Source: Candidatus Uhrbacteria bacterium (lineage in GTDB: Bacteria; Patescibacteriota; Patescibacteriia; UBA9934; GWF2-40-263). From it: 50,301 bases of DNA. Of this stretch, positions 1 through 50,301 are shown piece after piece. Each line of letters begins with the position of its first letter. Position 1 is the first letter of the stretch. Location: the NCBI GenBank assembly GCA_018700535.1, contig JABITQ010000043.1, positions 1 through 50,301 of the forward strand, written 5' to 3'. The notes beneath the pieces are model-generated. The model had not been told where the DNA came from, did no database searches, and saw only the letters and a list, made by a program, of their open reading frames with translations. Position numbers and translations under genes: made by a program.

Positions 1-3
1 ATT

Positions 4-408
4 GTGGTCGAGGCTGAGGAGTCTCGTTACGATGATGTTCCATTAACGATTGCAAAAGATTGGTCAAAAGAAGAAGCGGCTGCGCATGCGATTAAATTGC
101 TCGAGATTCAAAATGGTATTGATGCTGTGTTGGTTGCCCACGAGCTAGCCGCGTGGTCAGAGCGTGTGCTAAAAGCCAGACCAGAGATTCCATTGTTTAT
201 TGCTGCGGCAACAGATCGTGAAGCAAGGCAAACATCATTGCACTGGGCAGCCACAAGCTTTGTGCTTAAAGGACAAAATGAAAAAACATTTTTGCGTCGC
301 GCGATCAAAAAACTTCGTGACACACGGTTGATCAAAAAAGGAATGCGACTTGCGGTGGTGATGGGGGGATCGCACGGGGAAGGGTTTGATGTCGTGACTG
401 TTGAATAG
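4..408 (+). CDS. pyk: pyruvate kinase, C-terminal alpha/beta (PK_C) domain; 5' part outside window
   Basis: ORF open to the left edge. ARPEIPLFIAAATDREARQTSLHW...KKGMRLAVVMGG...DVVTVE follows the PK_C layout (RP..PI.A.T...ARQ..L.WGV ... GD.VV..G). Terminator follows. Confidence 0.55.
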   Translation: MVEAEESRYDDVPLTIAKDWSKEEAAAHAIKLLEIQNGIDAVLVAHELAAWSERVLKARPEIPLFIAAATDREARQTSLHWAATSFVLKGQNEKTFLRRAIKKLRDTRLIKKGMRLAVVMGGSHGEGFDVVTVE

Positions 409-421
409 CACAATCAAAATA

Positions 422-453
422 CCCGCTGACCAGAGATGGTCAGCGGGCTTTTT
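422..453. terminator. intrinsic terminator hairpin, usable in both directions
   Basis: cccgctgacc/ggtcagcggg 10-bp stem, 6-nt loop, then TTTTT. An A/T-rich run on the other side serves convergent gene 465-860. Confidence 0.8.
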
Positions 454-464
454 CGTTCGACGAT

Positions 465-860
465 CTAGTTGATGTCGAGATCTGTGTCTTCTTCGGCCAT
501 GTCAGCAGCAGCATCGATCTCTGCTGCAGCAAGTCTCTCCTGGAGAGCTTGTTCGGCTGTGCTCATCTCCCTGATGGAGCCGAACTTTCGCCAGTCGATG
601 CCATGCAGGTTGAGTTGCAGTGCGAACGTTCCGATCGCATGCCGGCTTTCGCGCGGGATGCTGTTGAATGCGTCAGTCCTGTTCTGCTTGGACGTTTTTT
701 CTGTTGCCAGGTAGTGGGTTGCCACCTCCTGACATGCTTGGATGGCGCTGACGCCATCGAGCGCTGGATCCGGCGTGCTGGTCTGGGGACCTGGCATGAT
801 GCCTGTCCGCGTCTGTGCACTGGAAGCCGGGGTTGGTGTCTGCGAGTGAGTTCGGTTCAC
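465..860 (-). CDS. hypothetical protein (start uncertain)
   Basis: Track ORF 465-971, but promoter 943-971 lies inside its 5' end. First plausible start downstream of the TSS is GTG 860 with GGAG 8 nt upstream. No recognisable domain. Confidence 0.4.
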   Translation of the reverse strand: MNRTHSQTPTPASSAQTRTGIMPGPQTSTPDPALDGVSAIQACQEVATHYLATEKTSKQNRTDAFNSIPRESRHAIGTFALQLNLHGIDWRKFGSIREMSTAEQALQERLAAAEIDAAADMAEEDTDLDIN

Positions 861-942
861 TGTGTCTTCTCCGCTTATATAGAGGGTCAGATGGAATAGG
901 TGGGATCGGATTAGCCCCTCTGTACTAATCACGATATTCGGG

Positions 943-971
943 ATACTAGCCATATATTGGGGTTTTGTCAA
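943..971 (-). promoter_or_regulatory. sigma-70-type promoter TTGACA-N17-TAGTAT
   Basis: Minus strand reads TTGACAaaaccccaatatatggcTAGTAT with an exact 17-nt spacer. Confidence 0.55.
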
Positions 972-985
972 GCGTTTCTGTGTAT

Positions 986-1012
986 GAAAAAAGAGGCCGA
1001 ATGGACCTCTTT
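986..1012 (-). terminator. intrinsic terminator of the 1027-1524 gene
   Basis: agaggcc/ggacctct stem with one bulge, followed on the minus strand by a T6 run. Confidence 0.7.
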
Positions 1013-1026
1013 AACATTGTTGAAGA

Positions 1027-1524
1027 TTATGGATTCAACAAGACTTGCTCACTACTTGTCTCATTTGTGCCAAAGCGTTCAACACCAGTCGACTTAATCA
1101 GCTCTGTTTCAGATACATACCACTTCTCACATCGTGGAGAAATACATGCTTGAAGGACAATATGATACTCAGTCTCTGGTTCGAGTCCTGTGATATCCAA
1201 GGCAAAACGATCATGGTTTCCAGACTCTGCAATCGACTTCTCAGTTAATGGATCTGTGATTGTAAGGACAAAGTGATTGTACTCTCGCTCAGGTGCCTGC
1301 CACTGAATGCGGAATGCGGTTGACGAGCCAAAGACTTCGCCGTCAACTTCTTGCTCGCGGAAAAGCGATGTGCTCATCCCGCCATCAAAAGATTTTTTTG
1401 CTCCTTCGTAAATTTCAGTATGGACTTTTCCTGTCGCGTCGACACCTGTGTTTTGAGTTTGGTAAAACAGCACACCCGCTCCTGCCAACAGACCAAGGAT
1501 CAGTATAGATATTGCGTATTTCAT
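1027..1524 (-). CDS. secreted or membrane-anchored protein with fibronectin-III-like domain
   Basis: Start taken at MKYAISILILGLLAGAGVLF (hydrophobic N-terminus). FRIQWQAPEREYNHFVLTI...GLEPETEYHIVLQAC resembles an FN3 fold signature. Confidence 0.6.
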   Translation of the reverse strand: MKYAISILILGLLAGAGVLFYQTQNTGVDATGKVHTEIYEGAKKSFDGGMSTSLFREQEVDGEVFGSSTAFRIQWQAPEREYNHFVLTITDPLTEKSIAESGNHDRFALDITGLEPETEYHIVLQACISPRCEKWYVSETELIKSTGVERFGTNETSSEQVLLNP

Positions 1525-1532
1525 ATAAAAAG

Positions 1533-1541
1533 ATTCTAGCA
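1533..1541 (-). promoter_or_regulatory. extended -10 promoter (TGcTAGAAT) placed 8 nt before the ATG (leaderless candidate)
   Basis: Minus strand reads TGCTAGAAT-ctttttat-ATG. No Shine-Dalgarno sequence is possible. Confidence 0.45.
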
Positions 1542-1564
1542 TAAAACAAAGGAGAATGTTGGGT

Positions 1565-1856
1565 AAAAGAAATGACCGCCCGTACATCGTTGTACAGGCG
1601 GTCGGATAAGGGGTTCGCTCATTAAGTGTGTTGATCAGGTCACACTCCTATCGTGTTGCCGGTAGACGCCGGACATCTCTTTCCCGCTAGCAAGTACGGG
1701 GGATCTAGAGGTGTTTCTTGAGCCGGGTGGTCACTCTCCACTTAGCTGTCAACGACCGTTCAGCAAAACGAGCCGTTTCGAAACAATAGGGCTGCCGTAA
1801 GCCTTTCTTGGTGACAATGCCACCACACGAATACTGGTCTCAGATGAGCGAACCAG
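1565..1856 (-). ncRNA. candidate structured ncRNA, family unknown
   Basis: ORF-free unit. Promoter 1863-1891; 11-bp closing helix ggttcgctcat (1612-1622) / atgagcgaacc (1844-1854) enclosing ~220 nt with several local hairpins; then terminator hairpin 1574-1603 plus U-tract. Confidence 0.45.
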
Positions 1857-1862
1857 ATTGAG

Positions 1863-1891
1863 AGACTAATACAGACAGGTGATCAAGTCAA
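1863..1891 (-). promoter_or_regulatory. promoter TTGACT-N17-TAGTCT for the candidate ncRNA
   Basis: Exact 17-nt spacer. Predicted TSS falls 1-3 nt before the 5' strand of the closing helix. Confidence 0.5.
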
Positions 1892-2173
1892 CTATGTTGT
1901 GATCAGTAAGTCCAAATCAATACCCATCATTTCGAAGCGATCTGTGATGAGCTTTTTGGCGTCGAGCAAGCCTTTGTTGTAGATGTGCTTCTCGAGCATT
2001 TGTAAATGAAAAGTCAAAATATCCTCAGCAGCCATCATGCCGAGGTCTAGGTCGTGCTCTTTTTTGAAAAACGTTTGAATGCGTTTGGTGGCTTCGGTTC
2101 GTTGTTCGTCTGTAAGAACGTTGAGTCCTCTTTTTTGCTTGGCGATAGTGGCGGGGTTAGAAGTGATTGATGT
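1892..2173 (-). CDS. DUF2164-like small protein; open frame with no canonical start codon
   Basis: Not in the ORF track. Stop-to-stop frame reads ...LTDEQRTEATKRIQTFFKKEHDLDLGMMAAEDILTFHLQMLEKHIYNKGLLDAKKLI... (DUF2164 pattern). No ATG/GTG/TTG upstream of the conserved part. In frame with the TAA of the upstream gene. Confidence 0.55.
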   Translation of the reverse strand, partial: TSITSNPATIAKQKRGLNVLTDEQRTEATKRIQTFFKKEHDLDLGMMAAEDILTFHLQMLEKHIYNKGLLDAKKLITDRFEMMGIDLDLLITT

Positions 2174-3055
2174 TTATTTTAAATCCTGATGCCACTTGGC
2201 AATCTCTGATCCAATCAAGTGAGGGTTGTCCTCTTGGATAAAGTGGATGCCGTCGCCAATGTTGACGTGGGTGAGATTTTTGAAGTTCTCAACAATATAA
2301 TCCGCGTTTGCCTTTTGGATGATCGCTCCTGGGTTGGCGGAGAAGAAGAGTTTTGGGAGGTCTGTTTGGTGGAGCCATTCGCTGTAGGCTTGGATGATGT
2401 TGAACGAGTGTGCTGGCTTGCCATCGATAGGGACTTCCTTTGGCCAGATCATAACCGGCTTTCTACTAGCGATCGTTGGGAACGGAGCTTTGTAATGATC
2501 GAATTCTGTTTTGGTTAATTTCCGTACAATCGTATCGGGAACCATTTTTTTGACGAACATGTTTGCGACGCTGATCATAAGCCATCCAAAGAGTTTTGAT
2601 CGCATCATCAAGAACGAATACTTTAAGCTCTTTGGCATCTCGCTTGAGACCATTGGCTTGTACATCGCTTCCATAAACGCGATGCCTTTCACATTGTCCT
2701 GATGCTCGTGCGCATAACGGAACCCAAGTCCAGACCCCCAGTCGTGGATCACAAGGGTGATGTTTTTAAGCCCCAGCTTCTCAATAAATTTCACAAGATA
2801 ATCGTAGTGATCGTCGTATGTGTAGTCGATGTCAGGCTTGTCAGATTTTCCCATGCCGATCAGGTCTGGGGCAATGCATCTGCCTTGGTTTTGCACATGA
2901 GGAATAATGTTTCGCCACAGATAAGACGATGTTGGGTTCCCGTGCAAAAAGAGAACAGGGTCTCCATCGCCCACATCGATGTAATGCATCTTGGAGCCGT
3001 TCACCTCAAGATAATGTGACTCAAAAGGAAAGTCTGCTGAGATATCTTTGTTCAT
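2174..3055 (-). CDS. haloalkane dehalogenase-type alpha/beta hydrolase (HLD-II / DhaA / Renilla-luciferase-like)
   Basis: LFLHGNPTSSYLWRNIIPH; nucleophile elbow VIHDWGSGLG; FMEAM acid; C-terminal GIHFIQEDNP histidine. Start taken at ATG 3055 (MNKDIS); GTG 3073 is also possible. Confidence 0.85.
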   Translation of the reverse strand: MNKDISADFPFESHYLEVNGSKMHYIDVGDGDPVLFLHGNPTSSYLWRNIIPHVQNQGRCIAPDLIGMGKSDKPDIDYTYDDHYDYLVKFIEKLGLKNITLVIHDWGSGLGFRYAHEHQDNVKGIAFMEAMYKPMVSSEMPKSLKYSFLMMRSKLFGWLMISVANMFVKKMVPDTIVRKLTKTEFDHYKAPFPTIASRKPVMIWPKEVPIDGKPAHSFNIIQAYSEWLHQTDLPKLFFSANPGAIIQKANADYIVENFKNLTHVNIGDGIHFIQEDNPHLIGSEIAKWHQDLK

Positions 3056-3097
3056 ATACACAGAGTGTATCACGTTAGATCGCTCATTTGATCTTTA

Positions 3098-3126
3098 TTG
3101 ACACCCGATACTTATCTTGGTAGTTT
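3098..3126 (+). promoter_or_regulatory. promoter TTGACA-N17-TAGTTT
   Basis: TTGACAcccgatacttatcttggTAGTTT, about 40 nt upstream of ATG 3169. Confidence 0.55.
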
Positions 3127-3168
3127 TTACCCTTCATCAGTTTTGGTGAAGAGCACAAGGGGTACAGT

Positions 3169-3768
3169 ATGAAAAGGTTGAGTATCCATTTTTCGTTTCT
3201 CCTGAGTCCAGGTGTGTTTGGTATGAGGCCTGAGGAATGGGCTTCTGCGAGCGATTGGAAGGATGGAGAGATGAGTTGGAAGAATGTACAAGTCCAGCTT
3301 GGTGTCAGACCTAGCACAGGAAAGGACGATGACGATCTGATACCAGCTGTCTCACATCAGAAGTGTCCCGAGGGTCTCTGGGTGAGGTTCGACAAGCCGC
3401 TCGAGTTCGACATGCGAACGGGGGAGTTTGGTGGGTTGGACAAGCTCAGGAGTCTTCAATCGGTCAATGGTTGTGAACGATGGACTCTTGCTGTGAGGTC
3501 GGGTGCAATCATTCTCGATGATCGTGGGCTTCTGAGGCGGAAGGATGAGAGAAAAGATGATCATGAGACACATATTCGTCCGGTTTCAGGTTCACGGGGA
3601 TGTCTGGAGTGGGAGGTCGAGGTCGCTAGCATTCGCGAAAACATGCATCCAAAGGGGCTGTTTGAATTGAACCAAAGGGCATTCTTTGGTGCCATTCACG
3701 CGGATGTAGAGACGTGGAATGGGGGCTGCACAATTGCGTGGAGGGAATCTCCAGTATCAAAGTCTTGA
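3169..3768 (+). CDS. hypothetical protein
   Basis: 199-aa ORF with its own promoter and a purine-rich stretch before the ATG. No recognisable domain. Confidence 0.5.
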   Translation: MKRLSIHFSFLLSPGVFGMRPEEWASASDWKDGEMSWKNVQVQLGVRPSTGKDDDDLIPAVSHQKCPEGLWVRFDKPLEFDMRTGEFGGLDKLRSLQSVNGCERWTLAVRSGAIILDDRGLLRRKDERKDDHETHIRPVSGSRGCLEWEVEVASIRENMHPKGLFELNQRAFFGAIHADVETWNGGCTIAWRESPVSKS

Positions 3769-3879
3769 ACACGCTCGCGCTCTGTCTCTCATGACAGGGC
3801 GCAATTTGTTTTCAGGTATTCCGCAATTGACAGGATTGCAAAAAAGCTGCAAGTTAACTCAGCACTTATTGGAGGCGGC

Positions 3880-4449
3880 ATGGTGGCTTGCATCAAGTAT
3901 GATTCGGAGATCCAGGCTCTTGCAGCATGTGATCGGAACAGTGCTTTCGAGCTGATGGTAAATAGATATCAGGAGCTCTTGTTTGCTCGCGCATGTTTCA
4001 TTACGAAAGATACTTCTGTTGCCGAGGAGATTGTCCAAGATACGTTCTTGAAGGCAATGAGGGAGACTCGAATCTTCGAACCCGATTTTCGTATCAAAGG
4101 GTGGTTGCAAAAGGTGTGTTTATTCGCGGCTTACAATCATGTTCGAGACAGAAAATCGCGCGCTGACATTCTCGATTGCAACAAACCACAACACTACTCA
4201 CCTGCGGCGCAGGCGAGTAGGGCGAACAACAAACGACGTTCAGAAATGCTCGAGATTTTCCTTAGTCAACTAAGCGAAAATCACAGAGCAGTCCTAGAGC
4301 TCTATTATTGGATGGGGCTTGAGCACAACGAGATTGCAGTAATTCTGGATATCAAACTTGGAACGGTGTGTTCACGACTTGGTCGTGCAAGAGCACGACT
4401 TCGTCATGTGTGCGAAGGAGACCGTGAGTTTCTCTTGTCCTCTATCTAG
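3880..4449 (+). CDS. RNA polymerase sigma factor, ECF (sigma-70 group IV) family
   Basis: Region 2 (EEIVQDTFLKAMRE...WLQKVCLFAAYNHVRDRK) and region 4 HTH (LSENHRAVLELYYWMGLEHNEIAVILDIKLGTVCSRLGRARARLR). GGAGG 5 nt before the ATG. Confidence 0.9.
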   Translation: MVACIKYDSEIQALAACDRNSAFELMVNRYQELLFARACFITKDTSVAEEIVQDTFLKAMRETRIFEPDFRIKGWLQKVCLFAAYNHVRDRKSRADILDCNKPQHYSPAAQASRANNKRRSEMLEIFLSQLSENHRAVLELYYWMGLEHNEIAVILDIKLGTVCSRLGRARARLRHVCEGDREFLLSSI

Positions 4450-4483
4450 AAAGACTGAATGGTACCTTGTGCCATATAAACGC

Positions 4484-4517
4484 AGACGCACTTAACGACA
4501 GGTGCGTCTTTTCGTTT
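4484..4517 (+). terminator. intrinsic terminator after the ECF sigma gene
   Basis: agacgcac/gtgcgtct stem followed by TTTCGTTT. Confidence 0.75.
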
Positions 4518-4543
4518 GCTGAATATTTTGAACCCACACAGTC

Positions 4544-4572
4544 TTGACAGCAGGATCGATTTTCAATACTCT
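4544..4572 (+). promoter_or_regulatory. promoter TTGACA-N17-TACTCT
   Basis: TTGACAgcaggatcgattttcaaTACTCT. It lies inside the 5' end of track ORF 4516-4953 and argues for the later start at 4603. Confidence 0.5.
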
Positions 4573-4602
4573 TGCGGGTCTCCAATTAGAAGGTGGATAC
4601 AA

Positions 4603-4953
4603 ATGAGGATTGCTTTAGAAGCGCTTCGTAAGATCGGGTGGGTTTTCAGGGTTTGTCTTGGGTGGATGAAGAGCGAGAAGCATTTTGAAAAACGAATGCT
4701 CGTTGAAAAGAAGGGGTGGCACATTTGTGATCACCCGTCAGAAAACTTCTTTCTCAAGACAAGGTGCGGATGGGGGACGATCGAGAATGATATCCTCTGC
4801 TTGGGTGTTGGAGTCAAAGGTGGAGTCTATTTGTACACGGGGCGAAACGTGTTCAAGCTTCATCGAAGCGCTGATCCTTTTGTGCAAGGCATTGTTATGG
4901 AGATGATGCACGCAAGAGGAATCGAACCTCCCGCCACAATGACGAAACCATAA
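4603..4953 (+). CDS. hypothetical protein whose last ~15 codons are antisense to a tRNA remnant
   Basis: ATG 4603 preceded by GAAGGTGGA. No domain recognised. The C-terminus ...MMHARGIEPPATMTKP is encoded by the tRNA-like fragment. Confidence 0.4.
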   Translation: MRIALEALRKIGWVFRVCLGWMKSEKHFEKRMLVEKKGWHICDHPSENFFLKTRCGWGTIENDILCLGVGVKGGVYLYTGRNVFKLHRSADPFVQGIVMEMMHARGIEPPATMTKP

Positions 4954-4955
4954 CG
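4907..4955 (-). pseudogene. tRNA 3'-half remnant (anticodon-arm-like + T arm + 3' acceptor strand; no 5' half)
   Basis: Minus strand reads ...GGTTTCGTCATTGTGGCG-GGAGG-TTCGATT-CCTCT-TGCGTGC-A. Canonical T-loop with a 5-bp stem. No complementary GCACGCA 5' acceptor strand and no D arm upstream. Confidence 0.55.
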
Positions 4956-4990
4956 GGTTTCAGATGTGTGACGGGTGGTTTTTTTGTTTC

Positions 4991-5018
4991 CGACGCTAGA
5001 CGTCGACGTCTAGCGTCG
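4991..5018. repeat. 28-nt perfect palindrome, probable terminator of 4603-4953
   Basis: cgacgctagacgtc|gacgtctagcgtcg, flanked by a T-rich run on the left and ATTTTGTTTGTTT on the right. Confidence 0.75.
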
Positions 5019-5030
5019 ATTTTGTTTGTT

Positions 5031-5083
5031 TGAAAAATAAAACGCCCACCAGATGAGCCAGAAGGAGGCTTGTGGTGGGGCGT
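5031..5083 (-). terminator. intrinsic terminator of 5106-5399
   Basis: acgcccacc/ggtggggcgt stem with one bulge, then TTTTATTTTT on the minus strand. Confidence 0.6.
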
Positions 5084-5105
5084 GAGCGAGTGGCTGTTTG
5101 ATGTG

Positions 5106-5399
5106 TCAGCACACGGGCTTTGTTTCATAGCCTCTAGCTGCAACAATGGGGGCAAAGAATTCCTTCATCAACCGATGTTCTTGTGGGTTTGCTTGAGCGC
5201 TGATGTACTTGTTGTCATGTTCGGCATAACAAACAACTCTGTGCTCTTCAAGGTGTTGCATGACGCGTTTTGCAAAATCGATTTCGTAACCAGTCTGCGT
5301 GCATATCTCTTCGAGCGAGAGACCAAAGGCTGGTCCGTTGTAGATCAGGTCGCCGATGACTGTGGCTGCAGTTTCGAGTGTGGTGGTATCTTTACTCAT
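5106..5399 (-). CDS. small winged-helix-like DNA-binding protein (tentative)
   Basis: 97 aa with GGAGG 5 nt before the ATG. LSLEEICTQTGYEIDFAKRVMQHLEEHRVV looks like a wHTH recognition unit. Confidence 0.45.
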   Translation of the reverse strand: MSKDTTTLETAATVIGDLIYNGPAFGLSLEEICTQTGYEIDFAKRVMQHLEEHRVVCYAEHDNKYISAQANPQEHRLMKEFFAPIVAARGYETKPVC

Positions 5400-5542
5400 T
5401 AGTCCTCCGTATCTGTAATATACATTTTGTTTTGCAAGAAAACAAACACTTCTTGATGATTAGATTGGAGTTTTTACCCCACTTGTTATTTTGCACAAGA
5501 CCTTCTAAGGTGCATCTGGATGTATTAAATCTGGAGTTTCAA

Positions 5543-6127
5543 ATGGATACTATCCCCCTGAGTCGCTGGCAACGGATTCAAGGTCGTGCGGCTACGTTTC
5601 TGCTCGGTGTGCTTTTTCCACGGAATCTGAGAAGGCGGGGCTCTGATGCAGATAGGCGAGATGCTGATTTCTCTGCCGGGTTCAAGGAAGATAATGAGGC
5701 GCTGAGGCGGCTTGTAGATCGTCTGGACCCAGAGGTTCGTGCGCTGCTCAACGGTTTCACGACAGGACATGTGTTCGATGCGCTGGAGGCGGTCTCTCTG
5801 TGGCTTGATGAGGAGTTGAGCCACAATCTAGCAAATCACGCTCTTCTGAGTATTGATGGCGATGCGTCGGTCGGTGCCACAAAAGAGATCTCTCGATTGT
5901 TGCTTGGCTTGGAAATAGCCCAGTTCACCAACTTGCGGGCAGATGATTCCGATGAGAAGCGGCCTGATCCGCGTCTCGGACAACTGCTTTTGTGGATGTT
6001 CCATGCTGGCAGAGTCGAACCGCGATTGTTCCCACATCTGTCTGTGAGGTCCAGTACCGACAATCATTTGGTGCTTGTGCGACATTCAGGTCGTGAGCCT
6101 GCGCATGAGCGTTGGTTGTCGCACTAG
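5543..6127 (+). CDS. hypothetical protein
   Basis: Start moved to ATG 5543 (GGAG 8 nt upstream; MDTIPLSRW...). The longer track ORF start overlaps the divergent gene. No domain recognised. Confidence 0.45.
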   Translation: MDTIPLSRWQRIQGRAATFLLGVLFPRNLRRRGSDADRRDADFSAGFKEDNEALRRLVDRLDPEVRALLNGFTTGHVFDALEAVSLWLDEELSHNLANHALLSIDGDASVGATKEISRLLLGLEIAQFTNLRADDSDEKRPDPRLGQLLLWMFHAGRVEPRLFPHLSVRSSTDNHLVLVRHSGREPAHERWLSH

Positions 6128-6228
6128 AACACTCTTACGTTTTGGCTCAGTTGGCTGAGTCAGGTCTACACCGCACCTTGGTCTCAAGGGCGGTATTTTT
6201 GTTTCTCGTTTTAAAATTCGGTCACTAT

Positions 6229-6804
6229 CTAAAGCGTGTCTTTTGGAAGCACAAGAACGTAGATTGCGCTAGCAAGGCAGAACAGTGATGCGACGATGAA
6301 TAGCGCATCGAATCCAAAGGTGCTCGCGATGTACCCACCAAGGAGTGCTCCGACAACGGCTGTGAAGTAGCTCATGGATTCCCAAAAACCCCATTGTCTT
6401 CCGGCTTCGTTTTTTGTGAGGTGTTTTGAATAGACAGCGTCGTAGCTTGGTGAGTAGATAGCTTCACCAAAACCGATGATTCCTTGAACGAGCAAAAGCA
6501 TCCAAATGGATTGAACAAAGGTCAGTAGGAAAAAACCTGATCCAAAAATAATGTATCCAAGCGCTACGATTCGTTCTGGGTGCTTAACTTTGTCTGTGTA
6601 AGAGCCTGATACCAAAACGGTAATCCCGGCAACGAGTGCGAACGCGGCACCTGCATATGAGGCGTCTAAAAGTGAGCCGCCAATTTCTTCGATAAACAAA
6701 GCATAGATAGGACCAATCATTGCTGCCGCCATCAAGATCAGACCATTGGTTGCAAGTAAAATCTTAATCGGTTTGTTTAAAATCTTTTTGTGTTGAACAA
6801 GCAT
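6229..6804 (-). CDS. half-size (6-TM) MFS-like transporter
   Basis: Six hydrophobic segments. The loop GSYTDKVKHPERIV resembles MFS motif A. Only 191 aa. Confidence 0.55.
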   Translation of the reverse strand: MLVQHKKILNKPIKILLATNGLILMAAAMIGPIYALFIEEIGGSLLDASYAGAAFALVAGITVLVSGSYTDKVKHPERIVALGYIIFGSGFFLLTFVQSIWMLLLVQGIIGFGEAIYSPSYDAVYSKHLTKNEAGRQWGFWESMSYFTAVVGALLGGYIASTFGFDALFIVASLFCLASAIYVLVLPKDTL

Positions 6805-6923
6805 GGGTGGATATTAGAAACTTAGTAAAGAATGGGCTGAGCACCTCAATATTCTAATTATATCAAATTACTCAAAAACACCGATTATTCGGTGTTTTTA
6901 CGTTATCTGCGTAGGTACATAGG

Positions 6924-6952
6924 TTGACAAAAGGCCCATTTTATGGTATATT
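6924..6952 (+). promoter_or_regulatory. promoter TTGACA-N17-TATATT (near-identical cassette at 19736-19764)
   Basis: TTGACAaaaggcccattttatggTATATT. Confidence 0.65.
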
Positions 6953-6958
6953 TTCGCG

Positions 6959-7226
6959 TAAATCTTGAAAAATATTCACCTATGTTTCTGGATAATGCGG
7001 AAGAATCTCTGCAAGAGCTCAGAAGGTTTCATCCTTCTGGTCTGCTGTGGAGAATGATGATGATTGCACGAGGAGTGGTTTTCGTGTGAGAGAATAATTG
7101 GGCAAATGCCCGTAGACATTCCGTCATGCGGAGCACTGACCTGGTGAGGCATTCACAAAAGCGAGACCTCCTGCGGATATGCGAACCATTGCTGGTTCAA
7201 ATATCTGCGGGAGGTTGTTTTGTTTT
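6959..7226 (+). ncRNA. orphan promoter-to-terminator unit: candidate sRNA, or mRNA for a 35-aa peptide
   Basis: Strong promoter and a 15-bp terminator stem at 7166-7215 (two G.U pairs that only work on the plus strand) plus a U-tract. Only a 35-codon ATG ORF (6982-7089) without SD. Several internal hairpins. Confidence 0.45.
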
Positions 7227-7267
7227 AATCACAAAACCCCCACAAAAATGTGGGGGTTTATATCGCT

Positions 7268-7921
7268 TCAAACCTCACCGTTCCACTCACGATAAAACTG
7301 ATTCAAAAACTCCTCCATGTATTCGTGACGCTTCTCGGCTATGGTCTTACCAGCCGTTGTGTTCATTCTGTCTTTTAACAGAAGGAGTTTCTCGTAGAAG
7401 TGATTGATGGTTGGGTCGATGTTTTTCTTATACTCTTCTTTTGACATATTTAACTTCGCCGGGATATCTGGGTCGTAAAGTTTTGCTCCTATAAACCCTC
7501 CGTAGTTAAACGTTCGAGCGATGCCGATGGCTCCGATGGCGTCGATTCTGTCTGCGTCTTGAACAAGATCAAGTTCTGGAGATCTAAAAGCTTGCTCATG
7601 GTTTCCACCTTTGAACGAGACATGTCGGATAATATTCTCGACATGAGAAATAACTTCAGTATCAACATCTAACGATTCTAAAAAGACAATGGCTTTCTCA
7701 GGGCCAACGTCCTCATTGCCACCATGAAACTTTGAGTCAGCAATGTCATGAAGGAGAGCGCCAAGCTCAACAACAAGCCGATCAGCTTTTTCATCTTCCA
7801 GAATAAGTTTCGCAAGAGACCAGACTCGAGAGATGTGCCACCAGTCATGGCCACCTTCTGCTTCTGCTAGCGTGTCTTTTACGAAGGTGATTGTTTTTTG
7901 GATGGTTTCGTCGTGGTTCAT
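7268..7921 (-). CDS. HD-domain metal-dependent phosphohydrolase
   Basis: GGHDWWHISRVWSLA...LGALLHDIADSKF (H..HD motif). YedJ/HD superfamily layout. Confidence 0.85.
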   Translation of the reverse strand: MNHDETIQKTITFVKDTLAEAEGGHDWWHISRVWSLAKLILEDEKADRLVVELGALLHDIADSKFHGGNEDVGPEKAIVFLESLDVDTEVISHVENIIRHVSFKGGNHEQAFRSPELDLVQDADRIDAIGAIGIARTFNYGGFIGAKLYDPDIPAKLNMSKEEYKKNIDPTINHFYEKLLLLKDRMNTTAGKTIAEKRHEYMEEFLNQFYREWNGEV

Positions 7922-7992
7922 ATAAGTGAAATTCTATCATAAAATCACAATGAGATTTTTGGGCAGCCTATATTAACTACCCCCAAGATTTC

Positions 7993-8021
7993 TTGACAAT
8001 ATGGGGCTAAATATCTAAGTT
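7993..8021 (+). promoter_or_regulatory. promoter TTGACA-N17-TAAGTT
   Basis: TTGACAatatggggctaaatatcTAAGTT, 40 nt upstream of ATG 8061. Confidence 0.5.
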
Positions 8022-8060
8022 TTCAGTCGGTATCTATACAACCTTAACAAAGGGGGGCAC

Positions 8061-8522
8061 ATGAGTGTTTCAACTGGAATTCCGCCGCTCACAGGTTTAA
8101 TCGCTCGATTGCTGGACGCGCGCGGTTGGGACAATGTTGGCTGGGCAAAGTATCTGAGCTGCAACAAGACATTCGTCGAAGATATTCGAAGGGGAGTCTT
8201 GAGGCCAACAGATGAGATGATGTCCGCCATCCTCTGTGAACTGGAGCGAACTCAAGATAGTTTGATGTCTGAAGACACCAAAGATGCGCTGGCTGCCTTT
8301 TGGGGTCATCTCCACTTTCTCGAAAATCCCGCAATAGGTCTGGACAAACCACCTCACGGTCTTACGTTGAGGGAGGGGGAATCAATCTCTGAGCGGTTTA
8401 CGCGATGGACCAACGAGGGCTGGCTCAGAAACCTGACCTCAAACCTCTATGCCATGCCTCCCGCTCAGCGCCGAGCATTCATCGAAGATCTACCGACGCT
8501 GTTTGAAAAGCACCGCCGGTAA
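8061..8522 (+). CDS. hypothetical protein, possible N-terminal HTH
   Basis: G-rich SD before the ATG. LIARLLDARGWDNVGWAKYLSCNKTFVEDIRRG is vaguely XRE-like. Otherwise unknown. Confidence 0.45.
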   Translation: MSVSTGIPPLTGLIARLLDARGWDNVGWAKYLSCNKTFVEDIRRGVLRPTDEMMSAILCELERTQDSLMSEDTKDALAAFWGHLHFLENPAIGLDKPPHGLTLREGESISERFTRWTNEGWLRNLTSNLYAMPPAQRRAFIEDLPTLFEKHRR

Positions 8523-8532
8523 GCACTCACGT

Positions 8533-8585
8533 CACCCCGCACGAAACCCCTTCGGGTCTACGTTCGTCGGGGTGCTTTTGTTTTT
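8533..8585 (+). terminator. intrinsic terminator
   Basis: caccccgcacgaa / ttcgtcggggtg stem followed by CTTTTGTTTTT. Confidence 0.7.
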
Positions 8586-8593
8586 GAATTTAT

Positions 8594-8628
8594 AAAGTCC
8601 TCACAAAAAGTGAGGACTTTATTTTTTT
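8594..8628 (+). terminator. second hairpin terminator (CACAAAAAGTG loop type)
   Basis: aaagtcctcac/gtgaggacttt stem followed by ATTTTTTT. Confidence 0.7.
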
Positions 8629-8658
8629 GCTAGGTAATTTTTTATCTACATCACTCTA

Positions 8659-8973
8659 TTACAAACACTTATACCCACAACTCTTCAACGTATCCGACAA
8701 CTGAACTTTCAATTGCGCACGCCCATTCCCACCTTTGAGATATTTCTCTCGACGTTTTGCCTCAGTTGCAGTGAGGTAAGATTCTGAGTAGATAAGTTTG
8801 AGTGGGAACCTGTTCTTGTTTGCGGGGACTTTTCCAGATTGATGTTCTTCAAGTCGGCGCTGAATGTCTGTTGAGTAGCCTACATAAAGCTTTCTGTCGC
8901 GCAGACTGAATAGAATATAGACGTGGTGTATATGTCTGAGTATAACAAAACAAGCCGCACTAAGCGGCTTGTT
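8659..8973 (-). CDS. GIY-YIG nuclease-family protein (UPF0213-like); open frame with no canonical start codon
   Basis: Not in the ORF track. Frame reads ...HVYILFSLRDRKLYVGYSTDIQRRLEEHQSGKVPANKNRFPLKLIYSESYLTATEAKRREKYLKGGNGRAQLK... No ATG/GTG/TTG before the domain; only ATA/ATT/CTG are available. Confidence 0.6.
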   Translation of the reverse strand, partial: NKPLSAACFVILRHIHHVYILFSLRDRKLYVGYSTDIQRRLEEHQSGKVPANKNRFPLKLIYSESYLTATEAKRREKYLKGGNGRAQLKVQLSDTLKSCGYKCL

Positions 8974-8975
8974 TT
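8941..8975 (-). terminator. intrinsic terminator closing the tRNA-Asp transcription unit
   Basis: aaaacaagccgc/gcggcttgtttt 12-bp stem with a 5-nt loop. The U-run continues as GUUAUA on the minus strand. Confidence 0.7.
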
Positions 8976-9134
8976 ATCTACCGAGATGATCTCTTGATGA
9001 TCTTTAGAGGTTGCATGGTCTCGATTTGTGACCATGCTGTCGAGCTCAGCTCGACTACCTCGCTGAAGTATAGATCGGTTGGACTGGGGTAAAGCTCAGC
9101 TTTACCGTTGCGCAACCAACCGAGCTCAGCTCGG
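8976..9134 (-). ncRNA. hairpin-rich trailer co-transcribed with tRNA-Asp (candidate structured RNA)
   Basis: Three hairpins with identical C-UGA-G triloops (CCGAGC-UGA-GCUCGG, GGUAAAGC-UGA-GCUUUACC, GUCGAGC-UGA-GCUCGAC). A GAGGU/ACCUC helix closes a three-way junction that contains GCAUGGUC/GACCAUGC. Confidence 0.4.
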
Positions 9135-9211
9135 TGGCGGACCGGACGGGACTCGAACCCGCGGTCTTCGCCGTGACAGGGCGACGTGATAACCAACTAC
9201 ACCACCGGTCC
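9135..9211 (-). tRNA. tRNA-Asp (anticodon GUC), CCA encoded
   Basis: GGACCGGTGGTGTAGTTGGTTATCACGTCGCCCTGTCACGGCGAAGACCGCGGGTTCGAGTCCCGTCCGGTCCGCCA. Cloverleaf with anticodon loop CTGTCAC. Confidence 0.95.
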
Positions 9212-9236
9212 ATCGGTTTATTTGTGCAGCGACGAA

Positions 9237-9265
9237 ATAATAGCACAGGGTTTGTTGGGGTGCAA
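9237..9265 (-). promoter_or_regulatory. promoter TTGCAC-N17-TATTAT for tRNA-Asp
   Basis: The -10 element ends ~25 nt upstream of the tRNA 5' end. Confidence 0.55.
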
Positions 9266-9329
9266 GAGGTTGGTTTGTGTGAAAAATGCTTGGTTTTATT
9301 GAGGGGCTAAATCGTTGGTTAGTCGGCTC

Positions 9330-9368
9330 TAGAAACAGAAAACCCCCCGAAGTCGTAACTAAGGGGGG
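9330..9368 (-). terminator. intrinsic terminator of the TPM-domain gene
   Basis: cccccc/gggggg stem followed by TTTTCTGTTT on the minus strand. Confidence 0.65.
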
Positions 9369-9383
9369 CAGTTGTTGCTGAGC

Positions 9384-10112
9384 TTAGTAGCTGCTGTCGC
9401 CGCCACTTCCATCGGAGTCTCCTCCACCAAAGCCGCTTCCGCCGCTACTGCCACTGGAATAGTCATGGTGGTGCGAACTGGAGAAACCGCTTCCGCTGGA
9501 TCCTCCAGAACCTCCTTTGGTGAACATTGACAGGAAGGCGATGAGGAGGACGATGACGATGATGATGACGATGAACTTGGTTCGTTCTTCATCGGTTGAC
9601 TCATTCGTGACTCTGCTGACATCAGAAGGTGCGTAGATGGTCCCGTTCAAGATGCCGATGATCTGTTCGGTGCCCGCTTCAAGTCCTGCCGCATCTTTGC
9701 CGCTCTTGAACTTGGGCACAACATGATCTGCGAGAATTGCGTCGATCATGCCGTTGGTCAGCTTGTCCTTGAGGCCGGAGCCAGTCTTGATGCTGAGTCC
9801 TCGTTCTTTGCGAGCATTCAGAAGCATCACACCGTTGTTGACGCCCACTTGTCCAACGCCCCATTCTGCCATGAGGTTCTTGGTGTAGCTCTTCGGAATT
9901 TCCGAATTGGTCGTTTCGACGGTCACCACAACCACCTGAGTGGTGGTGTCATTCTCCAGCCCACGCAGTCGCGCCTCCATCCTCGCTTCGACATCTGCCG
10001 GAATGACATTTGCGAAGTCGTGGACGAATTTGCCCGGCATGGGCTTTGGGTAGGCGAGGGCGGTCTGAGACCAGAAGAGCGCAAGAAGCGCGAGATACAG
10101 TGGACGAAACAT
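9384..10112 (-). CDS. TPM-domain (YgcG-like) membrane protein
   Basis: Signal peptide MFRPLYLALLALFWSQTALA. TPM core (FVHDFANVI...TTQVVVVTV...GVMLLNARKERGLSIKTGSGL), then a TM helix and a Gly/Ser/Asp-rich tail. Confidence 0.8.
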   Translation of the reverse strand: MFRPLYLALLALFWSQTALAYPKPMPGKFVHDFANVIPADVEARMEARLRGLENDTTTQVVVVTVETTNSEIPKSYTKNLMAEWGVGQVGVNNGVMLLNARKERGLSIKTGSGLKDKLTNGMIDAILADHVVPKFKSGKDAAGLEAGTEQIIGILNGTIYAPSDVSRVTNESTDEERTKFIVIIIVIVLLIAFLSMFTKGGSGGSSGSGFSSSHHHDYSSGSSGGSGFGGGDSDGSGGDSSY

Positions 10113-10159
10113 CGATGTCTCCAGCTTGATGTTAAACTGGGGATTTCCAGCAACAGGGG

Positions 10160-10188
10160 AGAGTAGTAGAAATAGGGGGTTTTGTCAA
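10160..10188 (-). promoter_or_regulatory. promoter TTGACA-N17-TACTCT
   Basis: TTGACAaaaccccctatttctacTACTCT on the minus strand. Confidence 0.5.
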
Positions 10189-10220
10189 TCTATCAGCTCT
10201 GCTACCATAGGTTCATTCAT

Positions 10221-10550
10221 ATGCATCGATTTATCAAAACATCCATCGCAAGCATCGGACTTCTTGCGTTTTTGTTTGCCCCATCGATGACTGCTGCACA
10301 TGCAGATATTGGAATGAGTGGTGAAATGGATCATGGAGAGATGACTGAGATGGATTGTCTTGAGCATTGCATTGAATTCTCAAACATATTGGATCATGAG
10401 GTGGGAGTCGTTCGGGGTGAGCAGGGTGTGTGGATGAGCGAGAGTGACTCGAGTATTTTTGTTAGACCACAGATTGTTCGTCTTTCTAATAACTTCACAC
10501 CAACACACAAAGACCCTCGGCTCAACCGAATCGTTCCACAAAGAGAATAG
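10221..10550 (+). CDS. small secreted His/Met/Cys-rich protein, putative copper-binding
   Basis: Start at MHRFIKTSIASIGLLAFLFAPSMTAAHA (signal peptide), then DIGMSGEMDHGEMTEMDCLEHC. Sits directly upstream of the copper module. Confidence 0.5.
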   Translation: MHRFIKTSIASIGLLAFLFAPSMTAAHADIGMSGEMDHGEMTEMDCLEHCIEFSNILDHEVGVVRGEQGVWMSESDSSIFVRPQIVRLSNNFTPTHKDPRLNRIVPQRE

Positions 10551-10578
10551 ACCCAGTTACAAAGTTGGTTTGTAATTC

Positions 10579-11946
10579 ATGTCTATTCTTTTTGTTATGG
10601 CAAAACAATATTGTTTCAGTGTTAAAGGAACCACGTGTGCGAGTTGCGAGGTGGTTATCGAGCGAGAGATTCGTCAGCTTGATGGGGTTCTTGGAGTTGA
10701 TGTCTCTCATCCGCGCGGAGAGGTAAGGGTTGATGTTCAAAAGGGGAGAGTGCTTGATCCATCAGAGCTGGATGAGATTTTAGGGAAGCACGGATATCGA
10801 TTTAGATTTCCAGAAGAGCAGGAGGAGCGCGGCGTGTGGAGCTTGAAGAGAATCGGTGCTGTGCTCCTTATTGTTGCGGCAGTTTACTTTGTTCTCGACA
10901 AGGTTGGGTTCTTGGTCTTTAGTCCAACACTCGATGGCTCCAGTGGATTCATCGGAGTGTTTGTTGTTGGGTTGATTGCGTCAGTCTCATCATGCACGGC
11001 TGTCCTCGGAGGGCTTGTCGTCGCGGTGTCTGCTTCTGAGGCAAAGAAAGGGGATGTGCAAACAACCTCAGAGCGCATGCGACCTCATTACTTATTCAAT
11101 GCAGGACGTCTCGCAGGGTTTGTCTTTTTTGGCGCCATCATCGGATTGATCGGCAGTCTCATACAGCTCTCTCCTGCAACAAATGGATTGATGATTCTCG
11201 TGGTCGCATTACTAATGATCGGTCTCGGTATTAATCTCTTAGAGATTGTCCCGCGCGGAGTCACGATACTGCGTCCACCCAAGTGGCTTTCACACAAGAT
11301 CCACGACCTCAGCTCATCGCACCACCCAAACGTTCCATTTTTTCTCGGAGCGCTAACATTCTTTTTACCTTGCGGATTCACACAAGCGATCCAGCTTTAC
11401 GCTCTTTCACTCGGTGACATGAAGTCGTCTGCGATACTGCTTGGAATTTTTGCTCTCGGCACACTTCCTGCTCTTCTTGGGATCGGTGCGATCACATCAT
11501 CTGCAAACGGGAAGAGGTTAAAACGCGTCACTCAATTTGCAGGCGTGCTTGTCCTCGTCCTTGGTGTGAGCAATGTTCAAAACAGCTTCGCACTGCTCGA
11601 CTGGCATCCGCTTTCTTTTACAAGCTCTGGCTACACAATGGATGCATCAACGTTCTCTATAGTAGATGGTGAGCAGGTAATTCAAATGGAGATCAGTGAG
11701 CGCGGGGTGTATATCCCGTCATCTCTTACAGTGGTAGAGGGCGTGCCTGTGCGCTGGGAGATTTTTGGCGCGGACTTTATGGGGTGCGCAGACTCGCTTG
11801 TTATGCGCGGGTTTGGTGTGAGTGAGTATCTTGAATCTGGAATGAATGTGGTTAATTTTATTCCTACAAAGACTGGCGATTTTACGTTTAGCTGCTCGAT
11901 GGGAATGATTCGCGGGACAATGCACGTTGTTGCTAACGAGGTATAA
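10579..11946 (+). CDS. HMA domain - TauE/SafE-like membrane domain - cupredoxin-like domain fusion protein
   Basis: N-terminal CFSVKGTTCASCEVVIE (CxxC HMA), ~7 TM segments, C-terminal VPVRWEI...FSCSMGMIRGTMHVV (cupredoxin-like). ATG 10597 is an alternative start. Confidence 0.75.
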   Translation: MSILFVMAKQYCFSVKGTTCASCEVVIEREIRQLDGVLGVDVSHPRGEVRVDVQKGRVLDPSELDEILGKHGYRFRFPEEQEERGVWSLKRIGAVLLIVAAVYFVLDKVGFLVFSPTLDGSSGFIGVFVVGLIASVSSCTAVLGGLVVAVSASEAKKGDVQTTSERMRPHYLFNAGRLAGFVFFGAIIGLIGSLIQLSPATNGLMILVVALLMIGLGINLLEIVPRGVTILRPPKWLSHKIHDLSSSHHPNVPFFLGALTFFLPCGFTQAIQLYALSLGDMKSSAILLGIFALGTLPALLGIGAITSSANGKRLKRVTQFAGVLVLVLGVSNVQNSFALLDWHPLSFTSSGYTMDASTFSIVDGEQVIQMEISERGVYIPSSLTVVEGVPVRWEIFGADFMGCADSLVMRGFGVSEYLESGMNVVNFIPTKTGDFTFSCSMGMIRGTMHVVANEV

Positions 11947-11955
11947 TAGATTTGT

Positions 11956-14100
11956 ATGAAGAAAATCAATATTGGAATTGAGGGGATGCATTGCGCGTCC
12001 TGTGCTGTAAAGATTGAAGGTTCAATGAATAAGATTGAGGGTGTAAAAAGCGCGAATGTTAACTATGCACTCGCAGAAGCTCAGGTCGAGTTTGATGAGG
12101 GAGTGATCCAGACCGAGCGGTTGCATAAGGTTGTGACAGACGAGGGTTACAAGGTTGTTGGTGGAGAGACTAAAGAAGATCATCATGTGGACACCAGTGG
12201 GTCTGACGCGCGTCGTATGGCGTTTGTATCCCTTTTGCTTGCAACGCCAGCATTTATCCTAGCAATGTTCGCGATCGAGCTTCCAGGCTCAGTTGCGGGT
12301 ATGAGTCTCTCAGGATGGATTCAGGGAATCCTCGCGTCTATCGTTGTATTTTGGCCGGGGCTGGAGTTTCACAAAAACGCGTTTCAGCAACTCAAACGCA
12401 AAAGCGCAAACATGGACACGCTTATTTCGATGGGGACGCTCGTGGCGCTTGTGTTCAGTTGGTACCAATTGATTATCGGTGGAGATCTGTATTTTGAAAC
12501 CGCGGCCATCATCACAACGTTTATTCTTCTTGGTCGCTACTTAGAGGCAAAGAGTAAGGGGCGTGCAAGTGAGGCTGTGATGAAGTTGCTTGAGCTTGGT
12601 GCAAAGGTTGCACATCGCGTGACGGAATCTGGTGAGACCGAGGATGTGCCTCTTGATCAACTACAGGTTGGAGACATGGTGCTTGTAAAGCCTGGTGAGA
12701 AGATTCCGCTCGACGGAATCGTAATCAAAGGGTCTTCGTCTATCGATGAGTCGATGCTTACGGGTGAGAGCTTGCCGGTTAGTAAGCATCTAGATGATTT
12801 GGTATTTGGTGCAACGCTTAATCAACAAGGGTCCTTAACGATCAGAATTGAAAAAGCGCAGGGAGACACTGTGCTCGCGCAAATTGTTCAGCTTGTAAAA
12901 GATGCTCAGCAAAATAAAGCACCGATTCAAAAGTTGGCAGATAAGATTGCGAGTGTGTTTGTTCCTGTGGTGATCAGTATTGCGATTCTTACCTTTGTGA
13001 TCTGGATGATTATCACTGGCGACATCAACGCTTCGTTAATTCCAGCGGTCGCCGTTTTGGTAATCGCATGCCCATGCGCACTCGGTCTTGCAACCCCCAC
13101 AGCGATTTTGGTTGGTACTGGTCGTGGGGCCAAGGATGGAATTTTGATTAAAAATGGAGAGGCACTTGAGCGTGGTCGCAATCTAGATGTCGTCATGTTT
13201 GATAAGACGGGCACACTTACGCAGGGTAAGCCTGTGGTGACTGATGTGGTGACGATTGATTCGACCGAGTCTGCTGTGCTTGCTGCAGCAGGGTCATTAG
13301 AGTCTCACTCTGAACATCCGCTAGCTCTTGCGATTGTGAATCGCGCAAAAGAAGCTGGTGCAAAGTTCAATGCTGTCAGCGGGTTTGAGTCGATCACAGG
13401 TCGCGGAGTAGTTGGTGTGATTGATGGCAAAAAGGTTGCTGTGGGGAGTCCTAAGATGATCGAAGGCAATGAGTCTTTTGGTCAGCTTGCGGACATCAAA
13501 CGGCTTCAGGATGAGGCTATGACGACTGTCGTTGTATTGATCGAAGACATTGTTGTGGGAATAATTGGTATTCGTGATGATGTAAAAGAAGGTGCAAAGG
13601 CAACGGTTGAATCGTTAAAGAAATCAGGGCTCGAAGTTGTGATGATTACAGGTGACCAGGCTCGTACTGCCGAGGCGATTGCGCGAGAGCTTGGGATTGA
13701 GACGTATGAGGCAGAGGTAATGCCTGATCAAAAGCTAGCGATCGTAAAGCGTGCACAAGGTGAGGGGAAGCATGTTGCGTTTGTTGGTGATGGAATCAAT
13801 GATGCACCTGCGATCACACAAGCAGATTTGGGAATCGCTGTTGGGAGTGGAACGGATATCGCGATCGAGGCCGGACAGATCGTGCTTGTGGGTGGTGGGC
13901 CAGAAAAAATTCCTCTCGCGATCTCACTTGCAAAGCGTACATATAGAGTGATTCAGCAAAACATGTTCTGGGCGTTCTTCTACAACATCGCCGCGATCCC
14001 ACTAGCTGCATTTGGATTCTTAAACCCAATGTTGGCATCAGCGGCCATGGCATTCTCGTCAGTGTCTGTTGTGCTAAACTCTCTCCGATTAAGAAAATAG
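11956..14100 (+). CDS. copA: copper-translocating P1B-type ATPase
   Basis: [12 protein letters not shown] (HMA), [35 protein letters not shown]. Confidence 0.95.
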
Positions 14101-14109
14101 ATTACTTGC

Positions 14110-14826
14110 ATGAATGCACTAGAGATCAAAGGATTAACAAAGAAATACGACAACACGGTCGCGGTAGATGATTTAAGTATCACTATCAAACGAGGGGAGT
14201 TTGTTGGGTTGCTTGGAAAAAACGGTGCCGGAAAAAGCACGACGATCAAATGTATAACGGGCATCGCGCAGTTTCAGCAGGGAGAAATTTCTGTCATGGG
14301 GTTTGATGTCCAAAAAGATTATCAGGCCGCACGCGACGCGATTGGTCTCTCGCCCCAAGAGTTTAATGCAGATATTTTTGCACCCATCGAAAAAGTCCTC
14401 GACTTTGTTGGTGGTTACTTTGGGATGAACAAAGCTGAGCGTGAGGCGCGGATTGAAGAGCTGCTTGAGCGTTTTGGTTTGACCGATCACAAGGGCAAAC
14501 CTTTTGGAAAGCTCTCTGGCGGGCTAAAGCGTCGGCTCATTCTGGCGCGTGCACTCATGCACAATCCAGACGTGTTAATCCTCGACGAGCCTACTGCTGG
14601 GATCGATGTCGAGCAGCGTCATGCGCTTTGGGAGTATTTGATTGATCTGCACAAAGCAGGGAAGACGATCATCCTCACCTCGCATTATCTCGAGGAGGTG
14701 GAGCGTTTGTGCTCGCGTGTGATCGTGATCGACGAAGGAAAAAAGATCGCTGACCTCACAAAGGATCAGTTTACAAAAGGTGGGAACTCTCTTGAAAAAA
14801 CGTATCTTGAACTTACTCGCGTATGA
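14110..14826 (+). CDS. ABC transporter ATP-binding protein (ABC-2 exporter type)
   Basis: Walker A GKNGAGKST, signature LSGGLKRRL, Walker B LILDEPTAGID. Confidence 0.9.
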   Translation: MNALEIKGLTKKYDNTVAVDDLSITIKRGEFVGLLGKNGAGKSTTIKCITGIAQFQQGEISVMGFDVQKDYQAARDAIGLSPQEFNADIFAPIEKVLDFVGGYFGMNKAEREARIEELLERFGLTDHKGKPFGKLSGGLKRRLILARALMHNPDVLILDEPTAGIDVEQRHALWEYLIDLHKAGKTIILTSHYLEEVERLCSRVIVIDEGKKIADLTKDQFTKGGNSLEKTYLELTRV

Positions 14827-15584
14827 ACATGATCAGACTCGGCGCAGTTTCAAGACGCGAGATTCAGCGTTTTTTGCGCATCCCAATCCAAACACTCGTC
14901 TCCCCATGGATCTCTGCAACGCTCTACATTCTAGTATTTGGTGTCATCGTAGGGTCGCGCATTAGTTTTTTAGAAGGCATCGACTACATCGATTTTGTCT
15001 TCCCTGGAATCCTCATGCTTCAGTTGGTAAACGGCGCGATTGGTCAATCGTCATCCTCGCTCTATTTTCAGCGCTGGACACACACGATTGACGAGATGCT
15101 CGCCTCACCATTGTCGTACGCAGAGATGATCTTTGGCTATATCATCGGTGCGGTCACCAGAGCGCTGGCTGTGGGGGCGGGGATCTATTTGATTGCGCTA
15201 CTATTTACCGATGCAACTCCTGCGCACGTATTCCTCTTTTTATTCTATCTACTTGTCATCTCAATCATCTTCTCTCTCCTCGGTTTGCTTGTCGGACTCT
15301 GGGCAGAAAAGTTTGAGCATCTCACAGTTCTACAATCGTTCATCATCACACCGCTCATCTATGTCGGTGGCGTCTTCAACTCAATCGACATGCTGCCAGA
15401 GTCGATGCAGTTTGTTGCTCGACTAAATCCGTTTTTCTACATGGTCGATGGGTTACGTTACGCGATGATTGGTTACAGCGAGAGTCCATTGCTGCTTGGT
15501 GGAATTGGATTGTTGGCAGTTGCACTGATTCTTTTTGCTGCTGTATGGACACTCTTTCACAAAGGATGGAAACTTCGTTCGTAA
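14823..15584 (+). CDS. ABC-2 type transporter permease
   Basis: ATGA overlap with the ATPase gene. Six TM segments in an ABC-2 layout. Confidence 0.8.
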   Translation: MNMIRLGAVSRREIQRFLRIPIQTLVSPWISATLYILVFGVIVGSRISFLEGIDYIDFVFPGILMLQLVNGAIGQSSSSLYFQRWTHTIDEMLASPLSYAEMIFGYIIGAVTRALAVGAGIYLIALLFTDATPAHVFLFLFYLLVISIIFSLLGLLVGLWAEKFEHLTVLQSFIITPLIYVGGVFNSIDMLPESMQFVARLNPFFYMVDGLRYAMIGYSESPLLLGGIGLLAVALILFAAVWTLFHKGWKLRS

Positions 15585-15603
15585 GACCTGTGTAAACAAA
15601 GAA

Positions 15604-15641
15604 GCCCCACTGACCAGCATGGTCGGTGGGGCTTTCGTTTT
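15604..15641. terminator. bidirectional intrinsic terminator
   Basis: gccccactgacc/ggtcggtggggc 12-bp stem, TTTCGTTTT on plus and TTCTTTGTTT on minus. Confidence 0.8.
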
Positions 15642-15649
15642 GTGCGATG

Positions 15650-16018
15650 TCAGCTGCAGATGTAGTTCTCGACTTCTTCCTCGATCATCTGCTGTACTTG
15701 ATCGGCTCCCTTATAAGGGATGCCTTCTTTGCTGTTGAGCACAACTCCATCGCTTGGGCTGAGGATGATTGTGATCACAACCCGGCCCTCGTCTTTCACC
15801 TCGAAGCAGATTCCCGGTGACGCACCTTCGATCAAGCGACCAGAGATGGTCAGCATATAGGTTCGAAGAGTGGTGACGAGATTCTGTGCCATGATCATCG
15901 CAATGATGTCTCGGGCAAGTCGTTCTCGTTGGATCGCTGAGAGCACTCCGAAGTGTATCAGCATATTGGTGTCTGCGGGCCTGATAAGAGCCATTGAAGG
16001 CCCCCTTACTCTTTGCAT
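15650..16018 (-). CDS. hypothetical protein
   Basis: Start moved to ATG 16018 (GGAG 6 nt upstream), downstream of the TSS predicted from promoter 16051-16079. No domain recognised. Confidence 0.5.
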   Translation of the reverse strand: MQRVRGPSMALIRPADTNMLIHFGVLSAIQRERLARDIIAMIMAQNLVTTLRTYMLTISGRLIEGASPGICFEVKDEGRVVITIILSPSDGVVLNSKEGIPYKGADQVQQMIEEEVENYICS

Positions 16019-16050
16019 TGTCGCTCCGTTTGTTGGTTGGATGACTGAGG

Positions 16051-16079
16051 AACGTAGTCGTTTTTGCACAAACTGTCAA
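16051..16079 (-). promoter_or_regulatory. promoter TTGACA-N17-TACGTT
   Basis: TTGACAgtttgtgcaaaaacgacTACGTT on the minus strand. Confidence 0.55.
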
Positions 16080-16126
16080 CACTAGCTACTTATCTGTGCC
16101 AACAAAAAAGAAGGCATGAGATGCCT

Positions 16127-16534
16127 TCAGTCGTAGTAGTCATTGGTGGTCACTCTGTCTGGTGACGAGGGTGGTCTACAGTCGTATGGTTCTGGCAGAG
16201 CGGCAGTTTGGCGCTGCAGACGGAATTGTATTTCTACCACGTAAGGGAAACAACTTCCGAATTCTTGGTCACCTTTCGCATTGAGCGTGAGTCTTTGTAG
16301 TTGCTGCTCTCGCTGAGCATGAAGCTTAGGAGTCTCATCTGGGTCGCAGTAACAAAGTGAGATCTCGACTTCTTGAGGGATTCCTTTGGTGATGGTGTAG
16401 CGAATAGACATCCTCTCAATACCCAGAAGACCTTCAGGGCGGATCAAGGTGCGAGCAAGGATTGCTACGCGCTGACAGTCTTCCAGCAAATGTGGTCTGT
16501 GGTCTGCCGGGATTTCGATATTCATGTGCGCCAC
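16127..16534 (-). CDS. hypothetical protein
   Basis: GTG start with AGGAG 5 nt upstream. Terminator hairpin gaaggcat/atgccttc overlaps the stop. No domain recognised. Confidence 0.5.
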   Translation of the reverse strand: MAHMNIEIPADHRPHLLEDCQRVAILARTLIRPEGLLGIERMSIRYTITKGIPQEVEISLCYCDPDETPKLHAQREQQLQRLTLNAKGDQEFGSCFPYVVEIQFRLQRQTAALPEPYDCRPPSSPDRVTTNDYYD

Positions 16535-16668
16535 GACGGCTCCTGTGTTTGCTCTAATAGACTCAATGCAAAAATAAGCTACATCGAAAGCTACTTCTAG
16601 TCAATCCTGGGGCGTGTCTGTGTCAACGTAAAAACCCCACCTCTAGTTTGAGATGGGGCCGCGTTTGT

Positions 16669-17832
16669 TCAGTGGCCGATGTGACGATCGAGACGATTCA
16701 ATGCACGCTCTACAGTCTCGTTGCCTGAGAACGTACCGGTGTTCAAGAAAGTACAGAGATCTTTGCCGGTGCCAGTTTCTAGCTCGGTACGCAGATCTAG
16801 TGAATGCTCCTTCTTCCATGGGAGCTCAGGTACACCTTCGTTGTGTTCACAGAGCGCTAGTAGTGCAAGTAGTTGGGTGAACAGAGGTTTGTCAGTGGCA
16901 AGGTGCTCAATCCAATACGCCGTGTTCGTTCCCGTTGTCTCAATGATCACAGCCTGCACTTTTGGACTGGTGTCTGAGGTAAATAATTCCTCAAGACGAT
17001 CTGACCAATCGCTCGTGAGCTTGTGTGAGATCAATCTCATTGTGGGGAGAAGCCACTCATGTGTCTCTTTCCCCGAACCATCGATCGCCCACTTGCAGAG
17101 CGTCCAGACATGCTCAGAGCTTTCATTTTCGATCGCTGCGATGAGTTCTTCTGACGCAGAGTTTCGAACCACCTCACGGCTCGTTATATGCGTCACAAAC
17201 TGAACGACAGTACCTGGCTGCATTCTTCGAATCAGATCGGGGAACAGATCGTCTGTTGGCGATCGGTGTGATTCTTGAGGTTCACAGAAGCGCTTGTCGA
17301 AGAATGCACATGCGATGGTGAGTATCATTGGGCTATGCTTCTCGATCACATATTCGTAATACTCTCGGTTGCGCAACACATATCTACACAAGAATTCGGT
17401 GTCCTCACATGTGTCGATGAAGAGTTCTGTGAGCTCGGGGCCCAGTGTTCTGCCTAGTAGAATCTTTTTCACCAGTTCAGGTTTTTTCAAAGCCTGGTAG
17501 GTTTTCATCAGAGCAATGACTTCAGCAACGAAGTCAGCACGTTCTTGGTTGTCTGCAAAAACAGCATGCGTTGGATTGAGCTGAGAGACTCGACTTTCTA
17601 GGAGCTCTGCAATAATCAAGCCGTATACATTTTTCTCTACAGGCATTTGTTGTACAGCCACTCCATGTGCGACACGCTGCACAACGAGCTGTGCATCCTG
17701 GCATCGATCCAAAACAAGTTCCTCACCCGCATGATAAGGGATCCGAACTTTGCCGTAGTAGTGATCACCAGTAGCTGGCGAAACACGTACAACTGTACCG
17801 TAGCCAAAGATAAGTTCACCTTTTTCCATCAC
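16669..17832 (-). CDS. hypothetical protein, mostly alpha-helical (repeat-like)
   Basis: 387-aa ORF with its own promoter and a terminator (ccccatctc/gaggtgggg + T-run). No motif recognised. Confidence 0.55.
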   Translation of the reverse strand: MMEKGELIFGYGTVVRVSPATGDHYYGKVRIPYHAGEELVLDRCQDAQLVVQRVAHGVAVQQMPVEKNVYGLIIAELLESRVSQLNPTHAVFADNQERADFVAEVIALMKTYQALKKPELVKKILLGRTLGPELTELFIDTCEDTEFLCRYVLRNREYYEYVIEKHSPMILTIACAFFDKRFCEPQESHRSPTDDLFPDLIRRMQPGTVVQFVTHITSREVVRNSASEELIAAIENESSEHVWTLCKWAIDGSGKETHEWLLPTMRLISHKLTSDWSDRLEELFTSDTSPKVQAVIIETTGTNTAYWIEHLATDKPLFTQLLALLALCEHNEGVPELPWKKEHSLDLRTELETGTGKDLCTFLNTGTFSGNETVERALNRLDRHIGH

Positions 17833-17887
17833 ACACCTCGAATTTGTGGACTATTCCACGGGATTATTTTTTGAAAGAGCACGCACA

Positions 17888-17916
17888 AACGTAGTTCAAA
17901 AATAGGTTCTTGTCAA
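17888..17916 (-). promoter_or_regulatory. promoter TTGACA-N17-TACGTT
   Basis: TTGACAagaacctatttttgaacTACGTT on the minus strand. Confidence 0.55.
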
Positions 17917-17961
17917 TATGCGGCGCATGACATCTGTATAAACAAAAAAGTAGGCATGCGC

Positions 17962-18717
17962 CTACTTTCTCCCTTTCTTTTTTCGTTTAACTCCACGTGC
18001 AAGCCCTGGGTCCATGCCCACATGCTTCTTAAGCGCGCGGACTTCGCTTTCTGTAAGACTGCGCCATTTACCAGCTTGGTAGCTCCCTACCATCTTTAGT
18101 GTGGCGATACGTGTGCGTTTCAAAATTCTGACTTCATAGCCAACCTCTTCAACCATTCGACGAATCTGGCGGTTACGTCCTTCTTGCAAGATGATTGCAA
18201 AACGTGTCTCGTCTAGCTTGCGTACTTTGGCGGGGAGTGTCATGCCGTCGTCTAGCTCAACACCATTTTGAAGTGCAGCGATTGCGGTGCGGTCTAGTGG
18301 GCGATCAACTGTTACAACATATTCTTTCTCATGCTCGTAGCGAGGGTGCATCAATCGATTGGCGAGGGTGCCATCGTTTGTGAGGATCAAAAGCCCTTCA
18401 CTTTTTACATCCAATCGTCCTACGGGAAAGATTCTCTCTTCAAGCCCGATGTACTCAATCACATTGTCCTGTCGTCGTTGGTCTGTAGTAACGATGAGGC
18501 CAACAGGTTTGTTGAGCATGATGTAGATCTTTTTTGGCTGCCGTTTTCTGTCGCGACCTTCAACACGCACGTCATCATTGTCAGTCACCTTGTCACCAAG
18601 CTTCGCTACTCTATCATTGATAAAGATTTTTCCGAGTGCCACAAGACGGTCCGCTTCGCGACGCGAGCAGTATCCATGTGTAGACAGGTATTTATTGATG
18701 CGAGTTGATTCTGACAT
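17962..18717 (-). CDS. pseudouridine synthase, RsuA/RluB/RluF family, with S4 domain
   Basis: Start at MSESTRINKYLSTHGYCSRREAD (S4). Catalytic motif FPVGRLDVKSEGLLILTNDG; RNRQIRRM. The longer track ORF runs through upstream terminator hairpins. Confidence 0.9.
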   Translation of the reverse strand: MSESTRINKYLSTHGYCSRREADRLVALGKIFINDRVAKLGDKVTDNDDVRVEGRDRKRQPKKIYIMLNKPVGLIVTTDQRRQDNVIEYIGLEERIFPVGRLDVKSEGLLILTNDGTLANRLMHPRYEHEKEYVVTVDRPLDRTAIAALQNGVELDDGMTLPAKVRKLDETRFAIILQEGRNRQIRRMVEEVGYEVRILKRTRIATLKMVGSYQAGKWRSLTESEVRALKKHVGMDPGLARGVKRKKKGRK

Positions 18718-18893
18718 ATCGGCTGGGAGTATAGCACGAATTGCGGCTATGACAAGCCCCGTCGTTCGCGAGCGACGGGGCAAGGGTAATAGAAGATTGT
18801 GCTGAAAAACAAGCGAATTAGACAAAGAACAAGCCCCCGTCAACCATGTGGTCGACGGGGGCCGTGCGTTGGGCTTTTGCAAGCCCTGGGTAG

Positions 18894-19661
18894 TCATCCG
18901 GGTGGTGCAGCCGAAGCTTCCGCCTCGAGTGCCTCCAGCTCTTTTCGAACTCGTTCGATCTTCTCTTCGGTTGTCTCACCGATCCTGATTTCCTCTGCGT
19001 CCAGTTCGATCGTGTGTTTGTAGTGGACTCCTTTTCCACTCACTGGTAGCGGACTGCTTGCTGGTTCTGCTTTCGCCTTCTCTTGTTCGGCTTTCTCAAT
19101 CGCTTTCCCTTCGGCAAAACTCTTCTCAGCCGTAGCAAAGAAGGTTCCGAATCCTTCGTCAATCACGGTCGGAATGGACTGGAGGATCCAGTATGCTCCT
19201 CCCAGAACGAGAGTGATCAAGAGCGCTCTCGAGACAAACTTGCCGAGCCCCTTGGCGATCAACATTCCCCAATGATCTTCTGCATCCTTCTTGAGTGCAT
19301 CTGCGGCCAGTGTGGTCGCAGCTGCTGCAGGCTTCGCTGCGGGGGTGGTTGCGACGAACCTGATCGTGCGCTCGAACGTCGGGCCGGGTGTCACACCGGC
19401 ACGCGTCGCACGGATCAAAATCGTGTCAGCGGTTGAGGGGAGTGTGGTTGCGACGAACTCGAGCTCCCCATTGTTGGTGGCATCCACCGTCACTGGGTTG
19501 TTGAAGACCAGGGTGGCGCTTCCTTCAAGCTTCCACGATTCACCATCGACCTTGTCGGCATCCGTGAGGATGAGGGTGATGATGAGTGGTGTTCCGATAT
19601 CGACTCGTCCTTCATCGCCATCTTTTACGCGGGCACTATTGCACAGAATCATTGCAGACAT
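18894..19661 (-). CDS. single-pass membrane protein: N-terminal beta-rich domain, TM, charged coiled C-terminus
   Basis: Start at ATG 19661 (GGAGG 6 nt upstream). TM FVSRALLITLVLGGAYWILQSI. Same N-domain + TM plan as 20341-21123 and 22990-24213, without the Cys-rich domain. Confidence 0.55.
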   Translation of the reverse strand: MSAMILCNSARVKDGDEGRVDIGTPLIITLILTDADKVDGESWKLEGSATLVFNNPVTVDATNNGELEFVATTLPSTADTILIRATRAGVTPGPTFERTIRFVATTPAAKPAAAATTLAADALKKDAEDHWGMLIAKGLGKFVSRALLITLVLGGAYWILQSIPTVIDEGFGTFFATAEKSFAEGKAIEKAEQEKAKAEPASSPLPVSGKGVHYKHTIELDAEEIRIGETTEEKIERVRKELEALEAEASAAPPG

Positions 19662-19735
19662 TGAAGCCTCCATGTTGTTAGTTTGTTCCAAAGTCGCACA
19701 GCGCAACTAAGGATTCCGTTGTAGACGGACGCGTG

Positions 19736-19764
19736 AATATACCAGAAAATGGGGCTTTTGTCAA
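19736..19764 (-). promoter_or_regulatory. promoter TTGACA-N17-TATATT (27/29 identical to 6924-6952)
   Basis: TTGACAaaagccccattttctggTATATT on the minus strand. Confidence 0.65.
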
Positions 19765-19872
19765 TAGAAAGGGGTTGATAATCCTTTAAAATAGGACTTT
19801 AATACTTTGTAAAAGCAGCTTATCAACAGGGGGGTGTTTGTGCGTGATATCATTGGGTGTATATAAATTTTG

Positions 19873-19949
19873 GTAGTGAAGTAGAAAGTAGTGAAGTAGA
19901 AAAGGGGGGGGGTCGATCCCTTACTACTTCACTACTTTCTACTTACTAC
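19873..19949 (+). repeat. ~26-bp-stem hairpin built from a tandem 15-mer and its inverted copy, with a G9 tract in the loop
   Basis: gtagtgaagtagaaa x2 (19873-19902), G9 (19904-19912), tcgatccc, then the inverted copy 19924-19949. Ends 15 nt before ATG 19965. Confidence 0.85.
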
Positions 19950-19964
19950 TTCTAACAATAACCT

Positions 19965-20315
19965 ATGTCCAAGCTTGAGCAAGTGTACGAACGTCTTGAA
20001 GTGAACAAGAAACGCCGGAAAGAAATTAATGGAATGTTGAAAGACGAGCTGACACACGAGACTAGGCATCAGGAGATTGTTGAAGAGATGAAAACCTTGC
20101 GAGAGGAAAAGAAGGGGATCGAGCAGAATGTTAAATCTGGGAGTAAAGAGTTTTTGGAGCTAGACGATTTGAAGATTGAAATCCAAACAGATCAAGAGTT
20201 GCTCGCTGACATTGCACTCAACATGTTTATGAAAGAGCAAACAGTTGAGATCATCGATGACTACGACCAAACTTGGTACCCAGTATTCAAAGTTGCATTT
20301 AAGAAGTCCAACTAA
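19965..20315 (+). CDS. hypothetical coiled-coil protein
   Basis: 116 aa, Lys/Glu-rich with heptad-like sequence. No SD. Preceded by the long hairpin. Confidence 0.5.
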   Translation: MSKLEQVYERLEVNKKRRKEINGMLKDELTHETRHQEIVEEMKTLREEKKGIEQNVKSGSKEFLELDDLKIEIQTDQELLADIALNMFMKEQTVEIIDDYDQTWYPVFKVAFKKSN

Positions 20316-20340
20316 AAAGAGCACCGCGCGTTTGCGATGC

Positions 20341-21123
20341 TCAATGCGTGAGGGAATAAGCGGGGATCCATTCCCCGTTTTCGAATTGCGAAGCGTGGGG
20401 GTTGCCGTGTTTGTTAAGTACGACGTAGGAGAGCCCAATCTGTTGTGGTTGGTCGTAGGCTGCACAAGGAATCCATCCGCCTTGCGAGTTGTCCCAAGTG
20501 CGAGTCTCCGCGTGACCTTCTTTGCATCCGACGATGAAGCATCCTTCAGGCTCAGGTCCAGGTCCTCGATGGAGGAGTGTGAACTTGGTGCAGGTGGCAG
20601 CGGTTGTCGTGTCGCATTCGCCTACTTGAGGCAATGCTTCTGAGCTGCTGCCGTTTTGGCTCAAGAGCATCATGCATACAGCAGCAATAAGGATGGCTGG
20701 TCGTGCAAGACCGAAGTCTCTGGGTGACCAGATGGGAGGATCTTTTGCTGCTGGTGGAAGGGGGTTGAGGATCGGAATCCTTTCAGTGCTTTCATCAGCA
20801 AAAGAATCCAGGACACCCTCCTCTGTCGCTTGTGAGGTAGAGCAGACACTGATGACAACCGAATCGAAGCGCTGATCCGGAGATTCAATTCTCACCTTTG
20901 GTACCCCGGCCTCTGAACTGACGTTGATGCCCACTTGCGGGTCTCCAGTAACCTGAATGCCAGGGCGAGTGATTGACCGATTGCCGGTACTCATGAAGAC
21001 TCCGTTTGGTCCAAGAAGAGAGATCTTTACTTGTTCACCAGGTCTTCCACCGACGATAGTCACTGTTACTCGGTGTCTTGTTGGAGAAGCATGTTGGCTA
21101 ATCCGTACGGTGATTGGTAGCAC
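20341..21123 (-). CDS. single-pass membrane protein with C-terminal Cys-rich ectodomain (paralog of 22990-24213)
   Basis: GTG start with GAGGAG upstream. TM ARPAILIAAVCMMLLS. C-terminal CTKFTLLHRGPGPEPEGCFIVGCKEGHAE...W..C..Y...NGEW is shared with the paralog. Confidence 0.6.
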   Translation of the reverse strand: MLPITVRISQHASPTRHRVTVTIVGGRPGEQVKISLLGPNGVFMSTGNRSITRPGIQVTGDPQVGINVSSEAGVPKVRIESPDQRFDSVVISVCSTSQATEEGVLDSFADESTERIPILNPLPPAAKDPPIWSPRDFGLARPAILIAAVCMMLLSQNGSSSEALPQVGECDTTTAATCTKFTLLHRGPGPEPEGCFIVGCKEGHAETRTWDNSQGGWIPCAAYDQPQQIGLSYVVLNKHGNPHASQFENGEWIPAYSLTH

Positions 21124-21195
21124 GATTGCTCCTCAACTGCAGAGATTGGATATTCAGCGACGTGATCGTGTCAGAAATTCGCCTTCTCGTCAACC

Positions 21196-21230
21196 TATAA
21201 ACAAAAACACCCTTCGACAAGCGGAGGGTG
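21196..21230 (-). terminator. intrinsic terminator after rplT
   Basis: cacccttc/ggagggtg stem followed by TTTTTGTTT on the minus strand. Confidence 0.7.
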
Positions 21231-21241
21231 TTTTTTGATTT

Positions 21242-21586
21242 TTATTTTACTTTCTCGACAATTTTTGTGAACACAGCTGGGTAATCTTTTGCGAGCCCTG
21301 AAAGGATTTTGCGGTCGAGGACCACATCAGCCTTTTTGAGTGCATTGATGAACGTGCTGTACTTCATGCCGAGTGGTCGAACAGCTGCGTTGATTCGGAC
21401 TGCCCATAGGCGGCGGAATGAACGCTTCTTGTTGCGACGGTCGCGGTATGCGTAGACACCAGCTTTCAGCATCGCTGGACGCGCAAGTTTGATCTTGTTC
21501 TTGCGTCCCCACATCATTCCCTTTGTCTTAGACAAGAGGTTTTTGCGGCGCTTTGTATGTTGGGTACCTCGTTTGACTCGTGGCAT
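21242..21586 (-). CDS. rplT: 50S ribosomal protein L20
   Basis: MPRVKRGTQHTKRRKNLL...AYRDRRNKKRSFRRLWAVRINAA is the L20 signature. Confidence 0.97.
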   Translation of the reverse strand: MPRVKRGTQHTKRRKNLLSKTKGMMWGRKNKIKLARPAMLKAGVYAYRDRRNKKRSFRRLWAVRINAAVRPLGMKYSTFINALKKADVVLDRKILSGLAKDYPAVFTKIVEKVK

Positions 21587-21587
21587 A

Positions 21588-21782
21588 TTATTTATTCGGC
21601 ATTAGTGTCTCAATAGCCTTGCGGTGTGTTGAAGACATTGTCTTACCACGTTTCTTTCGTCGACCGACTTTTCCAGACTCATGACTGTTAAAGTGGCACT
21701 GACCAGCACGAAGCTTGGTGACTTTACCTTTGCCGGTAATTTTTACACGGCTTGCAAGGGCTTTGTGAGTTTTCATTTTCAT
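21588..21782 (-). CDS. rpmI: 50S ribosomal protein L35
   Basis: MKMKTHKALASRVKITGKGKV...HFNSHESGK; 64 aa; sits between infC and rplT. Confidence 0.95.
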   Translation of the reverse strand: MKMKTHKALASRVKITGKGKVTKLRAGQCHFNSHESGKVGRRKKRGKTMSSTHRKAIETLMPNK

Positions 21783-21844
21783 ACAATGGTCTATTTAGGT
21801 CGCGGGGAGTGTATAGAATTTGCCCCTTTCTGTCAATCGTCTTA

Positions 21845-22396
21845 CTACGACTTAGCCACAATGGCAGTCATTCGTCCAGATTGGTACTTAATTTCTTGTT
21901 CTACACGCAGATCGTACTTTGCCTTCAGCTGATTCAGGAATTCTCTCATGACAGCTGTAGCAACGTCTTTGTGAGCTTTTTCGCGTCCACGCAAAGGCAT
22001 TTCAACTTTTACCTTGTTTCCTTTATCAAGGAATTTGCTTGCCTGGTTTAGTCGAACTCCTTTGTCACCTACACCCATTCGGAATGTAAGGCGCACACCT
22101 TTGAGCTCAACTTCCTTTGACTGCGCTTTCTGTTTCTTTGCCTCCTTCTCTTTTTGATACTTAAACGCACCATAATCGAGAATTTTACAAACAGGTGGAT
22201 CTGCGTTTGGAGCTACTTCTACTAAGTCCATCTCCTTTGAAACTGCGAATGCAAGGGCTTTATCTGTGTCGATAATACCCATTGGCTCACCTTCAGGTCC
22301 GATTACACGAACTTGGGGTGCTCGAATCTTCTGGTTCACAAAATATTTTGGAACTTTATATTTCGGTTTTCGAGATCGGTGCCTGTGAATTCGCAT
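21845..22396 (-). CDS. infC: translation initiation factor IF-3
   Basis: NQKIRAPQVRVIGPEGEPMGI...MDLVEVAPNADPPVCKILDYGAFKYQ...VKVEMPLRGRE. Canonical infC-rpmI-rplT order. Confidence 0.95.
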   Translation of the reverse strand: MRIHRHRSRKPKYKVPKYFVNQKIRAPQVRVIGPEGEPMGIIDTDKALAFAVSKEMDLVEVAPNADPPVCKILDYGAFKYQKEKEAKKQKAQSKEVELKGVRLTFRMGVGDKGVRLNQASKFLDKGNKVKVEMPLRGREKAHKDVATAVMREFLNQLKAKYDLRVEQEIKYQSGRMTAIVAKS

Positions 22397-22462
22397 AGTT
22401 GATGGGGCTCACTCTAAGGGTAAAGGTGGAAAAAATCAAGCGATCATCTATACTCTGAGGGT

Positions 22463-22915
22463 ATGCCTACACTAGCTGTAAACAAAAAAGCACTATTTGA
22501 TTATGACATTCTTCAGAAATATGAGGGAGGTTTAGTGTTATCTGGTCCAGAAGTAAAGTCCATAAAGGGTGGTCAAGTTCAGTTAAAAGGTGCATTTTTG
22601 CACATAAAGAAGGGGGAGCTTTGGTTAAAAAATAGCTTTGTCGCTGCGTACAAGCCCGCAGGTCCAAGCGAAGATTACGACCCTTATGCGGACCGAAAGG
22701 TGCTTGTGCATAAACGGGAGTTCAACAAGTTGATCGGGAAGCAGCAGGCTGAAGGGTTAACAATCGTTCCGTTGTCGATTTATACAAAGGGAGACCTGAT
22801 CAAATTGGCGTTTGCCATTGGTCGAGGAAAGAAAAAGTACGAGAAGCGTGAGTCGATTAAAAAGCGTGATGTGCAGCGGCAGATGCAGGAGAGGATGAAA
22901 GGAAATCGAGAGTAA
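22463..22915 (+). CDS. smpB: SsrA-binding protein SmpB
   Basis: NKKALFDYDILQKYEGGLVLSGPEVKSIK...LFLHKREFNKL-type motifs. The tmRNA gene lies 3 kb away. Confidence 0.95.
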   Translation: MPTLAVNKKALFDYDILQKYEGGLVLSGPEVKSIKGGQVQLKGAFLHIKKGELWLKNSFVAAYKPAGPSEDYDPYADRKVLVHKREFNKLIGKQQAEGLTIVPLSIYTKGDLIKLAFAIGRGKKKYEKRESIKKRDVQRQMQERMKGNRE

Positions 22916-22922
22916 AAACAAG

Positions 22923-22980
22923 ACCCCCTTCAACAAGTCTCAGTGGTCGTTAGACCTAAGCTTGTCGAAGGGGGTTTTTC
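22923..22980. terminator. bidirectional terminator between smpB and 22990-24213
   Basis: acccccttcaacaag / cttgtcgaagggggt 15-bp stem with one mismatch, T-runs on both sides. Confidence 0.7.
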
Positions 22981-22989
22981 GTTGTGCTG

Positions 22990-24213
22990 CTATTTGCAGC
23001 GCTTGAGCGTCCACTCGCCGTTCTTCAGTGTGGCGGTGTGGGTCGATTTGTCGTTGTCTGTGACGAGTGCGCAATTGTCGCTCTTCATTGCAGGGCGGTA
23101 ATACGGCTCGCAGCTGTCCCACGATCCGTCTTTCCAGACCATGGCCTCGGCGTATCCCTCAGAACATCCAACTACGAAACATCCACTTGGTTCAGGGCCC
23201 ATCTTGTTTTCGTGCAACATGGTGAACTTGGTGCATGTGCGTGGTTCGGGTGGTGGGGGAGGAGGGGTGGCGGCAGGAGCAGATTCCAGTTCGGGTGCCT
23301 GCACGATATCGTCTGGTGCAATGCGCGGCACGACGACCAGCTCTTGTTCAGCTGAAGGAGGATGCTGTTGCATGCCTCCGTCGCGCACAAGTGGTGTCCA
23401 CTCAAAGAAGTCGAACACCGGCTCTTGATGGGTTACAAGTCTGTAACCCACGAGGGGGATCATGCACATGAAACCAAGCAGCATGAGTGCACCCAAGATC
23501 CCCCAGAACATATTTGACCTAGGCCATCTTGAGCTGGATTCATCTGGGTTCTCGTCTCCAACACCTTGTACTGCATCCAGGTTCTTTTCGAGTTCAGGCG
23601 AAGGTTCGGGTCTTTCTCGTTCTTCTCGTCTTTCTCGAAATGGATCTAGTGATGGTGTTTGTGCAGCCTGTTGTCCTGGCACACAGTCATCCAGCAGCAT
23701 CAGGCTTCCGATACGAGCGGGAGGCTTGTTGACACCAGTCACTCGTGTGAAAACTGGTGCTGCGCGTTTGATTTCGTCTGTGTCATCTTCTTTGTCAGGG
23801 AAATCAGGGAGGTCGGTGCCGTCGGTGTTTGGAAATGAAGGTGTGACTGAAGATGGTGTTGATGCAGAGCTGTGCTGAAGTGTTACCGAGACTCTACGAT
23901 CAACAAACCGACTCCCAGGTGAGCAGATCAACACAACTGGATCGCCATCAGATGTTGCATGGATTGTGAAAACCAGCTGTGGTTCACTTCTCGCATCCGT
24001 GGATTCACATACACCAGCCAAGACAGGGCTAGGATTGTCAAAGGAGACTCCGCCTCCTCCGTTGATTCCACCATCAATGCCACTGAGCATGATCCTCAGT
24101 TGCTCTTTGGGTATTCCACCAACTACAACAACCTTTACTTTCTGAGTGTCACCTTCCTCCATCCGCTTGAGGGTGGTGGGTGTCACTCTGAGATAGATTT
24201 TCGAATGATCCAT
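22990..24213 (-). CDS. single-pass membrane protein with C-terminal Cys-rich ectodomain (paralog of 20341-21123)
   Basis: AGGAGG before the ATG. N-terminal beta-rich domain, acidic/Pro-rich linker, TM MFWGILGALMLLGFMCMIPLVGY. C-terminal CTKFTMLHENKMGPEPSGCFVVGCSEGYAE...NGEW. Confidence 0.6.
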   Translation of the reverse strand: MDHSKIYLRVTPTTLKRMEEGDTQKVKVVVVGGIPKEQLRIMLSGIDGGINGGGGVSFDNPSPVLAGVCESTDARSEPQLVFTIHATSDGDPVVLICSPGSRFVDRRVSVTLQHSSASTPSSVTPSFPNTDGTDLPDFPDKEDDTDEIKRAAPVFTRVTGVNKPPARIGSLMLLDDCVPGQQAAQTPSLDPFRERREERERPEPSPELEKNLDAVQGVGDENPDESSSRWPRSNMFWGILGALMLLGFMCMIPLVGYRLVTHQEPVFDFFEWTPLVRDGGMQQHPPSAEQELVVVPRIAPDDIVQAPELESAPAATPPPPPPEPRTCTKFTMLHENKMGPEPSGCFVVGCSEGYAEAMVWKDGSWDSCEPYYRPAMKSDNCALVTDNDKSTHTATLKNGEWTLKRCK

Positions 24214-24404
24214 CGGTTCCTCCTGCGGAAAACTTCATGGCAGTATTTCACTGCCATTGGATCTCGACCGTGCCAAAAATATGCTCGTTTGTCAACGGTC
24301 CCTAAAGATAGATATAGAAAAGAAAACAGCGCACCCACGATCAGTAGACGTTCATCAAGGATGAATGTTCTGTGCTGATGTGAGCGCGCGCGTTGTTTTG
24401 TCTG

Positions 24405-24980
24405 TTATCGGCGTTTTCCGAGATCAGAGTCTACTGCATAGACCCGCTCTTCTACAACGCTCCATTGTGTGGTGCGGGACCCTCTGCACATGTAGTTGGC
24501 ACGCGGGCGTGCTTCACCGATGTAGGGTTGAGTCCACCCTGTGTTGCTAATTTTCCGATGGCAGTGTCGTGTCCTGAACGGAGCAAGCTGAACAATCTCG
24601 ATCTCAATCAGATCTCCTTCGTTCAGTCCGAGCACCTGGAAGCTGTTGATGTCGGTGCTGCTCACGACTTGCTTGTACCCGACAGTCACCACCACATGGG
24701 TGATGCCTCCCATAGCGTATTTGAAGTCGCGGAGGGAGCCGAAGTTTACGCACCAGTCACCGTCGCCCACTGAGATGTGGAGCCGTGCGTCGTCGCGAGT
24801 GCCGAAGCGATGTTCTTCGGCGTATTTTTTCACGTCGTATCCATGACTCTTCCAGGTGATCCCCTCAGTGTCTTTTGCGATCGACAGTCGGATCGCGTTC
24901 GGACATCCCTCGCTCGCCTTGGCGATATTGCCGAAGCAGAAGCTGAGAGTCATGCTGAGAAGCATGAGCAGAATGCGCAT
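24405..24980 (-). CDS. secreted hypothetical protein
   Basis: Signal peptide MRILLMLLSMTLSFCFGNIAKA. No recognisable domain. Confidence 0.55.
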   Translation of the reverse strand: MRILLMLLSMTLSFCFGNIAKASEGCPNAIRLSIAKDTEGITWKSHGYDVKKYAEEHRFGTRDDARLHISVGDGDWCVNFGSLRDFKYAMGGITHVVVTVGYKQVVSSTDINSFQVLGLNEGDLIEIEIVQLAPFRTRHCHRKISNTGWTQPYIGEARPRANYMCRGSRTTQWSVVEERVYAVDSDLGKRR

Positions 24981-25191
24981 GAATTCCTCCAGTAGTGCGT
25001 GAAACCGATATGGCGCCCAAAGTGGGGCCTGTCAGCAGGGTTGTCTTGCGACGATGAAAACTAATACGAAACGAGGGTGTTGTCAATGATAATGAGCGGC
25101 TTAACAATTTTGAAAAGAAACAACCCCACCGTCAGCGAGCCTCCAGTGGGGAGTTGCTCGTTGACCGATGGGGTCAGCGTTGGGTTCGTTG

Positions 25192-25524
25192 CTAGTCGGT
25201 GCAGCGGATGGTGTGTGTGCCTTCAGGGTTCCAGGTGATCACAAACTGTGTGCCAGTGGGGCAGGGTTCCTCATCGAGGTTTGTGATTGCACATTCAATT
25301 GTTGTAGGTGCTTCATCAGTCACCGCTGTCGCAACGAGGGTAATTCGTTCGTCCTCATCACCTAATTCGTTGTAGCGGCTTGGGATGGTGACAGTGACAC
25401 AGAAGATGGGTTCATCACCGTTTGCCAGAGCCTTGGCGATTTGCTCAGGGCTTTCTGTGAAATCTTCAACCGTGTACTCGACACTGTCTTCCGGGAACTC
25501 AACACCTGCATGCCAGTTGATCAT
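25192..25524 (-). CDS. small acidic hypothetical protein
   Basis: Start moved to ATG 25524 (GAGAGGTG 5 nt upstream). No domain recognised. Confidence 0.45.
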   Translation of the reverse strand: MINWHAGVEFPEDSVEYTVEDFTESPEQIAKALANGDEPIFCVTVTIPSRYNELGDEDERITLVATAVTDEAPTTIECAITNLDEEPCPTGTQFVITWNPEGTHTIRCTD

Positions 25525-25618
25525 GTAACACCTCTCAGTCACAAGGAAACGTGACAAGAGAAGATGTCATATTTTAGCCATTTTGTCAATGCTAAAAGTA
25601 GGATTGGTTCATTCAAAC

Positions 25619-25739
25619 AAAAAACTTCATATCGGATGAGATACGCCGTGCTGGAGCCAAAAAATTGATGAGTCGACCCTGCTGGTCGGTGAGTCAATTT
25701 TTTGGCGAAGCACAAGCAGATCGCCGATATGAAGTTTTT
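25619..25739. repeat. copy A of a ~122-nt rod-shaped structured element (partner at 34385-34508, opposite orientation)
   Basis: P1 25621-35/25724-38, P2 gtgct/agcac, P3 22-bp hairpin with tandem G.A. Junction sequences are identical to copy B while the P1 and P2 sequences differ but stay complementary. Confidence 0.75.
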
Positions 25740-26131
25740 TGGTGGAGCTGGGGAGAATCGAACTCCCGTCTGGTAAGTCTTTACAAAATGACGTTTCCAA
25801 GCGCATTCATGCTTGTTTACGTTGTGCGCTCAATGCATGAACAAATACGCACAGCGTTGTCGATCTGCAATCTTATGTAGGAGAGATCGACGACCTCATA
25901 CACCAGCTCGAATTATGACATTCGGATCAAAGCTATCGAGCGTTGCTAAGTCGAATGGTTCTCAAACCCTTAGGCGAGAACAGGAGCGAGAGCAGGAACA
26001 CTGAACGCATTCTTGATCTTCGCCATGACGTTGTTTGCAGTTGTAGTCTTGCGCTGAGGGATTTACGAGTGGCAGCACCCACTCGGCTTGATCATAGATG
26101 TAAGTGGCCCCCATCGATACCGATCAGCCCC
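25740..26131 (-). ncRNA. ssrA: tmRNA (SsrA), one-piece
   Basis: 5' GGGGCTGATCGGTATCGATGGGGG..., 3' ...CGGGAGTTCGATTCTCCCCAGCTCCACCA. Internal tag frame GCAAACAAC...GTTCTCGCCTAA (25970-26038) reads ANNVMAKIKNAFSVPALAPVLA*. Confidence 0.92.
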
Positions 26132-26135
26132 ATAT

Positions 26136-26261
26136 CCAGGATCCGACCAGTTGGCACACTGCTTCGTCACGATTCAATTTTTTTGTTCGATGTACTTTTG
26201 GGTACACCTCACAAAAAAATGGAATCGTTCCTCGCATTGCACTCAACTGGTCGAATCCTGG
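26136..26261 (-). other. 126-nt long hairpin forming the 5' leader of the tmRNA precursor
   Basis: ccaggatccgaccagttg (26136-53) pairs with caactggtcgaatcctgg (26244-61); the single mismatch is G.U only on the minus strand. Inner 16-bp A-run/T-run helix 26169-84/26213-28. Confidence 0.6.
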
Positions 26262-26287
26262 TTTCGTTAGAGATTTCTAACTGGGGA

Positions 26288-26316
26288 ACTATACTAAAAA
26301 ATAGCGTGATTGTCAA
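26288..26316 (-). promoter_or_regulatory. promoter TTGACA-N17-TATAGT, probable ssrA promoter
   Basis: TTGACAatcacgctattttttagTATAGT on the minus strand, ~150 nt upstream of the mature tmRNA 5' end. Confidence 0.6.
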
Positions 26317-26346
26317 CCGATCCACAGGCTTAAAAGTGGGTTGTTG

Positions 26347-26355
26347 TGCTATAAT
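26347..26355 (+). promoter_or_regulatory. extended -10 promoter (TGcTATAAT) 9 nt before ATG 26365 (leaderless candidate)
   Basis: TGCTATAAT-ttggtcatt-ATG. No SD possible. Confidence 0.5.
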
Positions 26356-26364
26356 TTGGTCATT

Positions 26365-27387
26365 ATGAAGCCACCACAATCCGTTAGTATTTCGACGTCT
26401 ACGTTTATGAAAGCCGTGCTTATTGTGCTCGGTCTTTGGTTCCTATGGTTTGTTCGTGATGTTGTTGCGATTTTGGTTGTGGCGGTGTTGCTTGCGGCTT
26501 TGATTGATCCGTTTGCGGATTGGTTTGAGAAGCGTCGGATTCCGCGTGGGATTGCTGTGTTAATTGTTTACACAATTTTGATCGCGATTTCTTCTGTTGT
26601 GTTGATCATGCTTACGCCGGTTGTGGTTGAGCAGAGTGCGCAGCTGGTGGGGAATCTTGGTGGTTATTATGACGAGGCCTCAGACTCGTTTGGGCGCTTT
26701 GAGCAATTCTCAGAGAACCACGGTTTGTCTGAAAACTTAGCACTCTCTATTCAGTCAATTCAAGATTCGTTCTCAACGTCTTTTGATTCTGTCTTCACAA
26801 CAGTAAAAGGATTCTTTGGTGGAATCGCAGCACTCTTCATTATTTTAGTCCTCGCGTTCTACATGGTTGTTGAGGAGGATGCCGTGCGAAAATATTTTCA
26901 AAGCCTTGCTCCGCCTGAGTACCAGCCGTACTTATCGCACATGGCAAAAAAGATGAAGAACAAAATGGGTGCGTGGCTGCGTGGTCAGCTTGTACTTGGT
27001 TTGGTTGTGGGTGTTGCTGTTTACATTGGACTCAAGTTGCTCGGGATCAACTACGCGCTCTTGCTCGCACTGATGGCAGGTCTCTTCGAGGTTGTGCCTT
27101 ATGTGGGGCCAGTTATCTCGTTGTTCCCTGCATCGATTATTGGATTCGCTCAGTCACCGCTACTTGGTGTGGCTGTGATCGTGCTTTATCTGATTATTCA
27201 GCAAATTGAGAACAACGTGCTCGTACCAAAGATCATGCAAAAGGCTACAGGGCTTAATCCAATTATCAGCATCCTTGCGTTGCTTATCGGAATCAAAGTT
27301 GCGGGAGTTGTTGGTGCGATCATTTCTATTCCACTCGCGACAATGGGAGTTGTATTACTAGAAGATTTGTTTAAAGACGTTGGATAA
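26365..27387 (+). CDS. AI-2E family transporter (PerM/UPF0118)
   Basis: 8 TM segments. VRDVVAILVVAVLLAALIDPFADWFEKRRIPRGIAVLIVY and C-terminal LNPIISILALLIG match the family layout. Start at MKPPQ. Confidence 0.8.
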   Translation: MKPPQSVSISTSTFMKAVLIVLGLWFLWFVRDVVAILVVAVLLAALIDPFADWFEKRRIPRGIAVLIVYTILIAISSVVLIMLTPVVVEQSAQLVGNLGGYYDEASDSFGRFEQFSENHGLSENLALSIQSIQDSFSTSFDSVFTTVKGFFGGIAALFIILVLAFYMVVEEDAVRKYFQSLAPPEYQPYLSHMAKKMKNKMGAWLRGQLVLGLVVGVAVYIGLKLLGINYALLLALMAGLFEVVPYVGPVISLFPASIIGFAQSPLLGVAVIVLYLIIQQIENNVLVPKIMQKATGLNPIISILALLIGIKVAGVVGAIISIPLATMGVVLLEDLFKDVG

Positions 27388-27389
27388 TT

Positions 27390-27818
27390 ATGCGCTACTA
27401 TCATCGACATTCATTTTTCCCTCTCGTTATTATTTTGCTTACGCTTGGACTAATCCTCTTCATGTTTTATGCGTTCTCGTATCAAGAGGTTGAGGATACG
27501 CCGCGTAGCAGCACAAGCAACGAGGTAGAAGTTATTGACGCAGACAGTTACAGAGAAGAGGTTGCATACATGCTTGCTGTGTTTGAGGAGGATTTTGACG
27601 CAGCGTCAGATGATCTTTCAAAGCTTGTTTCGGCAGAAGATCTATTGGCAAGCTTGCTTGAGTTGACTGTGCCATCAGAATACAAAGTGTTGCACCTCGA
27701 GCTTGCCGTTGTGATGAACAAGATCCAGGTCTCGTTACGCAGCTCCGACAGGTCTCTTGATGAGCCGGTAAGTGCGCTTGAGCAACTCAAGTTGCAATAC
27801 CCTTGGTTAGAGAACTAG
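27390..27818 (+). CDS. hypothetical membrane-anchored protein
   Basis: N-terminal TM FFPLVIILLTLGLILFMFYAF, then an acidic helical domain. Tightly packed in the operon. Confidence 0.55.
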   Translation: MRYYHRHSFFPLVIILLTLGLILFMFYAFSYQEVEDTPRSSTSNEVEVIDADSYREEVAYMLAVFEEDFDAASDDLSKLVSAEDLLASLLELTVPSEYKVLHLELAVVMNKIQVSLRSSDRSLDEPVSALEQLKLQYPWLEN

Positions 27819-27821
27819 TCT

Positions 27822-28574
27822 ATGGCACGTATCGAAAAAAAGTCTGATGTTAAAGACGAGATTAAAAAAATGAAAGGTGAAGTGGTAAAGGAAGTGCGTC
27901 GCGGTACAAAGACTCGTCGACCAAAGCTTACTTGCGCGTTTACATCACTTGCGTTTGTGGCGGCATCAATTGCTTGGCTACTTTGGATTGTTGCTGGGAC
28001 AGGCATGATGCACATCCCGCTTTTTTCACAACTTGCTTACAGCGTTCCTGCTCCAGAGCGAGTCGTAGACGCAGGCGTTCCTTTTGAACAGGTGGTTGAT
28101 GAACAGCTCTCAACAACACTTACCTCACGCCTTCAGGCGGGGGGTGGAGCGCTTGATGAGCAACAGATTTCATTGAGCATTGGTGAAGATTCACTTACGT
28201 CCAGCTTTCGATCATCTCTCGAAGAATTAAACCTTGAGCTTGTTGACTCCAGCGGCGCACAGGTTATGGTGGTCGCCGACAAGGGGTTTCAGTTGTTTCT
28301 ACCCATCAAAGGATCTGCAAAAGAGACAGCCTTACAGGTATCTATTTGGGCAGAGGTAGACAATGGAACAATTCGTCTCGAGCTCGGAGAAGTGCAGTTA
28401 GGGGATGTGGGCTTGCCTGCGTTCATGGTTGCATCACTGTTAAGTCCAATGATTCAGCAATACGTAAACGAGTTAAACACGGCGATCTCTGCGTATGCAG
28501 AGGTGACAGAGCTTGAATACTTGGATGGTCGTGTTGATATTGCCGGAGTCTTTTCTGTAGAAATTCTTGAATAG
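27822..28574 (+). CDS. hypothetical membrane-anchored protein
   Basis: Basic N-terminus, TM FTSLAFVAASIAWLLWIVAG, extracytoplasmic domain of unknown family. Confidence 0.55.
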   Translation: MARIEKKSDVKDEIKKMKGEVVKEVRRGTKTRRPKLTCAFTSLAFVAASIAWLLWIVAGTGMMHIPLFSQLAYSVPAPERVVDAGVPFEQVVDEQLSTTLTSRLQAGGGALDEQQISLSIGEDSLTSSFRSSLEELNLELVDSSGAQVMVVADKGFQLFLPIKGSAKETALQVSIWAEVDNGTIRLELGEVQLGDVGLPAFMVASLLSPMIQQYVNELNTAISAYAEVTELEYLDGRVDIAGVFSVEILE

Positions 28575-28576
28575 TT

Positions 28577-29341
28577 ATGTTGGTTCTCTATCGTCTCACT
28601 TCTGTTTTTGTTGCACTTACTACCATTGCTGCTTTTGCACTGATGGTTTTTGAGACAAGTGTTCCATTGCTCGTGCTAGGACTCTCGTTAGTACTGGTTG
28701 TATTGCTGATTGGTCGTCTCTTACGTTTTCAGTTCAGAACCTTCCAATTTTGGCACCTGCTTGCGACACCAGCTTTGTTTCTTACATCCAGTTACGCATT
28801 TCTGTTTTTTCTAGAACAGTCCTACGCACTTGCGCTTCTTGGTGTGCTCACTGTATTGCTACTGACATTGTTTGTTGAGTATGTGTTTACCTACATTCAC
28901 CTACCAACAATGTACCAACCGTTCTCTATTGAGCATCTAGGTTTGCTAATGAACATCCTTACCTTGTTCTTCTTGAGCTCAGTTGGCTTTGGTCTTAGGT
29001 TGTTCTTGCAGGCTCCGCTGTGGATTCTGGGTGTTATCTTTTTCCTATTGTCTTGGTATGTGGTGTACGGAACGCTTTGGGCAAGTAAGGTGGAGGATCA
29101 TCGCGCAAAGCCTTATGCGATTGCCGGTGCGATATTGACGACAGAGTTGTTCGTGGCGATCTCTTTTTTGCCTAGTGGTTTTTATACAAATGCTGCATTC
29201 GTTGCATTAACGTTTTACATCTTTCTTGGGCTTACTCGCGCGAGTGCGCTTCATCGACTTAACAAAACCATCACACGTCGCTATCTCATGATCTTTGGGA
29301 TTCTCGTTGCGGCGATTGTGCTGACTTCACAGTGGCTATGA
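28577..29341 (+). CDS. polytopic membrane protein, unknown function
   Basis: About 8 hydrophobic segments. 3-nt gap to the upstream gene. Confidence 0.55.
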   Translation: MLVLYRLTSVFVALTTIAAFALMVFETSVPLLVLGLSLVLVVLLIGRLLRFQFRTFQFWHLLATPALFLTSSYAFLFFLEQSYALALLGVLTVLLLTLFVEYVFTYIHLPTMYQPFSIEHLGLLMNILTLFFLSSVGFGLRLFLQAPLWILGVIFFLLSWYVVYGTLWASKVEDHRAKPYAIAGAILTTELFVAISFLPSGFYTNAAFVALTFYIFLGLTRASALHRLNKTITRRYLMIFGILVAAIVLTSQWL

Positions 29342-30405
29342 GTGATTCATTCAAACAACTTATTCGCATCATCGTTGTCTCGACGATTGTTGGAGCTGCT
29401 AGCGGAACCTTTTGGGCTGCGCTCACGACAACACATTTGTCCGACTACGCATTAGAGCTCGGCAGACTTGCAGAGCCACTTCGTATTGCAGAAGAGCGTC
29501 CACGTGCGTTCCCATCAAGTTATGAAGAAGCTTTGGATCAGCTTGCAGAAGAAGTCTTGCCAGCGGTTGCAATGCTCACCACAGCACGAGATGCTGAGGT
29601 GGTGAGTTTGTACGATGAGCGTTTTGAGCCAGCACTTGTTTTGACGTCAGATGGATGGATGCTGTCGCTAGACGACTCAGCTCAGGTGCAACGTGCGGTT
29701 ACAACCAATGGTGTGTGTGAGGCTGTGCTGCGCGAGCAGGATGCGCTCACAGGTGCTGTGTTCTACCGTTGCGATGACCAGTCTCTTCCTGTTGTGGCAT
29801 TTGGATCTGGATTTGATGTAGAGGTCGGTGAGCAGCTTTTTGTTGTCGGCGCATCTGACAACATTATTCACAGTGAGGTTGTTCAGGTGTCATGGGGTGT
29901 AGACGCATCTGTTTCTTCAGATAAGCCTTCAAGACGCATTATCCTTTCTACTTCTGCTGTTTCACAGGTTGGGGCTGGTGTGTTTGATCTTTCGTCAAAA
30001 CTTGTGGGGATTGTAGAAGGCGTTACCCCTACAGGTGTGAGTGTTCTCCCAATCGATTCTGTTCTCGCTGGGTTTAACAGTTTGCTAAAAAACGACGAGT
30101 TTAGTCGCGCATCGCTTGGAGTGAATGCTGTAAACCTTTCAACCTCTCTTGTTCCTGATGTCTTGGGTATTCCACGTTCATATGGTGCGCTTTTGTATGG
30201 CGCGGGTGCAGTTGAATTTGGATCAGCTGCTGCGGATGCTGGGTTGCTACGGGGAGACATTATTTTATCTATTGATCACAACGACATAAACGCATCGCGC
30301 TCACTCGACGAACGTCTTCTTGATTACCAACCGCTCGATGAGGTCGTCCTCATGATTGAGCGTGATGGTGAAGAGATAGAGGTTGCTGTTACATTGGGGG
30401 AGTGA
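29338..30405 (+). CDS. HtrA-like trypsin-fold + PDZ protein lacking the catalytic His and Ser
   Basis: ATGA overlap with the upstream stop. TM anchor. GAGVFDLSSKLVGIVEG stands where GNSGGP...G.VIGIN is expected. C-terminal PDZ-like (GLLRGDIILSIDHNDI...VVLMIERDGEEIEVAVTLG). Confidence 0.6.
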   Translation: MSDSFKQLIRIIVVSTIVGAASGTFWAALTTTHLSDYALELGRLAEPLRIAEERPRAFPSSYEEALDQLAEEVLPAVAMLTTARDAEVVSLYDERFEPALVLTSDGWMLSLDDSAQVQRAVTTNGVCEAVLREQDALTGAVFYRCDDQSLPVVAFGSGFDVEVGEQLFVVGASDNIIHSEVVQVSWGVDASVSSDKPSRRIILSTSAVSQVGAGVFDLSSKLVGIVEGVTPTGVSVLPIDSVLAGFNSLLKNDEFSRASLGVNAVNLSTSLVPDVLGIPRSYGALLYGAGAVEFGSAAADAGLLRGDIILSIDHNDINASRSLDERLLDYQPLDEVVLMIERDGEEIEVAVTLGE

Positions 30406-30428
30406 TGAGGTATACTTAAAGAGGAAAT

Positions 30429-31073
30429 ATGGCACAACCAAATTACACAAAAATTTTGTTAAACGGATGGCAGTCCATTGTAATGTTTGGACTTCTTGGA
30501 TTAGTGCTCGCGCTGATCATTTCGTTTGTGCAACCACTCAAGTATTCATCAACCGCGCGTCTGCTTATTTTGCAGGATGTCGGAACATCGGTTGATGCGT
30601 ATACAGCCAGTCGGTCAGAGGAGCGTATTGCAGATAATCTTTCGACGATTATTTACACCAGTACGTTTTTTGACCAAGTGTTAAATTCTGGTTTTAGTAT
30701 TAGCGAGAGTCAGTTTCCAGAAAACGATTCTAAGCGTCGAAGGGCGTGGGGTAAGACAGTAAAGGCAAGTGTGAACCGTGGGTCTGGGCTTTTGAGTATT
30801 ACTGCGTATCATCAAGATGTGCGTGTGGCCGAGCAGTTAGTTCGCGCGATCGCTTTTGTGCTTACTGACAGAGTGGGGGAGTATACGTCTGGTGGATCGG
30901 TGTCCGTTCAGTTGGTGGATGAGCCACTTAGCTCACGATGGCCGGTTAAACCGAATATTATTGCAAACATCCTTTCAGGCTTTATTCTTGGGGCTTTTGT
31001 AGGTATTGGGTACGTTTTGGTGCAAACAGAGCGGATTCGCCGGAGGCATCAACTTATTCACGAAGATTTTTAA
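30429..31073 (+). CDS. Wzz-like polysaccharide chain-length determinant domain protein
   Basis: YTKILLNGWQSIVMFGLLGLVLALIISFVQPLKYSSTARLLI (Wzz N-terminus) and a second TM at the C-terminus. AGAGGA SD. Confidence 0.65.
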   Translation: MAQPNYTKILLNGWQSIVMFGLLGLVLALIISFVQPLKYSSTARLLILQDVGTSVDAYTASRSEERIADNLSTIIYTSTFFDQVLNSGFSISESQFPENDSKRRRAWGKTVKASVNRGSGLLSITAYHQDVRVAEQLVRAIAFVLTDRVGEYTSGGSVSVQLVDEPLSSRWPVKPNIIANILSGFILGAFVGIGYVLVQTERIRRRHQLIHEDF

Positions 31074-31171
31074 AACAAAAAACCCTGCTTAAAGGGCAAG
31101 AAAGTTTCAGGTCGACGCGAGGAGGAGACGCGACGAACGATTCTTTCAAGCCCTTGAAACAGGCTTTAGTC

Positions 31172-31200
31172 AAAAACGCCAATTGGGCGTTTTTTTGTTT
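31172..31200 (+). terminator. intrinsic terminator ending the 26365-31073 operon
   Basis: acgcc/ggcgt stem followed by T7GTTT. Confidence 0.65.
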
Positions 31201-31319
31201 AATCCTCTTGGAAGAACTAACCGGCGAAAGAATAACAGATGCCTAAATATGGGTCAAGAACAAGGTGTTTTTGCTTATAAATAGGGGGATTTAACCAGTT
31301 GAGTGTGATCTTGTTGCTA

Positions 31320-31348
31320 TTGACAAATATGAGAAATCGTGGTAGCTT
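31320..31348 (+). promoter_or_regulatory. promoter TTGACA-N17-TAGCTT
   Basis: TTGACAaatatgagaaatcgtggTAGCTT, followed by a ~290-nt leader with a 13-bp hairpin caccctgtcgggg/ccccgacagggtg. Confidence 0.55.
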
Positions 31349-31644
31349 GCTTCGTCGATGACCTGAGCGATTGGTCAGATGACAAGCGAAATGTCTGCGT
31401 ATTTAAGCGGTTCAATGTATCAACAATGCATCTCCTCCTTGCCTTGTTTGAGACGTTGGACCACTTGAGTCCGCGGACAGAACCTAGTGCTGAATATATT
31501 AAGTGCTGAGTTCTGACTGCGGCAAAAACCAAAGTCAACCATCGCACCCTGTCGGGGGCGGTGTAGTTGCGGGGACAATGTCGTCCACGTAACGCCTCTA
31601 CCCCGACAGGGTGGAGTTTCAAGACCCACCCAACGGAGTAACTG

Positions 31645-33063
31645 ATGCGAATCATCGCACTGGCCATCGCGGCCGCCTTTGTGAGTGCACCTGCCATGGC
31701 GGCGGATGCCAAGGAATGCCTGAAGCTGCCCGGAGCTGTCAATGGTGACGGCGACGCGTACTGCAGCAACATCCCCGCCGACATGGTCTACGACTCGGCG
31801 ACGAAGACCGACGGGTTCAAGCCCGACTGCGACGACACCGACAGCACCATTTTCCCCGGTGCCAAGGAGGTCTACGGCGACGCCATCGACCAGGACTGCA
31901 ATGGCAGCGACGCTGAGCTCTCGGTCTCCGGACCGACACTCAGCCGCTGGCAGAGTGGGCCGGCCTACAGTGGCCGGACCTGGAGCGACAGTGTCTTCGA
32001 GACCGAGCGCGCACGCTGCGAAGCTGCCGCTGAGATGTGTGAGAACGATGATGCTCACGGTGAGCACGACCTGAGTCAGGGCTACCTGATGGTGGACCTG
32101 ATTCACGGCATCGCCCCCGCTGAGATCTTTGTCGGAAGCGTCCGCTTCGGACAGGATGGCATCCGTGAGGTTGTCAGCCTGGAGACGTGGGAATCCTACC
32201 GTCACCTTCGTGGAGCCAGCAGTGGCTCCCGTGGTCTCGGTCGCACCAGCGTCCAGAAGATGATCGCGGCTGACGCCGAGAAGCGTCAGCTCGAGCAGGA
32301 CAAGGTCGATGCGGCGCAGGACGCGAAGCTCGAGAGCCTCAAGAAGTTCGACGCAAAGATCGACAAAGATCTGGCCAAGGTCGAAAAGGAGCTCGGCGCG
32401 GCCCGAACGGACGGTACGGTGACGTACTCGTCCATCGGGGATCGGATGATGTCCCATGAGAACGCGTTCCAGAAGCTGGACGCCAAGCAGAGCAAGTTGG
32501 CGGCTCGGCAGAAGAGGAATGAAGGAGAGATCACCAAGAACACCGCGACCGCCCCCCTCGTTGAGGTGTATGCGATCGCAGGAACGGCCATGGGTCGTAC
32601 GGTCAATGCCGGTCGTCAGACTGTGCGGAAGCCGATGTCCTTGGGGGTTGGTGGAGGTGTGAACTTCGGTTCCGATCTCCCCGGCGGTCGTGCCAACATC
32701 TTCGTCGACACTTTTGTCGGTGGCGATGGCGGTGATGGCCCGGCCTTCAGCTGGTCTGGTGGTTTCGAAGGGATGCGTGATTTCGGCAACGACAATCACT
32801 TGGGTCTCTTCGGCAGCTACTCTGCTCGGTACTCCAACAGCGACAGCATGAACACGGCCGTTATCGGACGTCAGCTGCACATTGGTGTCGGTGGCGCCCG
32901 TGCCGTTTCGGGCAAAGACAATCGTCACCGTCTCGTGTTCGCACGTGCCGGAGTCGGTCCCGAAGTGGCAAGCATCGCCGGTATCGGTGGTGTTGGTGAC
33001 GATGTCGGCCTCTCTGGTCGCGTTGTCATCGGTGTCGGTGGCGGTGTTGGCGACCGCAACTGA
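31645..33063 (+). CDS. secreted protein: one MopE-type Cys/Asp motif, coiled coil, Gly-rich beta-type C-terminal region
   Basis: Signal peptide MRIIALAIAAAFVSAPAMA. CDDTDSTIFPGAKEVYGDAIDQDCNG. Preferred over antisense ORF 31420-33078, which has no signal, SD or motif. Confidence 0.7.
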   Translation: MRIIALAIAAAFVSAPAMAADAKECLKLPGAVNGDGDAYCSNIPADMVYDSATKTDGFKPDCDDTDSTIFPGAKEVYGDAIDQDCNGSDAELSVSGPTLSRWQSGPAYSGRTWSDSVFETERARCEAAAEMCENDDAHGEHDLSQGYLMVDLIHGIAPAEIFVGSVRFGQDGIREVVSLETWESYRHLRGASSGSRGLGRTSVQKMIAADAEKRQLEQDKVDAAQDAKLESLKKFDAKIDKDLAKVEKELGAARTDGTVTYSSIGDRMMSHENAFQKLDAKQSKLAARQKRNEGEITKNTATAPLVEVYAIAGTAMGRTVNAGRQTVRKPMSLGVGGGVNFGSDLPGGRANIFVDTFVGGDGGDGPAFSWSGGFEGMRDFGNDNHLGLFGSYSARYSNSDSMNTAVIGRQLHIGVGGARAVSGKDNRHRLVFARAGVGPEVASIAGIGGVGDDVGLSGRVVIGVGGGVGDRN

Positions 33064-33105
33064 TGGGTGGCTAGCCACAAACTACGAACGTGAACAAGAG
33101 GCTTA

Positions 33106-33166
33106 GATCCAACCAATCTCCTTCGGGAAATTGGTTGGATCGAGCCTCAACGCGTTGAGGGATTTT
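33106..33166 (+). terminator. tandem hairpin terminator
   Basis: gatccaaccaat/attggttggatc 12-bp stem, then cctcaac/gttgagg followed by GATTTT. Confidence 0.7.
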
Positions 33167-33224
33167 GCATGCTTGCAAGATCCCTTTTTTAGTTCCAACA
33201 GTTTTCGATACCCGTCTAAGAGGG

Positions 33225-33253
33225 TTGACAAAGAAGCAATTATGTGGTAGATT
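33225..33253 (+). promoter_or_regulatory. promoter TTGACA-N17-TAGATT
   Basis: TTGACAaagaagcaattatgtggTAGATT. ~135-nt leader with hairpin gagtcagaag/cttctgactc. Confidence 0.55.
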
Positions 33254-33397
33254 ACTCTCTCGTTCATTAAAACTAAACCCAATTTTGTTGAGTCAGAAGA
33301 CGCTTGTGTACGAGTATCTCGTGCGCAAACACCTTCTGACTCCAAGTGACAAATTCGTCATAACAGAGTTACACCCGCTCACCCCCGGAGACATCCA

Positions 33398-34219
33398 ATG
33401 AGCAACATCAACCTGTCGATTCTGGCCTTTCTGGCCATGGCCTGCAACCCCATTTCCATCGCCGATGGTCCCAAAAAGACCCTGGCGAATCAGGATGCGG
33501 ATGCGGACGCCGATGCGGACGCTGACGCTGATGCCGACGCGGACGCGGATTCCGACACCGACACCGACTCCGACACCGACACGGACACCGATGCCGACGC
33601 CGACGCTGATGCGGACGCCGACGCGGACGTGGACCCCGTGGACGATGATGGCGACGGTTACGATGCTGATCCCGACGTCGATCCCGAGTACGACTGCGAT
33701 GACACCGATCCGGATGTCAATCCGGGCGCCGACGAGGTCTGCAACGACATCGACGACGACTGTGACGGCGAGGTCGACGAGGGAGACGTTTGCGAGGATG
33801 AAGATCCGTGGAGTGACTACGTCGTTGCCAGTGGCAACAGCGTGTGTTTCTCTACCAGCGGCATGCGTTCGACCTACCAGTCGGCTGATGCCTACTTCGT
33901 CAGCAATGACATCACTTGGGCCGCGGAAAGCGACTATCGTGTCGATGCGGTCGATGGGTACTACTGTGTCTCCACCTCAGGGTGGGATCACGATGTGTAC
34001 GACGGGACGCTCATCAGCGCCGTCTCCAGCTCCGGCGGGACCACCTCCAGCATGGGTGACACTGCCGACTGGTGGGACAATCTGGACTTTTGCGAGAGCG
34101 AGAGCCCTGCTGCCGATGACTGGTGCACCATTACGGGTACCAGTGGGGGGTGGAACAACTACCTGATCCAGTTCGTTGTCACCAGCGATGGTGTTCAGGC
34201 GGCCGGTGACCTCGAGTAG
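33398..34219 (+). CDS. probable lipoprotein: D-X dipeptide tract, one MopE-type metal-binding repeat, C-terminal domain of unknown fold
   Basis: LAFLAMAC lipobox-like N-terminus. (DA)9-(DS/DT)7-(DA)6. DGDGYD...CDDTDPDVNPGADEVCNDIDDDCDGEVDE. Confidence 0.75.
   Translation: MSNINLSILAFLAMACNPISIADGPKKTLANQDADADADADADADADADADSDTDTDSDTDTDTDADADADADADADVDPVDDDGDGYDADPDVDPEYDCDDTDPDVNPGADEVCNDIDDDCDGEVDEGDVCEDEDPWSDYVVASGNSVCFSTSGMRSTYQSADAYFVSNDITWAAESDYRVDAVDGYYCVSTSGWDHDVYDGTLISAVSSSGGTTSSMGDTADWWDNLDFCESESPAADDWCTITGTSGGWNNYLIQFVVTSDGVQAAGDLE
33494..33631 (+). repeat. in-frame hexanucleotide (GAY-NCN) tract encoding 23 consecutive Asp-X dipeptides
   Basis: GATGCG GATGCG GACGCC ... GACACC ... 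GACGCG GACGTG; imperfect at the DNA level. Confidence 0.9.
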
Positions 34220-34349
34220 GCTCGGCTAGCGAAAAAGCGTCTCCATTTATGGAGAGTGTCACACGTTGTAGCCATTGGTTTCCTTTGGCTGACTTAATTG
34301 GGTTCTACTTCTGCGCCTTCATTGGTGTTGTGAGTTGCTACTTCGTGTG

Positions 34350-34384
34350 GCGTCTCTCATCATCGATGGGGGCGCTTTTTTTTT
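34350..34384 (+). terminator. intrinsic terminator of 33398-34219
   Basis: gcgtctc/gggggcgc stem (two G.U pairs) followed by T9. Confidence 0.55.
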
Positions 34385-34508
34385 AAATACCCATCAAAAT
34401 GGCGATCTACTTGCCCTTCACTAAAAAAATGATTCATCGACCTGCGGGGTCGACTCATCAATTTTTTGGCTCCAGGGCGGCGTATCTCATCCATTTTGAT
34501 GAGTATTT
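34385..34508. repeat. copy B of the ~122-nt rod-shaped structured element (inverted relative to copy A)
   Basis: P1 34385-402/34491-508, P2 gccct/agggc, P3 34421-42/34448-69. Junctions ggcgtatctcat, ctcc and cgatctactt match copy A 12/12, 4/4 and 9/10. Confidence 0.75.
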
Positions 34509-34557
34509 AATCGCAGGAGATTTTGGCTAATCTTGGGGGAAATACTGTCCAAAACTA

Positions 34558-34586
34558 TTGACAAAAGTGCTGAAATGTGCTATATT
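34558..34586 (+). promoter_or_regulatory. promoter TTGACA-N17-TATATT
   Basis: TTGACAaaagtgctgaaatgtgcTATATT. ~300-nt hairpin-rich leader. Confidence 0.6.
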
Positions 34587-34894
34587 TGTCACACGATGTA
34601 GAGATGGGTGGTTTAAGAGAGCCAGTTGTTTCTTTCAAAAATAGACTTTTATTAGTCTTTTATAATGGGGATGAGAGTCTGCTTGGTTTTTACTGGCAGT
34701 ATTTGGCGCATCCTTGAAGAGGATGTGTTTTTGTCAGGTGAGTTCTGACAAAGGATTAGTTGTTGATTCTTTGTCGAAGCGCATCTGCGCTGAAAGATAC
34801 CCCTCCGGGGGTTCGGTGACCGATCAGGCAGTCTGCGATTTGGCGTGGATTTGTTTGGAAGGTTATGACTGGTCCCGGAAGGGAAGGAGTACAA

Positions 34895-36481
34895 GTGAAT
34901 AACAAATTCCTGGCAGCATTGCTGCTGGTTGGTATCGGTGCCTGCAACGGCCCGATGACGGCCTTGATGGGTGGTGGTGGAAACGGCAGTCGCAATGGCG
35001 GCGTCGAAGACACTGCTGGCTCTGAGGACACTGCGGGCGATGAGCTCGATACCGGTGCCGAGGAAGAGGTTGAAGAGGAAGAAGAGATTGTCGAAGACAC
35101 CGATGGCGAAATCAGCACTGGTGATGACGAGCCTGCGCGTGAGGACTACGACGGTGACGGCTTCGTTGGCGACAACGATTGTGACGAAACCGATCCGGAG
35201 ATCCATGCGTACGCCGAGGAAATCTGCGGCGACGATATCGACAACAACTGCAATGGCGAGATCGACGAAGTCCTCACTGTGTCCTACCAGGATGCGGACC
35301 AAGACGGCTACGGCGATCCGAATGCAATGGTGGCTGCCTGTGACGTGCCTTCGGGTTATGTCACGGACGACACTGATTGCGATGACCATGATGACGACGT
35401 CTACCCCGGTGCGGACGAGCGTGAGGACGGCGACGACAACGACTGTGACGGCGAGATCGACGAGGGATTCGGTGGCGACACCGATGACACCGGCGGTTAC
35501 GACGACACAGGCGATGGCGGCGACGACACTGGCGGCTCGGACGACGGTGGTGATGACACGGGAGGCTCGGGCACCGGCGCCGACGCTGGTGATACGGGCG
35601 ACTGGGACACCGGCGGTTCGGACACCGGAGACGTGGGGGATTCTGGAGACTCGGGTGATACCGGGGACACGGGAGACACTGCTGACACGGGGGATTCCGG
35701 CAGCTGGGACACTGGTGGCGACACCGGAACGGTCGACATTGGTGCCGATGGCATCGACAACGACGGTGACGGATACGTCGACGGCGACGACTGCGATGGT
35801 GATGAGGGGACTTCGTCTCCCTCCACCTACTACGCGGACGTCGACGGCGACACCTACGGAGACTTGTCTGACAGTCAGGACGCCTGCCTGCAGCCTACCG
35901 GCTACGTGGCAGACGACACCGACTGTGATGACGACGACTCGGCGGTGAACCCCAGTGCGAGTGAGATTGAGGACGGCATCGACAATGACTGCGACGGCTC
36001 CGTTTCGGAGCTGGCGTACTGGTCGGATACGACCGGTGATGGCAACGTCAACGCCATGTGTCTGAACTCGTCGATGTTCGGCGACGCGAGCTACTCGTAT
36101 GAGGGTGCTCTCGTGGTCGGCTACGACCTGTTCGATTGGTCGACCGACACCGGTCTGGTCGAGGATGGGGGAGACCTCGTCATGGTGGAAACCAATGGCT
36201 TCCACTGCCTCGACTTCTCAACTCTGAGCTCTGACACCAACGTGCTGTTCACCATGATCAGCGCCGTGGAGTCAGATGGTACGACCTCCGTGTCGTCCAG
36301 CTCATCGAGTTCCTCCATCATCTGGCATGTGCTGGGTGATCCGTGCAACAACGCGGTGGAGGGCGAAGTTCTCTATGAGGTCTGTGCAGCTCAGACGAGC
36401 AGTACGTTCCTCCTCGAGGTCGATTGGAATGCCGTTCTCGGCCTTCTCACCGCCTCTGGCGACAACGCGCCAATCAGCTGA
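34895..36481 (+). CDS. probable lipoprotein with multiple MopE-type Cys/Asp repeats and a (D/G/T/S)-rich tract
   Basis: GTG 34895 with GGAAGGAG 6 nt upstream. LLLVGIGAC lipobox. Repeats of DxDGDGYG...C..P.GYV.D..DCDD.D..V.PGA.E..DG.DNDCDG.IDE. DTGDSGDTGDTGDT tract. Confidence 0.8.
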   Translation: MNNKFLAALLLVGIGACNGPMTALMGGGGNGSRNGGVEDTAGSEDTAGDELDTGAEEEVEEEEEIVEDTDGEISTGDDEPAREDYDGDGFVGDNDCDETDPEIHAYAEEICGDDIDNNCNGEIDEVLTVSYQDADQDGYGDPNAMVAACDVPSGYVTDDTDCDDHDDDVYPGADEREDGDDNDCDGEIDEGFGGDTDDTGGYDDTGDGGDDTGGSDDGGDDTGGSGTGADAGDTGDWDTGGSDTGDVGDSGDSGDTGDTGDTADTGDSGSWDTGGDTGTVDIGADGIDNDGDGYVDGDDCDGDEGTSSPSTYYADVDGDTYGDLSDSQDACLQPTGYVADDTDCDDDDSAVNPSASEIEDGIDNDCDGSVSELAYWSDTTGDGNVNAMCLNSSMFGDASYSYEGALVVGYDLFDWSTDTGLVEDGGDLVMVETNGFHCLDFSTLSSDTNVLFTMISAVESDGTTSVSSSSSSSSIIWHVLGDPCNNAVEGEVLYEVCAAQTSSTFLLEVDWNAVLGLLTASGDNAPIS

Positions 36482-36493
36482 CAACTGATTCTG

Positions 36494-36555
36494 AGACCCG
36501 GTTCCCGATTGACTTGCATACGTGCATATCATGAAGGGACCGGGTCTTATTTGTT
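36494..36555 (+). terminator. intrinsic terminator
   Basis: agacccggttccc / gggaccgggtct stem followed by TTATTTGTT. Confidence 0.65.
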
Positions 36556-36629
36556 ACCTATCATCAACAAATGTCGGTTTTGCCTATATTTAGGCTATTT
36601 TTATAACAGCGAATATCCAGGGTTTACCA

Positions 36630-36658
36630 TTGACAGAACCGGCTATAAATGGTATAAA
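36630..36658 (+). promoter_or_regulatory. promoter TTGACA-N17-TATAAA
   Basis: TTGACAgaaccggctataaatggTATAAA. ~150-nt leader with AAGGAGAG SD. Confidence 0.6.
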
Positions 36659-36816
36659 TTCGGGTCAAATTAGCTCAAAATGATTCATGAAGACTTTTGA
36701 TTTCAGTCCTTTCTGAGGGTTGAAACCAGGAGAGTTCAGACAACAAGCCCTCTCATAGCGGTCCTGGACGCTGTGAACATGAGGGTAAATTCCCCAGTGA
36801 AGCAAGGAGAGAACCG

Positions 36817-40167
<3,351 letters not shown>

Positions 40168-40194
40168 TCTCCAGAAAGATCTAGATGCCAACGG

Positions 40195-40250
40195 GCGGTC
40201 ACGTTTCCATTTTGCGAAAGCAGGATGAGAACGTGGCCGCTTTTTCTTTT
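40195..40250 (+). terminator. intrinsic terminator
   Basis: gcggtcacgtt / aacgtggccgc stem (one G.U, large loop) followed by TTTTTCTTTT. Confidence 0.6.
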
Positions 40251-40297
40251 CTTGCGTACTTACTACACGCTATACGCCCCCCTAACCCCTCCTCCTG

Positions 40298-40306
40298 TGT
40301 TACAAT
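40298..40306 (+). promoter_or_regulatory. extended -10 promoter (TGtTACAAT) 9 nt before ATG 40316 (leaderless candidate)
   Basis: TGTTACAAT-tagatcact-ATG. No SD possible. Confidence 0.45.
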
Positions 40307-40315
40307 TAGATCACT

Positions 40316-41845
40316 ATGATCAACCTACGCGCGGTGTATACACGCGCCGAGGAACACACTAAACTTGCTGTTGGAGGACTGTTTGCTGTTCTCGTTCTTT
40401 TAGTTGTTCTTCAGTCAGTCTTTTCTCCCACCCTCGTTTTGTCGGGGGTGATTGTTTTTGGGGTGATTGTATTAACGATTGCGCGTCCGCACATCGCTCT
40501 TGGCTTGCTTGCGGTGTATCTGCCATTCGAGTCGATCGTTCTTAAATTCACTCCAGACGAGGTGTATATTTTTGTGCGCTACTTTGCAGAGAGTCTTATT
40601 TATCTCGTTGCGCTTGTCACAATTTCACGATTACTTTCTGGCAAACTTAAACACAAAGTAACAACAGTTGATCTTCCGTTCCTTCTTTTTGTCATTACGC
40701 TGGTGGCTTCTGTTCTGATCAATCTCGTTGCGCCAACAACAGCACTTCTCGGCATTCGCCAAATATTGAGGTTCATGATCGTCTTCTTTTTAGTCGTAGA
40801 TCTTGCGCCATCCAGACAGTTCATCAAGCAGCTCACAATCGTCATGTTCGGTATCGTGCTACTCCAATCTGTTATCGGAATCCTTCAGTCAGTCATTGGA
40901 GAGCCTCTCGATGTCCTCTTGTTACCATCGGACGCACGTACACTCGGCGACATCACACTCACGTCAGGTGTCCAGCAGTTTTGGGATCCCGGCTCGCGCG
41001 TGTTTGCAACCCTCGGGCGCTACGATAGGCTCGGTAACTTTCTCTACTTCTTTTTGTTGATGGGGGTAGGTTTGCTTTTCACAAAACGATACGTGACTGA
41101 CAGACGTCTCCTGTGGTTGTTTGCTCTTGGTCTTCCAACACTCATTCTCACATACTCACGCGCATCATGGTTTGCGTTCCTGCTTGGGTTCTTGTTTATC
41201 GGTGTGATGATCAAGCGCGATAAGCGTGTTTTGGCTGGTTTGGCGATCTTTGTCATTCTAGTCACAGGTTTTGTCGGAGCATCGAACTTAAACGTTTCTC
41301 AGATCACTGAGGGGCCCGGTCAGACGCTCTCAGAGCGCTTTTATGAGTCTTTTAGCTATGCAAGGTGGCGTGGAGAATACTATGGCTTAGGGCGCGTTTT
41401 CTGGTTTATTCACACACCAGTCGATGTCGTTGCCGCCTCGCCAATCTTTGGTTTTGGTCCCGGTCAGTTTGGAGGAGGTGTCGCAGCTGCTATGCACAAC
41501 ACAGAAGTGTATGAAAACCTCGGGCTGCCATTTGGAGTGTTTGGCACAGAGGGATTCATCGACAACAATTGGTTCTCACTCTGGGGTGAAACCGGAACAC
41601 TCGGCATGGTCTTTTATATCTGGATGCTACTCGGAATCTTTTTCATGAGTCTTAAAACCGCGAGGGAAGCAAAGGATCCATTCACACGCGCAATGGCGCT
41701 CGGTTTATGCGCGGCGATTATTGGTGTTTCATTTAACGCCTTTACCTCGACTGTGCTCGAGATTCGTTCAATCGCATTTTATCTCTGGCTCTACGCAGGG
41801 TTTGTTTATGTGCTTGCAAGAGAGGATGTCGCCAAGCTTGTATGA
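40316..41845 (+). CDS. O-antigen ligase / polymerase-like (Wzy_C) polytopic membrane protein
   Basis: ~12 TM segments. Central loop TYSRASWFAFLLGFLF is typical of the O-antigen ligase family. Confidence 0.75.
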   Translation: MINLRAVYTRAEEHTKLAVGGLFAVLVLLVVLQSVFSPTLVLSGVIVFGVIVLTIARPHIALGLLAVYLPFESIVLKFTPDEVYIFVRYFAESLIYLVALVTISRLLSGKLKHKVTTVDLPFLLFVITLVASVLINLVAPTTALLGIRQILRFMIVFFLVVDLAPSRQFIKQLTIVMFGIVLLQSVIGILQSVIGEPLDVLLLPSDARTLGDITLTSGVQQFWDPGSRVFATLGRYDRLGNFLYFFLLMGVGLLFTKRYVTDRRLLWLFALGLPTLILTYSRASWFAFLLGFLFIGVMIKRDKRVLAGLAIFVILVTGFVGASNLNVSQITEGPGQTLSERFYESFSYARWRGEYYGLGRVFWFIHTPVDVVAASPIFGFGPGQFGGGVAAAMHNTEVYENLGLPFGVFGTEGFIDNNWFSLWGETGTLGMVFYIWMLLGIFFMSLKTAREAKDPFTRAMALGLCAAIIGVSFNAFTSTVLEIRSIAFYLWLYAGFVYVLAREDVAKLV

Positions 41846-43056
41846 AGATAATCCAAGCGCACAAGTTTTACTTTATGAAAGGTGGCGCCGAGCGCTACAT
41901 GTTGGACGTTTCAAAACATCTTGATGAACAAGGCAACCAGGTGATTCCATTTGCCATGGAGCACTCTCAAAATTTAGAAACAGAGTTTAGTAGATTTTTT
42001 CCATCGTTTGTAAATACAGCAAAGGTCCAAGTGGGTTTTCAAGCATTGCGTACATTCGGTCGCATGATCTACTCCAAAGAAGCTGCGCGCAAAATGTCTT
42101 CCCTTATTCGTTATAGTCGCCCAGACATCGCGCACATCCACAGTCTCTACAGCCAAATCTCCCCCTCAATTTTAAAGTCCTTAAAAAAGGCACACGTCCC
42201 GATCGTCATGACCGTTCATGATCATCACTTAGTTTCACCTCAATACAATGTCTGGGCGCACGGATGCGGACCCGACCTCCGTTACGCAGGTTTCTTGCGC
42301 GCAACACTCTCGCGTTTTCACAAAAATTCTTTTCTCGCGAGCTTTGCGCAGTCGTTCACATTTTCTTTGCACGGTGCATTTAATTTGTATCGCAAAAACG
42401 TCGATCTTTTTATTACCCCATCCAACTACATGAAGCGGCAGTTGGTAAAGGGGGGATTTGATGAACGAAAGATTCGAGTCATTCATTATGGAATTGATCC
42501 AAGTGGCATTGAGCCAAACTACGCGCACAGAGGCTACTTTTTGTTTGTTGGGCGCTTAAGCGAAGAGAAGGGGGTAGAGACGGTTGTACGTCTCGCGCGA
42601 CTGTTGCCAGAGATTCAATTTAAAATCGTCGGCACCGGACCACAAAGCGAATGGTTACACAGGCTCGGTCACGGTTTGGATAACCTCGAGTTCCTCGGGT
42701 TCCGAACAGGTGATGAGCTTTCAGAGCTCTATCGAGATGCGATTGGCTTATTGCTCCCATCCTGCGTGCACGAGAATTTCCCTCTCGTCACACTAGAGTC
42801 TATGGCCGCCGGAACACCCGTGATTGCTAGTAAAGTCGGCGGAATCCCCGAGATTGTTGAGGATCGCGTTAACGGCTTCCTAGTAGACCCTGTAGACCTA
42901 CCAGCCTGGACAGAGGCGGTTTTGCGCCTGTACCATGACGACAACCTTCAAGGTCGTCTTTCTGAACAAGCAAGAGAGACAGTAAAGAAGCGTTTTTCAC
43001 TTGATAAGCATTGGAGGGAATTGGGGAATGCGTATCAATCTATAATGAATCATTAA
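41842..43056 (+). CDS. glycosyltransferase family 4 (GT-B)
   Basis: ATGA overlap with the upstream gene. GRLSEEKGVE...ESMAAGTPVIASKVGGIPEIVEDRVNGFLV (E-x7-E region). Confidence 0.9.
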   Translation: MKIIQAHKFYFMKGGAERYMLDVSKHLDEQGNQVIPFAMEHSQNLETEFSRFFPSFVNTAKVQVGFQALRTFGRMIYSKEAARKMSSLIRYSRPDIAHIHSLYSQISPSILKSLKKAHVPIVMTVHDHHLVSPQYNVWAHGCGPDLRYAGFLRATLSRFHKNSFLASFAQSFTFSLHGAFNLYRKNVDLFITPSNYMKRQLVKGGFDERKIRVIHYGIDPSGIEPNYAHRGYFLFVGRLSEEKGVETVVRLARLLPEIQFKIVGTGPQSEWLHRLGHGLDNLEFLGFRTGDELSELYRDAIGLLLPSCVHENFPLVTLESMAAGTPVIASKVGGIPEIVEDRVNGFLVDPVDLPAWTEAVLRLYHDDNLQGRLSEQARETVKKRFSLDKHWRELGNAYQSIMNH

Positions 43057-43066
43057 GAAAACATTT

Positions 43067-43432
43067 ATGGGAGATCCTTTTAAAGGACCAGCTGGAGAAA
43101 GGCGTGCTTTTAGAGTAAGTCCAGAGCGTCGTGCAGCGAATATTCAAAGAAGTAAAGAGGCTGCAGATGCGCGAGCAGAGACGGTTGCAGATCCAGTTGA
43201 AGTAGTATCTACACCAGAGCCAGTGGATGCAGCAAGTGTAGAGGTGGCTCGTAAAAAAGCGAGCGAGATGGCTGGCGGTGACACGATTGCATTCCGTCCA
43301 GAGGAAGGGTTAGAAAGTGCTCAACCCGTTTCAGAGTTGGGTACGCAAGCGCAGGAAGTTACTGAAGAGGTTCCAGCACCTGTACAGAAGGGGTTGTTAA
43401 AAAGACTCGCAGGATTTTTTACTGGAAGATAA
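43067..43432 (+). CDS. small charged protein with C-terminal amphipathic helix (paralog of 43467-43685)
   Basis: MGDPFKGPAGERRAFRVS...RRAANIQRS ... KGLLKRLAGFFTGR. Confidence 0.55.
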   Translation: MGDPFKGPAGERRAFRVSPERRAANIQRSKEAADARAETVADPVEVVSTPEPVDAASVEVARKKASEMAGGDTIAFRPEEGLESAQPVSELGTQAQEVTEEVPAPVQKGLLKRLAGFFTGR

Positions 43433-43466
43433 AGGGGTGATAACAATGAATCGTTAGAGAATCATT

Positions 43467-43685
43467 ATGGGAAAACAATTTTATGGACCGCGGGGAGGGA
43501 AGGGTCTACCTAAAGTGAGTTCAAATTTTCGTGCAGAGAACATGAGAAGGAATCTGCAACGTAGAGCTTCAAAAAAAGCAAATTTAGCAGAGTCTCCAAC
43601 AGCTCGAGCTGAAGACGTTTCAGTATCTGCACCAAAGAGTCTCTTACAAAGAATTGCAAGTCTTTTTACCAGGAAAAGCAAGTAA
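43467..43685 (+). CDS. small basic protein with C-terminal amphipathic helix (paralog of 43067-43432)
   Basis: MGKQFYGPRGGKGLPKVS...FRAENMRRN ... KSLLQRIASLFTRKSK. Same cattATGGGA start context as the paralog. Confidence 0.55.
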   Translation: MGKQFYGPRGGKGLPKVSSNFRAENMRRNLQRRASKKANLAESPTARAEDVSVSAPKSLLQRIASLFTRKSK

Positions 43686-43718
43686 TAATCGGGTATCTGA
43701 AAAGATGTCTGATAGATA

Positions 43719-43746
43719 AAAACTCTCACAAATGTGAGAGTTTTTT
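43719..43746 (+). terminator. intrinsic terminator
   Basis: ctctcac/gtgagag stem, aaat loop, then T6. Confidence 0.8.
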
Positions 43747-43852
43747 AAATTCGATTATTGTGTAAAACCCGGTTTCCGTTTTTACATATCATCTTGAGCA
43801 AATCGATTTCTTATGCTAGCTTCAAATTAAGCTCTTTTACAAAGGATTTCTC

Positions 43853-45137
43853 ATGAATATCGCATTCGTGTTCCCAGAAGTTTACGATGTGGCCCGCTAT
43901 GGCAAGAGGCGTAAAGAGTTTCCGCCATTTGGTGTGCTCTATCTTGCAACCATTGTGAGTCAACAAAAAGGCATGAACGTTCAGGTGTTCAGTGTTGAGT
44001 CCAAGGACACAGCACTAGACCTTACAACCTTTGATGTCGTGGCTTTCTGCATACCTTCATCTGTTACGTATCATGTGATAGAGGGGGTGCGTTACAATAG
44101 CACTTACATGGATGGCGCATTGCTTATTGCCGGAGGAGTTCACGTAAACTTCTTTCCTGCAATCACGTTGCGGGACCTGGCTGTCCATGCTGTTGGTGTC
44201 GGAAATTCAGACGAAACAATCCTCGAGCTTATCGCGCAAAAAGACACGCGACAATTTCAGGATATCAAGGGTATTTGCTTCGATGACAAGGGGCGCGCGG
44301 TGCGTACACCAAATCGTCCTCTGAAGAGCAGTCTCGATCATTTGCCAGCGATTCCAAACAGATCATTGCTACCTGATCAAGACATTGTATCCAGGCGGCT
44401 TGCAGGCACAGACCTGAAGATGGTTCATGTCATGTTTAGCCAAGGGTGCCCCTTCGTTTGCAACTTCTGCGCAGCTGCGCAGAGAAAGCTGCTCTATCGA
44501 TCCGGAGCGCACATTGTGCGTGAGCTGGAGCACCTAGCGTGTTTATGGGATCGAAGGATTCGCTGTGGTGGGAGATAACTTTCTTGTGAACAAAAAGAAA
44601 GTTCGCGAAATCTCGAGAGCCATTGCACCGCTTGATCTAAAGTGGTCAACGCTTTCACGCACCGACACTGTGGATCGTGAAAGCATCGAGTGTATGCGCG
44701 ACGCAGGGTGCATTGAAATCAAATTCGGAATCGAATCTGGATCAGAACGCATTCTCCACGCTATGGGTAAGAGGACAACCAGGGCAGAGATTGTCAGGGC
44801 TGTGCAAATGACGCATGACATTGGTGTGGGGGTCAAAGCGTTCATCATCCACGGATACCCGGGTGAAAACCTCGAGTCAACGCGCGAAACAATCGCACTG
44901 CTCAGAGAGTTGAGTGGCATGATCTCAAGGATCACTCTCTTCCGCTTTGTGCCGCTTCCAGGAAGTCCTGTATTCGAGACGCATGGAAACCTTCTTCGAT
45001 CGATGGGTGATGATTGGAAAAAAAGTCATATTCATCACAACCCACACCATTGGTGGGGAACAGAAGCTGACTTTGCTGAAGTTCAGGCGGGTTACGAAGA
45101 ACTACGCGCTTTCATTGACCAAAGATGGGGTCTCTAA
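43853..45137 (+). pseudogene. B12-binding-domain radical SAM enzyme, reading frame broken once (~44535-44541)
   Basis: N-terminal B12-like domain; GCPFVCNFC (CxxxCxxC). Frame A ends ELEHLACLWDRRIRCGGR*, while frame +1 continues RVYGIEGFAVVGDNFLVN...FGIESGSERIL, as expected for the family. Confidence 0.75.
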
Positions 45138-45158
45138 GACCACTCGTTGGTCTTTTTT
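45136..45158 (+). terminator. intrinsic terminator overlapping the stop codon
   Basis: aagacca/tggtctt stem followed by TTTTAA. Confidence 0.65.
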
Positions 45159-45564
45159 AATTCTCCCACGGTACGAGCCACCCTAGATCTTGCCAGTGTT
45201 GCAACTCCTCTCGATACGGCAGCTCATCTGGGAAAGGATTCAAGTGACAAACTTTAATAGGATTGTCTTGTCTAGATGTTCTGTTTAATCCAATGGCAAA
45301 AGCAATCTCAGCAAACACTGCCGCTCCGATGTATCCATCAATGCCCTTTTTTTGAAGATTCAAAATAAACACAACATCAGAGTCGGTCATCTTTTGATAA
45401 TGCTCTGAAAACTCAATTTTATAATTTGGCAAAAACTCCCCCTCAAACTCCTTTGGATATTGAATAACCTCGTACCCACCCTCTGCAAGCTTTGTCCTCC
45501 AAATACCAATTTCTTTTGAGAACGCCATGCTGGCACAAATGGTGAGTTTTTTCTTCTGCGTCAT
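45157..45564 (-). CDS. nucleoside 2-deoxyribosyltransferase-like superfamily protein (tentative)
   Basis: KLTICASMAF...DSDVVFILNLQKKGIDGYIGAAVFAEIAFAIGLN resembles the Rossmann-like NDT/YtoQ pattern. Confidence 0.4.
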   Translation of the reverse strand: MTQKKKLTICASMAFSKEIGIWRTKLAEGGYEVIQYPKEFEGEFLPNYKIEFSEHYQKMTDSDVVFILNLQKKGIDGYIGAAVFAEIAFAIGLNRTSRQDNPIKVCHLNPFPDELPYREELQHWQDLGWLVPWEN

Positions 45565-45632
45565 AGTATTTGTTTAGATATTGAGAAGATCTCAAGTATA
45601 CACTTAATCACATGACGTTATCTAAAAAACAA

Positions 45633-45684
45633 TACTGTAGGGAACCCAAGACCCTACATGTAGGGTCTTGGGTTCCCTACAGTA
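45633..45684. repeat. 52-nt perfect palindrome, probable terminator of the GT4 gene
   Basis: tactgtagggaacccaagaccctaca|tgtagggtcttgggttccctacagta, flanked by an A6 run and GAAAAAA. Confidence 0.9.
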
Positions 45685-45723
45685 GAAAAAATCAAACATA
45701 AAACCAGGCATTCAAGCCCGGTT

Positions 45724-46878
45724 TTATGACGCAGCATTTACTGGTGCCGCCTCTAGTTGGAGAAGTTCATACAGATACTCAGTTGTCTCTGCGATATCTT
45801 TCCAGTCGTAGGTTTTTGCAATATGGATACGTGCTTCGTCCCCAACGGCCTTTACGAGCTCAGGGCTCTCGAGGAGCATGATGAGCTTTTTGGTTAGGTC
45901 GTCAACGCTTGTGCGTTCAAAGGTGAGTCCATGGTCTTTTGTAAGCTCCATGTTCTCAGGGATATCCGATGAGAGTACACACTTTCCATAACTCATTGCT
46001 TCAAGCACAGCGATTGGCAACCCTTCAGATTCTGATGGGTGTACTGCCGCATAGCTATGGAGGAAGAGTGAGTGGAGCGTGTCGCCAGTTTGGTTACCCG
46101 TCATGACAATACTGTCTTCGTTTGCGCTCATGCTTTTTAGCTCCGCGACATAGTCGTCAGTAAAGGCTGAGCCTCCAACGATCGCAAGCTTCTTGCCTTC
46201 GATAAGCTCGGGGCGTGTGCGCTTTACTTGCTTCCATGCATCGATAAGCACATGAGCACCCTTGTGACGCACGAGGCGCGAACACATCATGAGGTAGTTG
46301 TTTGGTGTTAAACCAAAAGGTGTAATCAGATCAGAGTCAGCATCGGTAAGTGGAACCTGGGTTCCATTCGGGATGTACTTAGTATCTGAGTTGTAAGACA
46401 TACGACAGTATGCCTCGAGTGTTTTTGAAACAGCAATGGTTGCGTCCGGTGCCTTACAAGCAAAACGCTCACCAATGTAAAGTGCAATACGCGCAGGAAG
46501 ACTCCACTTTTGGTGGTGACGATCAATACAATGAAATGTCACAACAACCTTCGCGCTAGGACGCAAGAGTTTTGGCAACCAACTAAGAAGCGCTGGTCCA
46601 ACTCCATGAATATGAAAAACATCTACGCGCTCATGAGCAGCACGAATGATAGAAGTAAATGTATGCGTAATTGCATCAAAATGTTTTGTGACAATGGATC
46701 CAGTCTTAATACAACGCACTCCACGATGGTTGCGGATAGGCCATGTGTACCAAGAACGACAAAATACGAGGACTTCATGTCCACGGTTTGATAACTCGAC
46801 GGAGAGCTCCTCTACATGTCTCTCAATACCTCCAGAACGAGCTGGAATTCCTTTTTGTCCGATCATTGCTATTTTCAT
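45724..46878 (-). CDS. glycosyltransferase family 4
   Basis: MKIAMIGQKGIPARSGGIERHVEELSVELSNRGHEVLVF... and C-terminal PSESEGLPIAVLEAMSYGKCVLSSDIPEN. Confidence 0.9.
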   Translation of the reverse strand: MKIAMIGQKGIPARSGGIERHVEELSVELSNRGHEVLVFCRSWYTWPIRNHRGVRCIKTGSIVTKHFDAITHTFTSIIRAAHERVDVFHIHGVGPALLSWLPKLLRPSAKVVVTFHCIDRHHQKWSLPARIALYIGERFACKAPDATIAVSKTLEAYCRMSYNSDTKYIPNGTQVPLTDADSDLITPFGLTPNNYLMMCSRLVRHKGAHVLIDAWKQVKRTRPELIEGKKLAIVGGSAFTDDYVAELKSMSANEDSIVMTGNQTGDTLHSLFLHSYAAVHPSESEGLPIAVLEAMSYGKCVLSSDIPENMELTKDHGLTFERTSVDDLTKKLIMLLESPELVKAVGDEARIHIAKTYDWKDIAETTEYLYELLQLEAAPVNAAS

Positions 46879-46889
46879 AGTAACGTCGG

Positions 46890-46918
46890 ATACTAGCCTA
46901 AAATCGGCATTTTGTCAA
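46890..46918 (-). promoter_or_regulatory. promoter TTGACA-N17-TAGTAT
   Basis: TTGACAaaatgccgattttaggcTAGTAT on the minus strand. Confidence 0.6.
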
Positions 46919-46928
46919 CCCTAGAGAC

Positions 46929-46953
46929 CAAAAAAAGCCCCGTTTATGGGGCT
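46929..46953 (-). terminator. intrinsic terminator of 46968-48794
   Basis: agcccc/ggggct stem with an A-run and a T-run on either side. Confidence 0.7.
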
Positions 46954-46967
46954 TTTTTAACTAATGT

Positions 46968-48794
46968 TTATTCTACGTTCGCCTTGCCGCTAGCAAGAGA
47001 GTCCGATGGTAAATCAGTTGTGATTTGCGCACCCGACGCTGTGATAATTTCGCCTGTCCGTGCATCGACGGCAGTAAACCGAATGTGGTCGATGAGCGTT
47101 GGTATAGATCCAACCATATCTTCTGTTGGAGTTATGCCTAGCTCGAATGCAACAGCGACGATCTTGCTGGTGGGGGAGAGTGTGCTCTCGATCAGGTCTG
47201 AATCCCAAGAGATGGATTGTGTGTCTGCATTGTATTCAACACCACCATTTTGCGAGACTGTTTGTCTGCCAGTAAAGCGCACACCGGTCGCAAGTTCTCC
47301 TTCGATATGAACAGACTCCAAGTCATTTGTTGTTCCGCTCATGCGCCAGAACATCCAGTACTTCGTTTCAATACCCACACGCGGTGGCAGAGGTCCACGA
47401 CCAAGTTGGTCACCACTTGCTGCAGTGTATCGCCCAAATGACTCCAGTACGATCGGGGAGGTGAGCGGAGTTGTGTGAGGGTTGTTTGTAACAGTAACCC
47501 GCTGACCTGATCCATCGCCTAGCGTGTAGATCGCGACAGATTTTGTGATGACATCTAGGTTGTTGTGCGTGTCAGTCTCGTTTGCACTAATAGAGCTGCG
47601 CAATGGGAGAGAAATTGACACCTCACCAGACTCACCAGGTGCAAGAGATTCGATTGGTTCTGCGTACACTGACTCGCGTACAAACGGAGAAGGTGACTCA
47701 ACGCCGATCACGACATTGCTTACTTCTGTGTCACCGTCGTTCTTGTAAGTAAGTGTGATGTCCATGCTTTCGCCCGGAGTCGCATTCGAATTAGTGATTG
47801 ACTGTGTTGTCTTGATTTGAGGAGGTACAACAGGAGCAGTGTGTGTAAGTGTTTCTTGTTTGTAAGTAAATTCTGTAAATGAGAACGCCGGGTAGAAAAC
47901 AAACGTTACTTCCTCGCCAACATCACCAAGGAAACCTTCAAACGTGAATGCGCCTTCTTCGCCCGCATTAATCGCAGGGAGACTAAAAGTGCTGTTCGAA
48001 TATTTTGAGTCTGTAGATTTAAGGATAAATCCTTCAGGCCATTCAGGTTCAATGCTTACATTTGGAAAGTCGACTTCACCAGTATTTTTATAGCTTACGG
48101 TTCCGCTCACGGGTTGGAACGCGACAAGTTGCTCAGGAAGAGTGAGCTTGAGTACAAGTGTTGAGCTTGAAGGGGAGAATGTGTAGGTGTCAGTTTTAGA
48201 TCCAGCAGAATCGCTTTCTAGGCCATGTACAAAGCGCATGTCAGAAGTAAACGTCTGTTCACCACCAACATCACCAAACATCACCCCACGCACACGAACA
48301 GAGCCAGAATCTCCAACAGGAATATTTCCAAGTGCAATTTCGTCCGTATCAACAGGGTTACCTGCAAGCGTGGCTTCTTGTAGTAAGAAGTGATTCGGGA
48401 AGGTGAGGCTTAGGTGTGCGTTGCGCAATTCTTCTTCTGTGCCATTGGTGTATCGAATGATGAGTGTAGATGCTGCACCTGAAACAACTTCGCGAGGTGC
48501 AACGGTTGCGTCAAAGTAGATCTGCTCCTCAAATGAGGTGGGGGAGTAGAAGGTAAAAAAGAGTGCTGCCGCGCCGAGCGTGAGTGCAATACCAATTAGC
48601 ACGAGATCGATCGAGTAAATAATGCGCGCAAATTTGTAACGATCTTTATATCGCTTGTTAAACCAATGTAGAAAAGGGAACAGCATCATTTTGCCTGGAT
48701 GAACCGAAAGACAAACAGTGCGCCCAATAAGCGAGTCTGGCTTGCCTACGCTGTCGCAGGTGATTCCTTTTTGAATATCGTTTCGTAATGACAT
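46968..48794 (-). CDS. large membrane-anchored surface protein with repeated Ig-like (CARDB/DUF11-like) modules
   Basis: N-terminal TM IIYSIDLVLIGIALTLGAAALFF. Repeated ~100-aa beta-rich modules (..LTYKNDGDTEVSNVVIGV.., ..VSYKNTGEVDFPNVSIEP..). Confidence 0.55.
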   Translation of the reverse strand: MSLRNDIQKGITCDSVGKPDSLIGRTVCLSVHPGKMMLFPFLHWFNKRYKDRYKFARIIYSIDLVLIGIALTLGAAALFFTFYSPTSFEEQIYFDATVAPREVVSGAASTLIIRYTNGTEEELRNAHLSLTFPNHFLLQEATLAGNPVDTDEIALGNIPVGDSGSVRVRGVMFGDVGGEQTFTSDMRFVHGLESDSAGSKTDTYTFSPSSSTLVLKLTLPEQLVAFQPVSGTVSYKNTGEVDFPNVSIEPEWPEGFILKSTDSKYSNSTFSLPAINAGEEGAFTFEGFLGDVGEEVTFVFYPAFSFTEFTYKQETLTHTAPVVPPQIKTTQSITNSNATPGESMDITLTYKNDGDTEVSNVVIGVESPSPFVRESVYAEPIESLAPGESGEVSISLPLRSSISANETDTHNNLDVITKSVAIYTLGDGSGQRVTVTNNPHTTPLTSPIVLESFGRYTAASGDQLGRGPLPPRVGIETKYWMFWRMSGTTNDLESVHIEGELATGVRFTGRQTVSQNGGVEYNADTQSISWDSDLIESTLSPTSKIVAVAFELGITPTEDMVGSIPTLIDHIRFTAVDARTGEIITASGAQITTDLPSDSLASGKANVE

Positions 48795-48809
48795 ATGGGT
48801 AGTGTGGCG

Positions 48810-50301
48810 TTAATAGCTGCTGAGTGTGAATACGTCTGTTGTTAAGCCGATGATTTCTGCAATGCCATCTCCATCAATATCACTTGCAACCACTTCAAGT
48901 CCGCTGCGGTCACCAGTGTCAAAAACTTCAAATTCAGATTTCAGATTTCCGTCACGGTCATAAACACGCGCAATCGATGAACCACCAAGGCCAGGGCCAG
49001 TAACAATGTCGTCGATGCCATCGCCATCCACATCGGCAGACGACACGTTTACACCCCCTCGGAACCCTTCGTCATAAGCAAAGAACCCAGGGTTAATCAG
49101 TGTTCCATCTTTTTTAAATACGCGCACATGCGGACCTCCTGTAAAACCTGCTCCGCAAATAATTTCTTTAATACCATCACCGTTCAGGTCACCAATCGTT
49201 ACGTTTACACCACCACGGAATGAGTCTGCGTAGCCAAAGAACCCTGGATTTATCAGGTTGCCGTCCGCATCAAAGACACGAATATGTGGCCCACCACCGT
49301 TCTCTGTTCCGGTAACAATCTCCACAGTCCCATCATCTTCAATATCTCCAATAGAAATATTGATTCCTTTATCGTAGGTGTCTGTGTAGGGAGCAAATTT
49401 TGCATGGAGAGAATTGTCCGCGTTGTAAATAGAAACAAAAGTGTCTCCTGCCACGACTCGTTCTCGCACACCGTCTCCATCAAGATCATAAGAAACGACC
49501 TGTGTTCCACCCTTTGCAAGGCTTTCATAGGCAAAGAATCCTGTGCGTTTTACAGAACCATCACTTGAAAAGATTCGGGCAAACGCACCGTTTAAGAATG
49601 TTGCATCCAAAATTTCTTCGATTGGGCGAAGTAGGATAATCCCATCCTTAGCTGCAAGGGTGATTTCATAAACGATCGCCCCGTTGTTTACTGTGGGGTC
49701 TTGCTCGCCATGCAGCTTTTCAAACTCTCCATCTAGCTGGACGGTTTGGATGGTGTCTGTCGCGTTTACGATAACCTTCCCTTCTTCAAAATCGCGTTGC
49801 CAGACACCTGTGGTGATATTTGAGTTTTGTGGGTTGAGAGTGTTTTGTAGATCAGTTTTTGGAGCCCCGAGATATACATCGTATTCATCGTAGGTCCAAA
49901 GTTGTGAGTGGTCTTCTGTTCCGTAGTCAAAACCAAAGTATCCGTTTCCAAGAAGTGTGGTGGTAATACCGTAGCGAACTTTTTGGTAGTCGGTTTTGTT
50001 GCCAGTGTTTTCTGTATTGACGTTAATGACTTGAACAGATTCGTACCCAACCTGTTGCTCTAGATCAAGATACTCTTTGGTTTTCTTTTTCCACTGAGTC
50101 ATGCTGTCGTCTGATGAAGGGAATGTTTCGAACATGCGTCCGTTCACAAACGGAGCGAAGCGTTCGTTAGAAGATCCGTTGGTAATCATGATGTAGTCAG
50201 ACCCAATCAAGTCTCGTGTTTCGCGGAACAAATCTTCGTAAGCATCCTCCCAAAGACTGTTTGCTGTGTAGCTTGAATCGTTTTGGTTGTTCATGTCTAC
50301 A
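48810..50301 (-). CDS. FG-GAP/VCBS-repeat surface protein with N-terminal glycoside-hydrolase-like region (5' end probably outside window)
   Basis: Frame stays open to the window edge. C-terminal half carries >=5 repeats of D.DGDG..E...G....GGPHVRVF..DG. The N-terminal assignment is tentative. Confidence 0.7.
   Translation of the reverse strand, partial: VDMNNQNDSSYTANSLWEDAYEDLFRETRDLIGSDYIMITNGSSNERFAPFVNGRMFETFPSSDDSMTQWKKKTKEYLDLEQQVGYESVQVINVNTENTGNKTDYQKVRYGITTTLLGNGYFGFDYGTEDHSQLWTYDEYDVYLGAPKTDLQNTLNPQNSNITTGVWQRDFEEGKVIVNATDTIQTVQLDGEFEKLHGEQDPTVNNGAIVYEITLAAKDGIILLRPIEEILDATFLNGAFARIFSSDGSVKRTGFFAYESLAKGGTQVVSYDLDGDGVRERVVAGDTFVSIYNADNSLHAKFAPYTDTYDKGINISIGDIEDDGTVEIVTGTENGGGPHIRVFDADGNLINPGFFGYADSFRGGVNVTIGDLNGDGIKEIICGAGFTGGPHVRVFKKDGTLINPGFFAYDEGFRGGVNVSSADVDGDGIDDIVTGPGLGGSSIARVYDRDGNLKSEFEVFDTGDRSGLEVVASDIDGDGIAEIIGLTTDVFTLSSY

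What the first reader, a model, noticed from the sequence alone, without database searches (positions are those of the whole stretch)
1565..1891. Self-contained ncRNA gene of unknown family (promoter, 11-bp closing helix, terminator, no ORF)
The 390-nt gap contains TTGACT-N17-TAGTCT on the minus strand. Its predicted TSS falls 1-3 nt before ggttcgctcat, which pairs perfectly with atgagcgaacc 220 nt downstream. A 13-bp terminator hairpin and a U-tract follow directly. Between the helix strands are at least six local hairpins. The downstream gene (1027-1524) has its own extended -10 promoter, so this is not simply a leader. Size and end-to-end pairing recall RNase P, long SRP or 6S-type RNAs, but I could not place their conserved cores.
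Basis: seen in the sequence. Interest (0 to 1): 0.65.

Follow-up and report, generated by a model that had tools for sequence, protein, structure and literature searches.

The report
Orphan candidate small RNA gene
Between two genes of an uncultured marine bacterium lies a roughly 290-base stretch with a convincing promoter, a strong terminator and no protein-coding frame, so it is probably a small non-coding RNA gene, but it matches no known RNA family, occurs in no other organism we could search, and no transcript has been seen.

Summary
The promoter is TTGACT-N17-TAGTCT (1891-1863). A perfect 11-bp end-to-end helix pairs 1854-1844 with 1622-1612. A 13-bp GC-rich terminator hairpin (1603-1574) with a U tract follows. 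There is no credible ORF.

The strongest new evidence is the promoter. TTGAC-N18-TANNNT occurs 19 times in the window against 1.6 expected, and almost every other copy sits just upstream of a gene or the tmRNA. The downstream fn3 gene has its own leaderless promoter, so the region is not its leader.

The case for a special fold is weak:
- The core without the terminator has z = -2.7, which is the 2-5% tail of ordinary coding windows here.
- An 11-bp inverted repeat at this distance is at chance level for 50 kb.

Rfam gives nothing, so RNase P, SRP, 6S and riboswitches are not supported. The sequence is single-copy and invariant in one marine population. It is absent next to the closest homologues of both flanking genes. 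It is undetected in metatranscriptomes that contain this organism's tmRNA.

Verdict: a plausible lineage-restricted sRNA unit sharing the DUF2164 3' UTR and terminator. Function is unknown and interest is modest.

The parts
1886..1891 (-). -35 hexamer TTGACT, immediately after the DUF2164 stop codon (TAG, 1894-1892)
   Evidence: one of 19 TTGAC-N18-TANNNT sites against 1.58 expected
1863..1868 (-). -10 hexamer TAGTCT, 17-nt spacer; fits the organism's TAnnnT / TAGnnT consensus
1854..1858 (-). predicted transcription start (5-9 nt after the -10); inferred, not measured
   Evidence: geometry only
1844..1854 (-). 5' strand of the closing helix, GGUUCGCUCAU
   Evidence: perfect 11 bp; pair probability 0.83-1.0
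1623..1843 (-). predicted core. A second long-range helix pairs 1830-1825 with 1656-1651. Predicted hairpins lie at 1843-1834, 1824-1810, 1803-1790, 1777-1751, 1747-1721, 1710-1677, 1675-1657 and 1647-1624, plus helix 1785-1780/1717-1712. In silico only.
   Evidence: GC 52.7% against 43-46% in the flanking genes
1612..1622 (-). 3' strand of the closing helix, AUGAGCGAACC
1574..1603 (-). intrinsic terminator hairpin, 13 bp (8 GC), loop of 4
   Evidence: the only terminator downstream of DUF2164
1565..1573 (-). U tract AUUUCUUUU; a strain variant has UUUUUUU here
1892..2146 (-). DUF2164 gene. Its transcript must run through the RNA region to the same terminator. The likely start is an ATC codon.
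1533..1541 (-). extended -10 promoter of the fn3 gene (TGcTAGAAT), 8 nt before its ATG (leaderless geometry)
1027..1524 (-). downstream fn3-domain gene; a separate transcription unit

Best explanation
This is a lineage-restricted, independently transcribed non-coding RNA of about 290 nt, nested in the 3' UTR of the DUF2164 gene.

A housekeeping-type promoter (TTGACT-N17-TAGTCT) begins right after the DUF2164 stop codon and starts transcription at about 1856. Polymerase stops at the 13-bp intrinsic terminator (1603-1574 plus the U tract). Read-through from DUF2164 ends at the same terminator, so the same sequence also serves as that mRNA's 3' UTR. The terminator also shields the leaderless promoter of the fn3 gene from upstream transcription.

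The product is most likely a regulatory small RNA, acting by base pairing or by binding a protein, with its ends held together by the 11-bp helix.

Shown from sequence: promoter match, terminator, absence of an ORF, independence from fn3.
Inferred: that the RNA accumulates, that it adopts the predicted fold, and any regulatory role.
For: - The promoter pattern is enriched 12-fold over chance (19 against 1.58), and the other copies are correctly placed before genes and the tmRNA. A chance match in this 330-nt stretch on this strand is expected about 0.005 times.
- The terminator is strong and on the same strand, and a strain variant has a perfect U7 tract.
- There is no credible ORF and no Pfam hit in any frame.
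- The core is GC-enriched: 52.7% against 43-46% in the flanking genes and 26% in the spacer.
- The fn3 gene has its own extended -10 promoter with a leaderless start. The same geometry occurs in the relative L001 and at gene 7268-7921.
- The whole transcript folds with z = -4.8, and the centroid equals the MFE structure.
Against: - No transcript was seen. There are zero contigs on the region in eight metatranscriptome runs (X5-X12), five of which contain this organism's tmRNA at depth 9-55. No mRNA from window 1-20000, laid in four of those runs, is detectable either, so this only excludes high abundance.
- No homologue was found outside one population, so no covariation test is possible.
- The core fold z of -2.7 is strand-symmetric and within the 2-5% tail of coding controls.
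- An 11-bp inverted repeat at this distance is at chance level.
- No GNRA or UNCG tetraloops, no repeated GGA motifs, and no striking target complementarity in the window.
Confidence: 0.5

Rival explanations
1. It is only a long 3' UTR and terminator region of the DUF2164 mRNA that also insulates the fn3 promoter. The promoter-like site is weak or incidental, and the RNA has no function of its own.
For: - There is no terminator between the DUF2164 stop codon and 1603, so the mRNA must include this region.
- There is no conservation and no transcript evidence.
- The core fold is not exceptional.
- The two closest DUF2164 homologues end with a terminator or a convergent gene within about 50 nt.
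Against: - The promoter fits an organism-specific consensus that is 12-fold enriched and otherwise correctly placed.
- 290 nt of GC-rich sequence is far more than termination requires.
Confidence: 0.2
2. It is a regulatory leader (riboswitch or attenuator) of the fn3 gene. A sensor domain closed by the 11-bp helix would control the terminator, and read-through would express fn3.
For: - The order promoter, closed structured domain, terminator, gene is the classic layout.
- Segment 1705-1694 (GAUCCCCCGUAC) can pair with the 3' arm of the terminator at 11 of 12 positions counting G-U, giving a possible antiterminator.
Against: - fn3 has no SD and sits 8 nt after an extended -10 (leaderless geometry), as it does in the relative, where the upstream gap is only 77 nt and holds no such RNA.
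- No riboswitch model matches.
- The helix's 3' strand does not overlap the terminator.
- The antiterminator pairing is at chance level: about 2 such repeats are expected in 341 nt (own calculation).
Confidence: 0.1
3. It is a decayed remnant of a small gene, or of a mobile element with 11-bp terminal inverted repeats, that has kept an old promoter and terminator.
For: - GC content resembles coding DNA.
- The locus is variable between strains: the hydrolase is an indel, and there are divergent tracts on both sides.
- It lies at a synteny break relative to L001.
- The terminal inverted repeats look like those of a MITE.
Against: - It is single copy. Read depth equals that of the flanks, unitigs run across both ends, and there is no second copy in the 50-kb window by nhmmer or the covariance model.
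- No target-site duplication is visible.
- No frame matches any Pfam family.
- No similarity to plasmid, phage or viral collections.
Confidence: 0.13
4. It is a divergent member of a housekeeping RNA family (RNase P, SRP, 6S) or another Rfam family.
For: - It pairs end to end and is 240-290 nt long.
- Short strings recall RNase P segments (ACCACCCGGCUCAAG, GGGAAAG...UCCGG), by own reading from memory of the E. coli sequence.
Against: - No Rfam hit even at E <= 10 with relaxed filters on 700 nt.
- The RNase P-like strings are in the wrong order and pair locally in the fold.
- It is not assembled where tmRNA is at depth 9-55.
Confidence: 0.02

Closest known systems
3'UTR-embedded sRNAs with their own promoter ('type I' 3'UTR-derived sRNAs such as MicL and DapZ of enterobacteria; named from my own knowledge, not tested here)
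   Same: The promoter lies at the very end of the upstream gene. The sRNA shares the mRNA's intrinsic terminator. It has no ORF. The primary transcript is a few hundred nt (MicL is about 300 nt).
   Different: Here the promoter starts just after the stop codon rather than inside the CDS. It is of the housekeeping type rather than stress-sigma dependent. No Hfq link, target, processing or expression is known, and there is no conservation beyond one population.
RNase P RNA, 6S RNA and SRP RNA (Rfam RF00010/RF00011, RF00013, RF00169/RF01854)
   Same: The 5' and 3' ends pair, and the size class is similar.
   Different: No covariance-model match. The predicted architecture is a multi-hairpin junction. 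It is not abundant where tmRNA is.
Riboswitch or attenuator leaders with a terminator expression platform
   Same: The order is promoter, domain closed by a P1-like helix, intrinsic terminator, gene.
   Different: The downstream gene is leaderless with its own promoter. The relative lacks the leader. P1 and the terminator do not overlap. No Rfam aptamer matches.
Retron msr-msd ncRNA
   Same: Inverted repeats flank a structured ncRNA of 200-250 nt.
   Different: There is no reverse transcriptase gene on either side. The neighbours are DUF2164, an alpha/beta hydrolase and an fn3 protein.
MITEs and other small non-autonomous elements
   Same: Perfect 11-bp terminal inverted repeats enclose about 240 bp that folds well on both strands.
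   Different: It is single copy by depth and by search, with no target-site duplication.

Membership tests
Bacterial RNase P RNA (type A/B) | Match to the covariance model, including the P4 pseudoknot strands (CR-I, CR-V) in the correct order | tested here: not met
   No hit at gathering or at E <= 10. The look-alike strings are in reversed order and pair locally.
6S RNA | Rod-like fold with a large central bubble; high cellular abundance | tested here: not met
   No Rfam hit. The MFE and centroid structures are a multi-branch junction with 8 hairpins. There are zero contigs where tmRNA depth is 9-55. Abundance can depend on conditions.
SRP RNA (small or large bacterial) | Conserved domain IV (helix 8) motif and a model match | tested here: not met
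   No hit.
Known riboswitch classes | Aptamer model match and control of the downstream gene's expression platform | tested here: not met
   No hit. fn3 has its own leaderless promoter. The relative has no leader.
Retron ncRNA | Adjacent reverse transcriptase gene | tested here: not met
   Pfam on the neighbours gives DUF2164, Abhydrolase and fn3, with no RT.
MITE | Terminal inverted repeats | tested here: met
   11-bp perfect inverted repeat at both ends.
MITE | Multiple copies per genome and a target-site duplication | tested here: not met
   Depth equals the flanks and unitigs span both ends. There is no second copy in the window. No duplication is visible. Only 50 kb of the genome could be searched.
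Independent sRNA gene / type I 3'UTR-embedded sRNA | Own promoter at the end of the upstream gene | tested here: met
   TTGACT-N17-TAGTCT abuts the stop codon. The pattern is enriched 19 against 1.58. This is sequence evidence only.
Independent sRNA gene / type I 3'UTR-embedded sRNA | Intrinsic terminator shared with the upstream mRNA; no ORF | tested here: met
Independent sRNA gene / type I 3'UTR-embedded sRNA | A discrete transcript with a primary 5' end | tested here: inconclusive
   No contigs in eight metatranscriptome runs (X5-X12). No mRNA from window 1-20000, laid in four of those runs, is detectable either. Only assembled contigs could be examined, not raw reads.
Conserved structured ncRNA (any new class) | Homologues in other lineages with compensatory base changes | tested here: not met
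   Only identical copies were found (L010, L011, runs X1-X4 and X20-X22). Nothing in genome, viral, plasmid or phage collections or in relatives' loci. Search sensitivity was limited.

The most novel reading that the evidence does not exclude
The region is the first seen representative of a new class of roughly 240-nt multi-helix structured RNA (closing helix plus two nested junctions). It would be confined to a poorly sampled marine bacterial lineage and have a specific ligand- or protein-binding function.
Probability: 0.1. Interest if true: 0.55.

Novelty: new member of a known kind. Interest (0 to 1): 0.3.

Why it matters
If it is real, it adds one orphan sRNA to an uncultured marine bacterium whose proteins are mostly unannotated.

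The analysis also yields this organism's promoter grammar, which can be used to annotate its genome and find further RNA genes:
- TTGACA-N17-TAnnnT promoters.
- A second class of extended -10 promoters with leaderless starts.

With no conservation, expression or target, it does not bear on any open question at present.

Tried and rejected
- **Rfam**: gathering thresholds on the whole window and E <= 10 on 1400-2100 gave only noise.
- **RNase P threading by eye**: motifs are in the wrong order and pair locally, so rejected.
- **Expression**: the region was laid on eight metatranscriptome runs and found empty. The tmRNA control was positive in the four runs tested, and tmRNA words are also held by a fifth run, X7.
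- **Population variation for covariation**: the RNA is invariant in 7 DNA runs and 2 JGI contigs.
- **Synteny via the fn3 protein**: the only homologue has no RNA upstream.
- **Synteny via the hydrolase**: it is horizontally spread and shows no synteny.
- **Synteny via DUF2164**: the closest homologues, L012 and L013, have no RNA.
- **Fuzzy nucleotide search**: a stop-free frame of the RNA was submitted as a pseudo-protein. Genomes gave none, viral contigs gave none, and metagenomes gave only the same population.
- **blastn against plasmids and phages**: none.
- **Covariance model R1 on the window and all loci**: it finds only itself.
- **Target search**: duplex energies and exact complementarity in the window were uninformative; the longest match is 12 nt, about the chance level.
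- **Small-ORF reading**: a 32-codon frame begins with ATC at the predicted TSS, and there is a 33-aa GTG ORF. Neither has a canonical leaderless AUG, an SD or a family hit.
- **Taxon**: not determined. The only named relative of any flanking gene is a MAG labelled Candidatus Uhrbacteria, which is not evidence for the window's lineage.

Full report
**1. What is in the sequence**

Read on the minus strand, the gap lies between the DUF2164 gene (stop codon TAG, 1894-1892) and the fn3-domain gene (ATG at 1524). In order it contains:
- TTGACT (1891-1886)
- a 17-nt spacer
- TAGTCT (1868-1863)
- GGTTCGCTCAT (1854-1844)
- 221 nt
- ATGAGCGAACC (1622-1612)
- 8 nt
- a 13-bp hairpin with 8 GC pairs (1603-1574)
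- ATTTCTTTT

The longest ORF inside the unit on this strand is 33 aa, starts with GTG and has no Shine-Dalgarno sequence. None of the stop-free peptides in six frames hits Pfam. The only correction is that the terminator follows the helix after 8 nt rather than directly.

**2. Is it more than chance?**

The promoter is. TAGTCT is a poor match to TATAAT and was missed by the generic scan. But TTGAC-N18-TANNNT occurs 19 times in the window against 1.58 expected, and no shuffle out of 100 reached 19. Of the 19 sites:
- 13 lie 6-80 nt upstream of the next ORF start.
- Two more lie 127 and 144 nt upstream of an ORF.
- One lies about 150 nt upstream of the tmRNA.

This is the organism's real promoter grammar (-35 TTGACA, -10 TAnnnT, frequently TAGnnT), and the site at 1891-1863 is a regular member. 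A chance match in this stretch and orientation is expected about 0.005 times.

The terminator is far stronger than the scan's minimum criteria. A strain variant (JGI contig L010 and a contig of run X2) has an uninterrupted TTTTTTT after the same stem.

The structural evidence is weaker:
- An 11-bp inverted repeat more than 100 nt apart occurs twice in 50 kb, the other one inside a coding region. That is about the chance expectation.
- The whole transcript folds with z = -4.8, but much of that is the terminator.
- The 251-nt core gives z = -2.7, with the same value on the opposite strand.
- In 45 random 243-nt coding windows of the same genome the mean z was -0.76 (sd 1.05). One window reached -2.7 and eight reached -2.
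- Several other intergenic regions fold much more strongly because of long palindromes.

In favour of a structured RNA:
- The core is 52.7% GC, against 43-46% in the flanking genes and 26% in the spacer before fn3.
- The centroid structure equals the MFE structure.

**3. Relation to the neighbours**

The fn3 gene has TGcTAGAAT followed by 8 nt and ATG, with no Shine-Dalgarno sequence. Three observations support an independent, leaderless fn3 transcript:
- Gene 7268-7921 shows the same TTTTATGnTAGAAT-N8/9-ATG arrangement.
- In the only fn3 homologue (P0002, 46% identity) the layout is TACGAT, 8 nt, ATG, inside a 77-nt gap next to a divergent gene.
- Several other genes in the window show the -10 followed by 8-11 nt and ATG.

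So the structured region is not a conserved leader of fn3.

DUF2164 has no terminator of its own, so its mRNA must run through the region to 1574. The RNA promoter therefore sits at the start of that gene's 3' UTR and shares its terminator.

The two closest DUF2164 homologues (61-62% identity; L012 and L013, the latter a MAG labelled Candidatus Uhrbacteria) are followed within about 50 nt by a terminator or a convergent gene and carry no such RNA. The hydrolase upstream is horizontally spread and shows no synteny elsewhere. It is even absent in a strain variant of the same population (L011).

**4. Known families**

Rfam 15 finds only the tmRNA and a tRNA in the window. With relaxed filters at E <= 10 it finds nothing meaningful in 1400-2100. 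Strings that recall RNase P occur in the wrong order and pair locally. The predicted architecture is a closing helix, a second 6-bp long-range helix and eight hairpins. This is not a 6S-like rod. No reverse transcriptase gene is adjacent, so it is not a retron.

**5. Conservation**

The sequence is single copy. Its read depth equals that of the flanks, and unitigs cross both ends.

It is 100% identical in seven marine DNA runs and two JGI contigs. Divergence begins on both sides of it:
- 16 SNPs in 2042-2163.
- Five differences in 1562-1573.

These look like recombination-tract boundaries. They do not show specific constraint, because the fn3 gene is equally invariant in L011.

No diverged homologue was found by any of the following:
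- nhmmer or the covariance model R1 in the window and in relatives' loci.
- A degenerate-pattern scan of 185,579 species genomes and of viral contigs.
- blastn against plasmids and phages.

These searches have limited sensitivity, and the organism's own species is not in the genome collection. Covariation cannot be tested.

**6. Expression**

Five metatranscriptomes contain this organism's tmRNA. In the four laid on it, contigs have mature-like ends and word depth 9-55. None of the five has a contig on 1000-2300. Three further metatranscriptome runs (X5, X6, X12) are also empty on the region. In the four runs laid on the first 20 kb, no genuine contig was found anywhere there. This argues against a very abundant housekeeping RNA. 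It is uninformative for an sRNA of ordinary abundance.

**7. Interpretation**

The most likely reading (about 0.5) is a real, lineage-restricted non-coding transcription unit: an orphan sRNA of about 290 nt that starts at about 1856 and ends at the DUF2164 terminator. It is analogous in layout to 3'UTR-embedded sRNAs with their own promoter (a comparison from my own knowledge). Its terminator also insulates the leaderless fn3 promoter. The regulatory mode, base pairing or protein binding, is inferred. No target stood out in the window.

Rivals:
- A functionless long 3' UTR with an incidental promoter (0.2).
- An attenuator of fn3 (0.1). A possible antiterminator pairs 1705-1694 with the terminator's 3' arm, but it is at chance level.
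- A decayed gene or element remnant (0.13).
- A divergent member of a known family (0.02).

**8. Verdict**

The interpretation as a self-contained RNA gene of unknown family is plausible on promoter and terminator evidence. The resemblance to RNase P, SRP or 6S is not supported. Conservation and expression, the two tests that would make it interesting, came back empty with the data available. Novelty is a new, unverified member of a known kind. Interest is 0.3.

Noticed in passing
window, 19 sites listed (e.g. 943-971 -, 3098-3126 +, 46890-46918 -): The organism uses a very regular promoter, TTGACA-N17-TAnnnT, found 19 times against 1.6 expected. Most sites lie 6-80 nt before ORF starts, and several imply leaderless or near-leaderless mRNAs.
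   Followed up: partly
window 1533-1545 (-) and 7930-7943 (-): A second promoter class: TTTTATGnTAGAAT followed by 8-9 nt and ATG, with no -35 and no SD. It is shared by the fn3 gene and gene 7268-7921. The fn3 homologue in L001 has the same -10-to-ATG spacing.
   Followed up: partly
window 1892-2167 (-): The DUF2164 reading frame has no ATG, GTG or TTG start. Alignment with 84-aa homologues places the initiator at an ATC codon (2146-2144). The frame is continuous with the hydrolase frame apart from its TAA stop codon.
   Followed up: partly
window 2042-3100; L011 1-203: The haloalkane-dehalogenase-like hydrolase is a strain-level indel. JGI contig L011 has unrelated sequence (a divergent gene start) left of 2172 and 16 SNPs in 2042-2163, then is identical to the window. 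The same variant appears in runs X1 and X21. The hydrolase's nearest homologues (about 70% identity) include proteins annotated from Bacteroidetes, which suggests horizontal acquisition.
   Followed up: partly
window 31070-31257 (-): A second promoter-plus-terminator unit without an ORF. The promoter is TTGACC-N17-TATTCT (31257-31229). A hairpin with a U tract lies at 31194-31172 (bidirectional), and another terminator at 31101-31083. Fold z = -4.9.
   Followed up: partly
window 25740-26131 (-), promoter 26316-26288: The tmRNA is found by Rfam (123.9 bits) but not called by ARAGORN. The tag reading frame gives an unusually long 22-aa tag, ANNVMAKIKNAFSVPALAPVLA. The consensus promoter lies about 150 nt upstream of the mature 5' end. 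It is expressed in at least five marine metatranscriptomes.
   Followed up: partly
window 31645-40167 (+): A block at 56-62% GC, against 45-50% elsewhere, encodes three proteins with MopE-like putative metal-binding motifs. One has 1116 aa and 14 repeats. Long overlapping ORFs occur on the opposite strand, as expected from the composition.
   Followed up: no
window 6805-7267, 8523-8977, 19707-19964, 34220-34864, 45565-45723: These intergenic regions have much stronger fold z-scores (-6 to -10) than the finding itself. The scores are driven by long palindromes, e.g. perfect 26-nt arms with no loop at 45633-45684 and 27-nt arms at 19879-19944. They match nothing in Rfam.
   Followed up: no
L013 2400-3400: In the MAG labelled Candidatus Uhrbacteria, composition jumps from about 42% GC (DUF2164) to about 62% GC in the convergent downstream gene. 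This may reflect a foreign segment or a chimeric contig.
   Followed up: no

Follow-up and report, generated by a model that had tools for sequence, protein, structure and literature searches.

A strand-specifically structured family of ~125-nt hairpins at transcript boundaries and in the ssrA leader of Uhrbacteria-like CPR bacteria

Introduction

What occupies the DNA immediately beyond the tmRNA 3' end in a Candidatus Uhrbacteria genome? In a 50,301-nt stretch (GenBank contig JABITQ010000043.1, hereafter the window), the initial annotation had marked a rod-shaped element in two copies, one abutting the tmRNA gene at 25619–25739 (+) and one on the reverse complement of 34385–34508. It had read the element as a functional RNA or protein-recognized structure and dismissed a drifting duplicate or MITE, while allowing that the first copy might be an elaborate ssrA terminator. 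Here we follow up these readings computationally in the window and in related genomes.

Results

Copies A and B Share a Three-Helix Rod

The sequence at both loci was as annotated, and folding confirmed a common three-helix rod. Copy A spans 25617..25741 with + as the folding strand, antisense to the tmRNA, and consists of an outer stem (P1), a core, and the closing arm of P1 (cmsearch, 125.3 bits on + vs. 42.3 on −). Its core (25634..25725, +; GGATGAGATACGCC ... AAGCAGATCGCC) is family-specific and runs from a basal AGAU/AGAU tandem G.A through P2 and a GGAG loop to P3, which carries a UGAG/UGAG tandem G.A. Copy B (34385..34509) folds on the − strand, antisense to both flanking + strand genes, and scored 125.5 bits on − vs. 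40.6 on +. The predicted folding energies were −60.5 kcal/mol for copy A (z = −10.1; complement −55.9 kcal/mol) and −60.1 kcal/mol for copy B (z = −9.2; complement −49.4 kcal/mol).

The two copies were 87% identical over 92 nt by BLAST, with a sharp fall at the inner ends of P1; the P1 arms were only 51% identical, against 87% for the cores. The finer points of the initial annotation also held, including the swapped P2 pairs (gtgct/agcac in A vs. gccct/agggc in B), the P3 5' arm identical at 22/22 positions, the tandem G.A/A.G in both copies, and three G.U pairs in the copy A hairpin. A 44-nt block was exact in A (+) and the reverse complement of B except at two P2 positions; the corresponding pattern, which runs from the 5' junction through P2 (two positions left free) and GGAG into the P3 5' arm, matched twice in the window vs. 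0 matches expected from shuffles. The statement that P1 differs between copies was correct for A and B but did not extend to the relatives, whose P1 arms resemble those of copy B.

Differences between A and B fell unevenly (2 in the 5' half, 10 in the 3' half; binomial p ~0.02 by hand calculation), a skew that we do not treat as meaningful. Outside the rods, the sole stretch common to the two loci was 23 nt long and corresponds to the clade's generic TTGACAAAA...TG promoter.

At copy B, the upstream 273-aa gene ends in a terminator-like hairpin with T9 (34354..34384, +; terminator scan) immediately before the rod. The promoter of a 538-aa MopE-repeat gene (34558..34586, +; TTGACA-17-TATATT with TG; promoter scan, 11/12 matches) lies 49 nt beyond the rod and is directed away from it. 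Orthologues of copy B occupy the same intergenic site in the related loci L030, L033, and L038.

A Third Rod in the pre-tmRNA Leader

A full-length tmRNA gene (ssrA) was identified at 25740..26131 on the − strand (Rfam RF00023, 123.9 bits, model positions 1–374 of 374); ARAGORN missed this tmRNA. Copy A does adjoin its 3' end: on the tmRNA strand, the rod starts at the nucleotide after the encoded CCA. The element is, however, not confined to two copies. A third, diverged rod, copy D (26137..26261), shares the − strand with the tmRNA and falls in the 5' leader of the pre-tmRNA (−, 62.9 bits, E = 4e-12; +, 26.8 bits), and more copies occur in relatives. Copy D ends 5 nt before the mature tmRNA 5' end, is flanked by neither an A-run nor a T-run, and has a predicted fold of −71.5 kcal/mol (z = −13.2; other strand −53.3). 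The tmRNA gene is thus bracketed by two rods, A and D, both wholly outside the tmRNA model boundaries (at +1 and −6) and not part of the tmRNA itself. Because the ssrA promoter (26288..26316, −; TTGACA-17-TATAGT; consensus scan, 11/12 matches) is upstream of copy D, D is predicted to be transcribed within the pre-tmRNA.

Orthologous leader rods were recovered in L033–L036 (92.5 bits), L139 (41 bits), and L041 (diverged), and L030 retains a deletion remnant. Promoters were found upstream of the sense leader rods in the window, L033, L139, and L041; L029 and L038 have no leader rod, and their promoters lie 8 nt from the tmRNA. A further rod in L041 (16829–16955) lies 44 nt beyond a sense-oriented TTGACA-17-TAGATT promoter, with no gene following it on that strand.

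Three other accounts of this arrangement were rejected. Pairing of leader D with trailer A into an rRNA-like processing stalk fails, as the cores are only 42% identical and their complementarity is negligible. The idea that rods are inversion sites for the tmRNA segment, suggested by a flipped tmRNA in L139, was discarded because the L139 promoter, which lies outside the rod, is flipped too and the breakpoints are outside the rods. Island integration as the source of copy A was not borne out, there being no duplicated tmRNA 3' end in the window.

A Previously Undescribed Family in a CPR Clade

A covariance model (R1) was built from six copies, with relatives found by BLAST, and retrieved 13 forward copies in seven genomes, namely that of the window and six related CPR genomes. 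R1 E-values are rough owing to a shortened calibration, and the orientation of weak matches was picked by the model. An exhaustive unfiltered scan of the window returned exactly three copies (A, B, and D), the other matches being short plain hairpins with equal scores on both strands; 737 kb of unrelated viral DNA gave no match at E ≤ 1. Syntenic loci of the relatives were retrieved through SmpB homologues (70–81% identity); among named SmpB homologues, the nearest belong to Candidatus Uhrbacteria or Patescibacteria. Gene order in these loci is SmpB, ssrA, an AI-2E transporter and, further along, a PDZ protease, a Wzz-like protein, and MopE-repeat proteins. Rods are 121–129 nt long, typically ~125 nt.

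No known family accounted for them, and the initial annotation had matched the element to none. A scan of the window against Rfam 15 at gathering thresholds returned the tmRNA and a tRNA-Asp alone, and E-value scans of A and B gave only chance-level miRNA and snoRNA matches far below gathering score, none of them credible for either copy. BLAST against phage and plasmid collections found no match, and viral contigs scanned with the pattern GATGAGATACGCCNNNNNGGAGCC yielded 0 matches; of two broader viral scans, one gave 94 pattern matches with 0 model matches and the other 0. On these grounds we excluded a phage or plasmid origin. The same pattern produced four chance matches in a GTDB genome set and, in JGI metagenomes, loci A and B of the same organism plus five chance matches; as an exact pattern, GATGAGATACGCCNNNNNGGAGCC is too specific to this genome. 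No equivalent of the rods was found described in the literature.

Protein-level searches likewise offered no partner. Pfam scans of the window ORFs found no transposase, RAYT, Y1 transposase, integrase, reverse transcriptase, or Nop-domain protein. The rod-neighboring ORFs (407, 395, and 352 aa) had no Pfam or PDB matches and were dropped as candidates for Tas, an integrase, or a transposase. A retron msr-msd was rejected given that no reverse-transcriptase domain occurs in the window ORFs scanned, and a small ORF in the core that might have been conserved (MRYA[V/A]LEPKN, or one from an ATG in P3) is missing in relatives.

The initial annotation had proposed a covariance model, a homologue search, and a covariation test; all three were run with a positive outcome. 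The rods are a real, previously undescribed family of strand-specifically structured ~125-nt hairpins in a CPR (Uhrbacteria-like) clade.

Covarying Stems, Conserved Loops, and a Fixed Folding Strand

Covariation was assessed first in a six-sequence MAFFT alignment not fitted to structure, with 500 shuffles and partner slides as controls. RNAalifold predicted 49 pairs, 28 of them with compensatory changes. Paired cells amounted to 97.9% vs. 80.1% in shuffles, double-change pairs to 28 vs. 12, and the covariation score to 0.565 vs. 0.199; none of the 500 shuffles attained the observed value on any of five measures, and all measures collapsed when partners were slid by 1–3 columns. MAFFT misaligned the diverged members when given all 11 copies, and CM-based alignments were used instead. 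With reverse-strand rows removed and the alignment analyzed by script, the 13 forward copies from the seven genomes showed compensatory pair types at 46 of 48 pairs and 93.8% canonical cells (about 63% after shuffling). Part of this compensatory count is block exchange rather than stepwise compensation, because cores are swapped between sites as blocks, independently of P1 (see below).

Across the 13 copies the stems vary and the invariant positions sit in small loops. The basal conserved motif, 5'-G..UGA.AU / AGAUCG.C.CA-3' (written out, 5'-GG-A-UGA-GAU / AGA-UCG-CC-3'), may be depicted as UGA/UCG pairs leading into AGAU/AGAU, a two-fold symmetric block with tandem G.A. The P2/P3 loop has a conserved GAG, the middle loop is GGA/GA, and P3 contains a conserved AG.CG...CG..GA, a second symmetric tandem G.A (UGAG/UGAG in the window). 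Besides the two tandem G.A, the non-Watson-Crick features that persist are a conserved U.G, a bulged A, and loops of 3x2 and 5x3. Conservation does not reach the apical loop, and long unpaired stretches are absent.

The initial annotation had taken A(+)/B(−) as the folding orientation, an assignment that G.U pairs, tandem G.A, and folds more stable than those of the complements now bear out. Over the 13 copies, G.U outnumbered A.C by 45 to 8, an excess that fixes the folding strand. The model strand was the more stable in 12 of 12 copies, by 0.7–21.3 kcal/mol, and forward/reverse CM scores were 125/42 bits for A, 125/41 for B, and 63/27 for D. The folding strand is + for A and − for B and D, and structure is maintained on that one strand.

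Terminator-Class and Leader-Class Rods

Each rod is a composite of a site-specific outer stem, P1, and a family-specific core of ~90 nt, and by position the rods fall into two classes. Leader-class rods (D) closely follow a promoter that reads in their folding orientation, and their P1 lacks an A-run or T-run. In terminator-class rods (A, B, and the relatives' B and C), P1 is flanked by AAAAAC...GTTTTT and the core invariably lies antisense to the gene upstream.

On the tmRNA strand, the copy A DNA (25617..25741, −) reads as the predicted ssrA intrinsic terminator, in the order CCA, AAAAAC, P1, the core in loop position, P1, and TTTTTT (fold −55.9 kcal/mol). The U-tract is the complement of 25619–25624, so that a hairpin and a U-tract stand at the transcript 3' end (CCA, AAAAAC, stem, GAAGUUUUUUG). 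Copy A occupies the ssrA terminator position, and D falls within the ssrA transcription unit. All relatives have AAAAAC-hairpin-GTTTTT directly after the tmRNA CCA, which upholds the "elaborate ssrA terminator" suggestion for P1 and the T-run. A plain A5-hairpin-T6 takes this position in L030, L033, L041, and L038 (loop 3–4 nt) and in L029 (13 nt), and the L029 loop, CCGATGATCTGTG on the rod strand, resembles fused core ends. The ~90-nt core fills the loop position in three cases (the window, L040, and L139), each time antisense to the tmRNA. Plain terminators at unoccupied sites of the window have the same outer sequence, e.g., CAAAAACGCCAATTGGGCGTTTTTTTG.

By position and sequence, P1 with its A-run and T-run in A, B, and C is the clade's normal bidirectional intrinsic terminator. 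What sets the rods apart is that compact terminator hairpins have loops of about 3–8 nt, whereas the rods hold a ~90-nt structured, sequence-conserved module in that place. The U-tract of copy B is weak (UAUUUAAU) and copy D has none, and a consensus terminator scan called none of the rods. Leader-class copies cannot be terminators, as they have no U-tract.

Rods B and C are placed after the upstream gene's own terminator and 27–81 nt before a strong promoter of the next gene, and their cores run antisense to both genes; in L033 the promoters lie 28 nt beyond rod C and 81 nt beyond rod B, and the terminator layout upstream of C is as at B. Promoter scans of the window and relatives found no consensus promoter ahead of A, B, or C on the folding strand. 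Of the functional-RNA reading in the initial annotation, the conserved structure and genuine covariation stand; a discrete functional RNA from copy A is unsupported, its folding strand having no recognizable promoter and being antisense to the tmRNA.

Insertion of the core into an unrelated terminator loop was also considered, and was weakened by the P1 kinship among B and C copies and partly revived by the plain terminators at empty sites. We keep "core in terminator loop" as a description of the composite architecture, not as a demonstrated insertion.

Cores Are Exchanged, Gained, and Lost

Copy B of the window is 52–67% identical to its own orthologues, compared with 87% between the cores of A and B. 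Between L030 and L033, non-coding spacers are 92.5–97% and P1 arms 89–100% identical, while identity is 90% in the C core and 76.7% in the B core, entire helices being rewritten. Cores diverge 3–7 times faster than the flanking DNA and must therefore have been exchanged between sites: within a genome, copying or conversion from one site to another outpaces the divergence of the flanks. This block replacement is independent of P1, and it implies that further donor copies probably exist elsewhere in these genomes.

Rods are also gained, lost, and internally deleted among close relatives. Site occupancy varies among the window, L029, L030, L033, L038, L040, L041, and L139; deletion remnants persist in the L030 leader and the L029 terminator loop; and the C site of the window has no rod. 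Subtypes recur at other sites in other genomes, a rod of L041 resembling the left rod of L139 and the L040 copy A the right one.

In light of the patchy cores, the remnants, the within-genome homogenization independent of P1, and divergence faster than that of non-coding flanks, the dismissal of a repeat or MITE-like nature had been too strong. The rods behave as small intergenic imperfect palindromes with presence/absence and deletion variants, as MITEs do, but lack conserved terminal inverted repeats (P1 arms of A and B 51% identical, cores 87%), and no direct repeats indicative of target-site duplication flank any copy inspected.

Discussion

A Palindromic Repeat Family at Transcript Boundaries

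ERIC (IRU) and Correia/NEMIS repeats have reported effects on termination, RNase processing, and mRNA stability. Our leading, still tentative, reading is that copy A belongs to a small ERIC/Correia-like palindromic repeat family co-opted at transcript boundaries. Like those repeats, the rods are intergenic imperfect palindromes in the 100–150-nt range that form long hairpins when transcribed, sit beside genes in either orientation, and differ between relatives by presence/absence and internal deletion. ERIC and Correia elements have conserved terminal inverted repeats, TA target duplications, and tens to hundreds of copies; the rods, in contrast, have site-specific termini, conserved internal loops, no duplications seen, three copies in 50 kb, and a small-genome CPR host. 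Lacking conserved termini, target duplications, and high copy number, they are classed as a variant akin to the ERIC/Correia type, not as a member.

REPINs offer a second comparison. They are ~100-nt extragenic hairpin repeats with long vertical persistence, within-genome sequence populations, and paired changes that maintain the hairpins (PMC3116915), all of which the rods share. A REPIN, however, consists of two conserved inverted REP arms around a variable spacer, the opposite of the rods, in which 46 of 48 pairs vary and the internal loops are conserved; REPINs also number tens to hundreds per genome and come with a RAYT gene; within its 50 kb the window has three copies and encodes no Y1 transposase.

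Under this repeat reading, copy A on the tmRNA transcript would zip up as a long hairpin followed by U6 and so terminate ssrA transcription, and on the opposite strand it may stop transcription running back into ssrA; that a 120-nt hairpin terminates transcription is what its position and U-tract suggest. RNase P would release leader copy D as a stable rod RNA. A protein most likely recognizes the tandem-G.A loops, and the candidate binder could be an RNase or RNA-binding protein acting on RNA, or an enzyme that copies the core as single-stranded DNA.

Several observations sit uneasily with a repeat. The 50-kb window encodes no transposase, RAYT, integrase, or reverse transcriptase, and with neither target-site duplications nor common terminal inverted repeats, classical transposition is unsupported. 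Apparent copy number is low, all copies seen being grouped in a region of about 10 kb that holds ssrA and the MopE genes. Retention at orthologous sites across SmpB identities of 70–81%, together with the conserved loops, exceeds what a selfish repeat needs, and terminator-class rods fold best on a promoterless strand, which is odd for a purely RNA-level role.

Alternatives

A dedicated functional RNA is a serious rival, if an unlikely one. The rods would then be trans-acting or protein-sequestering sRNAs, made mainly as a by-product of the pre-tmRNA leader and from stand-alone units, with terminator-embedded copies as extra genes driven by weak or divergent promoters and the repeat behavior reduced to incidental gene conversion between paralogues. 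The small conserved loops in covarying stems, and the conserved G.U and tandem G.A that every copy has on the same strand, are what such an RNA would show; leader rods lie within the transcription unit in four lineages, the L041 rod at 16829–16955 resembles a stand-alone unit, and copy B is kept at its orthologous site in four lineages. Yet every site is dispensable in some close relative: the leader rod is missing in L029 and L038 and present only as a deletion remnant in L030, copy A gives way to a plain terminator in L030, L033, L038, and L041, and the C site of the window is rodless. Evolution is faster in the cores than in the neutral-looking flanks, scans detected no sense promoter for A, B, or C, and the variable apical loop and lack of long single strands leave little for target pairing.

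At a comparably low level of credence we place a more specific proposal, that the core is a new clade-specific protein-binding RNA, made in stoichiometry with tmRNA as an RNase P-released leader and from satellite units, that would recruit or titrate a dimeric factor through its two tandem-G.A sites; or else the folded single-strand site of an undescribed copy/exchange enzyme targeting hairpin loops.

It is improbable that the rods are mere long terminator or structural hairpins, with arms created and kept paired by replication template switching (PMC8794818) and a core that is a local duplication without specific function. DNA hairpins may gain "compensatory" changes in single switch events, all copies lie in one ~10-kb neighborhood, and the plain terminators of the clade match P1 together with its A-run and T-run. 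Template switching perfects palindromes, however, and the rods keep their non-Watson-Crick features across 13 copies, about 30% SmpB divergence, and rewritten stems. The leader rods, having no U-tract, are not terminators, and the strand asymmetry (G.U 45, A.C 8) is unexpected from a strand-symmetric DNA process.

We think it quite doubtful that the rods are single-stranded-DNA recombination sites like integron attC, shuffling variable MopE-type surface-protein genes and other segments. The resemblance to chromosomal attC sites such as Vibrio VCRs is considerable, in that these too are imperfect palindromes of about 120 nt (rods 121–129 nt) downstream of ORFs, with the functional, bottom strand antisense to the upstream ORF and within-genome homogeneity exceeding between-genome similarity; rods B and C also flank a single, highly variable gene, and G.T and G.A are the most stable DNA mismatches. 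But attC sites have R and L boxes at a conserved hairpin base, a variable center, an integrase, and cassette arrays. In the rods the conserved sequence is internal and the base variable, and RYYYAAC/GTTRRRY boxes are absent, with only AAC/GTT in the A-run/T-run of some copies and not even that in leader copies. No integrase was found in the window, the relatives keep synteny in the genes around the rods, neither the leader rods nor the opposite orientations of A and D suit a cassette array, and the inverted ssrA cassette of L139 has its breakpoints outside the rods.

Finally, it is highly improbable that the rods are guide RNAs of a Nop-domain (Tas) protein, whether TIGR-type stem-loops or otherwise box C/D-like, and for TIGR guides the idea is effectively refuted: CPR Tas proteins are associated with stem arrays (PMC12045711), and the rods share with those units the CPR host, hairpins with short conserved motifs beside helices, tandem G.A with UGAUGA-like sequence, and weak, chance-level Rfam matches to archaeal C/D sRNAs (E = 1.5–9.5), but Pfam and PDB sequence searches of the window and rod-adjacent ORFs found no Nop, Tas, IS110-like, or RuvC match, the rods are dispersed rather than in tandem arrays, their loops are tiny (2–5 nt; 5x3, 3x2) and conserved where guide spacers are variable and about 9–10 nt, and the tandem G.A is symmetric, with the region between fully paired and no 3-nt bulge on the side that K-turn geometry requires.

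Implications for CPR Genomes

CPR/Patescibacteria have tiny genomes with very few described non-coding elements, to which the rods add a concrete one that is strongly covarying, strand-specific, and unmatched in Rfam or among known repeats. For covariation analysis they carry a caution, since block exchange between paralogous hairpins inflates "compensatory" counts. Their architecture is unusual, with ends that vary by site, internal loops that are conserved, and seats in terminator loops and the ssrA leader. Exchange of the core between hairpin loops, if it occurs, would point to a way of propagating repeats that has not been described for classical MITEs. If the core is instead a protein-binding RNA released from pre-tmRNA, tmRNA biogenesis would be linked to another RNP, and such a new RNP would have ties to ssrA expression or to the control of transcript boundaries in these reduced genomes.

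The tmRNA gene is flanked by rods in inverted orientation

ARAGORN made no tmRNA call for this CPR clade, either in the window (25740-26131, minus strand) or at any of the related loci tried; the Rfam model RF00023 detects the same tmRNA loci in the window and its relatives with scores of 94-124 bits. A third, diverged rod, copy D (26137-26261, minus strand), lies in the pre-tmRNA 5' leader, with the ssrA promoter (26288-26316) on one side and the tmRNA 5' end on the other. With copy A at the 3' end (25617-25741, plus strand), the tmRNA gene thus has a rod on either side, the two in inverted orientation. In three related loci (L033, L041, and L030), the 3' arm of the leader-rod outer stem P1 runs into the mature tmRNA and covers its first 2-3 G residues (10868-10869, 11547-11549, and ∼4303, respectively), an overlap that would put the leader in competition with the acceptor stem. 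The window differs from these loci in having a gap of 5 nt between the leader rod and the mature tmRNA.

The relative L040 (12008-12210) has two copies, spaced about 170 nt apart, of the final ∼22 nt of its tmRNA (TGGTGGAGCTGGGGAGAAT): one adjoins the rod, and the other marks where the tmRNA truly ends and has a plain terminator of its own. This duplication resembles the trace left by a small integration event at the 3' end of ssrA; no such duplicate of the tmRNA 3' end was found in the window. In another relative, L139 (4167-4935, compared with window 25617-26316), the entire ssrA cassette, comprising promoter, sense rod, tmRNA, and antisense rod, is inverted relative to the genes for SmpB and an AI-2E transporter.

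Promoters of the clade

Promoters of the clade have in common an extended −35 element (TTGACAAAA), a 17-nt spacer, and a TATnnT −10 element that is often TG-extended. This pattern occurs in the window at 26288-26316 and 25561-25589 (both minus strand) and at 34558-34586 (plus strand), and in relatives at L033 18285-18313 and 19702-19730 and L139 4167-4195. The 23-nt similarity beside copies A and B is due to this common promoter pattern.

Neighboring protein genes

Downstream of a Wzz-like gene, the window encodes a row of copper-binding MopE-repeat proteins of 472, 273, 538, and 1116 aa (31645-40167, plus strand), with a counterpart at L033 16498-20447. Between close relatives these proteins are only 27-60% identical, vs. 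92-97% for the intervening spacers. Two unannotated minus-strand proteins of 407 aa (22990-24213) and 260 aa (20341-21123) are 44% identical over a shared domain of roughly 75 aa at the C terminus, which recurs in a 395-aa orthologue at locus L029 (4823-6010, minus strand); there were no matches in Pfam or PDB.

Rods and hairpins at other sites

In an independent metagenome assembly (L006/L022), a contig ends 24 nt inside copy A (window ∼25642), consistent with assembler failure at this palindromic repeat. After the Wzz-like gene, L033 carries two neighboring plain hairpins (15773-15821 and 15824-15917, minus strand), long and nearly perfect, with A-runs and T-runs; the equivalent position in L041 is taken by a full rod (16829-16955, plus strand) that has a promoter of its own. 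At locus L138, a diverged rod-like hairpin (8656-8776, plus strand; a weak match at 21 bits, E = 0.003) has a 116-aa gene on one side and rplT on the other, which suggests that this genome holds more members of the rod family at other sites.
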